Origin: Candidatus Sericytochromatia bacterium
GTDB taxonomy: Bacteria > Cyanobacteriota > Sericytochromatia > S15B-MN24 > UBA4093
NCBI GenBank assembly: GCA_036676495.1
Contig: JAKFCT010000019.1
Span: 504-64,503 of the forward strand
Direction of reading: 5' to 3'
Length of the DNA stretch: 64,000 nucleotides
The position numbers and the translations under genes are program-made. The notes below the pieces were generated by a model. It had not been told where the DNA came from. It was given only the letters and a program-made list of their open reading frames with translations, and made no database searches. Below, piece by piece: positions 1 to 64,000 of the stretch; the first letter of the stretch is position 1; each line of letters starts with the position of its first letter.

Positions 1-1
1 G

Positions 2-1468
2 CTGCTCGAAGCGCCCTTGCGCCATCCCCGCCCTCGCCTCCTGGATCCGGCCATGGGCTGCGGAGCCTTTCTTTCCGAGGCGCTCGCCATGCGGGCCCCG
101 GAAACCCCGGAGGCTCGCTGGGAGTTCGCCTGCGCCTCGCTCTTCGGAGTGGATCGCGATCCCCTCGCCCGGGAGATCGCCCTGCTCGCGCTCTGGCTGC
201 AGGCGGGGCATCCGGACGGTGATCCGCGCCTGCTGGGCCGCAACCTGCGCACGGGAAACAGCCTGCTTCCTCCCGAACTCGCGCCGGGCGGAGCCCTCGG
301 CGAAGGAATCGACTGGGTCCGTGACTTCCCCGAGCCCATGCGCGAGGGGGGCTTCACCGCCGTGGTCGGAAATCCCCCCTTCATCAACGTCGAACGCCTC
401 GGCCCCGAGGAGAAGGAAAGCTACCGCGCGGCCTTCCCCGACTTGCAGAAGCGCTTCGACCTCTTCGTGCCGATGGCCGCGAAGGCCCTGGAGTTGACGC
501 GCCCCGGCGGGCATCTGGGACTGGTGCTGCCTCAGGCCTTCCTGACCCAGGCCTACGCCGAGCGGCTGCGCCGGCGCTTCCTCGCGGAGACCACGCTGCT
601 CGGCCTCGAGGAGGCCGCCTTCCCCGGGGCGTCGGTCCGGACGGTCCTCGTGACGGCCCTCAAGACTCCGCCAGCGGCGGGTCACCGGATTCGCCTCGCG
701 GGCCCCCAAGAGTCCCTCCCGCAGGCCCCCCTGGGCCAGCTTCCCGAGGCCCGGATCCCCGCGCAGGGAGGAACGCCCTTCGCGATCGCCATGACGGCCT
801 TCGAGCGAGGCATCCCCCTCGGCGAGGTGGCGTTCGCGACCTGGGGCGTCCGGGGAGTGCCCATCACGGAGTTCCACCGGGACGACGCGGATCACCCCAC
901 CTGCCGCCCCATGATCAAGGGCGACGGGATCGAGCCGTACCGCGTGAACTGGGCCGGGAAGTTCCTGCGCTACGAGCCCGCGCGTCTCTATCGGCCGCTC
1001 TTTCCGGAGCTCTTCGAAGGCGAGAAGATCGTGCTGCGCAAGGTCAGCGGCAGCCGCGGGCTGGTCGCGGCCCTGGATCGCGAGGGCTACTACACGGATG
1101 ATTCGGTGCTTTGCTGCCAGCTCAGGCGCCAGCTCTCGGATCTCCCGGAAAGCCTCGCGCGACGTTACGGAGGGGCCGCTCGCAGCGCCGAACGGGAAGG
1201 CTACGATCTGAGCATCCTCTTGGCCGTCCTGAACTCCCGGATCGGAGGCCTGGTCTTCACCATGCTCTTGGGGAACGGCCTCAACGTCTATCCCGCCGCG
1301 GTCATGCGGATGCCGCTTCCTCCCTTCGATGCCGAGCGCTTCGAGGCCATCCGAACGCTCGTTTCATGCCGACAGACGGCCGAATCCGCGGAGGGCGAGG
1401 AGCTCGATCGACAGGTCGAGCAGCACCTCGCAGCCCTCTACGGCATCGCGGCCATGAGTCTCGCTTAG
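2..1468 (+). CDS. N6-adenine DNA methyltransferase, Eco57I/TaqI-like (5' partial, frame open to window edge)
   Basis: No stop in frame from base 2. SAM motif I LDPAMGCGAFL and catalytic motif IV VVGNPPF. C-terminal half looks like a TaqI-type target-recognition domain. Stop TAG 1466-1468. Confidence 0.8.
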   Translation: MLEAPLRHPRPRLLDPAMGCGAFLSEALAMRAPETPEARWEFACASLFGVDRDPLAREIALLALWLQAGHPDGDPRLLGRNLRTGNSLLPPELAPGGALGEGIDWVRDFPEPMREGGFTAVVGNPPFINVERLGPEEKESYRAAFPDLQKRFDLFVPMAAKALELTRPGGHLGLVLPQAFLTQAYAERLRRRFLAETTLLGLEEAAFPGASVRTVLVTALKTPPAAGHRIRLAGPQESLPQAPLGQLPEARIPAQGGTPFAIAMTAFERGIPLGEVAFATWGVRGVPITEFHRDDADHPTCRPMIKGDGIEPYRVNWAGKFLRYEPARLYRPLFPELFEGEKIVLRKVSGSRGLVAALDREGYYTDDSVLCCQLRRQLSDLPESLARRYGGAARSAEREGYDLSILLAVLNSRIGGLVFTMLLGNGLNVYPAAVMRMPLPPFDAERFEAIRTLVSCRQTAESAEGEELDRQVEQHLAALYGIAAMSLA

Positions 1469-1616
1469 CTGCGTCCCCACGGCGTGAAGGCCGCCCCGAA
1501 CCCCGGATTTGCGTTGCGTACTCCGTACTTGCTACGGATGCTCCCTTGTTACGAGGAGAGCATGCTAGAGTTCGCCGATTTTGTCTGCATGTTTTCTGCG
1601 AGGGGGAGGGATCTTC

Positions 1617-3620
1617 ATGTTGCGCTGGCTTCAGTCTCAATCACTTCAAGCCAAGATTCTCGGGCTCATGGCGCTCTGTCTGCTCCTCATCCTCTTGGCC
1701 TCGAACATGTTCAGCTGGTATCAGCTGCGGCATTCGCTCGACGAGCAGGTCATCGACAGCGCCCAGCAGGTGGTGGGCCCCAGCCAGGCGACCCTCATCT
1801 CGAACCTGATGCCGACCGGGGACATCCCGCTGATCCAGCAGACGCTCTCGCAGATGATCAACTCGAACGTGAAGGATCTGACGGTCTACCGGCCTGACGG
1901 TCGTGCGACCTTCACGGCGGATGACGCGAAGCGCGGCGCGATCTCGGTGGACCCCGAGCTGAAGAAGATCCTGAGCCAGGACGCTCCCCAGGTCCGCTGG
2001 GGCAAGGAGAACGGCGAGCGCATCCTGCTCTCGTACACTCCGGTCAAGGCGAACGACACCTGCGTCGATTGTCACCCCGGGGTCAAGCCCGGCGAAGTGC
2101 GCGGCTTCATCGAGATGAAGCTGGGCACCAAGGACAGCGATGCCATCCTCTTCCGGCAAGTCACCTCCAATGCCCTGGTCACCTCCTTGCTTTTCGGGCT
2201 CTTGCTGATCGGGCTGGGCCTGATCGTCTCGCGGGCGCTGATCGCTCCGGTGAAACGGATGACGGCGATCGCTCAGGCCGTGACCCAGGGGGATCTGAAC
2301 CAGCGCATCGAGGTGACCAGCGACGACGAGGTCGGCCAGATGGCCCGCAGCTTCCAGGAGATGATTGCCAACCTGAACCGAATCGTGGGCCAGGTGCGGA
2401 GCATGTCCCAGGCCGTCGCCTCGGAGGCTGAGCGGATCCGCATGGGAACCGAGCAGATGGCGATCGCCTCCCAGACCCAGGAGGAAGCGGTCGATCGGAC
2501 CTCGCGCTCCATGGAGGAGATGGCCGCCAGCATCTCCCAGGTCGCAGGCAACGCCCAATCCCTGTCGGTCGGGGTGGAGACCACCTCCAGCTCCATCGAG
2601 GAGATGGCGGCGAGCATCCAGCAGGTGGCGCATAACTCCGACTTCCTCTCGGAGGCCGTCAGCCAGTCCTCGGCGTCGATCGAGGAGATGGCCGCGGCTA
2701 TCCGCCAGGTGGCCCTCAACGTCCGCGAGGCGGAGAGCGTCGCCGAGCAATCGTCCGGCGTGGCCCACGAAGGCCGCCAGGCGGTCGATCAGACCATCTC
2801 GGGCATGCAACGGATCACCGCGGTCATGACGGACGTTGTCACCGTGATCGAGGGCCTGGGCCAGCGCTCGGCGGAGATCGGGGAGATCATCTCGGTGATC
2901 GACGACATCGCCGAGCAGACCAATTTGCTCGCCCTCAACGCGGCCATCGAGGCGGCGCGGGCCGGCGAGCACGGCCGCGGCTTCGCGGTGGTCGCCGACG
3001 AGGTCCGCAAACTCGCCGAGCGCTCCTCCAAGGCCACCGGCGAGATCGCCTCCTTGATCCAGCGAATCCAGAAGGAGACCGAGAAGGCCATCACCAGCAC
3101 CCAGCAGGGTGAAAAGGCCATCACGGAAGGCACCCAGCTCGCCAACGCCGCCGGCACGACCCTCGGCCAGATGGTGAGCTCGTCGAACCGCGTCTCCGCC
3201 CTGATGGGCCAGATCGCGCTGGCCGCCGAAGAGCAAACCAAGGCCGCGGCTCAGATCACCGAAGCGATGGAGCGCATGAACGGTCTTACCGGGCAGGTCG
3301 CGATGGCCACCCGCGAACAAGCCAAGGGCTCCGAGCAGATCGTCGAGGCCATCGACTCGATGAGCCGCATGACGAATCAGGTTTCGACCGCCGCCTCGGC
3401 TCAGAAAGAAGGCGGGGAACAGGTCATCCGTGCCGTGGACCGGATCCAGCAGGCCGTGCAGGAATCCAGCCACTCCACCGCCTCGATTGCGGCCTCCGCG
3501 GCCGATCTCGCGGCGCATGCCCAGGACCTGATGGAGGCGATCGCGTTCTTCAAGGCGGCTCAGGAGATGCCTCAGGTGGTGGAGAGCGTGGTGCCGAAGC
3601 TTCCGGCTGCTTCCCGCTAG
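1617..3620 (+). CDS. methyl-accepting chemotaxis protein with periplasmic CXXCH-containing sensor domain
   Basis: RBS GGGGGAGGG (1602-1610) then ATG 1617. TM1, about 150-aa extracytoplasmic region with CVDCH (2061-2075), TM2 and HAMP. Conserved MCP hairpin [34 protein letters not shown]. Confidence 0.9.
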
Positions 3621-3681
3621 AAAATCGAGCATCCGCCAGCTATACTTCCCTTTTGTCGCAGGCGCTTCAAAGGAGGGGCGG

Positions 3682-5208
3682 GTGAAGAAGGATCTCTGGG
3701 CCCTCGGCCTGCTCGCGGCCTTGTCCGCCGTGATGTTCGGCTTCCTCTTGGGGCAGGAGTCCCTCTACGACTGGGACGAGGCCTGGTATGGCCAGGTGGT
3801 CAAGGAGTTGCTGGCGACCGGCGACTGGATCACGCTGCGCTGGCGCGGGGAGCTCTTCTTCGACAAGCCGCCGCTCGCCATCTGGGCGATGGCGGCGGCC
3901 GCTGGCGCCTTTGGCCTCAACGAGACGGCCTTGCGCCTTCCCTCGGCGCTCGCCTCGGGGCTGACGGTCCTCGTGCTCTACGGGATCGCGCGCCGGGGCT
4001 TCGGCCGCATCCGGCCGGCCTTGCTTTCGGCCATGGTCTTGCTGACCACCTTGCCCTTCGTGAAGGCGGGCCGGATGGCGATGCTCGACGGGCCGTTGAC
4101 CTTGGCCTTTTCGCTCGGCGTCTTCTGCTTCCTCATGGCGCGCCGGGATGCCCGCTGGGGTCTGGGCCTGGGCCTGGCGCTCGCCCTCACCTGGATGATC
4201 AAGGGCCCCTTGGCCTTGCTTTTGCTGCTCGTCCTGGGGGCGTATTCGCTCTGGGAGCGGGAGGCGCGGGTCTGGCGATCGCCATGGCTCGCTGCTGGCC
4301 TGCTTGCGGGGCTTGCGCTCGTGCTGCCCTGGTACGTCCTGGAATGGCAGCGCCATGGCATGGCCTTCGTGAGCTCCCACTTCGGGAACCACGTCGTCGG
4401 GCGGGCGCTCAGCACCATGGACCAGCATACGGGAGGGCCCTGGTTCTACCTGGCGCATGTGGCGGCCCTGGATCACCCGTGGTTCTTCGCCTTGCTGCCG
4501 GCCGGATTCGGCGCCTGGCGGCATCGCCATGAGCCGATCGTGCGGCTCGCGCTTTGCTGGGGGCTGGGGGTGCTGGGGGCGTTCTCGCTGGCGGCGACCA
4601 AGCTGCCCTGGTACGTCTTGCCGGCGTACCCGGCGATCGCCCTACTCATCGGAGGCTTCCTGGATCGCGTCTTGTCGGATCCCCGGCCCGCGCGGGCCTT
4701 GGGCTGGGCGTGGCTGCTGCTGGGCCTCTCCGGGGCCGGCTACGGTTTGGTGCTCGTGAACGCGCCCCTTCCGGACCAAGGCTACGCGCTCGCGGCGCTC
4801 GTCCTGGGAGTCGGCTTGTTCGTCGGAGGGGGCATGCTCGCCTGGGGGCGGCCCGCGAGCCTCTGGATCGTCGCGGGTGCGACCTACCTCACCCTCTTGG
4901 CCCTGATCCCGGCCTCCTTGCGCTGGGAGGCCCGCTTCGCCGCGGATCTTCGGCCGCTCGCCGGGGCGTCCCGCGCGCAGGTGGCGGAGACGATGGGCAT
5001 CCTCTACCCCTCGGAGACGACGCGCCCCGCGTTCATCTACTACCTCGACCGCCATGAGGAGCTGGTTTCCCGGGAGGGCCTGCCCGAGCGCTGGGAGACC
5101 AATCCGGCGGCGCTGCTGAGCGAGGCGGACTGGCGGACCATGGCCCCTCGATTGCCTGGGGCGCGGGTGGCGGCCTCGGCGAGCGGCGTGGTGCTCCTGA
5201 CCCGCTAG
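3682..5208 (+). CDS. GT-C family glycosyltransferase (PMT_2/ArnT-like)
   Basis: GTG 3682 after AGGAGGGG (3671-3678). Polytopic membrane protein with YDWDEAWY (DE motif) and FFDKPPL loop typical of ArnT/PMT-type enzymes. Confidence 0.8.
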   Translation: MKKDLWALGLLAALSAVMFGFLLGQESLYDWDEAWYGQVVKELLATGDWITLRWRGELFFDKPPLAIWAMAAAAGAFGLNETALRLPSALASGLTVLVLYGIARRGFGRIRPALLSAMVLLTTLPFVKAGRMAMLDGPLTLAFSLGVFCFLMARRDARWGLGLGLALALTWMIKGPLALLLLLVLGAYSLWEREARVWRSPWLAAGLLAGLALVLPWYVLEWQRHGMAFVSSHFGNHVVGRALSTMDQHTGGPWFYLAHVAALDHPWFFALLPAGFGAWRHRHEPIVRLALCWGLGVLGAFSLAATKLPWYVLPAYPAIALLIGGFLDRVLSDPRPARALGWAWLLLGLSGAGYGLVLVNAPLPDQGYALAALVLGVGLFVGGGMLAWGRPASLWIVAGATYLTLLALIPASLRWEARFAADLRPLAGASRAQVAETMGILYPSETTRPAFIYYLDRHEELVSREGLPERWETNPAALLSEADWRTMAPRLPGARVAASASGVVLLTR

Positions 5209-6320
5209 CGCTCGACCTGGATGCGGTAATACCGATCCACGCTGCCTTTCGAGGTACTGGCGATGATGGCTTTGCTGTCTGCGGTCCAGCCGCGCACCCA
5301 GGCCCGGGTGTCGGTCAGCGCGATGTGCTTGCCCGTCGCCAGCTCCCGCGCGAAGAGCGGGTCGTCGCCGTGGGTGATGATGGCCCAGCGATGATCGGGG
5401 GAGAGATCGCTGACATGGAAGCCGACCCATCCCTGCATCCCCGAGGAAGTCGTCGTCGCGGTCGGAGTTCCGAGGGCGAAGGGGGTGACTTCTTCGGCAC
5501 CATCGGAGAGGCGGATGCGATGAAAGGAGAAGTCTCCGCTTTGGCTGCCAGCCGAAAGATAGCCGATCGCTTCTCCGTTCGTGCTCCAGACGTAGGTTTT
5601 TCGCCCGGGGACGCGCCGCAGCACCTTGCGGCTCTCATCCGTGAGGGAGTGGATCGTGAGGTTGAACGCGTCCAGGTAGCCGTGGATTTTCGCCAGGTAG
5701 GCGATTTGCTTGCCGTCAGGGCTCCAGAGCGCCGGGGCGCTATCCATGCCGTAGGGGGCGAGTTCGGCGATCCGCTGGGGCTCCGAGGCGGAGAGCGAGA
5801 CGTGGTAAAGCGTTTCCGCGTTTGCGTCCCCGTCGACGTCGCTGGAGTAAAGAAGAGCCGAGCCATCGGGAGACCAGGCGACCCAAGGGCTGTGCCCGTA
5901 GAAGTCGTCGGTGAGCATGGTGGAGCTTTGCGCCTCGAGGTCGTGGACCCTCAGCGCCCAGCGGGGCCTTTGGTCATCGCCGGGAAGCGGTTGCGCGTAC
6001 GCCAGGCGCTTCCCGTCCGGAGACCAGAACGGACTGCGATGCGAGTAGGCATCAAGGGGCCTCGCGGCGTGCCCGGACTCTCCGAGGTAGAGTCGACCGT
6101 CTTCCCGGCCGTGATTGTACGCGTACCGCCGGCCGTCAGGTGAGACGGCCAGGATGGGAGGCGGATACGGCAAGCCGGGGGCAATCTCCTGGACGAAGGC
6201 GTTGGTTTGCAGGTGCTGCCCGGAGCCAAAGGTTTCCTGCATGAAGGCTTGAAGCGGCGAGCCGTCGCAGCCGGCGAGGCTCAGCGCCATGGCCAAGGCC
6301 CCGATCGTGAGTCGTTTCAT
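5205..6320 (-). CDS. PD40/TolB-like beta-propeller lipoprotein
   Basis: ATG 6320 with GGAGGAG RBS. Lipobox LSLAGC. Repeated SPDGRRYAY, WSPDGKRLAY, WSPDGSALLY, WSPDGKQIAY. Its stop overlaps the convergent GT-C stop by 4 bp. Confidence 0.8.
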   Translation of the reverse strand: MKRLTIGALAMALSLAGCDGSPLQAFMQETFGSGQHLQTNAFVQEIAPGLPYPPPILAVSPDGRRYAYNHGREDGRLYLGESGHAARPLDAYSHRSPFWSPDGKRLAYAQPLPGDDQRPRWALRVHDLEAQSSTMLTDDFYGHSPWVAWSPDGSALLYSSDVDGDANAETLYHVSLSASEPQRIAELAPYGMDSAPALWSPDGKQIAYLAKIHGYLDAFNLTIHSLTDESRKVLRRVPGRKTYVWSTNGEAIGYLSAGSQSGDFSFHRIRLSDGAEEVTPFALGTPTATTTSSGMQGWVGFHVSDLSPDHRWAIITHGDDPLFARELATGKHIALTDTRAWVRGWTADSKAIIASTSKGSVDRYYRIQVER

Positions 6321-6322
6321 GG

Positions 6323-7570
6323 TCAAAGCTCCTCCGCGCTGGGGATGTCGAGGCGATAGTAACGCGGATCCAAGCCGTAGCCCGTGGCGGCGATGAGGTC
6401 CTTCCCGCCGGGTAGCCATGTCACGACGCGTCCGCGAGGCGTCAGTCTGCGCACCTTGCCGCTCTCGAGGGAGGCCACGACGATGCCGGTGCTCCGGAGG
6501 CCGCTGACCCTTCCGATTCCATCGGTCATGGTGACGGTCTTGAGGGTTTCGAACGAGACCATGGCCTGATTGGGCGAGAGGCGCAGAGAGTCGATCGTTT
6601 CGCCCTCTTCGAGAGAGACGGGGACGACCGCAACAGCGATCGCCTTACCGTCGACGGGAATGGAGGTGACGGCGATCGAGCCGGAAGCCTGGACCTGGCA
6701 GGCCTGCGCGAGCCAAAGCCGGTTGTCCGCGCTCCAGGACAGCCCATCGATCACCTTTCGGAGGTTGTCGCTCTCGATGTGGTAGCGCAGGGCGGAGGTC
6801 TTGGCTTGACGGTCGTAGACCCGCAAGTCCAGGCCGTTGACGGGATCTCCGTCCCGGTGCTCGACGTAGGCGTAGTATCGGGCGTCATGCGACCAGAGAC
6901 CCAGCCCGGGCCCGTTGAGAACGGTTTCTTCTTGCTCGGGTTGGCCGGGCAGGCGAATCATGAGGCGCCTGGGCTCGCGGTTCTGAAGATCGAGGTTCGG
7001 CATGAGGCCAGGATCTCCGGCTTGCGGCTCGTTCACCAGGCGCGTGTAGGTGAGCCCCGAGCCGTCCGGAAGGAGGGTGCCGCGCGGGTCGGTGAACTCT
7101 CCCATGGCGACGGGCTCCCCGCCGGCGAGCGAATAGAGCTTGGCGCGATAGGGGACCATCGCGAGCCCGTTCTCCGAGATGGCCAGATCCGTGAGGAGGA
7201 ACTTCTGACCGTCGGCCGTCCAGTCGAGGAGCCATCGGCCTTGAACGGGAGCCAACTCCCTGACGGTTCCACCAATCTCGGCTCCTTTGAGCATGCCCCG
7301 GGCATGATCCGACCAGACGTAGAAGCGGGAACGATCCGAGAAGCGCGGCTCGCTGACGCCGGCTTCCAGCGGCGGATCCAGCTCATGGACGGGGCCTGTG
7401 AGTTCGAGCGGGTCCTCGTGGGCAAACTCGGTCTTGAGGGCGCCTCCCCGTCCCGAGAACGGAGTGGGAGTCACGGGGCATCCCGCCGTCGTGAGCACCA
7501 TGCCGCCGATGAGTAGCGCGCCGCAAATCCGGCGGAATGGGACGATCTCGGCTGAGCGATCGATCGGCAT
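6323..7570 (-). CDS. degenerate PD40/TolB-like beta-propeller lipoprotein
   Basis: ATG 7570 with GGGAGGG RBS. Lipobox TTAGC. Degenerate PD40 motifs (WTADGQKF, LLPDGSGLTY, WSHDARYYAY, LSWSADNRLW). Stop lies 2 nt before the downstream start. Confidence 0.7.
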   Translation of the reverse strand: MPIDRSAEIVPFRRICGALLIGGMVLTTAGCPVTPTPFSGRGGALKTEFAHEDPLELTGPVHELDPPLEAGVSEPRFSDRSRFYVWSDHARGMLKGAEIGGTVRELAPVQGRWLLDWTADGQKFLLTDLAISENGLAMVPYRAKLYSLAGGEPVAMGEFTDPRGTLLPDGSGLTYTRLVNEPQAGDPGLMPNLDLQNREPRRLMIRLPGQPEQEETVLNGPGLGLWSHDARYYAYVEHRDGDPVNGLDLRVYDRQAKTSALRYHIESDNLRKVIDGLSWSADNRLWLAQACQVQASGSIAVTSIPVDGKAIAVAVVPVSLEEGETIDSLRLSPNQAMVSFETLKTVTMTDGIGRVSGLRSTGIVVASLESGKVRRLTPRGRVVTWLPGGKDLIAATGYGLDPRYYRLDIPSAEEL

Positions 7571-7593
7571 GCAGGCCCTCCCTTGATTCTGGG

Positions 7594-7611
7594 GTTTACA
7601 GGGTGGTAAAC
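7594..7611. promoter_or_regulatory. inverted repeat GTTTAC-N6-GTAAAC (candidate operator)
   Basis: Perfect 6-bp arms in the AT-richer divergent intergenic region. Further GTAAAC copies at 7639-7644 and 7679-7684. Confidence 0.3.
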
Positions 7612-7656
7612 GCGTCCTGGAAACCATGATGCAAATGAGTAAACAACATCAGAACG

Positions 7657-7685
7657 TTGCAGATGGGAAACTAATCATGTAAACT
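7657..7685 (+). promoter_or_regulatory. candidate sigma70-type promoter of the XRE-TPR operon
   Basis: TTGCAG (7657-7662), 17-nt spacer, TAAACT (7680-7685), about 60 nt upstream of ATG 7745. Confidence 0.35.
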
Positions 7686-7744
7686 AGCGCTTGAAAGCTT
7701 GGCTGTCAAGGGAGAGCCTCCAGGTGAGAGTTCGGGTGAAGGGA

Positions 7745-8874
7745 TGACGTTCAGTTCGCTACTCGTTACGGCGATGAAGGCTAAACGGTTGGATTACCGG
7801 ACGCTCTCCGGCTTGGTGGGCGTCTCCCATGCCTATCTCTGGCAGCTCGCGAATCCCGAGAAGCAAGCCGCGGGCAAGCCTGCCAAGCGTCCCAGCCGTC
7901 CCCTCGCGCTGAAGCTGGCGGAAACCCTCGACCTCGATCGGAGCGAGGCCCTTCGTGCGGCCGGATACGACGAGGAGGGAGGCGATGGCGCGGCGTTCGG
8001 CATCGTCACCTACACGGATTTCAAACCGGATGCCCAAGAGCTTTTCCGGCGGGGGCTCGAGGAGACGCGCAAGGGGAATCCCGAGCGGGGGATCGTCTTG
8101 CTCAAGCAAGCGATCGGCCAGGACGGCGTTTCCTTCCTTCGCGCCCATATGGGCTTGGGCGTGGCCTACCTCCAGGCGCGGCGTTACGAGGGGGCGATCG
8201 CCGAGTTCGGCAAGGTGCTATCCCTTTTCGAGGATGGCGAGGAGGCGACTACTCGCCGCGAGGGCGTCGATCGCGCTGATGTCCACTACAACCGGGGCCT
8301 CGCGTACCAGGATAACGGCTGCCATGCCGAGGCGAAGCGTGATTTCGAGCGGGCGATCGCCCTCAAGGGCCCCCATGCGGATCGCTACACCGCGGCGCTC
8401 TGCTATAGCCTCGTGGCGACGGGCCACTTCCGGCGCGTGATCCGCACGGCGCAGGTCTTCTCCGAGGCGCAGGCGGAAGCTCCCACCTTCACGACGGCTG
8501 CCCTGGATATCCGTTTGTATCAGGCTTACGCGCTGGCCCGCGGCGGCCAGTTCGAAGCGGCCCTGGCCCTTCTGAGCGCGGTCGACCTCCTCTTGCCGAC
8601 GTACTGGTACACCTCGTACCTCTTTGCCGCAGTTTGCTCGCGATTCGGCCAAACTTTCGCGGCGCGCGGCACGCATCGAAATCCGAACGTCCGCCGCCGC
8701 AGTCAGGCACGAATGGAGGAGATCATCCGGATGGGGATGAGTCGCTGCCATCAGGCTGTGCGCTTCAACCCCCAGAGCCGCGCCGTCTTTCTCGCCGAGA
8801 GCCAAGGGGATTTCGCTTTCTTCGCGTCTCTCCCGCAGTTCACGGCCATCCTTCATGAAGAGAGCGAGGTCTAG
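7745..8874 (+). CDS. XRE-family HTH plus TPR-repeat transcriptional regulator
   Basis: ATG 7745 (alternative TTG 7699). HTH RTLSGLVGVSHAYLWQLAN. TPR-like repeats AHMGLGVAYLQARRYEGAIAEFGKVL and VHYNRGLAYQDNGCHAEAKRDFERAIAL. Confidence 0.75.
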
Positions 8875-9333
8875 ATGCGTGTTCCCCGCTTCCCCCGCAA
8901 GGGCCTGATTCTGCTCTCATGCCTCAGCCTGGTCGTGAGCTGCACGCCGCCGTGGCTGGTCAAATCGGATCTCCCCCCCGTCCTCCCCGGCGTGATCCCT
9001 CCGGGCCCAACCGTGATCAATCCCCCCACGTCGAGTTACATGCTGGCAGGCAAGGTGACCGGCCTCCAGATCCAGCACGTCGAAGCCACGGCGCTCTCCA
9101 CCCAGAAACGCTTCGAGGCGCCCGCGGAGAAAGACAATACCTTCCAGTTCGCGTACCTGGATCCTTGCCTGTATCAGTTGACCTTGATCGCGCAGGATTC
9201 GACCCTGACCTTGCGCAAGGTCGTCCAGATCAGTACCGAGCGATCGGTCTTCCTTAACATCGAGGTCTCGCTGGATCCCCTGCAAGTCCTGGTGGACGGA
9301 GTGCCGGTCGAGGTGGAAATGACGCCAAGCTAA
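8875..9333 (+). CDS. small lipoprotein, beta-rich (carboxypeptidase-regulatory-like fold possible)
   Basis: ATG abuts the upstream stop (TAG ATG). Lipobox LVVSC. No family firmly recognised. Confidence 0.65.
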   Translation: MRVPRFPRKGLILLSCLSLVVSCTPPWLVKSDLPPVLPGVIPPGPTVINPPTSSYMLAGKVTGLQIQHVEATALSTQKRFEAPAEKDNTFQFAYLDPCLYQLTLIAQDSTLTLRKVVQISTERSVFLNIEVSLDPLQVLVDGVPVEVEMTPS

Positions 9334-9442
9334 GTCGCGCATTTTGGACTGCTTTGCGCAATATCGTTGACTTATCATCCGTAAAGGCATTAGCCTGGTG
9401 GCTATCACGCACTCCCCTCACGTCCTGTAGGAGTTCCTGCTC

Positions 9443-9904
9443 ATGTCACGCCCCTTCCTTTGCCTCCTTGCCCTGAGTGTCTTGATGACCGGCTGTGCGA
9501 CGACCATGAAGCTCTCCCCCCGGGAAGAGCCCCTCGTTCTCTTGCCCCAGAACAGCACCGCCTCGATCACGTCGCATTTCCAGCATGAAGAGCGTCATAC
9601 CTACTGGCTTCACCAAGCATTCAGCGGAGATCTGCCCTCCCCGATGGATACGTTGGCGCGCGCGGCGGGGACTCAACCTGTCCGAAACGCGACCATCTCG
9701 TCCTCTCCGGATTGGCTTCACTTCGCCCTCAAGCTTGCCGGCGGAATCGGGGCTTGGGCGCTGGTATCCGCGGCCTCCCCGTCGACGCGACCCTATGGGG
9801 TATGGGCTTATTTCGCGGTGATCTTCGCGGTTCCGGACGCCATTCGCTTTCATGTGGAGGGGGATCGTGTCGGGGAGAACCTCGCTCAAGGCCAGGAGCC
9901 CTGA
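9443..9904 (+). CDS. lipoprotein, hypothetical
   Basis: Lipobox LMTGC, hydrophobic C-terminal segments, own intergenic region upstream. Confidence 0.6.
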   Translation: MSRPFLCLLALSVLMTGCATTMKLSPREEPLVLLPQNSTASITSHFQHEERHTYWLHQAFSGDLPSPMDTLARAAGTQPVRNATISSSPDWLHFALKLAGGIGAWALVSAASPSTRPYGVWAYFAVIFAVPDAIRFHVEGDRVGENLAQGQEP

Positions 9905-9905
9905 G

Positions 9906-10427
9906 ATGGTACGGAGTGGGAGCCGTTCGCTCGGGCTCGTTATCGCGCTGCTCCTGCTGCTTGGGCCACCGGCCCATGCCGAGACCGTGGGGTCGCTGAG
10001 CGCGACTCCCTCGTATCACCCCTGGGTGGCGGCGGGCCTCACCTACGCGCCCGCCCTGGCGGCGGTACCGGGCGCGATTCACTCGGATCCGGTCTACCCG
10101 GGCCTTCAGACCTTTGCGCTGGCCTTCGTCGTCAATCCCCTTCCGGGGATGGGGCAGCTCTATACCAACGAGGCCTGGCGGGGCATCGGGATCATGGCGG
10201 GGGGAGCGGCCATGCTGGGGGCCACCGTCGTGGCGAACCTCGCGCTTTACCGCGGGGGACGCTTCTCGCAGGCTGATGCTGCATCGGACGTCGACGTGAG
10301 GCCTTACCTCAACATCGGCTACATGGGCGTGGCGAGCCTGTACTCGCTCTGGGCGGCCTATGATGCCTATCAGATCGCCGAGCGCAAGAACTCCGAACAT
10401 AGGAACGCCGAAGGTGAGACCCCATGA
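9906..10427 (+). CDS. membrane protein, hypothetical
   Basis: ATG 1 nt after the upstream stop. Signal peptide ending AHA. Hydrophobic segments around GMGQLYTNEAWRGIGIMAGGAAML. Confidence 0.6.
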   Translation: MVRSGSRSLGLVIALLLLLGPPAHAETVGSLSATPSYHPWVAAGLTYAPALAAVPGAIHSDPVYPGLQTFALAFVVNPLPGMGQLYTNEAWRGIGIMAGGAAMLGATVVANLALYRGGRFSQADAASDVDVRPYLNIGYMGVASLYSLWAAYDAYQIAERKNSEHRNAEGETP

Positions 10428-11026
10428 GGCGCTATGCCCTGCTGATCGCATGCCTTCTTGGCGGTGGTGCGCGCGAAGCTCTGGCCTCTCCAACTCAGAA
10501 CAGGGCGACCGTCATGGGAGTCCCCCCGTTCAGCCAGGGGCTCGAAGTCGAGTTGGGATTGGGCGATTCCCCGTTCCGTCTCGGCGGCCAGTTCAGCTAC
10601 TTCTGGAATGGAGGGCCGATTGCCCCATGGAACCCCCTCGATCCGGTCGGGGGGCGACAGCAAGGGGACGCCTGGATAGGCTATCAGCGAGACCTTGCTC
10701 CCGACGCGGCGATGGGGGTGATCGTCGGCATGTACCATGCGCGCGACGAGGGCGTCAGCATGCCCGTCTCCGTGATCGCGCAGGAAACCGGCGGGATGGT
10801 TGGAGTGGTCTATGAGCGGACATGGGGATCCGTGCACCTCAGGCTCCGGCCGACCCTCCTGGTGATCCCGCGCGATTGGGTTTACCTCCCCTGGTACGCA
10901 ACCTTGGCCAAATCGGCGGTCCTGTCGGGGATTCCGTGGGTCGAGGTGGGATACCGAATCACTCCGGGCCTGGAATTGGGTCTACGAGCCAGCTTGACTC
11001 CCCTGGCTCTTGCTGTGAGTTTTTGA
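10424..11026 (+). CDS. small outer-membrane beta-barrel-like protein, hypothetical
   Basis: ATGA start/stop overlap with the upstream gene. Signal peptide, alternating beta pattern, C-terminal Phe (LALAVSF). Confidence 0.55.
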   Translation: MRRYALLIACLLGGGAREALASPTQNRATVMGVPPFSQGLEVELGLGDSPFRLGGQFSYFWNGGPIAPWNPLDPVGGRQQGDAWIGYQRDLAPDAAMGVIVGMYHARDEGVSMPVSVIAQETGGMVGVVYERTWGSVHLRLRPTLLVIPRDWVYLPWYATLAKSAVLSGIPWVEVGYRITPGLELGLRASLTPLALAVSF

Positions 11027-11082
11027 ACGGTGGCACCCAACCCGCTCAAGATGGGGACTCGAGAGGCCCCCTTCCTTATGCG

Positions 11083-12912
11083 CTAGCTGGCCTTGGCTCC
11101 GAGCACCACCTCGAGCTGCTTGGCATCCAGGCTCTCGGATTCGAGCAGGGCTTCGGCCAGGTTGATCAGCTTCTGCTTGTGGCGGGACAGGATGTCCTTG
11201 GCGCGCTGGTTGGCGTCCGCGACCAGGCGTGCGACCTCCTGATCCAGGCGGGCGGCGGTCTCCTGGGAGTACGCTTTCTCCATGCCGATGCCGCCTTCTC
11301 CCAGGAAGGCGGAGTCCGAGTCGAGGTCGTAGGCCATGGGGCCGAGGCCTTCGGCCATGCCCCAGCGCATGACCATGCGGCGGGCCAGCTTGGTCATCTC
11401 GACCAGGTCGTTCTCGGCGCCGGTGGTGACCTCTCCGAAGATCAGTTCTTCGGCGGCGCGGCCTCCGAGCTGGACGGCCATCTTCGAGATCAGGTAGCCG
11501 CGCGGGTAGGTGTGCTTGTCGTCCTGGGGCATCTGCTGGGTGACGCCCAGGGCCATGCCGTGGGGGATGATGGTGACCTTGTGCAGGGGGTCGGTATTGG
11601 GCTGGTAGTGGGCGACCAGGGCGTGTCCCGCCTCGTGGTAAGCCACCAGTTCGCGCTCCTTGGCGTCCAGGAGGGTGTTGCGGCGCACGCCGAGGATAAT
11701 CTTGTCCTTGGCTTCCTCGAAGTCGAGCATGGTGACTTGGTTTCGCCCCTTGCGGGCGGCGTTGAGGGCGGCTTCGTTGACGAGGTTCATGAGGTCGGCT
11801 CCGGAGAAGCCGGGGGTTTCGCCCGCGAGGTCCTCCATGACGACGTCGGGCCCGAGGGGGACTTTCTTGGCGTGGATGGAGAGGACCTGCGCGCGGCCGT
11901 GGCGGTCGGGCAGGCCGACGACGACCCGGCGGTCGAAGCGCCCGGGCCGCAGCAGGGCGGGGTCGAGCACGTCCGGCCGGTTGGTGGCCGCGATGATGAT
12001 CACCTCCTGATGGGGCTCGAAGCCGTCCATCTCGGAGAGGAGCTGGTTGAGGGTCTGCTCGCGCTCGTCGTTGACGTTGCCGATGCCCACTCCCCGGCGG
12101 CGGCCGACCGAGTCGATCTCGTCCACGAAGACGATGGCGGGCGCGCGGGCCTTGGCCTTCTCGAAGAGGTCGCGCACGCGGGAGGCGCCGACTCCGACGA
12201 ACATCTCGACGAACTCCGTGGCCGAGATCGAGAAGAAGGGCACTCCGGCCTCGCCGGCGACGGCGCGGGCCAGGAGGGTCTTGCCGGTGCCCGGCGGCCC
12301 CACCAGGAGGACGCCCTTGGGGATCTTGGCGCCCAGGCGGTGGAACTTGGCGGGATCCTTGAGGAAATCGACGACCTCGACCAGCTCGGACTTGGCCTCG
12401 TCGACGCCGGCGACGTCCGCGAAGGTGACTTTGGGTTTCTCGGTGGTGTAGAGCTTGGCCTTGGACTGGCCGAAGCTGAAGGCGTTCTGCTGGGTGGCGC
12501 CCCCTCCCATGCCCATGCGGCTCAGGAGGAAGAGCAGCAGCAGGATCGGCAAGCCGAGGAGAATCAGGTTGAACCACCAGTTACTCGGCTCGGCCTTGGC
12601 GTGGACCACCACGCCCTGACTTTCGAGGCGTTGCAGCAGCGTGGGGTTGTCGACCGGCGGCAACTGGGTCTCGAACTCGGAGACCCGGGCCTCTCCCACC
12701 CCGGTGGGGGAGATCGGGCGCTTGAGCTCTCCGGTCATGGTCTGGCCCTGGATGGTCACTTGCTCGATGTTGCCGCGCTGCAGCTGCTGCTGGAAGGCGG
12801 TGTAGCTGAGGTCCGCTCGGGTGCTTCCCGCCGGAAAGAAGAGCATGAAGCCCACCCAGACCAGGACCAAGACCACCAGGTACCACCAGATCTTGCCCGC
12901 TCCGTCGTCCAT
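11083..12912 (-). CDS. ftsH: ATP-dependent zinc metalloprotease FtsH
   Basis: Two N-terminal TM helices, Walker A GPPGTGKT, Walker B IVFVDEID, zinc site HEAGHAL. Confidence 0.97.
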
Positions 12913-13064
12913 CTGCTCCCAGCCTTTCCCAGCCGTTGCCGGCCTTTCCCGGCATGTCCCGGTTTTCCGGCGCCTGCGCGGCTTCCGACGTCCCTGGCCG
13001 GCGGGGCGTCGGGCCGCGGCGTCCAGAACGCCCGCTTCCTGGCTCTATGAGCCGCTACGGCTCC

Positions 13065-13093
13065 ATCATGAAGTTTTGTTAATCGGCTGTCAA
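13065..13093 (-). promoter_or_regulatory. candidate promoter for ftsH
   Basis: On the minus strand: TTGACA (13088-13093), 17-nt spacer, CATGAT (13065-13070). Implies a 5' UTR of about 150 nt. Confidence 0.3.
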
Positions 13094-13094
13094 A

Positions 13095-14309
<1,215 letters not shown>

Positions 14310-14434
14310 GCGGGGCGCCGGCGGCCGCCCCGGACTTCACAATCCGTTACGTCCTCACTCTAGTTCAGCCCCCCCGGCTTGTCAACGAGGCCTCGACGGG
14401 TATCCGAGCAGGCATGACGAGAGCCAAGCCGTCG

Positions 14435-14462
14435 TTGACTGAAAAAGGATCACGATTACCAT
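14435..14462 (+). promoter_or_regulatory. candidate promoter of first KGG-repeat gene
   Basis: TTGACT (14435-14440), 16-nt spacer, TACCAT (14457-14462). Confidence 0.3.
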
Positions 14463-14514
14463 GGTCAAGCCAGGGGTCGAGGACCGACTCCCAGCGATTG
14501 GAAAGGAGGCGACC

Positions 14515-14784
14515 ATGCCCAAGAAACCGGAACCGCGTCCGAAGCGGGAAGGCGGCGAGATGAGCGTCCGGGAAGCCGGCCGCAAGGGGGGCGAGAAGAC
14601 CTCCGAGACCCATGGCCCCGAATTCTACTCGGAAATCGGCCACAAGGGCGGGGAGAAGGGCGGGGAGGTCACCAAGCAGCGTTACGGCCCCGAGTTCTAC
14701 TCCGAGATCGGCCACAAGGGGGGGCAGAAGGTCAAGGAGCTGATCGAGCGAGGGCGCAAAGAAGAGGGCGAGTCGCGCCCTTGA
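14515..14784 (+). CDS. KGG-repeat general stress protein (YciG/GsiB-like)
   Basis: ATG 14515 after AAGGAGG. EAGRKGGEK and two copies of GPEFYSEIGHKGG. The ORF-track start 14461 lacks an RBS. Confidence 0.85.
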   Translation: MPKKPEPRPKREGGEMSVREAGRKGGEKTSETHGPEFYSEIGHKGGEKGGEVTKQRYGPEFYSEIGHKGGQKVKELIERGRKEEGESRP

Positions 14785-14835
14785 GGGCCGGCAACGAGGC
14801 TTTCGCCCCCGGGGCTTTGGGCTTGCGAGCAATGA

Positions 14836-14864
14836 TTGACAACGCTAAAGGGCCTCTTTAGACT
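14836..14864 (+). promoter_or_regulatory. candidate sigma70-type promoter of second/third KGG genes
   Basis: TTGACA (14836-14841), 17-nt spacer, TAGACT (14859-14864). Confidence 0.45.
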
Positions 14865-14978
14865 TCTTCGTTAAGTTTCACAACTGGGTGGGGTGCCCCT
14901 CTCCGAACGACTCCGAGGGCCCCCGCTCGGACGGGAACCCGCGCGGCGGGAGTCCGTAGGGCGAGAAGGAGGAAGGTC

Positions 14979-15233
14979 ATGGCGCGTAACCCGAAGTCCG
15001 GAGACATGACGACCCGGGAGGCCGGTCGACTCGGTGGCGAGAAGGTCCGTGACAAGTACGGCGTCGAGTTCTACTCCGAGATCGGCCAGAAGGGCGGAGA
15101 GATCGGCGGCCGCAAGGGGGGGAACACCACCAAGCAGAAGTACGGCCCCGAGTTCTACTCGCAGATCGGCAAGAAGGGCGGGAACAAGGTTCGCGACCTG
15201 ATCAATGCCGGTAAGCGGGCGATGGAGGAGTAA
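14979..15233 (+). CDS. KGG-repeat general stress protein
   Basis: RBS GAAGGAGGAAGG. REAGRLGGEK plus YGVEFYSEIGQKGG and YGPEFYSQIGKKGG. Confidence 0.88.
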   Translation: MARNPKSGDMTTREAGRLGGEKVRDKYGVEFYSEIGQKGGEIGGRKGGNTTKQKYGPEFYSQIGKKGGNKVRDLINAGKRAMEE

Positions 15234-15245
15234 AGGAGGGTTCCG

Positions 15246-15446
15246 ATGGCTCGGAAGCAAACGCGTGCCTGGACTCCCGCTCCCAAGACGCCGGAGAAAG
15301 GGAACCTCAGCGTCGCCGAAGCCGGCCGGCTCGGAGGCGAGAAGGTCCGCGACAAGTACGGTCCCGAGTTCTACTCCGAGATCGGCCACAAGGGCGGCCA
15401 GAAGGTCAAGGAGCTGATCGAGCGCGGCAAGAAGAACCTTCCCTGA
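15246..15446 (+). CDS. KGG-repeat general stress protein
   Basis: RBS AAGGAGGG 12 nt after the upstream stop. AEAGRLGGEK and YGPEFYSEIGHKGGQKVKELIERG, the same tail as the first paralog. Confidence 0.88.
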   Translation: MARKQTRAWTPAPKTPEKGNLSVAEAGRLGGEKVRDKYGPEFYSEIGHKGGQKVKELIERGKKNLP

Positions 15447-15531
15447 CGTCCGCCACGATGACTAGCCCGCGTTGCGGCAGGCCCGCGTCGCTTTCCTAAC
15501 CCGATAGCCGCAGGCGCTGCGCAACAGCCGC

Positions 15532-15559
15532 AAGACCTTCCCCCGCGAGGGGGAGGGTC

Positions 15560-15561
<2 letters not shown>
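15532..15561. terminator. GC-rich hairpin between convergent KGG operon and ligA
   Basis: 13-bp stem AAGACCTTCCCCC / GGGGGAGGGTCTT with GCGA loop. Overlaps the ligA stop codon. No clear U-tract. Confidence 0.45.
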
Positions 15562-17650
<2,089 letters not shown>

Positions 17651-17700
17651 TTATTCTAGCGATCGCCACCGCAGCGGGCAAGCTGTAGGGCCGCGCCAAG

Positions 17701-17772
17701 GGGCAAGCCGTGGGGCGGGCCAGTGGGCGGGCCCGTGGGACGAGCCCGTGGGGAGGGCCCGTGGGGCGGGCC
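17701..17772 (+). repeat. G-rich degenerate tandem repeat (about five units of GGGCCCGTGGGGC)
   Basis: Ten runs of three or more G within 72 nt on the plus strand, in the divergent ligA / fumarate hydratase intergenic region. Confidence 0.8.
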
Positions 17773-17805
17773 TCCGCGCCCGCCATGTTGATGGCTTCCT
17801 CCAAT

Positions 17806-17834
17806 TTGAGAAAACCCGCGCCCCGTGGTAGTTT
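17806..17834 (+). promoter_or_regulatory. candidate promoter of fumarate hydratase gene
   Basis: TTGAGA (17806-17811), 17-nt spacer, TAGTTT (17829-17834). Confidence 0.3.
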
Positions 17835-17871
17835 GGAGGGATCGGATCCCCTCTCCAAAAGGAACCTCGTC

Positions 17872-19416
<1,545 letters not shown>

Positions 19417-19440
19417 CGCGGCGCGCCGCAACTGCAACGC

Positions 19441-19482
19441 CGAAGCGCGGGGCCCCGTTCGGGGTCCCGCGCTTCGGGTTTT
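19441..19482. terminator. rho-independent terminator (bidirectional position)
   Basis: 16-bp stem CGAAGCGCGGGGCCCC / GGGGTCCCGCGCTTCG, GTTC loop, followed by GGTTTT. Lies between convergent genes. Confidence 0.85.
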
Positions 19483-19489
19483 GGAGGGA

Positions 19490-20020
19490 TCAGCGTGACG
19501 AGGGATGCTGGAAATCGCGGTAGAACTCGCGCTGGAGCATGGCGATCTGGAGGTTGGCTCCGGTGGAGAGGTTCTGGCGGATCAGCGCTCCGAGGGCGTC
19601 CACCGAGAGCCGGCAGCCCATGGCCCGGGCCTTGGGGATGAGGACGGTGGAGAGCATGCCCGGAGTGCTTTCCGGGTCGAAGAGCAGGGTGCCGCCGAGG
19701 GCGACCCGGATCTGGGGTTTCTGAAGCAGGCGGAAGAACTTGGCCTGGAGCTGGGCACGCCGTTCGGGGCGGGCATCCGCGAGGCTCTGGCTCAGGTGGG
19801 AGAGCAGCTTGGGGTGCCAGGCCGGTTCGGCCAGGAGGCGCTGCCAGATGGCGGCGGGGAAGCGATCCACGTCCACGCGGAAGGGGACGTGATCGAGCCA
19901 GAGGGTTTCGATGCGCGCGTAAGGGAGGGTCGCGCTCAAGGCTTCGAGGGCGATTTCGAGGCCTTGCAGGCCGCGAGCTTTGGCCGGCCAGAGCCGGTAC
20001 TGAGTCTTTTGGACCGACAT
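19490..20020 (-). CDS. hypothetical protein (176 aa)
   Basis: Clean ORF with coding-like composition and ATG start. No motif recognised. Confidence 0.55.
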   Translation of the reverse strand: MSVQKTQYRLWPAKARGLQGLEIALEALSATLPYARIETLWLDHVPFRVDVDRFPAAIWQRLLAEPAWHPKLLSHLSQSLADARPERRAQLQAKFFRLLQKPQIRVALGGTLLFDPESTPGMLSTVLIPKARAMGCRLSVDALGALIRQNLSTGANLQIAMLQREFYRDFQHPSSR

Positions 20021-20237
20021 GGTCGTGACCTCATCGTCAACATCCCGGTCGTCCCCTGCCGTTTCCGGATTTTCCGTGCGTCACGTCGTCGTGCGCCTGG
20101 GGGAAGCGGCGGGACCTGGGTCCAGCGTAACGGGTGATGAGGCGTCCGGCAAGCCTTGCCTCATCGTTTCACTCCAGTCGAAGCCGGCGGGGGGTGTTCC
20201 GCGGAAAAGCCGCAGGTGCCGGGCTCGTCGGGAGAAC

Positions 20238-20263
20238 CGAAGGGCTCCCGATGGAGCCCTTCG
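20238..20263 (-). terminator. hairpin downstream of the MshEN-like gene
   Basis: 11-bp stem CGAAGGGCTCC / GGAGCCCTTCG with a 4-nt loop, 24 nt after stop 20287. No U-tract on the minus strand. Confidence 0.4.
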
Positions 20264-20286
20264 AAAAGTCTGTCGTGAATCGGCGC

Positions 20287-20670
20287 CTAGGCGGCGTCGG
20301 AATGCCAGGAGCGCTGCTCCTCCAGGACCCGCGAGACCTGCTCCAGGGTGCAGAACCCGAGCCGGATCACCAGGTGCCCGAGGAGGAGACCGGTCTTCTC
20401 GTGCTCGCTCACGGCCTCTTCAAGCTGCTCGGAGCTCAGGAAGCCGCGACGCACGAGCATCTGGCCCAGGCGCATGTCGCGGTACTGCTGTTCGAGCTGC
20501 TCTTCGAGCTGGCTGAAGGTGAGGTAGCCCAATCCGAAAAGGAGCTCTCCGAGACGCAGGAAGGGTTTCTTGGTCTGCTCCGCCAGCGCCCGCTGGAGCT
20601 GTTCGTCGGTGATGATGCCCTGAGAAAGAAGTACCTGGCCGAGGCGTTCCCGGCGTGCACCCTGCGACAT
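20287..20670 (-). CDS. stand-alone MshEN/T2SSE_N-like protein (putative c-di-GMP receptor)
   Basis: ATG 20670 after AGGAGG. Four tandem 24-aa units, the first being RLGQVLLSQGIITDEQLQRALAEQ. Confidence 0.75.
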   Translation of the reverse strand: MSQGARRERLGQVLLSQGIITDEQLQRALAEQTKKPFLRLGELLFGLGYLTFSQLEEQLEQQYRDMRLGQMLVRRGFLSSEQLEEAVSEHEKTGLLLGHLVIRLGFCTLEQVSRVLEEQRSWHSDAA

Positions 20671-20820
20671 GGCAATCCTCCTTGTGGATCGGGGGAGCGA
20701 TGCAGAGGCTCCCACGCCTGATATCCTAGCAGGCATGGCCCTTAACACCCAAGGAACTCCTCGCATGGTAGGCTGAAAGAAATTTCCCCGCGTTTCGGAG
20801 ATGCTTGAGGAGACCTTTTC

Positions 20821-21066
20821 ATGGCTGAAATGATGAAGCTTTACCAGTTCGAGTCCTGCCCCTACTGTCAGATGGTCCGCTCGGTGATGAGCGAACTCCA
20901 GCTCACCTACATCAACATCAACGTCCCCCGCGACCGCTCCCAGCGCCAGGAGGTCCTGCGCGTCTCCGGCCAGCCCACCGTTCCCGTGCTCGTCGACGGA
21001 GACGTCGTGCTCGACGACGAGGAGAAGATCATTCCGTACCTGCGCGAGAAATACGCCAAGAAGTAA
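20821..21066 (+). CDS. glutaredoxin-like protein
   Basis: 81 aa, CPYC active site, TVPVL region, RBS GAGGAGA. Confidence 0.88.
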   Translation: MAEMMKLYQFESCPYCQMVRSVMSELQLTYININVPRDRSQRQEVLRVSGQPTVPVLVDGDVVLDDEEKIIPYLREKYAKK

Positions 21067-21085
21067 GGGGCGCCGCGGGCGCCCC
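21067..21085 (+). terminator. short GC hairpin directly after glutaredoxin stop
   Basis: GGGGCGCC GCG GGCGCCCC (8-bp stem), no U-tract. Confidence 0.35.
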
Positions 21086-21194
21086 CAAGGGGACAAGGGC
21101 CGGTGCGGGAGAATCGGCAAGGGGGGCTATTCAATCAATGCCCTCGGTTCCTTGCGATCCTGAAGTCCCGCAACCGACCCTTGAGCGCCAATGT

Positions 21195-21226
21195 AACAGG
21201 CGAGGCGTCACGACGCCTCGCCTGTT
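21195..21226. terminator. hairpin between convergent glutaredoxin and EF-hand genes
   Basis: 14-bp perfect stem AACAGGCGAGGCGT / ACGCCTCGCCTGTT with a 4-nt loop. Confidence 0.5.
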
Positions 21227-21270
21227 GCTTACGGAGAAGGTTAGCGATTTTGACGAACGGTCTCGGGCGC

Positions 21271-22143
21271 CTACTTGGACCCGAACCAGACGTCCTCCGA
21301 CATCCGGGTCTCGCCGTTCTGCACGAAGCTCGAGCGCTCCAGGGTCTCGCCGCGCGCGTTCTTCTCGTGCTTCAGCTGGACCGAGATCTCGGTGATGCCC
21401 AGCTCCGCCAGGCTCTTGAGCTCCCCGCCCTCCAGCTTGGCATCGCCGTCGTCAATCCAGATCTTGAGGCCTTCGAGTTCCTTGCCCGTGAGCTTGCCAT
21501 CGCCGTCCTTGTCGAAGGCCCGGAGCTTGTCGAGTCCGTTGGCGTACTTGCCGCCCTCGTCCCCGAAGAGCCGCTTCCCGTCGATCTCGCCGTCGGTCAG
21601 CATGGCGCCCGTCGCTCCGCCATCCCGATCGTCGACCAGCATGCCGTCACCGTCACCGCTCAACCACTCGATCTCGTCCTTCTTGCCGTCCCCGTCGATG
21701 TCGAAGGAGACCGTCCGGCCGAGAGCGCTTCGCACCCCGTCCTTCGCGGTGGTTTCGCCCGTCGTCCCGATCTTGCCGTCGTTGTTGAGGTCGAAGACCA
21801 AGGGATCCTTCGGCGGCGGAGCCTTGAAGACCTCGCCCATCTCCATCCAGGGAATCCCCTGAGGCACCCGGTCCTTCCAGGGATCCGGCATGACCACCTC
21901 GTAATCGTCGGCCCAGTTCTTCTTGGGAGCGGCGGACGCCGGGGCCTCGGGCAACTTGATCTCGTCGGTCCAATTGGATTTCTGGGGGGCCACCGGAACC
22001 TCGGAGGCCGGGATGGTGACCGCTTCCGCCCAGTTGGTCGTCTTGGGGGTATCGTCCGGAAGCGTGATCGTATCCGTCTTGGGGGTGTAGACCACCTCCG
22101 CCCACTGGTTGGTGAAACCTTGTCCGTTCACGGGCGAGCTCAT
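21271..22143 (-). CDS. calcium-binding EF-hand/DxDxDG repeat protein
   Basis: ATG 22143 after GAGGAGG. N-terminal NW[AT][ED] repeats every 20-25 aa. Ca-binding loops DLNNDGKIG, DIDGDGKKDEIE, DKDGDGKLTGKELE, DDGDAKLEGGELK. No signal peptide. Confidence 0.75.
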   Translation of the reverse strand: MSSPVNGQGFTNQWAEVVYTPKTDTITLPDDTPKTTNWAEAVTIPASEVPVAPQKSNWTDEIKLPEAPASAAPKKNWADDYEVVMPDPWKDRVPQGIPWMEMGEVFKAPPPKDPLVFDLNNDGKIGTTGETTAKDGVRSALGRTVSFDIDGDGKKDEIEWLSGDGDGMLVDDRDGGATGAMLTDGEIDGKRLFGDEGGKYANGLDKLRAFDKDGDGKLTGKELEGLKIWIDDGDAKLEGGELKSLAELGITEISVQLKHEKNARGETLERSSFVQNGETRMSEDVWFGSK

Positions 22144-22256
22144 CGCGCGTCCTCCTCTCAATCGGCACTTCGTTACTTTAGTTATGCCACGGCCCGGGCA
22201 GGAATTGCGCGGCTTTACGGAGACTTGTCCGAACTAAAGCGGGATTTAATAATCGC

Positions 22257-24224
22257 TCAGCGGCCGAACTGCCAGTTCAGCTTGCGCACGACGTGGCGGT
22301 TCGCGTCGCAGAAGTAGACCTCGCCGTTCGGGCCCGTCGCCAGGCCGGAAAGATCCGCGAGCTGGGCCTCCAAGGCCTCCGCATCCCCTTCCTGGCTCCC
22401 GCCGCCCGCCGCGGTCGCGATCCGACCGCTTTCCAGGTCGATGACGCGCAAGCGCCGGTTGAACGCGTCGTTGAAGAAGAGCTGCCGCCCGTCCCGGGAG
22501 AGCGCGATCCCCCCGTAGGGCACCTCGGGCCATGTCGGATCGACCAGGTTGAGCAGGGCGTCCTTGGCCAGGCCGCCGTCTCCGCCGAAGCCCCGCTTCC
22601 CCGGCCCGCCCATGACGAAGCGAATCACCCCGGCCTCGGGCGTGGCCGGATCGAAGACGATCTCCCGGATGGCATTCCCCAGCGCCAGGAGGCTGGGGTC
22701 TTGCTCAGTGGGATTGGTGCCCTCCCAGACGTAGAGCCGATCGAGACCGTCGGCTCCCCGCCGCCAGGCCACGTCGAAGGGCCGGTGGATCACCGCCTCG
22801 ACGGCCGGCTGCTCGGCCTTGGCGTACCCGTCGCGCTGCGCAGGGGAAATCGTCGCCTCCCCCGTTTCGTCGAAGCTGCGGTGGCCCCCCACCGTCGTGA
22901 CCATTCCCGTCATCCGATCGATCCGGCGGATCAAGTTATTGCGACGGTCGGCGAGGTAGAGGTTGCCCCCGGAGTCACTGGTCACCCCCGCGACGGCATT
23001 GAAGCTCGCCTGGGCGATCGCCCCGTCCGCATTGCCTGCCTCGCCTGACGGGTCTCCGAGCCGGTAGGAATGCCCCGCCTGCAGCCCGGCGCGCCCGAAG
23101 TAGCTTCCGGACGTCCGGCAGAGGAAGACCAGCACCTCGGTGGGCGAATATTGCCCCCTCAAGGAGACGATTACGTTCCCGTCCGGATCGCAGGTGAGGT
23201 CCTGCACCATCGGCAGGACGGTCTCGGCGAAGGCCGCGCCATCGGCTGAAAGCCCTGGGCTCGCCAGCGAGCCGTCCCCGCGGAACCCCCCGATGAACGT
23301 GCTGCTGCCGTCCGGCTTCACCCAGCGCACGCCATGGTGATTCTGCTCCGCGATGAAGAGGTTGCCCTCCCCATCCGCAGCCACTCCGCTCGGACGATGC
23401 AACCCCAAACGCGTGGCTGGGCCTTCCTCTTGCAGGATTCCGATGGCGTAGTTTCCTGCGACGGTCGAGAGGGAGACCACCCGGCGCCCGAGAAGCGCGG
23501 CCCAGCCGTCGCTCAGAGCGGCAGAGCGGGACCCGAAAACCGCGAGGTAGGTCTGGTTCATGGGGCCGGCCATCCCGAGCGTGAGGTCGGGAATGGGGAG
23601 CGACCCGTCATCCAAGAGCTTCTGGGTCTCGGCGACGAGCGCCGGCAGCTTCTCCAGCGCTCCTGCATAGTCCCCCATGGTTTTCCCCGCCTTGGCCGCC
23701 TGCTCCCGGAAGAACTCGGTGACGTAGGTGCTCGCCACGCTGATGTCCACTCGGTTCTCGCCCGCCTGGGTGAACGTGTAGCCTACCATGCGGCGGTTGC
23801 CCGACAGCAAGGCGCTCACGATGACCTGCTTCTTGGGGGGCAGGACTCCCTCCAGGCGGTAGGAGCCGTCCGCATCGGTGGTTTGGACGATCCGATCGCC
23901 CTTGGGGTCGTGGTAGAACTGTTCGTTCGGATTCAAGAGGTAGATGAGGGCTCCGGCGAGGGGCTGCTCGGCCAGGGCGCTGATGCGGTACCCGCTGCCG
24001 TTGTTCGCGATGAGCCCCGCCGAGTTGTTGGCGACGAGGGACGTCGGGATGCGGACGTGCCCGGCGAAGCCGGCCGAGTTGTTCGCCACCAGGTCCGACG
24101 TCCCCTGCAGGTCGCCGCCCGCCGGCGTCGTCAACGCGGTCGGGGTGCAGCCGGACAACCCGACGGCCAGGCTCAGGGCCATGAGGGCCCGAAGAATGGG
24201 GTCTCTCACTCTCGCTCTCCTCAC
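22257..24224 (-). CDS. NHL-repeat beta-propeller lipoprotein
   Basis: Lipobox GLSGC. LVANNSAG repeats plus a carboxypeptidase-regulatory-like segment. NHL units (GNLFIAEQNHHGVRWV, GNLYLADRRNNLIRRID, GEVYFCDANRHVVRKL). Start is GTG 24224 or GTG 24209. Confidence 0.8.
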   Translation of the reverse strand: MRRARVRDPILRALMALSLAVGLSGCTPTALTTPAGGDLQGTSDLVANNSAGFAGHVRIPTSLVANNSAGLIANNGSGYRISALAEQPLAGALIYLLNPNEQFYHDPKGDRIVQTTDADGSYRLEGVLPPKKQVIVSALLSGNRRMVGYTFTQAGENRVDISVASTYVTEFFREQAAKAGKTMGDYAGALEKLPALVAETQKLLDDGSLPIPDLTLGMAGPMNQTYLAVFGSRSAALSDGWAALLGRRVVSLSTVAGNYAIGILQEEGPATRLGLHRPSGVAADGEGNLFIAEQNHHGVRWVKPDGSSTFIGGFRGDGSLASPGLSADGAAFAETVLPMVQDLTCDPDGNVIVSLRGQYSPTEVLVFLCRTSGSYFGRAGLQAGHSYRLGDPSGEAGNADGAIAQASFNAVAGVTSDSGGNLYLADRRNNLIRRIDRMTGMVTTVGGHRSFDETGEATISPAQRDGYAKAEQPAVEAVIHRPFDVAWRRGADGLDRLYVWEGTNPTEQDPSLLALGNAIREIVFDPATPEAGVIRFVMGGPGKRGFGGDGGLAKDALLNLVDPTWPEVPYGGIALSRDGRQLFFNDAFNRRLRVIDLESGRIATAAGGGSQEGDAEALEAQLADLSGLATGPNGEVYFCDANRHVVRKLNWQFGR

Positions 24225-24256
24225 TTCAGCGCCCCTAGCTCAAGGGCAGCGCCTGC

Positions 24257-26065
24257 CTAGAGTCCGAACTTCAGCCAGAGGCGCCGCAGCTTGTTCGAGC
24301 GCCCGTCCGCGATCAGGAGGTTGCCTTCCGTGTCGAACGCGAGGCCGGCCACTTCTCCCAGCCCCGAGCGGCGCGAGTCCCCGATGGCGCTCGGGACGCC
24401 CGGATCCGCGCCCGCCAGGGTGTAGACCTTCTGGCCGTCGAACATGCGCACCCGGCGGTGATCCTGATCGGCGATGAACATTCTCCCCTGGGCGTCGAAG
24501 GCGATCGCCCGAGGAAAGGCGAACGACGCCGCCTCGCGGGGCACCCCGTCCGGATGATCCAGGTCGACGAAGCCCGCCTCGCGGCTCTGGGGAGCCTTGC
24601 CGTCCTCGAGCGCTCCCGGGGGCCGGAGCATGTTGCCGTAGACGGTGTCGCCCCGGCCGAGGACCGTCTCGGTCGTGAAGGCGGGATCGCCGAGGTCGAT
24701 GCGCCGGATCCGGTGGTTGAGCGTGTCCGAGACGTAGAGGTACTCCTTGTCCCCCACTTGATGCAGCGCGAGGCTGCCCGGATGGTTGAAGCGGGCCTGC
24801 GCCCCCGCCAGCGCGGCATCCCCCGCAAAGGTGGCCGTGGCGGCGCGATCGCCCGCAATCACCTGGATCTCAGGCGCAATCTGCGCCTCGTCCTCGTCCA
24901 GCTCCATGTCCTCCGCCAGCCGGTAGCGAACGATCTCGTTCGTCCCCTCGCTCGAGGCATAGAAGACGTCTCCCCGGGCCGCCAGGTCGAAGACGTCGAA
25001 CGGCAGGACGGAGTTTTGGGGATCCGTGCCGCTGCGCACCCAGAGTGGGTTGTTGGCGAGGACGCCATTGGGATCGAAGGCGAGGCTCAGATCGAAGCCG
25101 TAGTGCCCTCCCCATTCCCCCGGGACGCCTACATGCAGCACCCCGTTACGCATGAGCATCCCCCCCACGTAGTCGATCCAATCGGCGCGCGGAGCGTGGG
25201 TGATGTCCTCGAAGACCCCGTCCGGCTTGCGGCGGCGGATCTGCAGCGTGAGGTTGTTGAAGCCCGCGGTGTAGAGGCTGCCGTCATGTCCGAGGTGGAC
25301 CGAGAGCGCCGTGAGCCCAGGATCGAGCCCCGCGTCCACCTCGTCGATCAGCAGGGGCCGGTAGCCCAAGAGGCGCTTCCATGCATCGCCGAGGGCCGGG
25401 TGATCGGCCCCGAAGGCCCGGACGTAAGCATGGCGCATGGCGGGGATCGCGTTCACTCCGAGATCGGGGACCGGCAGCTCGCCGCTGTCGATCAGCTCGC
25501 GGGTCATGCGGAGGATCGCGGGAAGCTCCGCGGCGAGCGCCGGGAAGTCGCCCATCGAGCGCCCCGCGAGGCGCGCCTGGTCGCGGAGGAACTCCGCGAC
25601 CACCGTGCTCGCGAGGTCCACGTCGTAGTGGTTCTCCCCTTCCACGGGGATCATGAAGCCGACCATGCGCTGGTTTCGGGCCAAGAGGACCGTGACCACG
25701 ACGGGAACTCCGGCCGGAGCCTTGGCGAAGGAGTAGCGCCCCTCCGCATCGGTGACCGTGAACAGGGCCTTGCCGTCCGATCCCGCGTAGAAGCGCTCGT
25801 CGGGAGCCGTCAGGTAGACCATGGCCTGCGGGGCCGGAGCCTCGGCGTAAGCCTGGAGGCGGTACCCCGCGGAGTTGTTCGCGACCAGCGTGGCGGGGCC
25901 GCGGACCAGGCCCGACAGGCTGGCCGCATGATTGGAGAGCAGGGTGTCTTGCTGTCGGCCCGGGTCGTTCTGGGGGCTCATCGAGGGAAGGGGAGCACAT
26001 GCCAGCATGGTCAGCGACAAGGAGAGTACCAGAAGCCTGAGCGGAGTCACGTGCGGGAAGCGCAT
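24257..26065 (-). CDS. NHL-repeat beta-propeller lipoprotein (paralog of previous)
   Basis: ATG 26065. Signal peptide MRFPHVTPLRLLVLSLSLTMLAC. LVANNSAGYRL motif. NHL units (YLYVSDTLNHRIRRID, RMFIADQDHRRVRMF, GNLLIADGRSNKLRRL). Confidence 0.8.
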   Translation of the reverse strand: MRFPHVTPLRLLVLSLSLTMLACAPLPSMSPQNDPGRQQDTLLSNHAASLSGLVRGPATLVANNSAGYRLQAYAEAPAPQAMVYLTAPDERFYAGSDGKALFTVTDAEGRYSFAKAPAGVPVVVTVLLARNQRMVGFMIPVEGENHYDVDLASTVVAEFLRDQARLAGRSMGDFPALAAELPAILRMTRELIDSGELPVPDLGVNAIPAMRHAYVRAFGADHPALGDAWKRLLGYRPLLIDEVDAGLDPGLTALSVHLGHDGSLYTAGFNNLTLQIRRRKPDGVFEDITHAPRADWIDYVGGMLMRNGVLHVGVPGEWGGHYGFDLSLAFDPNGVLANNPLWVRSGTDPQNSVLPFDVFDLAARGDVFYASSEGTNEIVRYRLAEDMELDEDEAQIAPEIQVIAGDRAATATFAGDAALAGAQARFNHPGSLALHQVGDKEYLYVSDTLNHRIRRIDLGDPAFTTETVLGRGDTVYGNMLRPPGALEDGKAPQSREAGFVDLDHPDGVPREAASFAFPRAIAFDAQGRMFIADQDHRRVRMFDGQKVYTLAGADPGVPSAIGDSRRSGLGEVAGLAFDTEGNLLIADGRSNKLRRLWLKFGL

Positions 26066-26100
26066 GTTCGTCCTTTCGTTCTGAGGGAGGCGCGCGGAGC

Positions 26101-27369
26101 CTAGCCTTTCTGTCCACGACCTCCGAGGCGTCCGCCGCCTTCTTCCTGTTCGGCGATCATGCCTTGGACCGCGCTCTCGCCGTCGGCGTTCCGGATCTGA
26201 TGCTGCACGCTCCTCAGCGTGCGGTCGCGGCTGGGCGCCAGGATCTCCTCCCGGTCGAAGGTCGCTCTGACCAGCAGGTCGTTGAACTGCTCCTTCGAGA
26301 GGACCTCGCTCCGGCGGGTGGCCGGATCCCAGATCGTCACACCCTGCTCGGAGACTCCCGTGACGGCCACGGAATGCAGCCCCTCGTCTGCTTGAAGGGT
26401 GGCCTTGATCGCGCCGTTCGAGGCGTTCTTGAGCACATGGGCGATGGCGGGGAGCAAGTTGACTCCGGGGTCGGCATAGATAGTGACATGATCCTTGCCG
26501 ACGATTCCGTCGTAGAGGAGCTTGACCTCCTTGGCGTTCAGGCCCTTGTCGTCGTCCTCGAAACCGAAGAAGTCCTTGATCTTGAGCCAGATGGCCGATC
26601 GCTCGTCCACGCTCCCCTTGAAGGAGCGTTGCATCATGAACTCGAGGGTCGAGCGGCCGGCCGCCTCTCCCATCATGTTGAGCTTCACGGTATCGGGGTT
26701 GGGGCCTTGCGGGGGCCCCGGGATTCGGGCCTCTCCCTGCGTGGCGAGTCCGACGGCGATCCGCGCGTAGTCCGCGGGCTGCGCGTGGGCCAAGGTCGCC
26801 GATAGGGTCGCCTCGGCGCATGCATAGGTGCCCTCGCCCTGTCCGAGGCTCTCGGGATTTGCCAGCGCCTGGATCAACTCGCGCGCGAACTGGCCCTTGC
26901 TCGTGCTCTCGGCGAGCTTGTCATGCAGCGGCGTGGCGTTGAAGGTGGCCAGGTGATCGAGGATTCCTTCACCGAACGCGTCCTGGGCCGTGAGCTTGTC
27001 CTGCTTCAGCAGCTCCGCGATCTGGCCGGCGATGCGCATGGTTGCCATCGGCTTGGCCCCCTCCGTGGCGGTCTCGAAGAGCGACCGAAGCGTGGCCTGC
27101 TCCTTCGGGGCGAGGCCCTGAAACTCCGGAGTCTCGGTGAAACGGGCCTCGGGAGCCCGCGGCGCGTCGGCAGACGGGTCCCAGGGAAGCGGTCCCAGGT
27201 CCAAGCTCCGGGACTGGGGCGCTTTCACTTGGTTCCGATCCGCCGTGAGACCAGGGGTCAGAGGCCCAGGGGCCGGGGCGGAGGGCGCAGGGGTCTCGCT
27301 GGGGGCCGACGCAGGTGCGAGCGGAGACAAGGACGTCGTCTGAGGCGCGGGAAGGTTGATCTGACTCAT
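26101..27369 (-). CDS. putative C39-like/papain-fold cysteine peptidase with Pro/Ala/Ser-rich N-terminus
   Basis: ATG 27369 after GGAGAGGAG. No signal peptide. QGEGTYACAEATL (Cys codon 26818-26820) and GLHSVAVTGVSEQGVTIWDP (His 26374-26376, Asp 26326-28, 16 residues apart). Confidence 0.5.
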   Translation of the reverse strand: MSQINLPAPQTTSLSPLAPASAPSETPAPSAPAPGPLTPGLTADRNQVKAPQSRSLDLGPLPWDPSADAPRAPEARFTETPEFQGLAPKEQATLRSLFETATEGAKPMATMRIAGQIAELLKQDKLTAQDAFGEGILDHLATFNATPLHDKLAESTSKGQFARELIQALANPESLGQGEGTYACAEATLSATLAHAQPADYARIAVGLATQGEARIPGPPQGPNPDTVKLNMMGEAAGRSTLEFMMQRSFKGSVDERSAIWLKIKDFFGFEDDDKGLNAKEVKLLYDGIVGKDHVTIYADPGVNLLPAIAHVLKNASNGAIKATLQADEGLHSVAVTGVSEQGVTIWDPATRRSEVLSKEQFNDLLVRATFDREEILAPSRDRTLRSVQHQIRNADGESAVQGMIAEQEEGGGRLGGRGQKG

Positions 27370-27580
27370 GAAACCGTTCTCCTCTCCAAGACGGGCCGAA
27401 GCGGTGCGGACTCGCAGCAACGTCCCGGCGGAAGCACGCCGGGGCGAGGGCCTGGACCGCGACGCAGCAGAACCCGAAACGACCTGACAACTGGAACGTC
27501 GTTTCCTTGGAGAATCTTTACCCAGGAAGGTTGCTTAACAAGCGGTAATAACGGAAGTTTAATGAACTTCTCATCATCGC

Positions 27581-28300
27581 TCACAGCGATCGCATGTCCT
27601 CCAGGAGGTCTTGCAGCCAGCGCATTGCCCGTTCGACCATGGATGCGCGCGTGCCTTCCGCCGCAATGGCTCCGGCTGCGGGATCCTGGAGGCCTTCCCC
27701 CTTTTCGAGAGACCGGGTCGCCACCTGGTTGCGCGGGCGCGGGAAGAGGCTTTGAAGCAACGCGTGGCCTTCGAAGGTGAGCGCAAGGTTGTGCAGCGGG
27801 TAGAGTGCGCCTCGGAACTTCGTGACGCTGAACCCCTCGACCTCGCCTGCCCGGCAGTCGGCGGCCAGGAAGCGGGCATGGGCGTCCTTGGCGATCGCCA
27901 GGTCGCGCTCCGCCTGCAGGAACTGCTGCTGGGCGATCCGCGCCTTGCGCGCCGCATCCGGGCTTTCGGCGAGCGCCAGGGAGAGGCGCAGCGTGAAACT
28001 GCGCTCCCCTTCCGAGACTCCCGCGAAGAGGGTGTCGAGCGCAGAAGGCTGGGCTTCCCCGGCCGCCAGCGCCCGCACGAGCGCCCCGATCCGCGGCCGC
28101 ATCACCTCCAGCACCTCCTCGGCCTCCCCGATCACCTGGGCCAGCACCTCAATTGGGATGCCCACCTGGGGAGCCTCGGCTTGGGCCTCGGGTGGAGGCT
28201 CGCTCGAGGGGAGCGGATAGGCATGGAACGGCGCGGTGCCGAGGGCGCGCTGGAGCGCGATGGTGTCGCGCTTGGGATCCGGCTTCCGGGGCGATGACAT
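27581..28300 (-). CDS. hypothetical helical protein (239 aa)
   Basis: ATG 28300. Coding-like composition. No motif recognised. Confidence 0.5.
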   Translation of the reverse strand: MSSPRKPDPKRDTIALQRALGTAPFHAYPLPSSEPPPEAQAEAPQVGIPIEVLAQVIGEAEEVLEVMRPRIGALVRALAAGEAQPSALDTLFAGVSEGERSFTLRLSLALAESPDAARKARIAQQQFLQAERDLAIAKDAHARFLAADCRAGEVEGFSVTKFRGALYPLHNLALTFEGHALLQSLFPRPRNQVATRSLEKGEGLQDPAAGAIAAEGTRASMVERAMRWLQDLLEDMRSL

Positions 28301-28445
28301 GGGGGCACCTCGCGGGGGCGTCCGACGATGTCCTTGCCGCCGAGCGACCACGAGGCGAGGGCTCGGCATGCATCCTCGGGATTATTCCCCCTCGGTGCGG
28401 AGATGTACGAGCCTTGATGAAGATTTGTTGAAGGCTATCGAGGAT

Positions 28446-29843
28446 TTAACGGAGCAGCCCGCCGTAGCGCGATCGCTTGATGAAGCGTCCATCGCCCTTG
28501 CGGCCCAGGTAGCGGCCGTGGTCGATGACGACTTGGCCGCGCGAGATGACGATCTCCGGGTGTCCCTTCACCTCGAAGCCTTCGAAGGTGTTGTAATCCA
28601 CCGCCATGTGGTGGGTATGGGGGTTGTGCACCGAGAGGGTCTCTCTCCGCTCGGGGTCGAAGACCACGATATCCGCATCCGAGCCCACGGCGACGGTCCC
28701 CTTTCGGGGGAAGAGGCCGAAGGTCTTGGCGGCTGCCGTCGAGGTCAGCTCGACGAACTTGTTGAGGCTGAGGCGCCCTTCGACCACGCCGGCGGTGTAG
28801 ATCAGGCTCATGCGGTTCTCGACGCCGGGCGCTCCGTTGGGGATCTTCGAGAAGTCGTCGTGGCCCAGCTCCTTTTGCTCCTTGAAGCAGAACGGGCAGT
28901 GGTCGGTGGCGATGGTCTGGAGGTCGCCGAACTGCAAGCCCTTCCAGAGCTCGTCCTGGTTCCACTTTTCGCGCAATGCCGGGGTCATGACGTACTTGGC
29001 GCCCTCGAAGCCGGGGGCGTCGTAGGCGGTCTCGTCGAGAAGCAGGTACTGGGGGCAGGTCTCGGCGAAGGCATGCACGCCGCGGTCCCGGGCGATCCGG
29101 ACCTCGTGCAAGGCGTCCGCACTCGACAGGTGGACGATGTAGACCGGGACGCGAGCCACCTCGGCGATAGCGATCGCCCGGTGAACGCCCTCCCCTTCCA
29201 TCCGGGTGGGCCGGGTCAGGGCGTGCCACTTCGGCCCGGTCTTGCCCTCGGCCAGGGCGGACTTCACGATCTCGTCGATCACGATCCCGTTCTCGGCGTG
29301 CATGCAGACCATGGTGCCGTCCTCGCCCGCCTTGCGCATGGCCCGGAAGATCATGCCGTCGTCCGCGTAGAAGACGCCCGGGTAGGCCATGAACATCTTG
29401 TAGGAGGTCACGCCTTCGTCGGCGAGACGGCTCATCTCCGCGAGCCGCTCCGAGGGCATGTCCGTGAGGATCATGTGGAAGCCGTAGTCGATGGCGCACT
29501 TGCCCTCGGCCTTGGCATGCCAGGTTTCCAGGCCTTCCAGGGCGGATTTGCCCTTGGACTGGATGGCGAAGTCGATGATGCTGGTGGTCCCCCCGAAGGC
29601 CGCCGCCCGGGTGCCGGTCTCGAAGTCATCGGCGCTCTGGGTTCCGCCGAAGGGCATCTCCATGTGGGTATGCGGGTCGATCCCTCCGGGGATGACCAGC
29701 TTGCCCGAGGCATCGATCACCCGGTCGGCCTGGACCGGCAGGTCTTTGCCGATCATGGCGATCGTCTCGCCGTCCACGAAGACGTCGGCGAAGTAGTCGT
29801 CGACCGCCGTCACGATCCGCCCGTTCTTGATCAGAATGCTCAT
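28446..29843 (-). CDS. dihydropyrimidinase / D-hydantoinase
   Basis: ATG 29843 after AGGAGGG. MSILIKNGRIV start. GGIDPHTHMEMPFGG metal-binding motif of cyclic amidohydrolases. Confidence 0.92.
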   Translation of the reverse strand: MSILIKNGRIVTAVDDYFADVFVDGETIAMIGKDLPVQADRVIDASGKLVIPGGIDPHTHMEMPFGGTQSADDFETGTRAAAFGGTTSIIDFAIQSKGKSALEGLETWHAKAEGKCAIDYGFHMILTDMPSERLAEMSRLADEGVTSYKMFMAYPGVFYADDGMIFRAMRKAGEDGTMVCMHAENGIVIDEIVKSALAEGKTGPKWHALTRPTRMEGEGVHRAIAIAEVARVPVYIVHLSSADALHEVRIARDRGVHAFAETCPQYLLLDETAYDAPGFEGAKYVMTPALREKWNQDELWKGLQFGDLQTIATDHCPFCFKEQKELGHDDFSKIPNGAPGVENRMSLIYTAGVVEGRLSLNKFVELTSTAAAKTFGLFPRKGTVAVGSDADIVVFDPERRETLSVHNPHTHHMAVDYNTFEGFEVKGHPEIVISRGQVVIDHGRYLGRKGDGRFIKRSRYGGLLR

Positions 29844-29856
29844 GCTTGCCCTCCTT

Positions 29857-29892
29857 GCGCGTGCTTGCTTGATCATCTCAGCAAGCACGCGC
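29857..29892 (-). terminator. 12-bp perfect hairpin between NHL/IPT gene and dihydropyrimidinase RBS
   Basis: GCGCGTGCTTGC / GCAAGCACGCGC with a 12-nt loop. On the minus strand it ends about 4 nt before the AAGGAGGG RBS. Confidence 0.45.
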
Positions 29893-29943
29893 TTTAGGCA
29901 AGGTTGCTAGCGGATCCGGACCATCTCCGGCCGCGCCGGGAGT

Positions 29944-31866
29944 TCACTGCAGCCGGATGACCTGGAGGTTCCACGTATCGGTAATCAGCAGGCGCCCTTG
30001 CGGATCCAAGGCGACGCCGGGGCGGTGTTGCACGTTCCCCGCGGTCTGGGGCTGCGTGCCGGACTGGTACACGGTCCGGATCCGTCCGTCCGTCCCCACC
30101 TGACGCACGACCACCCCGTCCGGGGTGCTGTAGACCACGTATTGGTTGCCCACCGCGTCCACGGCCACTCCGGTCGCTCGGGGCAGCTTCGCCTGCGTGG
30201 CGGGGATGTCCTCCGCGAAGCTGCCGCCGCCGCCCGCCACCGTCGTGATGACGCCAGCGGAGTTCACACGGCGCACCTGGCCCCGGTCGTCCGCGATGAA
30301 GACGTTGCCCGAGCGATCGACGGCCAGGCCCCGGGGCTCCTGCAAGATGGCCTCCACGGCGGGGCCACCGTCTCCGTACGGCCCGTACGCCCCCGTGTAG
30401 GTATAGGAGTTCTTGCCCGCGAAGGCGTTGATGATTCCGTCGAGGCCTACTACCCGCACCCGGTAGTTGTGGGTCGATGCGAGGTAGAGATTGCCCGTGT
30501 CGTCCAGGGCCACGCCCTGGGGCGCCAAGATGGTGGCCGACTTCGCCGGGCCCCCGTCTCCGGCGTTCCCGCCGAGGCTTCGTATTCCCGCCACGGTTGT
30601 GATGATGCCCTCGGGGCTCACCTTTCGGATGATGTGATTGCTCGTGTCGGCGATGTAGAGGTTGCCGACGGCGTCCGCGGCCACTCCGGCCGGAGAGGCC
30701 AGCGAGGCCGACGTGGCCAAGCCTCCGTCCCCCCCGCTGCCTCCGCCGGCGAAGGTCGTGATGATGCCGTCGGGCGCCACCTTGCGGATCCGATGCTGCC
30801 CATGATCCGCCAGGTAGACGCTGCCGCTCGCATCGACGGCAACGCCGGCTAGGGTGACGAACGTGGCGGAGGTGGCCGGCCCGCCGTCGCCGCTTGCGAT
30901 GAAGGTGGTTCTGTCGCTCCGCACGCCGGCCACCACGTCCGCCGTCGGCTCGTTGGTGTACTCGGGACCCGGAGCCTCGGCTTGTCCGCGCCGCACCACG
31001 ATCGAGCCCGTGGCATACCAGGCAATCGGCGGCACCTGAACGCTCAGCGTCTTGTTCGTCGCCGCGAGGACCCTGGCGCTCACGCCTCCGAAGGTCACGC
31101 TCTGGGCGCCCAGTTCCGGGTGGAACGTCCCGTTCAGGGTGAGCGTCTCGCCGCGCGCCACCTCGATCCGACCGCTGCTGCTCACGGTGAGCGGCTGATC
31201 GAGGATCATCCAGTTCCCCGAAACGCTGCGCCCGACGCGATGCAAGGGGTCCTGGTCGCTCGCCAGGATCTCGCCCACCAGCTCCAGGATCGCCTGGTAA
31301 TCCGCGCCGCTCAGCCCTCCGACCGGAGTGTACGTCGTCCCGTCGAGCTTGCCGACGAGCGTTCCGGGATCGAAGCCCGAGAGGTAGCCTGCCCCGATGG
31401 CAAGGGCCGTGGTGGCGGCGTTGACCACGATGCCCGCGTTGGGCGTGGCGTTGCTGACGCTGGTCCAGCCATCGGCGTAGCTCACGATCGTGCGAAGGCG
31501 CACCGCGGGATGGCCGGGCCGGTTGTTTCCCAGCCCCTTCACCGCCTCCAGGTAGTAGGTGGCGGCGGGATCGGCCGTGAACCCCCCCTCGAAGGTCAGC
31601 ACGAACTGCCCCTGGGCATCAGTACGCGCGGTGGAGACAGTCCGGCCGGTGGCAGCGTCAATCAGGGACACGGTCGCCGCCTCGATGAGGTCGCCAACGG
31701 CCACCTGGGCCCGCGGACCGAAGGAGGTGCTGCCCCGCAAGGCCGGCACCGCCTGGGTCGCGCCGGGACGGGTCAGCTCGGAGGACGTCTGGGGGGCGAT
31801 CGCCGGGAAACGACAGCCGCTCAGCGACACCAGCGCCAACACGGCGGGGATGAGTCTGCTCTTCAC
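29944..31866 (-). CDS. IPT/TIG plus NHL-repeat lipoprotein
   Basis: Lipobox LSGC. IPT-like segment (RGETLTLNGTF...VTFGGVSARV). Six or more NHL units with GDGGPA/GDGGLA linkers (GSVYLADHGQHRIRKV, GNLYIADTSNHIIRKV). Confidence 0.85.
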   Translation of the reverse strand: MKSRLIPAVLALVSLSGCRFPAIAPQTSSELTRPGATQAVPALRGSTSFGPRAQVAVGDLIEAATVSLIDAATGRTVSTARTDAQGQFVLTFEGGFTADPAATYYLEAVKGLGNNRPGHPAVRLRTIVSYADGWTSVSNATPNAGIVVNAATTALAIGAGYLSGFDPGTLVGKLDGTTYTPVGGLSGADYQAILELVGEILASDQDPLHRVGRSVSGNWMILDQPLTVSSSGRIEVARGETLTLNGTFHPELGAQSVTFGGVSARVLAATNKTLSVQVPPIAWYATGSIVVRRGQAEAPGPEYTNEPTADVVAGVRSDRTTFIASGDGGPATSATFVTLAGVAVDASGSVYLADHGQHRIRKVAPDGIITTFAGGGSGGDGGLATSASLASPAGVAADAVGNLYIADTSNHIIRKVSPEGIITTVAGIRSLGGNAGDGGPAKSATILAPQGVALDDTGNLYLASTHNYRVRVVGLDGIINAFAGKNSYTYTGAYGPYGDGGPAVEAILQEPRGLAVDRSGNVFIADDRGQVRRVNSAGVITTVAGGGGSFAEDIPATQAKLPRATGVAVDAVGNQYVVYSTPDGVVVRQVGTDGRIRTVYQSGTQPQTAGNVQHRPGVALDPQGRLLITDTWNLQVIRLQ

Positions 31867-32004
31867 CGAAAAACCTCGCTTCTCACGCGTCGCACATGGT
31901 CGATAGGGGCCGAGAGCCCATTATCGATCGCTCGCACGCTCGCGAGACAGCAGGATTTTTCGCTTCCGCAGCACAATCTTTCGCTCTTCGCCGCCGAACC
32001 GGGC

Positions 32005-33216
32005 CTAACCCTCCGAACGCTGCGACGCCAGCAGCCGCTCCAGCACGAGCCGCCCGTGCTCGTAGTTCAGCCCCCCGTTCACGTAGACCGTCGCGGGATC
32101 CCGCCAGATGGCGTCGCAGCTCAACTCTGAGGTGGCGCCCTCGACGAACGACCCTTCCGAGCAGATCAGCGGCAAGTCGTAGCCGGGGCATTCCTCGGGC
32201 TCGGGTTCGGTGCCCGCGTTGATCGGGCAAGCGCGGTTGAAGCGATCCGTGAAGGCCACCAGCTCCTCGCGCGAGCGCAGCCGGATGGCGAGGTTGGTGT
32301 CGTTGGCGGGATAGCCGTCCATCACCGGGTACCCCAGCTCCCGGAAGGCATGGGCGAAGAGCATGCGGATCTTGAGGGCCTGACTCACCTTGTGCGGCGC
32401 CTCGAAGAGCCCCTGAGCCATCAGACGGGTCGCATGGAAGGTGGCGCCGCCACGGCGGCCGATACCGGGGGCCGTGAGCTGGATGGCGGCCCGCTCGACG
32501 AGGTCGCGGCGTCCGGCCACGTAGCCGCCAGAAGGCACGAGGCCTCCGCCGGGGTTCTTGATCAGCGAGCCCGCCACCAGATCCGCCCCGACCGCCGTGG
32601 GTTCGGCAAGCTCGGTGAACTCCCCGTAGCAGTTGTCCACGAAGACCAGCCGGCCCGGAGCCAGCTTGCGCACCTCCCGGATGGCATCGCGAAGCTGCCG
32701 GATGCTCAGGCTGGGCCGCCACTCGAAGCCCTTGGCCCGCTGGAAGTAAATCACCTTGGTTTCCGGCTTGAGGGCTGCCGCGAAGCCCGCGAGGTCGATT
32801 CCTCCCTCGGCGGTCAGGGGCACCTGCCGGAACTGGATGCCGCGCTCGGGAAGGCTGCCGGGCTGCGGGCCGCGCAGGCCGAAGAACGGCTCCAGCGTGG
32901 GGAAGGGCGGCCCCGATAGGGAGAGGATCTCGTCGCCGGGCTGGACGATCGCGCTGAGGGCCGTGACGAGCGCATGGGTTCCCGCCACGAACTGCAGCCG
33001 CACCATGGCGGCCTCGGCTCCGAAGAGCCGGGCGAAGACCCGGTCGAGCTTGTCGCGGCCCGGATCGTCGTGCCCGTAGCCGGCGGCCTCGATCAGATCC
33101 CCGCGAACCAGGCCCTCGGCGGCGTAGGCATCCAGCACGCGGGCCGTGAGGCGACGGGAGATCTTCTCGGCGCGCCGGAAGGCAGGGGCCAGCTCGGCCT
33201 CGGCGCGAGAAAGCAT
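32005..33216 (-). CDS. methionine gamma-lyase family (YnbB/aluminium-resistance-like) PLP enzyme
   Basis: GSLIKNPGGGLVPSGGYVAG PLP-Lys region and N-terminal AAGYGHDDPGRDKLD. Start ATG 33216 is uncertain (poor RBS). Confidence 0.75.
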   Translation of the reverse strand: MLSRAEAELAPAFRRAEKISRRLTARVLDAYAAEGLVRGDLIEAAGYGHDDPGRDKLDRVFARLFGAEAAMVRLQFVAGTHALVTALSAIVQPGDEILSLSGPPFPTLEPFFGLRGPQPGSLPERGIQFRQVPLTAEGGIDLAGFAAALKPETKVIYFQRAKGFEWRPSLSIRQLRDAIREVRKLAPGRLVFVDNCYGEFTELAEPTAVGADLVAGSLIKNPGGGLVPSGGYVAGRRDLVERAAIQLTAPGIGRRGGATFHATRLMAQGLFEAPHKVSQALKIRMLFAHAFRELGYPVMDGYPANDTNLAIRLRSREELVAFTDRFNRACPINAGTEPEPEECPGYDLPLICSEGSFVEGATSELSCDAIWRDPATVYVNGGLNYEHGRLVLERLLASQRSEG

Positions 33217-33235
33217 GCGGTGAGGGGAAAGGGTC

Positions 33236-34015
33236 TTAAGCACGAATGGACATGCCTCCGTCGATGTGAATGGCCTGGCCGGTGATGGACGACGCCAGGG
33301 GCGAGGCGAGGAAGGTCGCGAGCGCGCCGACTTCCGCGGGCGAGACGAAGCGGCCTTGCGGGATCTCGGAAAGCGCCCAGCGCATGGCGTCCTCGGCATC
33401 TTGCTCGGTGAGGGCCAGGTACTCCGGATCGGTCAGTTGCGTCTGCGCGAGCCGGGTATCCACCCAGCCGGGGCAGAGGGCGTTCACGGTGATGCCCTGG
33501 CGCGCGAACTCCTTGGCGAGGCTCTGGGCGAGGCCCACGAGACCCGCCTTGGCGGCCGAGTAGCCGGCCGCGTAGGTCTCGCCGCAGCGCCCGGAGATCG
33601 AGCTTACGATCACGACCCGGCCCCAGCCAGCCTCGCTCATGGCCGGCAGCGCCAGCCGCGACAGTGCGAAGGCGGCGTCCAGATGGATGGCCATCAGGCG
33701 GTCCCAGCGATCGCGCCCGAACTCGGGAGTCCGGCCGAAGTCGAAGAAACCCGCGCTGTGCACCAGCACGTCAGGCGCTCCCAGCTCGGAGGCGAGGGCG
33801 TTCCAGGCGGCTTGGAGGGCGTCGGGATCGGTCAGGTCGGCGGCTCGCCAGGGAGCGCCTCCCATCTCCGTGGAGGCGACGGCGAGTTCGTCGCTTTCGA
33901 GGGCGATCAGGCCGACGCGCGCGCCGGCGTCATGGAGGGACTGGGCGATCGCCCGACCGATGCCACGACCGGCTCCGGTGACGATCGCCCGCTTTCCGTC
34001 GAGGCGAATCTGCAA
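33236..34015 (-). CDS. SDR-family oxidoreductase (FabG-like)
   Basis: TGAGRGIGRAIA cofactor motif, YSAAK catalytic YxxxK, TTG start 34015. Confidence 0.88.
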   Translation of the reverse strand: MQIRLDGKRAIVTGAGRGIGRAIAQSLHDAGARVGLIALESDELAVASTEMGGAPWRAADLTDPDALQAAWNALASELGAPDVLVHSAGFFDFGRTPEFGRDRWDRLMAIHLDAAFALSRLALPAMSEAGWGRVVIVSSISGRCGETYAAGYSAAKAGLVGLAQSLAKEFARQGITVNALCPGWVDTRLAQTQLTDPEYLALTEQDAEDAMRWALSEIPQGRFVSPAEVGALATFLASPLASSITGQAIHIDGGMSIRA

Positions 34016-34086
34016 GGGAAGGACCTTTCCAGGTAAAGTCAGGGGTCTTTCCCTATTCTAGCGCCAACTCGCCTCACGCGGACGTC

Positions 34087-34106
34087 ATTCCCGCGAAAGC
34101 GGGAAT
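34087..34106 (-). terminator. hairpin ATTCCCGC-GAAA-GCGGGAAT downstream of lipoprotein gene
   Basis: 8-bp stem with a GAAA tetraloop, 57 nt after stop 34164 on the minus strand. Confidence 0.4.
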
Positions 34107-34163
34107 CCAGGCCGCCGGTATCGGGCGACGCCCACTGGACTCCCGCCCCTTGGGGAGTGGGGC

Positions 34164-35012
34164 TCAGGAGCCGACCCGCGCCGAGAGCGGGTACTCGGGG
34201 ATGGGCAGCGTGAGCTGCTTGGTGCCGGCGTCCGAGTCGATGCCCACGGGCACGTCCACCGAGCCCGTGGCCAGAGTTCCGGCAGAAGCGTCCCTGGCGG
34301 TGGCCAGCACGCGGTAGGTCGTTCCGGCGCGCAGGTGGGTCAGCGTGAGCTTGCCGGGCAACGAGGGCTTCGGAAGGCTCTGCGGCGTCCGGATTTCGAC
34401 GGACGTGCTGCCATCCATGCGGTAGACGCTGGCGGCGAGCGCCTCGACCCGGTTCGTCGCACCGCTCACGCCCAAGGTGATCGCGGCCGTGGCGATGAAG
34501 AGCTTGTCCACCAGGGTCACGGGGAGCCGCGCGGCGCTCAGTTGCGGCTGATCGGAGTAGCCGACGCTGATCTCCGCGTAGGAGCCCGCATCGTCCGTCG
34601 AGATCAGCGTCGATTCACCCGCTTCGTTCTGGGCGTAAGCCTGCGCGTAGATCCGGTAATGCTGCTGGGCCCGCATGTTCGTGAGGCGGATCGGGCGATC
34701 GAAGTCGATGCTCGGCGAAGCCATCGAGAGGCGGATGCGGGAGGGATCTCCCGGCTCGACCGCCAAGCCGGTGGCCGATGAGATCGGCTTGAAGCTGCCG
34801 TCCGGCGTCCGGACGTAAGGCAGGACGTCCAGTTGCACGATGTCCTGCTTGGTCCAGGGCTTGATCACGGCCTGCAAGGCGGGTGCGTTCATGAGCGTGG
34901 GCTGGATCAAGACATCCACCCGCTCGTGGCCGACGGGCGGCTGAAAGGTCGCATGGCAAGCCGTGAGCCCCCATAACGAGGCCAGGCAAGCCGGCAGATG
35001 GAGCGTGCGCAT
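34164..35012 (-). CDS. lipoprotein, hypothetical (beta-rich)
   Basis: Lipobox GLTAC. Shares a ...TTYRV/I...A.D beta-sandwich-like motif with the upstream gene. Confidence 0.65.
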   Translation of the reverse strand: MRTLHLPACLASLWGLTACHATFQPPVGHERVDVLIQPTLMNAPALQAVIKPWTKQDIVQLDVLPYVRTPDGSFKPISSATGLAVEPGDPSRIRLSMASPSIDFDRPIRLTNMRAQQHYRIYAQAYAQNEAGESTLISTDDAGSYAEISVGYSDQPQLSAARLPVTLVDKLFIATAAITLGVSGATNRVEALAASVYRMDGSTSVEIRTPQSLPKPSLPGKLTLTHLRAGTTYRVLATARDASAGTLATGSVDVPVGIDSDAGTKQLTLPIPEYPLSARVGS

Positions 35013-35024
35013 GAGGCGTTCCGC

Positions 35025-35645
35025 CTAGTTCGACGGGACGAACTCGATTTTTTCCGAGTCCGCGTAGGTGTAGCCGCCATCCGTGACGTCGATGCCCTCC
35101 GCGGTCGCGGTGGCGTTGAAGGGCCGGTCCTTGAGCCGGACCGTCAGCCTGGCGAGGTTGACGACCTCCTCGATGCCGATCGCCACGTCCAGCTCACCGG
35201 GCACGCTGATGGGCGCCGTGCCGGGCGCGGGCTGTGCCACGTCGTAGGCGGACCAGCGGATCCGGTAGGTGGTCTTGGGGTGCAGGCCGGAGAAGCGAAT
35301 CGTCCCGTTGCCGGAGAGATCGGTCGAGTTGACCGCGCGGTTGTCCGCGTTCAGGGTCGCGGGCAGCTTCCAGCCGCCGCCGTCCTGAACCAGCCGGATG
35401 ATCTCGACGTCCAGCCGCTTGATGTCCGCGCGGGTGTAGTTCTTCACCTCGGCAAGGGTCGTGTAGCTGCCGTCCTGGACCTCGGTGACCAGCTCCAGGA
35501 CCGCGTTCCCCTGCGGGATCACGTTCCCCGTGCCCATGCCCGGGTTTCCGGTCCCCGTTTGTCTCCCATCCGGGCCCTGGGGTCCCAAAGGAAAAAAGCA
35601 TCCCGTCACCAGGAGGGTCATGAGGCCAAGCACGAAGGGTTTCAA
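35025..35645 (-). CDS. lipoprotein, hypothetical (beta-rich)
   Basis: Lipobox LVTGC. GTGNPGMGTGN linker followed by a beta-rich domain. Confidence 0.65.
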   Translation of the reverse strand: MKPFVLGLMTLLVTGCFFPLGPQGPDGRQTGTGNPGMGTGNVIPQGNAVLELVTEVQDGSYTTLAEVKNYTRADIKRLDVEIIRLVQDGGGWKLPATLNADNRAVNSTDLSGNGTIRFSGLHPKTTYRIRWSAYDVAQPAPGTAPISVPGELDVAIGIEEVVNLARLTVRLKDRPFNATATAEGIDVTDGGYTYADSEKIEFVPSN

Positions 35646-35746
35646 AGGTCGTCCTCCAAGGGCGGTGAAGAGGGAGAAAGCAAGCGCACTCGTAAGGACG
35701 ATTATCGCAAATCCGCCTGGCGGAGGAGCAGGACGATCTTTCGGGG

Positions 35747-36577
35747 TTACAGCACGATCTTTCGCGATGCGTCTCCGGAGTCCGGTTCATCCTCGCTTGG
35801 CCGGGAGGCGTTCAACTGGCGCCAGGCCATCGGCGGAACGCCGTAGAGCTTGCGGAAGTGGCGCACGAAGTAGTTGGGATCGAAGTAGCCGACCGAGGCC
35901 GCGATGCGCTTGATGGGAGCGTCGGTTTCGAGCATCAGGCGGCGCGCATGCTGCATGCGCACCTCCGTGATCCACTTCTGGATCGACTTGCCGGTTTCAC
36001 GCCGGGCGAGGCTGGTGAGGTACGCCGGAGAGTAGCCGACCCCGTCAGCGACCTCCTGCAACGTGATCGCCGTGGCGTAGTGTGCGTGAATGTACGCAAG
36101 GACGCGATCCATCAGGGACTCCTCGCGGCCGGACGGCTCGCTTGCCCCGGTCTTGGCCGCCGGCAGTGCCTCGGTTGCAGGCAGGGCCTGACGCTGGGCG
36201 TGACCCAGCGCGCGGGCGATCACGGCATCGAGCAGGGAAAGATCCGACAGGGGCTTTTCGAGGAAGTCGAAGCCGCGCCCGTCGCGCAGGGCCGCGACCG
36301 CGTCCTTCACCGTGGCCTGGCCGGAGAGGAAGATCACCGGGACCTCGGGGGCGAACTCCTTAAGCCGATCCAGCAACTGCAAGCCATCCATCCCCGGCAT
36401 GCGCAGATCCGTGAGGACGACCTGAAAGCGCGTGATACGCGCCAAGGCCAGGGCTTCCCGCCCGTCGGCCGCCTCCGAGACGGCGTAGCCCGAGCACGTC
36501 AGCCAGTCGCAAAGCGTGGCGCGAAAGTCGGTGTCGTCCTCGACGATCAGGATCCGCGGGCTGGGAGAGGGGGTCAC
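35747..36577 (-). CDS. response regulator, REC plus AraC-type HTH
   Basis: ILIVEDD...VVLTDLRMPGMDG receiver domain. C-terminal AraC HTH (ITLQEVADGVGYSPAYLTSLARRETG ... IAASVGYFDPNYFVRHFRKLYG). Start uncertain: GTG 36577 follows GGAGG, and the longer ORF-track N-terminus would overlap the divergent kinase gene. Confidence 0.85.
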   Translation of the reverse strand: MTPSPSPRILIVEDDTDFRATLCDWLTCSGYAVSEAADGREALALARITRFQVVLTDLRMPGMDGLQLLDRLKEFAPEVPVIFLSGQATVKDAVAALRDGRGFDFLEKPLSDLSLLDAVIARALGHAQRQALPATEALPAAKTGASEPSGREESLMDRVLAYIHAHYATAITLQEVADGVGYSPAYLTSLARRETGKSIQKWITEVRMQHARRLMLETDAPIKRIAASVGYFDPNYFVRHFRKLYGVPPMAWRQLNASRPSEDEPDSGDASRKIVL

Positions 36578-36680
36578 GACGCTCGACACCTCCGAGACAA
36601 GCAAGTAAAGGATAAGATTAGCACAGGCCGGCGCCCGTGAAATCTGGGCGCTGGGACCTCTGGGCCGCGAAGGGAGCCGC

Positions 36681-39104
36681 ATGTTCACGATGAGACGCCA
36701 CTTCTCTCTGGCCGCCTTGGCGCTCGGCCTGCTGATCTTCACCGTGGTGAACTTGGTCATCACCCTGCCGGAAATCGGCCGGACGTTCGCCGGCTTCAAG
36801 GTCCTCCCCGGCATGGCCGCCACCTGGCTGATGCCCGCAAACTGGGAGGGGCCGCGCGCCGGCATGCGCCCCATGGACCGGATCTTGAGCGTGAACGGTG
36901 TCCCCGTCCACAGCAGCGAGGCCCTCATTCGCCATGTCGCTGAGCAGCCCATCGGCACCCTCCATACCTACGAGGTCGAACGCTCGGCCCTGGATGGCCA
37001 ACGCTCGCGCTTCACGCTCGAGGTCCCTGCCCGGACCTTCACCTGGAGCGACTGGGGCATCACTGTTTTGCCTCGCTGGTTCGCAGGGCTTTGCTACCTG
37101 TTGATCGGCTTCTGGGTGATCTCCCTCAAGCCGCGGGATCGGGCCGCGCAGGCGCACGCGGGCTTGTGTCTCACCCTCGGCATGCTGATGATGGGCAGCT
37201 ACGACGCCAATACGACCCACCTTCTCATGAACTCCTGGACCTTCATGCCGCTCTTGATCGCGGCAGGAGCCTTCGGGTGGATCTTGGCACTCCAGTTGCC
37301 TGCTCCCATCGACCCGGACAAGCGCCGGACGCTGGAACGCGCGGCGATCGCCCTCAGCCTCGCGGTCGCCCTTTTCAGTGTCGCCTTCCAGCACCACCCG
37401 GACACCTTCTACCTGTCCCGAAACCTCGCCCAGACATGGGCGATCCTCGGCTCCTGGACCCTCTTCGCCAGCATCGCCTGGCGAGGCTTCCGCCCCTCGA
37501 CGCCTCCGCGGCAGCGCAACTCGGCCAAGATCATGCTGCTCGGCGGCCTGGTTTCCACCCTGCCCTCCCCGATCTCCATGGCCGCCAGCGCGCTCGGGTA
37601 CCCTGTCCCCCTTACCGTGCTCCAGGACCTGAGCCTCGTGCTCTTCCCGCTCGCTATCGGCTATGCCATCGTCCGCCACCAGCTCTTCGACGTCGACGTC
37701 ATCATCCGGCGATCGCTCGTCTACTCGCTGGTCGGCCTCGTGCTTTTCGTCCTTTACCTACTCTTGCTGGGCGGTGCCCGCGCCGTCATGGGCGCTCAGG
37801 ACTTTGCCGCCAATATCTTTGCGACGGCGGTCATCGCCGTCAGCTTTGCGCCCTTGCGGGACCGTATCAAGCTATGGCTCGACAAGCTCTTCTTCCGGGC
37901 ACCTTACGACTTCAAGGCCATCGTCTCGGGCTTCGCCACGCTGGCCCAAGAGACGACCGACGCCGAAACCTTGGCGCGCAGTTACGTGCAGCAGCTTACG
38001 GAGGTCTTTCGCCCCAAGTACGCGGCCCTTTTCCTGCTCGACGCGGATGGCGCGCTCCGGCTCGCGCAAGCCGTCGAACTCTGCCCCACCACCGAGCACC
38101 TGGCCGAGCAGAAGTCGTACGCGTGGCTCGAACAGGGAGCCACCGGCACCCTCCAAGGCTCGCCGAGCGGAGAGCTCGGGCTGCTGCTCACCGCGGGCGA
38201 CGTGACGCTCGGGACGATCCTGCTCGGCCCGAAACGCTCCGATCTGGCCTATTCCGCGCAGGACCAGCAGCTCTTCCTGCTGCTCAGCCGGCAGCTCGCG
38301 ATCAGCCTCAAGCTGATCGCCCGGATCGAGGTGGAGCGCCGCCAACGCTCGCATATCGAGGCCCTGGAGGAATCCAAGGCCATGCAAGAGCAGTTCCTGA
38401 ACATGGTCAGCCACGAGCTGCGCATGCCCCTCAGCAACATCCTGGGATCCGTGAGCTTCCTGGAGCGCTTCGGAGAGGAGACGACCCCGCGCCAGTCGAA
38501 CCACCTCCGCCGGATCCAGCGCAGCGCCATGACCTTGCAGGGCTTGGTGAGCGACCTCCTCAACGCCGCGCAGCTGCGGGCGGGACAGTTCGCGATCCGT
38601 TCCGAGGAGGTGAGCCTCGAACGGGTCGTCGCCGAGGTGCTCTCCGACCTGCATCCCTTGGCCGAGAACAAGCAGCAGCGCCTGGTGGCGGAGATCGAGA
38701 GCGACTTGCCGGCGTTGCTGGGCGATCGCGAGCGTCTCGCGCAGCTCCTGAGGAACCTGGTTCACAACGCCATCCGCTACACGCCGTCGGGAGGCCGTGT
38801 CACGGTGCGCTTGCTTCGGCAAGGCCATGCCCTGCGCTGCGAGGTCCAGGACGACGGGCCCGGCATCCCCCCGGAGCGGCGCGACGTGATCTTCGAGCGC
38901 TTCGGACGCGTGGAGGGCTCCCAGGATGGCGGCATCGGCCTCGGTCTCTTCATCGCCAAGGGCCTGGCAGAGGCCCATGGTGGGACGATCGGAGTCGATT
39001 CCGAACCCGGACGCGGCAGCTGCTTCTACTTCCTCGTCCCGCTAGCGGCGCAATCCCCGGATAACCAGACAGGGACGGGTTTCCCGCCTGTGGGATCAGG
39101 GTAA
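36681..39104 (+). CDS. sensor histidine kinase (PDZ, multi-TM, GAF, HisKA, HATPase_c)
   Basis: RBS GAAGGGAG. PDZ-like DRILSVNGVPVHSSEAL. About six TM helices. H-box VSHELRMPL. N/G boxes LVHNAIRYTP, DDGPGIP, GGIGLGLFI. Confidence 0.9.
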   Translation: MFTMRRHFSLAALALGLLIFTVVNLVITLPEIGRTFAGFKVLPGMAATWLMPANWEGPRAGMRPMDRILSVNGVPVHSSEALIRHVAEQPIGTLHTYEVERSALDGQRSRFTLEVPARTFTWSDWGITVLPRWFAGLCYLLIGFWVISLKPRDRAAQAHAGLCLTLGMLMMGSYDANTTHLLMNSWTFMPLLIAAGAFGWILALQLPAPIDPDKRRTLERAAIALSLAVALFSVAFQHHPDTFYLSRNLAQTWAILGSWTLFASIAWRGFRPSTPPRQRNSAKIMLLGGLVSTLPSPISMAASALGYPVPLTVLQDLSLVLFPLAIGYAIVRHQLFDVDVIIRRSLVYSLVGLVLFVLYLLLLGGARAVMGAQDFAANIFATAVIAVSFAPLRDRIKLWLDKLFFRAPYDFKAIVSGFATLAQETTDAETLARSYVQQLTEVFRPKYAALFLLDADGALRLAQAVELCPTTEHLAEQKSYAWLEQGATGTLQGSPSGELGLLLTAGDVTLGTILLGPKRSDLAYSAQDQQLFLLLSRQLAISLKLIARIEVERRQRSHIEALEESKAMQEQFLNMVSHELRMPLSNILGSVSFLERFGEETTPRQSNHLRRIQRSAMTLQGLVSDLLNAAQLRAGQFAIRSEEVSLERVVAEVLSDLHPLAENKQQRLVAEIESDLPALLGDRERLAQLLRNLVHNAIRYTPSGGRVTVRLLRQGHALRCEVQDDGPGIPPERRDVIFERFGRVEGSQDGGIGLGLFIAKGLAEAHGGTIGVDSEPGRGSCFYFLVPLAAQSPDNQTGTGFPPVGSG

Positions 39105-39141
39105 ACGGAGCATGTAGGCCCTATCTCACGGAGAGATCACG

Positions 39142-39636
39142 ATGCAACCAGCCGCTGATCGCATCCCGCTCGATCCCTACTACCCGCTGGTGGCGGGTTA
39201 CGAGTGGATCTATCGCGAGGAGGAGTCCGAATCGATCGTGGTCTACGCCATCGATCGCCTCATGCGGACCCCGGCCGGAGGCAAGGTGACCTTCACCTCG
39301 GCAGGAGGCGGAGAGGACGAGTTCATCGTCTCCCGCAACGGCCTGTACCGCCCCGAAGCCCCCGACGCCCCCATCCTGCGTTTTCCCTTCAAGCCAGGAG
39401 CCCATTGGAGCTATGACGATCCCGACCTGGGCAAGGTCCAGTGCCATGTGCACGGTCCTGAGGAGGTCGAAACGTCCGCGGGCCTCTTGAGAGACTGTTA
39501 TCGGGTGGTGCATGCGGCCCATGGAGAGCCTTTTCTCACCGAGTGGTACGCCTGGGAGGTCGGCCTCGCCAAGTGGGTCGAACGCACGCACTATGACGAA
39601 CGCACCTATTCGCTCTGCGGCATGGTGCGCCTCTAA
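39142..39636 (+). CDS. hypothetical protein (164 aa)
   Basis: RBS GGAGAG, coding-like composition, no motif recognised. Confidence 0.55.
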   Translation: MQPAADRIPLDPYYPLVAGYEWIYREEESESIVVYAIDRLMRTPAGGKVTFTSAGGGEDEFIVSRNGLYRPEAPDAPILRFPFKPGAHWSYDDPDLGKVQCHVHGPEEVETSAGLLRDCYRVVHAAHGEPFLTEWYAWEVGLAKWVERTHYDERTYSLCGMVRL

Positions 39637-39699
39637 GCCTTCATAACGACTTGCCGAGAACTTCCGCGAGTGCTGGCCGGCGAAGCCGGCGCATTCGCC

Positions 39700-40827
39700 T
39701 TAACGGGCCCGTTTGACACGAAGGTCGAAGCGTCCCGGCTCTTGGCGCACGAGTTCCAGCTTCAACGGTGTCTTCTTGGAGCCCGTCATCACGCGATCGA
39801 GCAGTTCGTCGAGCGGCTCTCGGCTCCAGACGGTGTACGTGGCCTCTCCGGCTCCCGAGCGCTCCAGTCTCACCTGGCGACCGGCCTCCTTGAGCAGCTC
39901 CGTGAAGCGTTTTTGCTGCTCGTAGCCCGCGAGGCCCCGGAGGGTGACCCGGTAAGGCCTTCCCTGGTAGGCGTCGCTCTTCCAGTGCGCGAGGACCAGC
40001 TTCATGGTTCGCTCGGCCGCATCCCTTACCGCCTCCTCGGTGGCGGCCTCGAAGCCCGACGTCGCGCCTGAGCGCATGGCCAGCTCTCGGGAGTAGCCGG
40101 TCTCCGAGCCGAGGCCTCGCCCGGTGGCCGCGTCATGGGCGCTGATTTGCACGCGGGCCTTCACGAAGCGCCACTCTCCCGACCGCCGGGTCTCCCGGAG
40201 GTCCGCCGAGAGCACCAGGTACGCATCCGCGAGCGCCGTGATCGCCGCCTCGGGCGCCTCGCGCTCCGAGGCCTGCACGTACTCGATTCCCTTGCCCGCC
40301 AGGTAAGCGTTCATGCGCGCGACGGCAAGGCCGCTCAAGGCATGCTGAGGGCCCTGGGAATCGTAGCTGACCACCAGTTTCGGGTTGCCCACCTGCATCT
40401 GCAGCACCTTGAGGGCCACCAGATCCTCGTGAATGGATTTCTCGGTGACGACGACCCGGACCCGCAGGCCCAACGCCCCGTCCGGGTGATGGTAACGGTC
40501 CAGGACCCGGTAGGAGGAAACGTAGCCCTCCGAGTGCGCGAAGACCCGGTCGCGAACGGTCTGGAAGTTCGAAACCTCGGTGTCCGCGGAGACCATGACC
40601 CCCACGACCTTTTCCAGGGCGTTGCGGAAGGCATCCTGGAGCGCGCTCTCCTCGCTGAGGCCCCTTCCCTCGACCTCCACCCCCTCCTGGGGCAATGGCG
40701 ATGCGGCGGCTTCGGCGGGGAGACCGGCGGCCGCGAAGGGCCGTTGCGACAAGGAGCCTGCCGCTGGAGACGCCCATGCCGAGGGGCCGAGGAGGCAGAA
40801 CGTCAAGAAGAGGGCGATCGGTCTCAT
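39700..40827 (-). CDS. exported protein with LPP20/FlgT-N-like module
   Basis: ATG 40827 overlaps the upstream stop (ATGA). Signal peptide ...AWA-SP. Segment GRGLSEESALQDAFRNALEKVVGVMVSADTEVSNFQTVRDRV follows the LPP20-type pattern. Confidence 0.55.
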   Translation of the reverse strand: MRPIALFLTFCLLGPSAWASPAAGSLSQRPFAAAGLPAEAAASPLPQEGVEVEGRGLSEESALQDAFRNALEKVVGVMVSADTEVSNFQTVRDRVFAHSEGYVSSYRVLDRYHHPDGALGLRVRVVVTEKSIHEDLVALKVLQMQVGNPKLVVSYDSQGPQHALSGLAVARMNAYLAGKGIEYVQASEREAPEAAITALADAYLVLSADLRETRRSGEWRFVKARVQISAHDAATGRGLGSETGYSRELAMRSGATSGFEAATEEAVRDAAERTMKLVLAHWKSDAYQGRPYRVTLRGLAGYEQQKRFTELLKEAGRQVRLERSGAGEATYTVWSREPLDELLDRVMTGSKKTPLKLELVRQEPGRFDLRVKRAR

Positions 40828-41468
40828 TGTGGGTTTCCTTGCTTGAAGTCGGGCTTGATCCAGGTCCCGCGCGAGTCGATCCGCTGGCGAACGTTGGAGA
40901 CGAGGGCGCTCAGGGAGTCTTGCTGAACGAACTGGATGATGAAGGCCGGGACGGGGACGGTCGTCTCGACCTCGGAGTCGTACGTGAGGATGGTGCCGCC
41001 GTCGATGCCGTCGAGCCGCCAGGAACCGTCCACTCGCTTCAGCATGGTGCCCTCGACGAGCGACCACTGGATGCGTCGCGGCGGATCGAAGACCCGGCGC
41101 AGGACCATGCTGCCGCGCGCATTGCGCATCTCGACCTCAGCCCAGCCGGGGCCTTGCTTTCGGACAATGCAAGCATCCAGGTTGGGCATGAATTGGGGAA
41201 GCTGAGGGTGATCGGTGAGGATTTGATAGGCCTGCTGGGGAGTGGCGCCCACGAAGAAGCTCGCCGTCACGCCGCCGGCGCGCCGGCTGATCCGGGCCTT
41301 CTGGCGGAGCTCGGAGACGTCCTCGGGAGACCACGAGATCGGAGCCGCGGGCGCTGCCAGCGCGGCTCCCGTCGAGAATGCGGCTCCCCTCGAGAATGCG
41401 GCTCCCCCGGTCAGGGCCGGAAGGCCGAGGAGGGTGGCGCTGGTCAAGACGAGCCAAGTTCGACGCAT
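40824..41468 (-). CDS. exported SRPBCC (polyketide cyclase/dehydrase-like) protein
   Basis: ATG 41468 after GGGAGG. Signal peptide. QQAYQILTDHPQLPQFMPNL ... SWRLDGIDGGTILTYDSEVE, typical of the SRPBCC lipid-binding fold. Confidence 0.7.
   Translation of the reverse strand: MRRTWLVLTSATLLGLPALTGGAAFSRGAAFSTGAALAAPAAPISWSPEDVSELRQKARISRRAGGVTASFFVGATPQQAYQILTDHPQLPQFMPNLDACIVRKQGPGWAEVEMRNARGSMVLRRVFDPPRRIQWSLVEGTMLKRVDGSWRLDGIDGGTILTYDSEVETTVPVPAFIIQFVQQDSLSALVSNVRQRIDSRGTWIKPDFKQGNPQ
41362..41408. repeat. 18-bp tandem repeat (about 2.5 copies) inside SRPBCC gene
   Basis: GCGGCTCCC(G/C)TCGAGAAT repeated. Encodes GAAFSRGAAFSTGAA just after the signal peptide. Confidence 0.8.
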
Positions 41469-41490
41469 GGGGACCTCCCGCCTGTCCGGG

Positions 41491-49591: not shown

Positions 49592-51883
49592 GTGTTCGGA
49601 GAGAGCCCCGTAGTAACGCGTGAACTGACGCCGATGGCATCTGGAGCCGTGACCCTGCAAGGGCCTCGGCCCGCCAACGAGGACGCGATCTGGCTCGATG
49701 CCGAGCGGGGATTGTTCCTGGTGGCGGACGGCATCGGGGGACCGGGCAAAGGCGACCTGGCCAGCCAGATGCTGATCTCGCTCCTGGAGAGCACCCTCCA
49801 GGCCAAGCCTCAGGCGCCCCTCGACGAGGTCGTCGCCGAGGCCCTGTCCCTGGCAAACCGCAAGATCATCGCCGCCTTCCTGGGCGACCCCGCCCTGAAG
49901 GGCCTCGGCTCCACGGTGACGCTGGCGCTCATCGAGGGAAATCGCCTCAGGCTCTGGCATGTGGGGGATAGCAGGGCTTACCTGCTTCGCGGCAAGAAGC
50001 TCACCTGCCTGACGGAGGATCATACGCTCGCGCGGGTCCTCGAGAAGATGGGCCAGACGCCTCCGGAGAAGGGGGCGCATACCCTGGTGCGCTGCCTCGG
50101 CAAGGACGCGAAGTGCACCTTCGACACCGTGGACGTCAGCCTGGAGCCGGGCGATCGCCTCGTGCTCTGCACGGACGGCGTCTACCGCAGCTGGCGCGAC
50201 GACGAGATGGCCCGCGTGGCCGCCGAGCAGGACCTGCCGGCGATCGCCCAGGAGCTGGCTCAGGGCGCGATCGATCGCGGAGGCACCGATAACGCCTCGA
50301 TCCTCGTGCTGGGCTGGGAGGGAGAATCGCTGTCGCCCGCCGGAGAGACCCTCGAAGACCTCGTGAGCCGCCTCTCCCGCGACGTGGAGCAGGCCACGGG
50401 CTTCGAGGCCGTGGTCGCCGCCGTGGTGAACGCCGCCCAAGGCCTGACCGCCGGAGAGCGCGGCTTCCTCATCACGCTCGATCCCTCCAAGCCTTGGGTG
50501 GTCTTCGACGCCAACGGCCAGCTCCATGAGCTTCCCCCCTACAGCCGCACCATCGCGCAGTGGGTCCTGGAGAGCCGCGAGCCCGTCTGGATCGCCAACG
50601 TCCTCGAGGATTCCCGCTTCAAGGATGCCGGGAGCTTGCTCAACCAGGGCCCGCGCTCCGTCGCATGCGCCCCCTTCGTTGCGGACGGCCAGGTCCAGGC
50701 CGTGCTCTACCTCGATCGGCCCGCCGTCACCCCCGCCGATCCCGCGGCCTTGATGCGCCTCGTCCAGGCCTCCTCCCCTTACCTGGCACTCGCGCTCAGC
50801 GCCTGGCGCTTCGAAGAGCGCGCGCGCCGCCTGACCACCCTGGTCGACCTGGGCACCACCCTCTCCAACGCCTGCGGCGTCGAGGAGACCCTGCGCATCG
50901 TCCTCCAGCACTGCATGACCCTCACCCGGGCGACCGAGGGGGCCATCTTCGAGGGGGGCACCCAGGACTGGCTCGCGGCCATCGACGCCAAGGGCCAGAG
51001 CTTGAGCGAGTTTTCCTTCGACGGGGAGCTGATCGCCCGTGTCCTGAGAGGCTCTCAGGCCGAGCTGGTCATCGGCGGGGGCGCGACCACCACCTCCACC
51101 GCCGTGGGACTCGACCTGACGACCACCATCTGCGCCCCCATTCGCACGGCGGGCAAGAACCTGGGAGTCGTCTACCTCAACGCCAACGCCCTTGTCACCG
51201 ATCTGACCGAGCACGACCTCGCCCTGGTGACCGAGCTCCTGGCCTACGGGGCGCCCTTCATCGAGAGCGGACGCAAGTATACGAGCTTGCAGCAGTCCAA
51301 CGACCAGCTCTCGCAGGCCCTCAGCCGCATGCAGCATACCCTGGGCGAGACCTCCGAGGCACGCCCTGAGGGCAGCCTCGCGGAGCTGCGCCTGGAAGAC
51401 GTCGTCACGGCCCATCTCCAGGCGAAGTCTTCCGGCTGGCTGAAGCTGGAGGGCCCCCACGGAGCGTCCGGCGCGGTCGGCTTGCAAGACGGGAGCCTGG
51501 TTTCTTGCACGACCGGGCTCGGAGAGATGGCTCCGGAGACGGCGCTGGGCGAGCTGCTGAGCTGGGAGGACGGAAGCTTCCGTTTCGAGCCCGGCATGCC
51601 TGGCGGAACCCCCTTGCCGATGGCCATGCTTTACAAGGCGGTCGAGGAAGCCCCGCGCTGGCGCACGGTCAAGGTGCGGGTGCCCGTCCAGGCCGTCCCC
51701 GTGATGCTGGCCGAGCGGGACATCGAGGACTGCCCCCTCGACCAGTGGCAGATCATCCAGCACGTGGACGGCAAGACGTCGGTCAAGGAGCTGGCCAGGG
51801 CGACTCAGCGGCCGCTCTTGAACGTGATGGAGGCGATTCTCGAGCTTCAGGCCTCCTGCACGCTCTACATCCAGAAGGCCTAG
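49592..51883 (+). CDS. PP2C Ser/Thr phosphatase, two GAF domains, DUF4388/PATAN-like C-terminus
   Basis: GTG 49592, 5 nt after GGAGGG (alternative ATG 49634). PP2C motifs RPANEDA, LFLVADGIGG, GTDNASILVL. C-terminal SSGWLKLEGPHGASGAVGLQDGSLVSC...LSWEDGSFRFEPG. Confidence 0.85.
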   Translation: MFGESPVVTRELTPMASGAVTLQGPRPANEDAIWLDAERGLFLVADGIGGPGKGDLASQMLISLLESTLQAKPQAPLDEVVAEALSLANRKIIAAFLGDPALKGLGSTVTLALIEGNRLRLWHVGDSRAYLLRGKKLTCLTEDHTLARVLEKMGQTPPEKGAHTLVRCLGKDAKCTFDTVDVSLEPGDRLVLCTDGVYRSWRDDEMARVAAEQDLPAIAQELAQGAIDRGGTDNASILVLGWEGESLSPAGETLEDLVSRLSRDVEQATGFEAVVAAVVNAAQGLTAGERGFLITLDPSKPWVVFDANGQLHELPPYSRTIAQWVLESREPVWIANVLEDSRFKDAGSLLNQGPRSVACAPFVADGQVQAVLYLDRPAVTPADPAALMRLVQASSPYLALALSAWRFEERARRLTTLVDLGTTLSNACGVEETLRIVLQHCMTLTRATEGAIFEGGTQDWLAAIDAKGQSLSEFSFDGELIARVLRGSQAELVIGGGATTTSTAVGLDLTTTICAPIRTAGKNLGVVYLNANALVTDLTEHDLALVTELLAYGAPFIESGRKYTSLQQSNDQLSQALSRMQHTLGETSEARPEGSLAELRLEDVVTAHLQAKSSGWLKLEGPHGASGAVGLQDGSLVSCTTGLGEMAPETALGELLSWEDGSFRFEPGMPGGTPLPMAMLYKAVEEAPRWRTVKVRVPVQAVPVMLAERDIEDCPLDQWQIIQHVDGKTSVKELARATQRPLLNVMEAILELQASCTLYIQKA

Positions 51884-51906
51884 CGCTTTCGGCCATCGGA
51901 ATCCCA

Positions 51907-51944
51907 AGCGAAAGGGGCGGCGCGAGCCGCCCCTTTCGCTGTTT
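51907..51944. terminator. bidirectional rho-independent terminator
   Basis: 15-bp stem AGCGAAAGGGGCGGC / GCCGCCCCTTTCGCT, GCGA loop, then GTTT. Lies between the convergent phosphatase and kinase genes. Confidence 0.8.
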
Positions 51945-51955
51945 CGAGGGATGTA

Positions 51956-54900
51956 TCAGGTTGCCAATGCGAGCGCCTCGGCCAGGATGCCGGTGACCGT
52001 CTCCAGAGGCGGCAGGTCCTCGGCCCCCAGCGGATTCGCCATCTGACGGCGGACGCAGTAGAGCGTCCCGCGGTCGGCGAGCGGGAGGATGGCCACCGAG
52101 GCCAGATCCACGGCGAAGTTGGACCCGCTCATCTCGCGGGGCAGGTCGATGCCGCAGTGGCTCTGGCGCGTCGCCAGCACCTGGGAGACCAGGTCCATGT
52201 TGAGCGCCGGGGGCTCCGGGCTCTTGGGGTAGGCGGCGATGCAGCGAGGAGGCTGTTCTCCCAGGACAACGGCGGCCTCGTCCAGCTCCAGCTGGTCGAC
52301 GCAGTCCCTCAAGAGCGCGACCAAGAGGCTTTCCTGGCTTCCCCCGGCGAGGGAATGCTGGGTCATGGTCCTCCGCAGCGTCTCCGCCAGCGTGAGGGGA
52401 GCCGCTGCGGCCACAGTCGTCTTGCCGGGGGCCAGCCGCTCGGCCATGGCCTCCATGAGCGGCGTGAGCCGATCGAGGGCCGCGCGCTCGAGGGGATTCG
52501 AGATATCCTTGCGGACGGCATGGAGGAGGGCGATCGCCTGCCCGTCCTTATGGATGGGAGCCAGCAGGGACGAGGTGAGCGCCAGATCGAAGTTCGTCCC
52601 CAGCGAGATCCCGGAGGGGACATCGATGTGGACCTGGCCCTTGCCCTGCGCCAGCACGCGCTGGAGCAGTTGCGGGGGCAGCGGGACCTGGGACCGGGGG
52701 CCGTCGGCGCCCCGGCTCGCGACCCAGCTCACGTCGGGATCGAGCCGGTAGACCGAGCCCTCGTCGGCGTCGAGCAGGTCCAGGGCGATCGCCAGGGCCT
52801 CTTGCACGTAATCGCCCTCCGACGTCGCGGCGTCGAGCTGCCCTTCCCAGGCAAGGCGCCGGGGAACCGTGCCGACCGCCTCGACGAGGATCGTCTCCTC
52901 GGGAGCCTGCAGGGCGTCGATCTCGCGGGTGATCGCCCGCGCGAGGTAGCGGTTGTTGATCGCGCGGAAGCGCGCCCCCGCCTCGCGCAAGGTCTCCAGC
53001 GCTGCTTCCCGATTTCCCTGAGCCAGAAGCAGCTTGCCGCGGGACCTGAGCACATGCCCTTGCTCGATGAGGTTGTCCTGCTCGGGGCGCGACAGGATGG
53101 CCATGGCCTCCTCGAAGCGGCCCTCGGCCTCCGCGAGCGCTCCTTCGGCGAGCGCGAGCTCACCCAGCCACCGGGCCGCGAGGGCCTGGTGCAACGGGTT
53201 CCGGGCGGGACCCGACTCGGCCATGCGATGGGCCTCCGCGAAGGCTTCCCGCGCCGCGGCCTGCTGGCCGCGCATCATGGCGAGTTGCCCGCGCCCGAGT
53301 AGCGCCCGGATGGTGACTAGGAGCAGCTGGTTCTCCCGGCCGCGGCGCTCCACGTCGGCAAAGTCCTGCTCGGCGGCGTCCAGTTCCCCTAGCTCCAGGT
53401 GAATCTGCCCTCGGAGCGTGTGGATGCTGAGCTCCGCGAAGGCATCATGCTCGAGGTGCGGATAGCGCAGGGTCTGAAGTACCTGGGCGAGCGCTTCTTC
53501 GTACTCTCCGCGCTGCCAGTGCAGGTAGGGGCGCAGGTAGAGCGCCCACTGGTAGGGAGGAGCGCCCGTCTTGCGGGAGTTCTGGTTCATCTTCTCGATG
53601 AGGTCCATGGTCTCGTCGTAGCGGCCGGTCCAGGCCGTCCAGATGCCCGTGCGGCCCCAGAAGAAGTTCTTGAAGGAGAACTCGAAGCCCTCGTCGGCCT
53701 TCCGGAGCGCGTAGTCGAGGTGCTCCAGGTCCGGGCGAACGCCCTGGAAGGAAACCGTGAGCCGCGCTCCCATCTGTCCCATCCAGCCCGTGCGGACCGT
53801 GGGATCGTCGAGGATATGCTGCTCGCCTAGCAGTTCGGCGCTGCGCCGGGCGAGCTCCTGGATCTCGTCGAACTGGCCGGCCGGCTTGAGGCAGACGGCG
53901 CTGGCCGCGAGCATGCCGCCTTCGAGGTGCGTGCCCGTGAAGGGCAGCAGGCTCAAGGCCCGCTTGAGGGAGGCCAGGCCCTTCATGGGCTGTCCGCTCA
54001 GCCCGTAGCAAGCTCCCAGGTAGGCATAGGCGATGAGCAGGCGCTGGGTCCAGCTCGGAGGCGGGGGAATGAGGCGCGCGAGCCCCTTCCGGACGCGGTG
54101 CTGGTAGACCTTGGGCTTGGTGAGCTTGGTGACGATGCGCTTGCGGCGATCGGCCGGCAGCTTCATGATCAAGCCCACCAGGCCCTTGAGGATGCGGCTG
54201 GTCCGCTCGATGTTTCCCTGCGCCTCCATGGCCGGGATCAGCTTCTCCAGCACCTCGATGCCGATCTTGGGCCAGGCCTGGGTGCAGAGCCGGCCGATGT
54301 TCCACCAGAGGTCGACCTGATGGGTCTCCTTGTCGGGGTAGTCCAGCGTGGCGAGCAGCTCCTCGGCATGCTTCCAGTTCTGGATGGCGATCGCCGCATG
54401 CCCCGCGTCACGAGCCTGATCGCCCACCATGCGCAGGTACTCGAAGGCCTTGACGCCGTCATGGCCTCTCAGGAAGTGATAGGCCAGCTCGTTGATGACC
54501 GTGACCCGATCGCCGGCATGCTGGCGCTCGATGAACTCGCCGTAGCGCTGGTGCAGATCGCGCCGCTCCGCGTCGGGCATGTCCTCGTAGAGGGCTTCGC
54601 GGACCCGGTCATGCGGGAAGGTGTAGGTATGATCCTCGCGGAGGATGAACTGGCGTTCGATCAGCTCGTCGAGATGCGCGAAGAGCTCTTCCTCGCCGAG
54701 GCCGCTTAAGGCGAGCAGCCGATCGAGATCCTGGTAGCGCCCGATGACCGACGCCACGCGCGCCAACTTTCGGGCGCCCTCGCTGAGCTGGGCCAAGCGC
54801 CTGACGATCGCCGCCTCGACGCTGGTCGGAAGGACGAGGTTCCCGACGTCCTCCGGGAAGAGCCAGACGCCGTCCGTCTGGACCAGGATGCCTTCTTCCA

Positions 54901-56494
54901 TCAGGTAGCGCAGGACCTCGGTGATGAAGAACGCGTTGCCCGCCGTCGACTCGTAGAGGAACTGGCTGAACTCCGGGCTGATGCGGTACTGCCGCAGCAT
55001 CGCCTGGAGCAGGTCGAGGACATGCGGCAAGGTGAAGGTCTCGAGCTTGAGATCCCGGGTGAGGCCTTCTTCGATGGTGTACCAAAGGGGGCTGCTCGGA
55101 GGAGCCTCGTCGCTGCGGAAGGTCGCGAGGCAGAAGAGCTTTGCCTCGGTCACCTGACGGATGACGTGGTTGAAGACCTCCAGGCTTTGCGCGTCGCTCC
55201 AGTGAAGGTCGTCGAAGAAGAGCAGCAAAGGCGTCCGCTCGCTCACCGAGCGCAGCCAGTCGGAAACCGTTTCGGTCAGCCGGGCCTTTTCCAGGTTCGG
55301 CTCGAGGGCGGGGGCCGCCTTGATGCCATGCTTGGCGAGTTCCGGCATGATCTTGGCCATCACCGGCCCGAAGCGCGCGATCTCCTCCTCCGTCGAGAGC
55401 GAGACCAGCTGCCTGAGCGCCTGAGCGAGTGGCTCGTACGGCTCCATGCCGGTTTCGAGGCACTGACCGTGGAGCACGGGCACGTCGGCCAGCTTGGCAT
55501 GCAGCGTGAGCTCGTGGACGAGCCGGGACTTGCCGACGCCCGCCGGGGCGCCCACGAAGACCGAGCGCCCCTTCCCCGAGAGGGCCTCGGCGAACGCGCC
55601 TTCGAGCAGGGCGAGCTCCCGGTCGCGGCCGATCAGCGCGCTGCTCATCAGGTAGCTGCGCTTCTGCGCGAGATTCTCCCGGCTGATGCGCAGGCCGGAG
55701 ATTTCCGCCAGATCGGCGATCACCTCGGCGGCCTCCTGGTAGCGCCGCGCCTGATCCTTTTGCAGCAACCGGCTGATGAGGGTCTCGAGCCGTTCGGGAG
55801 CGTCGGGCCTCAGGCTCCGCAGCAAGGGCGGCTCCTGGTTGATATGCGCCTTGATGACCTCCACCACGCTTCCCGTGAAGGGTAGCCGGCCCGCCAACAT
55901 CTCAAACGCGAGGCAACCCAGGGAGTACAGGTCCGAGGACGCGTTGATGACGCCTCCCTTGGGCACTTCAGGCGGAAGGTAGCCCGGTGTGCCGGTCAGT
56001 TTGCCGTTGGAAGGGATACCGAGCTGCTCCATCAAGCCGAAGTCCATCAGCTTGAGCGTGCCGTCCTCGGTGATGCGGATGTTGTCCGACTTGATGTCCC
56101 GGTGCACGTAGAGCCGGGAATGAATGAACCCCAAGGCTTGCAGCAGCTGGATCAGCAGGCCGTAGGCCCGCTCCAGCGGCAATGGCCCCTGTTGCAGCAG
56201 CTGGGCGAGATCCTGCCCGGAAACCACCTCCATCGTCAGGTAACGGGTCTGGGCGTCCAGCATCCCGTAGTCGTAAACCTCGACGGTGTTGGGGTGCTTG
56301 AGCTTCATCATCGCCCGGAACTCTTCCTGGAAGCGAAGCTTCAGCTCCGGAGTGGTGCTGCCCTGCATCTGGATGGTCTTGAGCGCCACGACGCGCTTGT
56401 CCCGAAGGGGGTCTTCCACCCGGTACACCGTTCCCATGCCGCCGCGACCCAGCTCGGCGAGCACACGGAAACGGTTGGCCATCATTTGCTCCAT
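51956..56494 (-). CDS. Ser/Thr protein kinase with STAND/AAA ATPase, TPR and two GAF domains (1512 aa)
   Basis: [25 protein letters not shown]. Walker [12 protein letters not shown]. Long TPR-like middle. C-terminal GAF-like segments. The start overlaps the upstream MCP stop by 13 nt. Confidence 0.9.
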
Positions 56495-57888
56495 GCGATC
56501 AGCTCCCCTCGATGAGCCTTCGGGACCTGACCCGCCGCATGGGCCGATCCCTGGAATTCCTGGAAGTGGGCGATGGTTTCCTTGAGGCGGTCGGCCTCGG
56601 CCTGCAGATCCGCGGCCATGCCGTTGATCTTGGTGAAGGCCTCGACGACCCGGTCCCCGCCGGCATGGTTCTCGGAGGTGGCGCGCTTCAGCTGTTCGGC
56701 GATCCGGGTCATGGACTCGACGGCCCCGACGATGCGCTCGCCGTCCCGGACCTGCTGCTGACTGGCCAGCGTGATGTGGTTCATGTGATCCGAGGCGCGC
56801 GAGATCGCCGTGACGATCGCCTGGAGCGCCAGGCCGGCGTTCTGAGCGAGCTTCAGGCCCGACTGGATGGTCGTGTCCCCCTGGCGGGTCAGGCGGTTGA
56901 CCTCGTCGGTCTCATGCTGGATGCCGCCGATGCGCTGGGTGATCTCCCCGGCCGCCTGAGCGGCATGCTCGGCGAGCTTCTTGACCTCTTCGGCCACGAC
57001 GGCGAAGCCGCGGCCTTGCTCCCCGGCCCGGGCCGCCTCGATCGCCGCGTTCAGCGCCAGGAGGTTGGTCTGCTTGGCGATCCCGTCGATCACCGTCAGG
57101 AAGGCCCCGATCTCGGTCGAACTGCGCTCCAGGTCCTCGACCGTCTCCACGATCTCCGTCATGACGCGCGTGACCTGGCTCATGCCCTCGATGGCCTTGT
57201 CCACCGCCTCGCGGCCCTCGCGGGCGGCCTTGAAGGCCTCTTCCTTGGCCTCGCTCGCCAGCTGCACGTTGCTGCCCACCTCCCGGATGCTCGCGATCAT
57301 CGTCGCGATCGACCGGGACGTGTCCTCGACGTTGGCCCCCAGGATCCGTGCCTCACCTTCGAGGCGACCGAGCCCGACCGCCATGAGGTCCACGGACTGC
57401 GTGCTCTCCGCGAGCGTCCCCTTGGAAAGCCCCGCCGCCTGAGCGACGCGGTGCGAGGAGTGGCGCACCTGACCGGTGATGCCCCGCAATTCGACGATCA
57501 TGCGCTGGAAACTTCGGCCGACCTCTCCGATTTCGTCACGCGAGGCGATCGCCACGTCCTGGGAGAGATCCCCGTTCCCCAGCGCCTGGCTGCAGCGCTT
57601 CAGCTCCTCGAGCGGCTTGACCACCCACCGCACGATGACGTAGCTCATGAACGCCGTGGCGAGCACTCCGGCCCCGCACAGCAGGCCAATGATCAGCGGA
57701 GTGCCCCCGAACTTGCCGAGGATCCAGCCATAGGCCAGGCAGACGAAGATCAGGGGAATCGTCATGGTCACCATCTTGTAGACCATGCCGGTCCGGAACT
57801 TCAGGAAGAGCGCGAGGTTGATCACGGCGATCAGGGTGGTGGGGATGCCGAAGACCAACAAGAACTCACCCAGGATGCTACCGTTCAT
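56482..57888 (-). CDS. methyl-accepting chemotaxis protein lacking an extracytoplasmic sensor domain
   Basis: ATG 57888 after AAGGAG. Three closely spaced TM helices, then [36 protein letters not shown]. Confidence 0.9.
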
Positions 57889-58525
57889 TTCCGTCTCCTT
57901 CGATCGGCCATGGGCCTTCCATCAACCGCCATCCCGCTCCCTCCACCGCGAGGGAGGCCACGTATCCCGGCGCCGGATCGAGCGACCGCAGCGTCCATCC
58001 CTCCGCCGTCCCCGCTCCGGAGGCCAGGCCCTCTCCTTGGCCCTTGCCTTGCGCTTCCCGCCGGGTCCAGGCCCGGAAGAACTCCGCCTCCCGCTGCGCG
58101 CCGTCGAGCGTGGCCAAAAGCTCGCTCTCCCGCGCCGTCAGGACGCGCTCGGCGAGCCGGTCGATCCGCTCGACGGGCCGGATCCGCTCCAGATCGATCC
58201 CGACCTCCCGCTGCCAGGACAGCGCGTAGGCCGCCCGCCCATGCGAGTGAGAGAGGTTGAAGCGTATCGAATGCCCCAAAAGCGCAGGCTTCCCGTGCGT
58301 CCCGTAGCGAAAGCGCAAGTTCCCAGGGCGCTCGCCGAGCCGCTCCCCGAGCAGCTCCCGCAAGATCCCCCGGCCGGCGATGAAGCGCGCGCGATCCTGC
58401 GCGAAGACGAAGCGCGCGGCCCGCTCGCGCTCGTCCTCCGTAAGGAGCCGGCTCAGCGCCTCCAGCCTGTCCTCGGACAGGTCCAGCGCCGCGTAGACCA
58501 CGCTTACCTCAGCGCCGCTCACCAT
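57878..58525 (-). CDS. Sfp-type 4'-phosphopantetheinyl transferase
   Basis: ATG 58525 after [45 protein letters not shown]. Confidence 0.88.
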
Positions 58526-61500
58526 GACCTCCCGCAGCCGGGACCGCCAGGAATCCCGCCCTCACGAAGTAGCCGAAGGCCGTCCCCAGCAAGGCCGGTA
58601 AGGGAGGGCATGCAACCTCCCCGGCCAGGCTCCGGAAGGTCTCCTGGCAATCGAAATGCGGCATCCGCTCCTGGAAGAACATCTCGAGCAGCGGAGTGGG
58701 CCCCGCCTCTTCGGACGTGAACTGATGAACCAGCGGATAGAGCGGATGCTCGGGATCCTTCCCGGCCTGCGCCAGCAGGGCGTGCTTCCATTCGGCGTAA
58801 GGAAGCAGGCGAATCGAGTAGCCCTGCTTCTGGAGCTCCATGACGATCCGGCGCCAGGGCATGGGCTCGGGGTGGGCCAGGTGGTAGACCTTCCCGGCGG
58901 CCTCGGGGCGCCGCGAAAGCGAGACGATGGCCTGGCTCACGACGTCCACCGGGATCCAGTCGATCTCCAGCTCCACGTCCGGGGCCGCCGCCAGCGCGAT
59001 GCAGCCCTTCAGGAGGCGGCTGACCATGTCCTCGAGGTTGGAGTGGCCCGTCTGGCTCGCGCCCGAGATGAATCCCGGCCGGTAAAGGGTCGTCGGGATC
59101 CCCCGTGCCTGAGCTGCCGCCACCAGGCGATCGGAGGCCCACTTGCTCTGCGCGTACCCGCCGAAGAGCTCGGAGGCATGCCCGGGAGGATCGCTCTCCG
59201 TCACGCGCCCAGCCGTCGCATAGGTGTCGGTCGCGAAGAGGTTCAGCGTCGAGAGGCTATGCACCGGCTTCACCGGCCCAAAGGCGGCCAGTCTCAGGAT
59301 CTCCCGGGTACCCAGGACATGCACCGCCCGCAAGGCCGCATACGGATAGAGGTGATTGGGCTGGGCTCCCGAATGGTAGATGGCGTCCACCCGCAGGGCC
59401 AGCTCCTCGAAGGCCGCTTCGCTCAGGCCGAGGCGCGGCCTGGCGAGGTCGCCGATGACCGGGACGATCCGCGAGGCGAAGCCCTCTTCCCAGAGCTCAT
59501 ACGCCTCCATGGCGGCCCGGATCCGGGAGGCTCCGTGCTCGGCGCCCTCCGCCCGCACCAGGCAATGCACGGTCGCCGAGGTCGCCCGCAGCAGATCCCG
59601 GAGCAGGTACGGCCCCAGGAAACCCGTGGCTCCGGTCAGGAAGAGGTCATGCGGCTTTCCGGGAGGGGGGCCGTCCGCTCGGATATCGTCGTCCAGCGCG
59701 ATCTCGCTCTCCCAGTCGATCTCCGACGTTGCCCCTGCCTCTCCGGCAAGGCTGGCCAGGATTTCCCCGGCCAGCGCCTCGACGCCGTGGCCTTCCAGGA
59801 ACTTGACCACGCTCAGGCTCACCTCCAGGTCCGCCTCCACGGCGTTTCTCAGCTCCGTGGCCATCAAGGAGTCGATGCCCAGCTCATGGAGGGAGCGTTG
59901 GGGGTCGAGCTTGGAGGCCGGGATGCGGAGAATGCGGCTCAAGGACCCGCTCAAGTAGGTGATCAGGAGCGTTCTCGCCTCGGCGCGAGGCAAGGCCGTG
60001 AGCGTCGCGCGATCGAGGCCCGGCGCGACCTCCTGTATGCTCGGCAGCAGGCCTTCGGCCAGGCGCCGAAGCAGCGGAAGGCGCCGGGCAGAACCGGCGA
60101 ACGCTCTCCAATCGATGGGCATGACGGCCGCATGGACCGCCTTGGAGGCCAGGAGGCGGCTGAAGGCGGCCATGCCGCGCTGCGGATCGAGGCTGGTGAC
60201 GCCCTGGAGCGCCAAACGATCCCCCCGATTCTCCTGTTTCGCGGCGAGACCCACCGACGCGAACGGCCCCCAGTTGATACTGCAGCCCGTACGCCCCTGG
60301 GCATGCCTCACATGGGCGAGGGCGTCGAGGGAGGCGTTCGCGGCGGCATAGTTTGCCTGGCCGGGAGAGCCGAAGAGCGCGGCAGCGGACGAGAAGAGGG
60401 CGAAGAAATCGAGGTCGGCGTCGAGGCTCAGCCGGTGGAGGTTCCATGCTCCCGCGACCTTGGGCCGCATGACGGCCTCGAGGCGCTCGGAGTCGAGCTG
60501 AGCCAGCATGCCGTCCGCCAGGATTCCCGCAGCATGCACGATCCCCTTCAAGGGCGGCAACGCGCCAAGACGCTCGAAGACCTTTGCCATGGCCCCGGCG
60601 TCCGCAACGTCTGCATGGAAGACCTCCACCCGGACGCCTGCCGCGCGCAGCTCGGCGAGTGTCCGCTCGGCCTCGGCGCTCGGAGCCCGACGTCCCAGGA
60701 GCGCAAGGGTCCCGGCGCCGTTTTCCGCCAGCCAGCGGGCCACTTCCAGGCCGAGACCCCCGAGTCCGCCGGTGATCAGGTAGGTGCCCTCGGCGCTCAG
60801 CGCCATGTCCACGGGCTCCGGGGTGAAGCGAGAGAGCCTTGCGACGTAGCGGCCGGTCGTTCGGAGGCAGACCTGGTCGTCCGGATGGACCGCCAGGAGC
60901 TCCGTCAGGAGGGCTTGCGCCTGATCGGTGGGCGTCGAGGCGTCCAGATCGATCAGCGTGGTCTTCAACTCGGGATGCTCGTTGGCCAGGGAACGTCCCA
61001 GTCCCCAGATCGGCGCCTGGGCAGGCGAAATCGGGGTGAGCCCCCCGGCGGGATGCACGCCGGCCGTGACGAGCCAGAGGCGGGGGGGCGCGGAGAGCCG
61101 GGTCAACGCTTGCGCCAGGTGCATGGCGCTTTCGACCCCCGAGGCATCCGTCGGGTCGTCCAGGGAGCTTTCGGGCAGGGTCAGGCCGCCCAGATGGACC
61201 ACCGCCTCGAAGGAGGTTGCCGACAGGGCCTGGCGGGCAGCTTCCACGGAGCTTGCGAGCTGGACGCGGGCCGATCGGGCTTCCAGCAGGCTTGCCAGCG
61301 CGGGGGCCACGCCCGTGTCGTCGCTGAGCAAGAGCCAGGACCGCGGTTCAGTGCCTGCCACGGCGGTATCCGTCTTGACGGTTTCCGTCTTGGCGGCGGT
61401 CGCCTCGGGGCTCTCGACGGGGATCCAGTCCAGCCGGTAGTAGCCGTCGTCGGGGGCATGCGTCAGCGGCTTGAAGCTCAGGCCCTTGAGCTCCGCGATC

Positions 61501-64000
61501 CGGCGGCCATGGGCGTCGAGCAGGGTCAGGTCGCCCCGGAGGGAGGAGCGGGTGAACTCGAGCAGCGTCGCATGGCTGTAGAGCTCGCCTTGAGGGCGCT
61601 CCAGCAGGTGCAGGGAGTCGATTCCCACGGGAAGGTAGGCGCCGGCGTCGTCGGGAATCAGGGAGGCCAGGACCTGAAGGCAGGCGTCGAGCAGGGCGGG
61701 GTGGAGGCGGTAGCGATCGCGTTCGGAGGCGATCGCCCCCGGCGCGACCACGCGTCCCAGGGCTTCGCCGCGTCCCACGTGCAGCGCTTCGACTCCCCGG
61801 AAGGCGGGGCCGTACTCCAGGCCGCGCGCGGCCAGCTTAGAGGTGAGATCCGCACCCGCGAGGCGCTCGGGACAGCGGGCCAACAGGGCCTCCAGGTCCG
61901 CGTTCGCGGCGGGGGCCGGGGAGTCCTGGATCGTGGCGCTGGCGTGAAGCGTCCAGGCGGAGTCGCGGAGGCTGGAGACGTGGAAGCGCGCCTCGCCCCC
62001 CGGCATGCGCTCGAGGACGGTCTGGACGCGGAGCGTGCCCTCGGCGGGAAGGAAGAGCGCTTTCTTGAACTCCAGGGCCGCGAGGGTGACGGGGCCGGCT
62101 CCGAAGGCCTCCTGATAGGCCGCGAGGGCCATCTCCACGTAGGCCGTGCCCGGAAGGACGGGCATGCCCATGACGGCATGGTCGGCCAGGTAGGGCAGGC
62201 GCTCGATCGCGATCTCGGTTTCCCAGAAGGACGTTCCCGGCTGCAGCGACGAGCTCAGACGCGGGCCGAGGAACGGATGGCCTTGCGGGGGCTGGGGTTT
62301 CGGGCTTTTCGGAACGATCCGGTAGCGTTCGTGCTGCCAGGGAAGGGTCGGCAGGGGAGTCAGCTGCCCCTTGGGGGCGATCGCCTTCCAATCGACCGGG
62401 AAGCCTTCGGTGTAAAGGGCGCCGAGGCTCTCCAGCATGGCCGAACGCTCCTGCTCACGGCGCAGGGACGGCAGCGCCTTGCCGTCGAGGCCTTGATGAC
62501 GCAGGCAATCGGCCACGGCCTGGGTCAGGACGGGGTGGGGGCTCACTTCCAGGAAGCGGGTATGCCCTTCTTCGGCGAGCAATCGGACGGCCGTCTCGAA
62601 GAGCACGGGCTCGCGGAGGTTGCGCATCCAGTACGCGGCATCGAGCTCGGTGCCGTCGAGCCTGCGGCCTTCGACGGTGGACATGAAGGGGACGGTCGCG
62701 CGCTGGGGCGCGATCGGAGCCAGGGCTTCGAGCAGGTCGGGGCGCAGGGCGTCCATCTGAGGGCTATGCGAGGCCACGTCCACCTTGACCGGGCGGCAGA
62801 AGATCTGGCGCGATTCCAGGCGCTCCATGAGGGCCTGGAGGGCCTCGGGGTCCCCGGAGATCACGGTGGAGCGAGGGGCGTTGCTCACGGCCACGGAGAG
62901 CCGGTCCTCGAGGCCTGCGAGGGCCGATTGGGCCTCCGTGAGGGAGAGCTCGGTCACGGCCATGGCGCCCTGGCCGCTGAGGCGGCGCATCAGGCGGCTA
63001 CGCAGGCAGATGATCCGGGCGGCGTCGTCGAGGCTGAGGATGCCGGCGACGTGGGCGGCGGCGACCTCTCCCATGCTGTGCCCGGTGACGACGGCAGGCA
63101 CGATCCCCCAGGAGCGCCAGAGGGCGGCGAGCGCGACCTGGATGGCGAAGAGCGCGGGCTGGACATGGTCGATCTCGGCATGCCAGCCGGTCTCGGAGGG
63201 AGATTCGAGGCGTTCGAGCAGAGAGCCCTGCGAGTAGGGGCGCATGGCGGCGTCACAGCGGGCGATCGCCTCGCGGAAGACCGGCTCGCTGGCGAGCAGC
63301 TCGCGGCCCATGCCGATCCATTGCGAGCCTTGCCCCGGGAAGACGAGGACCAGTTTCTGAGCCTTTCGCGGGAGCTTGCGGCCGTACACCACCCCAGGAT
63401 GCGCTTCTCCCGAGAGGAAGGCCCTGAGACCGTCCTTCAGCTCCGCGTCCGTGGAGGCGACGACGGCGAGGCGGTGGTCCAGGTGGCTGCGCCGGAGGCT
63501 CGCGGTGCGGGCCCGATCGGAGAGGGGGGTGTCGAGGGAGAGGTGGCGGCGTGCCAGCTCTTGGAGGCTTTCCGGGCCGTGCGCGGAGAGCGGAACGAGC
63601 ATGGCTCCGGTCGTCGGGGGCTCGGCGGGCGGGTTCTGGGGGGCTTCCGCGAGCACGACGTGCGCGTTGGTGCCGCCGAAGCCGAAGGAGCTGACTCCGG
63701 CGATCGCCGGGCCTTCCGGCCAGCTCTCCAGCGACGTGGGCACCCGCAAGGGAAGCTCGGCGAAGGGGATGTAGGGGTTGGGCTGCGAGAAGTGGAGGTT
63801 GGGCGGGATCTGGCGGTGCTTCAGGGCGAGGGCGGCCTTGATGAGGCCGGCGACCCCCGCGGCGGCTTCCGTGTGCCCGATGTTGGTCTTGACCGATCCC
63901 AGGAGGCAGGTCCGGCCCTCCGGGCGATCCTGACCGAGGACCGCTCCCAGGGCCTTGGCTTCGATGGGATCTCCGAGCAAGGTCCCGGTGCCATGGGCTT
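58509..64000 (-). CDS. type I polyketide synthase, KS-AT-DH-KR-ACP-thioester reductase (5' partial, continues beyond window)
   Basis: Frame open to base 64000 (AHGTGTLLGDPIE). KS C-terminal part about 63642-64000 (NIGHTEAAAG). AT about 62481-63359 (GHSMGE). DH about 61446-62282 (HAVMGMPVLPG). KR about 60246-61340 (TGGLGGLG, GQANYAAAN). ACP about 59751-59993 (LGIDSLMATEL). Reductase about 58581-59648 (LTGATGFLG, YAQSKW). No ER or TE. Confidence 0.93.
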   Translation of the reverse strand, partial: AHGTGTLLGDPIEAKALGAVLGQDRPEGRTCLLGSVKTNIGHTEAAAGVAGLIKAALALKHRQIPPNLHFSQPNPYIPFAELPLRVPTSLESWPEGPAIAGVSSFGFGGTNAHVVLAEAPQNPPAEPPTTGAMLVPLSAHGPESLQELARRHLSLDTPLSDRARTASLRRSHLDHRLAVVASTDAELKDGLRAFLSGEAHPGVVYGRKLPRKAQKLVLVFPGQGSQWIGMGRELLASEPVFREAIARCDAAMRPYSQGSLLERLESPSETGWHAEIDHVQPALFAIQVALAALWRSWGIVPAVVTGHSMGEVAAAHVAGILSLDDAARIICLRSRLMRRLSGQGAMAVTELSLTEAQSALAGLEDRLSVAVSNAPRSTVISGDPEALQALMERLESRQIFCRPVKVDVASHSPQMDALRPDLLEALAPIAPQRATVPFMSTVEGRRLDGTELDAAYWMRNLREPVLFETAVRLLAEEGHTRFLEVSPHPVLTQAVADCLRHQGLDGKALPSLRREQERSAMLESLGALYTEGFPVDWKAIAPKGQLTPLPTLPWQHERYRIVPKSPKPQPPQGHPFLGPRLSSSLQPGTSFWETEIAIERLPYLADHAVMGMPVLPGTAYVEMALAAYQEAFGAGPVTLAALEFKKALFLPAEGTLRVQTVLERMPGGEARFHVSSLRDSAWTLHASATIQDSPAPAANADLEALLARCPERLAGADLTSKLAARGLEYGPAFRGVEALHVGRGEALGRVVAPGAIASERDRYRLHPALLDACLQVLASLIPDDAGAYLPVGIDSLHLLERPQGELYSHATLLEFTRSSLRGDLTLLDAHGRRIAELKGLSFKPLTHAPDDGYYRLDWIPVESPEATAAKTETVKTDTAVAGTEPRSWLLLSDDTGVAPALASLLEARSARVQLASSVEAARQALSATSFEAVVHLGGLTLPESSLDDPTDASGVESAMHLAQALTRLSAPPRLWLVTAGVHPAGGLTPISPAQAPIWGLGRSLANEHPELKTTLIDLDASTPTDQAQALLTELLAVHPDDQVCLRTTGRYVARLSRFTPEPVDMALSAEGTYLITGGLGGLGLEVARWLAENGAGTLALLGRRAPSAEAERTLAELRAAGVRVEVFHADVADAGAMAKVFERLGALPPLKGIVHAAGILADGMLAQLDSERLEAVMRPKVAGAWNLHRLSLDADLDFFALFSSAAALFGSPGQANYAAANASLDALAHVRHAQGRTGCSINWGPFASVGLAAKQENRGDRLALQGVTSLDPQRGMAAFSRLLASKAVHAAVMPIDWRAFAGSARRLPLLRRLAEGLLPSIQEVAPGLDRATLTALPRAEARTLLITYLSGSLSRILRIPASKLDPQRSLHELGIDSLMATELRNAVEADLEVSLSVVKFLEGHGVEALAGEILASLAGEAGATSEIDWESEIALDDDIRADGPPPGKPHDLFLTGATGFLGPYLLRDLLRATSATVHCLVRAEGAEHGASRIRAAMEAYELWEEGFASRIVPVIGDLARPRLGLSEAAFEELALRVDAIYHSGAQPNHLYPYAALRAVHVLGTREILRLAAFGPVKPVHSLSTLNLFATDTYATAGRVTESDPPGHASELFGGYAQSKWASDRLVAAAQARGIPTTLYRPGFISGASQTGHSNLEDMVSRLLKGCIALAAAPDVELEIDWIPVDVVSQAIVSLSRRPEAAGKVYHLAHPEPMPWRRIVMELQKQGYSIRLLPYAEWKHALLAQAGKDPEHPLYPLVHQFTSEEAGPTPLLEMFFQERMPHFDCQETFRSLAGEVACPPLPALLGTAFGYFVRAGFLAVPAAGGHGERR

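Follow-up and report, generated by a model that had tools for sequence, protein, structure and literature searches.

The large Ser/Thr kinase encoded downstream of a type I polyketide synthase (PKS) in this Sericytochromatia genome is probably a real regulatory or sensing partner of that synthase, because the kinase-PKS pairing recurs in distant relatives, and the methyl-accepting chemotaxis protein (MCP) encoded between them is, judging from its distribution, a recent insertion specific to one shallow clade (~80% identity). The account that we favour, if only tentatively, is that of a fatty-acid-extending PKS pathway with the kinase as its dedicated signalling partner, whose GAF tail would bind the product or an intermediate, the MCP having been inserted later. 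Sericytochromatia are uncultured, non-photosynthetic relatives of cyanobacteria whose physiology is known from genomes alone. The whole stretch of DNA that was analysed (64,000 nucleotides, hereafter the window) appears to hold the 3' two-thirds of a six-gene operon (FAAL-ACP-PKS-PPTase-MCP-kinase), the FAAL and ACP genes being deduced from relatives. The PKS is truncated at the window edge, where its translation begins at the KS motif AHGTGT; since the window end cuts this gene, the KS cysteine, the stand-alone ACP and the FAAL are known from relatives alone. The only exact record of the window's PPTase was a 1.9-kb Logan contig, and none turned up for the MCP, so relatives served to reconstruct the missing part. 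The features discussed below are the following.

58509..64000, minus strand: type I PKS, C-terminal 1829 aa of ~2130, KS(C-terminal part)-AT-DH-KR-ACP-thioester reductase (Pfam and motifs)
58512..59639, minus strand: terminal thioester-reductase (R) domain of the PKS (TIGR01746, MxaA homology)
57878..58525, minus strand: Sfp/HetI-type 4'-phosphopantetheinyl transferase (PPTase), 215 aa (Pfam ACPS and AASDHPPT_N)
56482..57888, minus strand: MCP, 468 aa, three transmembrane (TM) helices, HAMP and signalling domain (Pfam, hydropathy, orthologue alignment)
57625..57888, minus strand: three-helix membrane module of the MCP, residues 1-88 (Kyte-Doolittle, window 19, above 1.6)
51956..56494, minus strand: Ser/Thr kinase-AAA_16 STAND NTPase-MalT-type TPR-tandem GAF, 1512 aa (Pfam)
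52463..52825, minus strand: GAF domain 1 of the kinase, residues ~1224-1344 (PF01590, 25.1 bits on the subsequence)
51959..52396, minus strand: GAF-like domain 2 of the kinase, residues ~1367-1512 (hhalign to GAF1)
51908..51939, no strand assigned: GC-rich hairpin lying between the stop codons of the kinase and the phosphatase, which face each other; probably a bidirectional terminator that marks the operon 3' end
49520..51883, plus strand: PP2C phosphatase-GAF-PATAN (DUF4388/PatA_N), 787 aa ORF convergent to the kinase (Pfam; Stp1-type PP2C)

The four minus-strand ORFs (kinase, 51956-56494; MCP, 56482-57888; PPTase, 57878-58525; PKS, from 58509 to beyond 64000) had been described in a sequence-only reading of this DNA as overlapping stop to start by 17 nt (PKS/PPTase), 11 nt (PPTase/MCP) and 13 nt (MCP/kinase), with a ribosome-binding site for each start. 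Both points hold, since the overlaps are exact when the junctions are read and a Shine-Dalgarno-like sequence lies 5' of each start (GGGAGG for the PPTase, AAGGAG with a 6-nt spacer for the MCP and GGGGAG with an 8-nt spacer for the kinase). When genes are called by GC3 across the whole window, three of 21 pairs of same-strand neighbours overlap, all within PKS-PPTase-MCP-kinase, and the junction sequences are near-identical across orthologous loci. A sequence scan of positions 49000-64000 found zero sigma-70-like promoters (other promoter types being outside its reach) and five terminator-like sites where 4.7 were expected, i.e. chance level. The hairpin after the kinase has a 15-bp perfect stem (-36.6 kcal/mol, z -4.75; none of 200 shuffles folds equally well) and lacks a classical U-run on the minus-strand, operon side. 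Exact and conserved overlaps that are unique in the window, no internal promoter signal and a hairpin after the last gene thus support a tightly coupled operon. Its promoter may be further upstream, since in clade members a 160-210-nt spacer between an ALDH gene and FAAL carries conserved motifs, which suggests that transcription would start there. The ALDH, found upstream of FAAL in all clade members, was considered as a pathway member and set aside: it is a generic SSADH-like enzyme, separated by the conserved spacer and absent near the more distant locus L008, and is probably a separate unit. An ALDH-TPR gene recurs in another kinase locus (L013), and ALDH may handle an aldehyde.

The domain order read from the letters (KS-AT-DH-KR-ACP and a terminal reductase, with neither ER nor TE in the visible part) was recovered by Pfam as KS(C-terminal part)-AT-DH-KR-ACP-NAD_binding_4, neither ER nor TE being found. 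The catalytic motifs are intact: the KS contributes HGTGT and KTNIGH, which complete the Cys-His-His triad with the DTACSS cysteine motif present in all orthologues (68-74% identity, 2120-2148 aa), the AT has GHSMG and VASH, the DH has HAVMGMPVLP and DACLQ (HxxxGxxxxP and DxxxQ), the KR has GGLGGLG, LAD and NYAAAN, and the ACP has GIDSL. The R domain, which carries TGATGFLG and YAQSK, scores 326.8 bits against TIGR01746 (curated cut-off 213) and, among solved structures, comes nearest to that of MxaA (4U7W, E 3.4e-90), which bears out the earlier proposal of a lipid-type PKS with reductive release. The best named homologues of the PKS are from Sorangium, Archangium and Stigmatella; with the high GC and the STAND kinases they hinted at a myxobacterial source, a reading discarded because the relatives of the kinase belong to Sericytochromatia. 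Since the VASH motif of AT domains goes with methylmalonyl and other branched extenders (PMC7327777), a methylmalonyl extender is probable.

The other components of the pathway come partly from relatives. FAAL and a stand-alone ACP adjoin the PKS in five clade relatives and in the more distant loci L008 and L021; the best NCBIfam matches of these FAAL are PRK05850 fatty-acid--AMP ligase (484 bits) and FadD32 (435 bits), both under the curated cut-offs, and the stand-alone ACP matches the ACP of Pks13. The best NCBIfam match of the PPTase is HetI (154 bits, under the cut-off of 370), and in the LC031 lineage the gene has been deleted, relics of both its ends remaining. From these domains and motifs, a chemistry can be proposed in which FAAL would adenylate a fatty acid and transfer it to the stand-alone ACP. 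The chain would then be elongated once by the single PKS module, probably with methylmalonyl, and taken by the B-type KR and the DH to an (E)-2-enoyl thioester, which the MxaA-like R domain would release reductively as a 2-(methyl)-2-alkenal or allylic alcohol, with both carrier proteins primed by the HetI-like PPTase. Of the aldehyde or alcohol first envisaged, the mode of release is thus retained, and the scheme is extended to one module, FAAL/ACP priming and a branched extender: the product would be a fatty acid lengthened by a single unit, likely methyl-branched, and released as a 2-enal or an allylic alcohol.

How old is the association between this pathway and the kinase? Conservation of gene order had been put forward as a check on the operon, and the order PKS-PPTase-MCP-kinase is indeed kept in five related loci. 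In L002/L003, L004, L006 and L009, an ALDH is followed by FAAL-ACP-PKS-(PPTase)-MCP-kinase and then by the convergent PP2C-GAF-PATAN gene. Synteny within a clade at ~80% identity is weak evidence. In L008/L016 (isolate LC003), the order is kinase-FAAL-ACP-PKS, with no MCP and no PPTase, the identities being 48% over 1515 aa for the kinase, 56% for FAAL, 52% for ACP and 47-49% for the PKS, and a third genome (L021) has the same order, which makes two lineages outside the clade. The kinase orthologues align over their full length at both distances (81-84% identity in the clade, 48% in L008). Since adjacency has outlived a change of gene order at 48% identity, the kinase-PKS link appears deep. 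Moreover, of the six full-length PKS relatives of at least 47% identity, the five with a retrieved neighbourhood (all but P0122) either adjoin this kinase or lie on a contig that stops before it.

Beyond PKS, kinases of this family are found with other acyl carrier protein cassettes. In L104, a tandem-GAF kinase ends an FkbH-hydrolase-ACP-TE-kinase series with a 4-nt overlap, a FabA-like gene being also present, and in L013 a tandem-GAF kinase is found with ACP, SDR, ALDH-TPR, luciferase-like monooxygenase, crotonase, TE and PP2C-GAF genes. An ACP cassette lies beside the kinase in five of six tandem-GAF lineages versus none of three short-form lineages (no GAF2), a small tally of lineages that are not phylogenetically independent (Fisher ~0.05, by hand). 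A quite unlikely alternative is that kinase and pathway are not directly linked in function. A signalling island (MCP, kinase and PP2C-PATAN, joined in relatives by CheW and a second MCP) would then simply abut a lipid cassette, and co-transcription would reflect genome compaction or shared timing, for instance in an envelope-remodelling or motility programme. This view would be in keeping with the variable slot beside the phosphatase (CheW plus MCP, CheW alone, nothing or a PARP-like gene), with the link between PATAN and control of the cyanobacterial pilus motor (10.1101/2021.06.11.447907) and with kinase relatives that have no acyl genes nearby: none lie within 5-10 kb of the tandem-GAF kinase of L010 (UBA8530), and none were seen near the kinases of L017 and L024. 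A metagenome scan with the kinase alignment returned 80 loci, nearly all of them remote AAA_16 proteins, the true relatives being L024 and L025, both without FAAL and PKS. However, mere proximity would hardly explain why kinase-PKS adjacency held through reordering at 48% identity in three genomes, why two more relatives share an operon with other ACP cassettes and why the overlapping junctions are conserved. A functional link between kinase and PKS is therefore likely on this genomic evidence, and the conserved partner set would consist of the kinase, a PP2C phosphatase and an ACP-dependent cassette.

The kinase itself has the architecture that had been claimed. Pfam finds Pkinase, AAA_16 (87 bits, cut-off 32.6), TPR_MalT (44.2 bits, marginally below the cut-off of 45) and a weak GAF; the catalytic motifs are intact ([20 protein letters not shown] and DFG; [23 protein letters not shown]) and the Walker A motif G-x-GKS is invariant in the kinase alignment (A1), in line with a STAND kinase. 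Two GAF domains can also be upheld, the first being detected in seven of seven orthologues (best E 1.8e-9), while the second, uncalled by Pfam, proves homologous to it by hhalign (probability 98.6%, E 5.9e-16) and is missing from the short-form paralogues L011, L017 and L024. The GAF tail is the most divergent part of the kinase (27-33% identity between clades versus 45-49% elsewhere), which fits a sensor changing with the neighbouring chemistry. No NKFDE motif is visible in either GAF (alignment A2), which sets them apart from the cNMP-binding tandem GAF of PDE/CyaB type, and a PDB sequence search with the tail gave zero matches. To our knowledge, no GAF domain has been described that binds fatty enals or alcohols. 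The opposing activity would be provided by the convergent PP2C-GAF-PATAN protein, which is 81-83% identical and in the same position in all clade members, a PP2C gene being also found near most other kinase relatives (L010, L013, L016, L017 and L020).

In the model that we tentatively favour, the STAND kinase with its tandem GAF tail, opposed by this phosphatase, would be a dedicated signalling partner of the acyl pathway; the GAF tail would most likely bind the product or an acyl intermediate and set kinase activity, creating a synthase-plus-receptor loop whose output is protein phosphorylation. That the GAF domains sense the PKS product is plausible. The genomic data are compatible with either direction, i.e. 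the kinase senses the product or it controls the enzymes. In the latter case, a possibility that we consider real if on balance unlikely, kinase and phosphatase would control the pathway, the former integrating other cues (nucleotides, metabolites, TPR partners) and switching FAAL, PKS or ACP by phosphorylation, the latter reversing it. The same kinase-cassette synteny applies here, PP2C genes beside the majority of kinase relatives are what a reversible switch would need, and there are precedents in M. tuberculosis, where FAS-II enzymes are regulated by Ser/Thr phosphorylation (PMC4949712) and PknK acts over mymA (PMC4601284). Nevertheless, the cassettes differ (PKS; FkbH/TE; SDR/ALDH/crotonase) so that a conserved enzyme substrate is not obvious, and both the correlation of GAF2 with the cassettes and the fast divergence of the GAF tail fit ligand tracking better.

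A role of this STAND kinase in anti-phage defence, with merely incidental neighbours, was considered in view of strong PADLOC matches to the kinase models PD-T4-6 and mad6 and of the Eco57I-type methylase and PARP-like genes found in the window. These matches, however, are confined to kinase residues 2-270, with none to the STAND, TPR or GAF regions; the MCP, PPTase and PARP-like proteins have no meaningful matches, and the conserved partners are biosynthetic. In the absence of a full-length match and of partner genes, PD-T4-6 and mad6 were rejected, and this explanation is barely credible.

The case of the MCP is different. As first noted, it has three tightly packed TM helices (hydrophobic segments 3-31, 33-60 and 60-87, with loops of 5-6 residues) and no periplasmic ligand domain, HAMP following at 85-135 with nothing hydrophobic after it. 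Pfam scores are high for MCPsignal (156.6 bits, cut-off 34.6) and HAMP gives 55.5 bits, the hairpin tip of the signalling domain is canonical ([28 protein letters not shown]), and identity in the clade (79-84%) exceeds that of the PKS (68-74%). Together with the retention in place of the gene and its ribosome-binding site after PPTase loss in LC031, this points to a protein that looks functional and is under constraint. L008 and L021, which both retain kinase-PKS adjacency, lack the MCP, and among 5.8 billion clustered proteins its relatives comprise three close orthologues and one distant, non-syntenic homologue (P0005 in L007, 41% identity), which has the same three-TM build and adjoins PAS histidine kinases, with no PKS. 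The idea that the three-helix MCP, along with the GAF domains, directly senses a PKS-derived lipid that is in the membrane or diffusing, leading to taxis towards or away from a self-made lipid, draws on the position of the MCP, translationally coupled between PPTase and kinase, on its persistence after PPTase deletion and greater conservation than the PKS, and on the lack of a periplasmic domain, which requires sensing to be membrane-embedded or cytoplasmic. It is difficult to reconcile with a kinase-PKS link that does without the MCP in L008 and L021, with the PKS-free setting of P0005, with the TM module being the least conserved region (52% of positions invariant versus 87% in the signalling domain, in four orthologues) and with the finding that no CheA or CheY is encoded in the window, in which CheW was not found either. 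Since deeper relatives have no MCP, a homologue lies elsewhere and the TM region is divergent, this idea rests on one shallow clade; sensing of the PKS product by the MCP is weakly supported, and as an explanation of the locus it is less probable still than the absence of any functional link. The original suggestion that the lipid is sensed by the MCP and/or the GAF domains is thus partly supported, above all as regards the kinase-PKS link, which persists through rearranged synteny at 48% identity, and much less as regards the MCP. In our preferred model, insertion of the MCP would have made a chemoreceptor subject to the transcriptional and translational control that governs the lipid pathway. 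Since CheW adjoins the MCP-bearing locus in L002/L003 and L006, and a second MCP also flanks it in close relatives, the receptor presumably feeds a Che/Tax-like pathway encoded elsewhere, which would couple motility behaviour to lipid-pathway expression.

The pairing of a GAF kinase and PP2C phosphatase with an ACP cassette, which resists rearrangement, yields a testable hypothesis of lipid signalling or pathway control in Sericytochromatia and would mean that the regulation of lipid synthesis by kinases, a mycobacterial paradigm, extends to a distant phylum, while the MCP insertion is a natural experiment on recruitment of a chemoreceptor into a metabolic operon. At ~9.5 kb, FAAL-ACP-one-module PKS-R-PPTase is compact enough for heterologous expression, so that its product and the effect of the latter on purified kinase can be tested culture-free. 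One could go further and imagine a family of Sericytochromatia STAND kinases in which the GAF tail is the receptor for the acyl molecule made by the adjacent cassette, here a self-made 2-methyl-2-alkenal/alkenol lipid signal that the kinase would read and that would also steer motility via the MCP and the PATAN phosphatase. This is a long shot; if true, it would define a new class of autoinducer synthase-receptor pair built on a eukaryote-like kinase rather than on a LuxR or histidine-kinase receptor.

No relevant description of a FAAL-PKS-R cassette coupled to a kinase or MCP was found in the literature, nor anything relevant on chemotaxis in Sericytochromatia, and the known systems each resemble parts of the locus. 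The R domain is homologous to that of the myxalamid synthetase MxaA, with the TGxxGxxG and YxxxK signature. MxaA, which ends the NRPS module of a large hybrid line, yields a primary alcohol by four-electron reduction, whereas the R domain here ends a single fatty-acid-extending PKS module and either two- or four-electron release is possible. As in mycobacterial FadD32-Pks13, a FAAL would pass a fatty acyl to a carrier protein, and the PKS would condense it once, but Pks13 joins two long chains by Claisen condensation with TE release instead of KS-AT-DH-KR-ACP chemistry with reductive release, the FAAL scores are all below equivalog cut-offs and the lineages are unrelated. Within the same phylum (Cyanobacteriota), the heterocyte-glycolipid island (hglE/hetM-hetN-hetI) also combines a PKS chain, release by a thioester reductase and a HetI-type PPTase in the locus (PMC11804610). 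That island, however, has a KS-CLF/iterative PKS, glycosyltransferases and exporters that are missing here, and no FAAL priming; membership was rejected since the unit lacks an HglE-type KS-CLF, a glycosyltransferase and an exporter, and its HetI match is 154 bits against a cut-off of 370.

On the signalling side, MCP-type receptors, CheW and a PATAN protein cluster together as in the Tax/Pix systems, and PATAN domains bind the type IV pilus motor in cyanobacteria (10.1101/2021.06.11.447907; PMC11181946). In Tax/Pix, however, PATAN is fused to a receiver domain downstream of CheA, whereas it is fused here to PP2C-GAF, there is no local CheA or CheY and the receptor has neither a photosensory nor a ligand-binding domain. 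In Streptomyces, the Ser/Thr kinase AfsK and the STAND-ATPase/TPR protein AfsR govern polyketide secondary metabolism as separate proteins, AfsR carrying a SARP DNA-binding domain, whereas kinase, STAND, TPR and GAF are here in one polypeptide with no DNA-binding domain. In M. tuberculosis, the lipid-modifying mymA operon includes the acyl-activating enzyme FadD13. The operon is controlled via VirS by the STAND kinase PknK (PMC4601284), in which, as in the protein described here, a soluble Hanks-type kinase is joined to a STAND NTPase and encoded beside a lipid operon. The difference is that PknK works through an AraC-type factor and lacks a GAF tail, whereas the present unit shows no DNA-binding partner, its kinase is co-operonic with the FAAL-PKS and PP2C-GAF-PATAN is a fixed neighbour. 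Ser/Thr-kinase-linked lipid biosynthesis is a known theme, of which the PKS-MCP-kinase arrangement would be a variation.

Sericytochromatia are non-photosynthetic sister lineages of the oxygenic cyanobacteria, and in the member studied here ORF calling placed the four minus-strand genes for a type I PKS, a PPTase, an MCP and a kinase (51956-64000) exactly where the sequence-only reading had put them. Reading of the junctions bore out the stop-to-start overlaps (17 nt for PKS/PPTase, 11 nt for PPTase/MCP and 13 nt for MCP/kinase) and the purine-rich Shine-Dalgarno-like element claimed before each of the three start codons. When genes were called by GC3 across all 64 kb, 21 same-strand neighbouring pairs resulted, of which only the three in this operon overlap, and the junctions of orthologous loci are almost identical in sequence, including RBS, start and overlapped stop. 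The PKS-PPTase-MCP-kinase order recurs in related loci (L002/L003 and L006) and, minus the PPTase, in L004/L005. A simple scan of 49000-64000 returned no sigma-70-like promoters, and terminator-like sites no more often than chance would. The operon probably ends at a hairpin facing a phosphatase gene:

51908-51939, between the convergent kinase and phosphatase stops, 15-bp perfect hairpin (-36.6 kcal/mol, z -4.75)
49520-51883, plus strand, PP2C-GAF-PATAN phosphatase, the same gene as in the clade relatives

The window is cut inside the PKS gene, and the complete order of the clade was taken from L002/L003, L004, L005, L006 and L009 (the contig of the last stops within the MCP). It reads ALDH, spacer, FAAL (590 aa), ACP (86 aa), PKS (2120-2148 aa), PPTase, MCP and kinase, with the PP2C-GAF-PATAN phosphatase gene convergent to it and, beyond that gene, a variable slot and then a peptidase M3 gene. 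Since the spacer between ALDH and FAAL is 160-210 nt long and carries conserved motifs, the operon probably starts with FAAL, ALDH being a separate unit outside it. These spacers all lie outside the window:

L002:767-977, ALDH-FAAL spacer
L004:1356-1515, ALDH-FAAL spacer
L006:802-960, ALDH-FAAL spacer
L009:7803-7961, ALDH-FAAL spacer

Conserved in them are repeated (T/A)CACG(T/A)AA boxes and GGGTATACAACGGTTGTTTGA, within which lies the palindrome CAACGGTTG, while the FAAL start has a conserved GGAGTGCC-CGATG. The spacer elements are candidate promoter/operator sequences of the operon.

We conclude that the whole is an operon for a PKS with one module, probably primed by FAAL and releasing its product reductively. 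A domain search found the PKS domains already read from the DNA, i.e. the C-terminal part of KS, AT, DH, KR, ACP and an NAD_binding_4 reductase (R), and neither ER nor TE in the window's part of the protein. The KS motifs HGTGT and KTNIGH are present in the window and DTACSS was read in orthologues; the motifs of AT (GHSMG), DH (HxxxGxxxxP and DxxxQ/H), ACP (GIDSL) and R (TGATGFLG and YAQSK) are intact, and the KR has GGLGGLG, the catalytic Tyr and a B-type LxD motif (LAD in the window, LDD in L008). The R domain scores over the curated thioester-reductase threshold (TIGR01746) and its nearest solved structure is the myxalamid reductase MxaA (E 3.4e-90), which reduces to the alcohol. The best family matches of the FAAL are FAAL/FadD32-like, under the equivalog cut-offs. 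The AT fingerprint is VASH, a motif that in the literature goes with branched extender units, methylmalonyl among them, rather than with malonyl (PMC7327777). From these features we infer a product that would consist of a fatty acid plus one unit, probably methyl-branched and with an (E)-2 double bond, and that would leave the enzyme as an enal or allylic alcohol.

The domain search confirmed the PPTase, which is of the Sfp type and whose best family match is HetI, under the equivalog cut-off. In the LC031 lineage (L004:9930-10030, L005:5758-5852) its gene has been deleted, the ~45 nt from PKS stop to MCP start being relics of both its ends in different frames (N-terminal VVSRDEA..., C-terminal ...EGPRPIEGDGCER and stop). 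The operon-encoded PPTase is therefore dispensable. The AAGGAG RBS and the start of the MCP were kept intact despite this deletion, which indicates that the operon has retained its MCP along with the region that couples PKS to MCP.

Six full-length PKS relatives were found, and the neighbourhoods of five of them (all except P0122) were compared. The PKS adjoins the kinase in L002/L003, L004/L005, L006 and L008; in L009 the contig breaks off inside the MCP gene, before the kinase position. Whether the coupling to signalling genes is meaningful is decided chiefly by the more distant relatives. P0131, the next full-length PKS relative (47% identity, same architecture), belongs to Sericytochromatia isolate LC003 (L008/L016), in which the order is kinase, FAAL, ACP, PKS, and the MCP and PPTase are both absent from the locus, with PP2C-GAF genes a few kb upstream. 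The LC003 kinase is a full-length orthologue (48% identity over 1515 aa), and identity is 56% for FAAL, 52% for ACP and 47-49% for PKS. In a third genome (L021), the C-terminus of the kinase is followed by FAAL, ACP and PKS. Gene order in L008 and L021 being different, the kinase-PKS adjacency has survived rearrangement, which is stronger evidence than collinear synteny. That a signalling island is merely juxtaposed with a lipid cassette is improbable for this very reason, the two having been rearranged and yet remaining adjacent.

Two observations concern these loci themselves. The 45-nt kinase-to-FAAL gap of LC003 (L008:7866-7910) holds a short hairpin (GGGGGC-TGGA-GCCCCC), immediately after which come a GGGAGG RBS and TTG as start codon, and the hairpin may be an attenuator or processing site between kinase and biosynthetic genes. 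L018 and L021, from a MAG labelled 'Stenomitos sp. isolate SMAG_U16504', have 66-69% GC and Sericytochromatia-type kinase-FAAL-ACP-PKS genes; the label, that of a filamentous cyanobacterium, looks like mis-binning or misclassification.

Beside more distant kinases, other cassettes are found. At L104:5529-13702 (Logan SRR22870122), a carrier-protein cassette (FkbH_N, alpha/beta-hydrolase, ACP, thioesterase) ends, with a 4-nt overlap, in a tandem-GAF kinase, i.e. one with both GAF1 and GAF2 (47% identity). Upstream lie genes for another STAND kinase and a FabA/ApeI-like dehydratase. Here the same kinase family is paired with a different carrier-protein chemistry. At L013:430-16418 (Logan SRR28401810), the genes on either side of the kinase (52% identity) encode ACP, SDR, an ALDH-TPR fusion, crotonase, thioesterase, a luciferase-like monooxygenase and two PP2C phosphatases (one PP2C-GAF), a set that suggests fatty-aldehyde or acyl metabolism. 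An ALDH also precedes FAAL in the window's clade. No acyl genes lie near the kinase of L010 (52% identity; UBA8530), nor near the short-form paralogues that end after GAF1 (L011/L012/L025, L017 and L024). In a small and phylogenetically non-independent sample, five of six tandem-GAF lineages stand beside ACP-dependent cassettes versus none of three short-form lineages, which is suggestive of GAF2 presence going with cassette adjacency. A PP2C gene lies near the majority of kinase relatives. As judged from gene neighbourhoods, the recurring kinase-cassette pairing is real, and we conclude that the conserved signalling partner of the PKS operon is the STAND-GAF kinase/PP2C pair.

The kinase has the expected Pkinase, AAA_16, MalT-type TPR and weak GAF domains, and the catalytic motifs of its kinase domain are intact. 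An anti-phage reading was rejected, the PADLOC matches spanning the generic kinase domain only. GAF1 (~ residues 1224-1344) was detected in all seven orthologues, and since the last 146 residues are homologous to it (hhalign probability 98.6%, E 5.9e-16), the statement that there are two GAF domains holds. No part of the kinase diverges faster than this tail (27-33% identity between clades versus 45-49% for the other non-kinase portion), as one would expect if it tracked the differing chemistry of neighbouring cassettes. The mechanism that we consider most likely, with somewhat less than even confidence, is one in which the GAF tail would sense the PKS product or an acyl intermediate and set kinase output, the MCP being a clade-specific add-on that would link motility to pathway expression. 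In the main rival, which is rather unlikely, the kinase would control the pathway enzymes by phosphorylation, after the mycobacterial precedents of PknK-VirS-mymA (PMC4601284) and of Ser/Thr phosphorylation of lipid-synthesis enzymes (PMC4949712).

The MCP consists of HAMP and signalling domains after three hydrophobic segments (residues 3-31, 33-60 and 60-87; loops KFRTG and GKFGGT), and since HAMP directly follows these there is no periplasmic domain, as first described. Its hairpin tip is canonical and its conservation (79-84%) exceeds that of the PKS, so that it looks functional. Among 5.8 billion clustered proteins, it has three close orthologues (79-84% identity) and one 41% homologue, all other matches covering the generic signalling domain only. 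In the LC031 lineage, it stayed while the neighbouring PPTase went and the flanking slot was reshuffled. The link between MCP and PKS is weakened by the lack of an MCP in deeper relatives with the kinase-PKS pairing, by a homologue of the same three-helix build in L007 that adjoins PAS histidine kinases without a PKS, and by the membrane module being the least conserved region. The proposal of the sequence-only reading that the MCP senses the PKS lipid is possible, if quite improbable; the chemoreceptor is a shallow, lineage-specific feature. CheA, CheY and CheW are all absent from the 64-kb window, and close relatives have CheW and a second MCP adjacent to the locus. In cyanobacteria, the PATAN domain binds the type IV pilus motor (10.1101/2021.06.11.447907; PMC11181946). 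Given the relatives' CheW and second MCP and the PATAN domain of the phosphatase, a Che/Tax-like motility pathway is the most plausible connection of the operon MCP. Another MCP in the window (1581-3620, plus strand; 679 aa, HAMP and signalling domain, longer N-terminal region) means that this organism has several chemoreceptors.

The window also shares the peptidase M3 gene with its clade relatives. In relatives, the slot between it and the phosphatase gene is either empty or occupied by CheW, with or without a 4HB-MCP. It is a gene-turnover hotspot, and its occupant in the window has no NCBIfam or PADLOC match:

47906-49438, minus strand, PARP-like protein of 510 aa (weak PARP catalytic-domain match, E 3.8e-7)

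Elsewhere, a PDZ-HisKA histidine kinase and an AraC-type response regulator (35747-39104) lie ~13 kb from the operon, and a similar pair (L011/L012:371-3440) lies ~7 kb from a short-form kinase paralogue; they may be a remnant of ancestry common to both kinase neighbourhoods. A run of genes at 22257-31866 (minus strand) encodes three large proteins with NHL/beta-propeller repeats (655, 854 and 640 aa), interspersed with an amidohydrolase and genes without family match.

All component families were already known: type I PKS with TIGR01746 reductase, FAAL, Sfp/HetI-type PPTase, MCP and PknK-like STAND kinase. Literature searches turned up neither a FAAL-PKS-R cassette sharing an operon with a STAND-GAF kinase or MCP nor anything on such coupling in Sericytochromatia. 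The cyanobacterial hgl/hetMNI island, which combines a PKS with reductase and HetI, offers a likeness; the operon was rejected as such an island since it lacks that island's membership features. For the release step, the closest analogy is MxaA, and for the MCP/CheW/PATAN context it is the Tax/Pix systems. Among the closest functional analogies are AfsK/AfsR of Streptomyces and, in mycobacteria, PknK-VirS-mymA together with the Ser/Thr-kinase control of mycolate enzymes.
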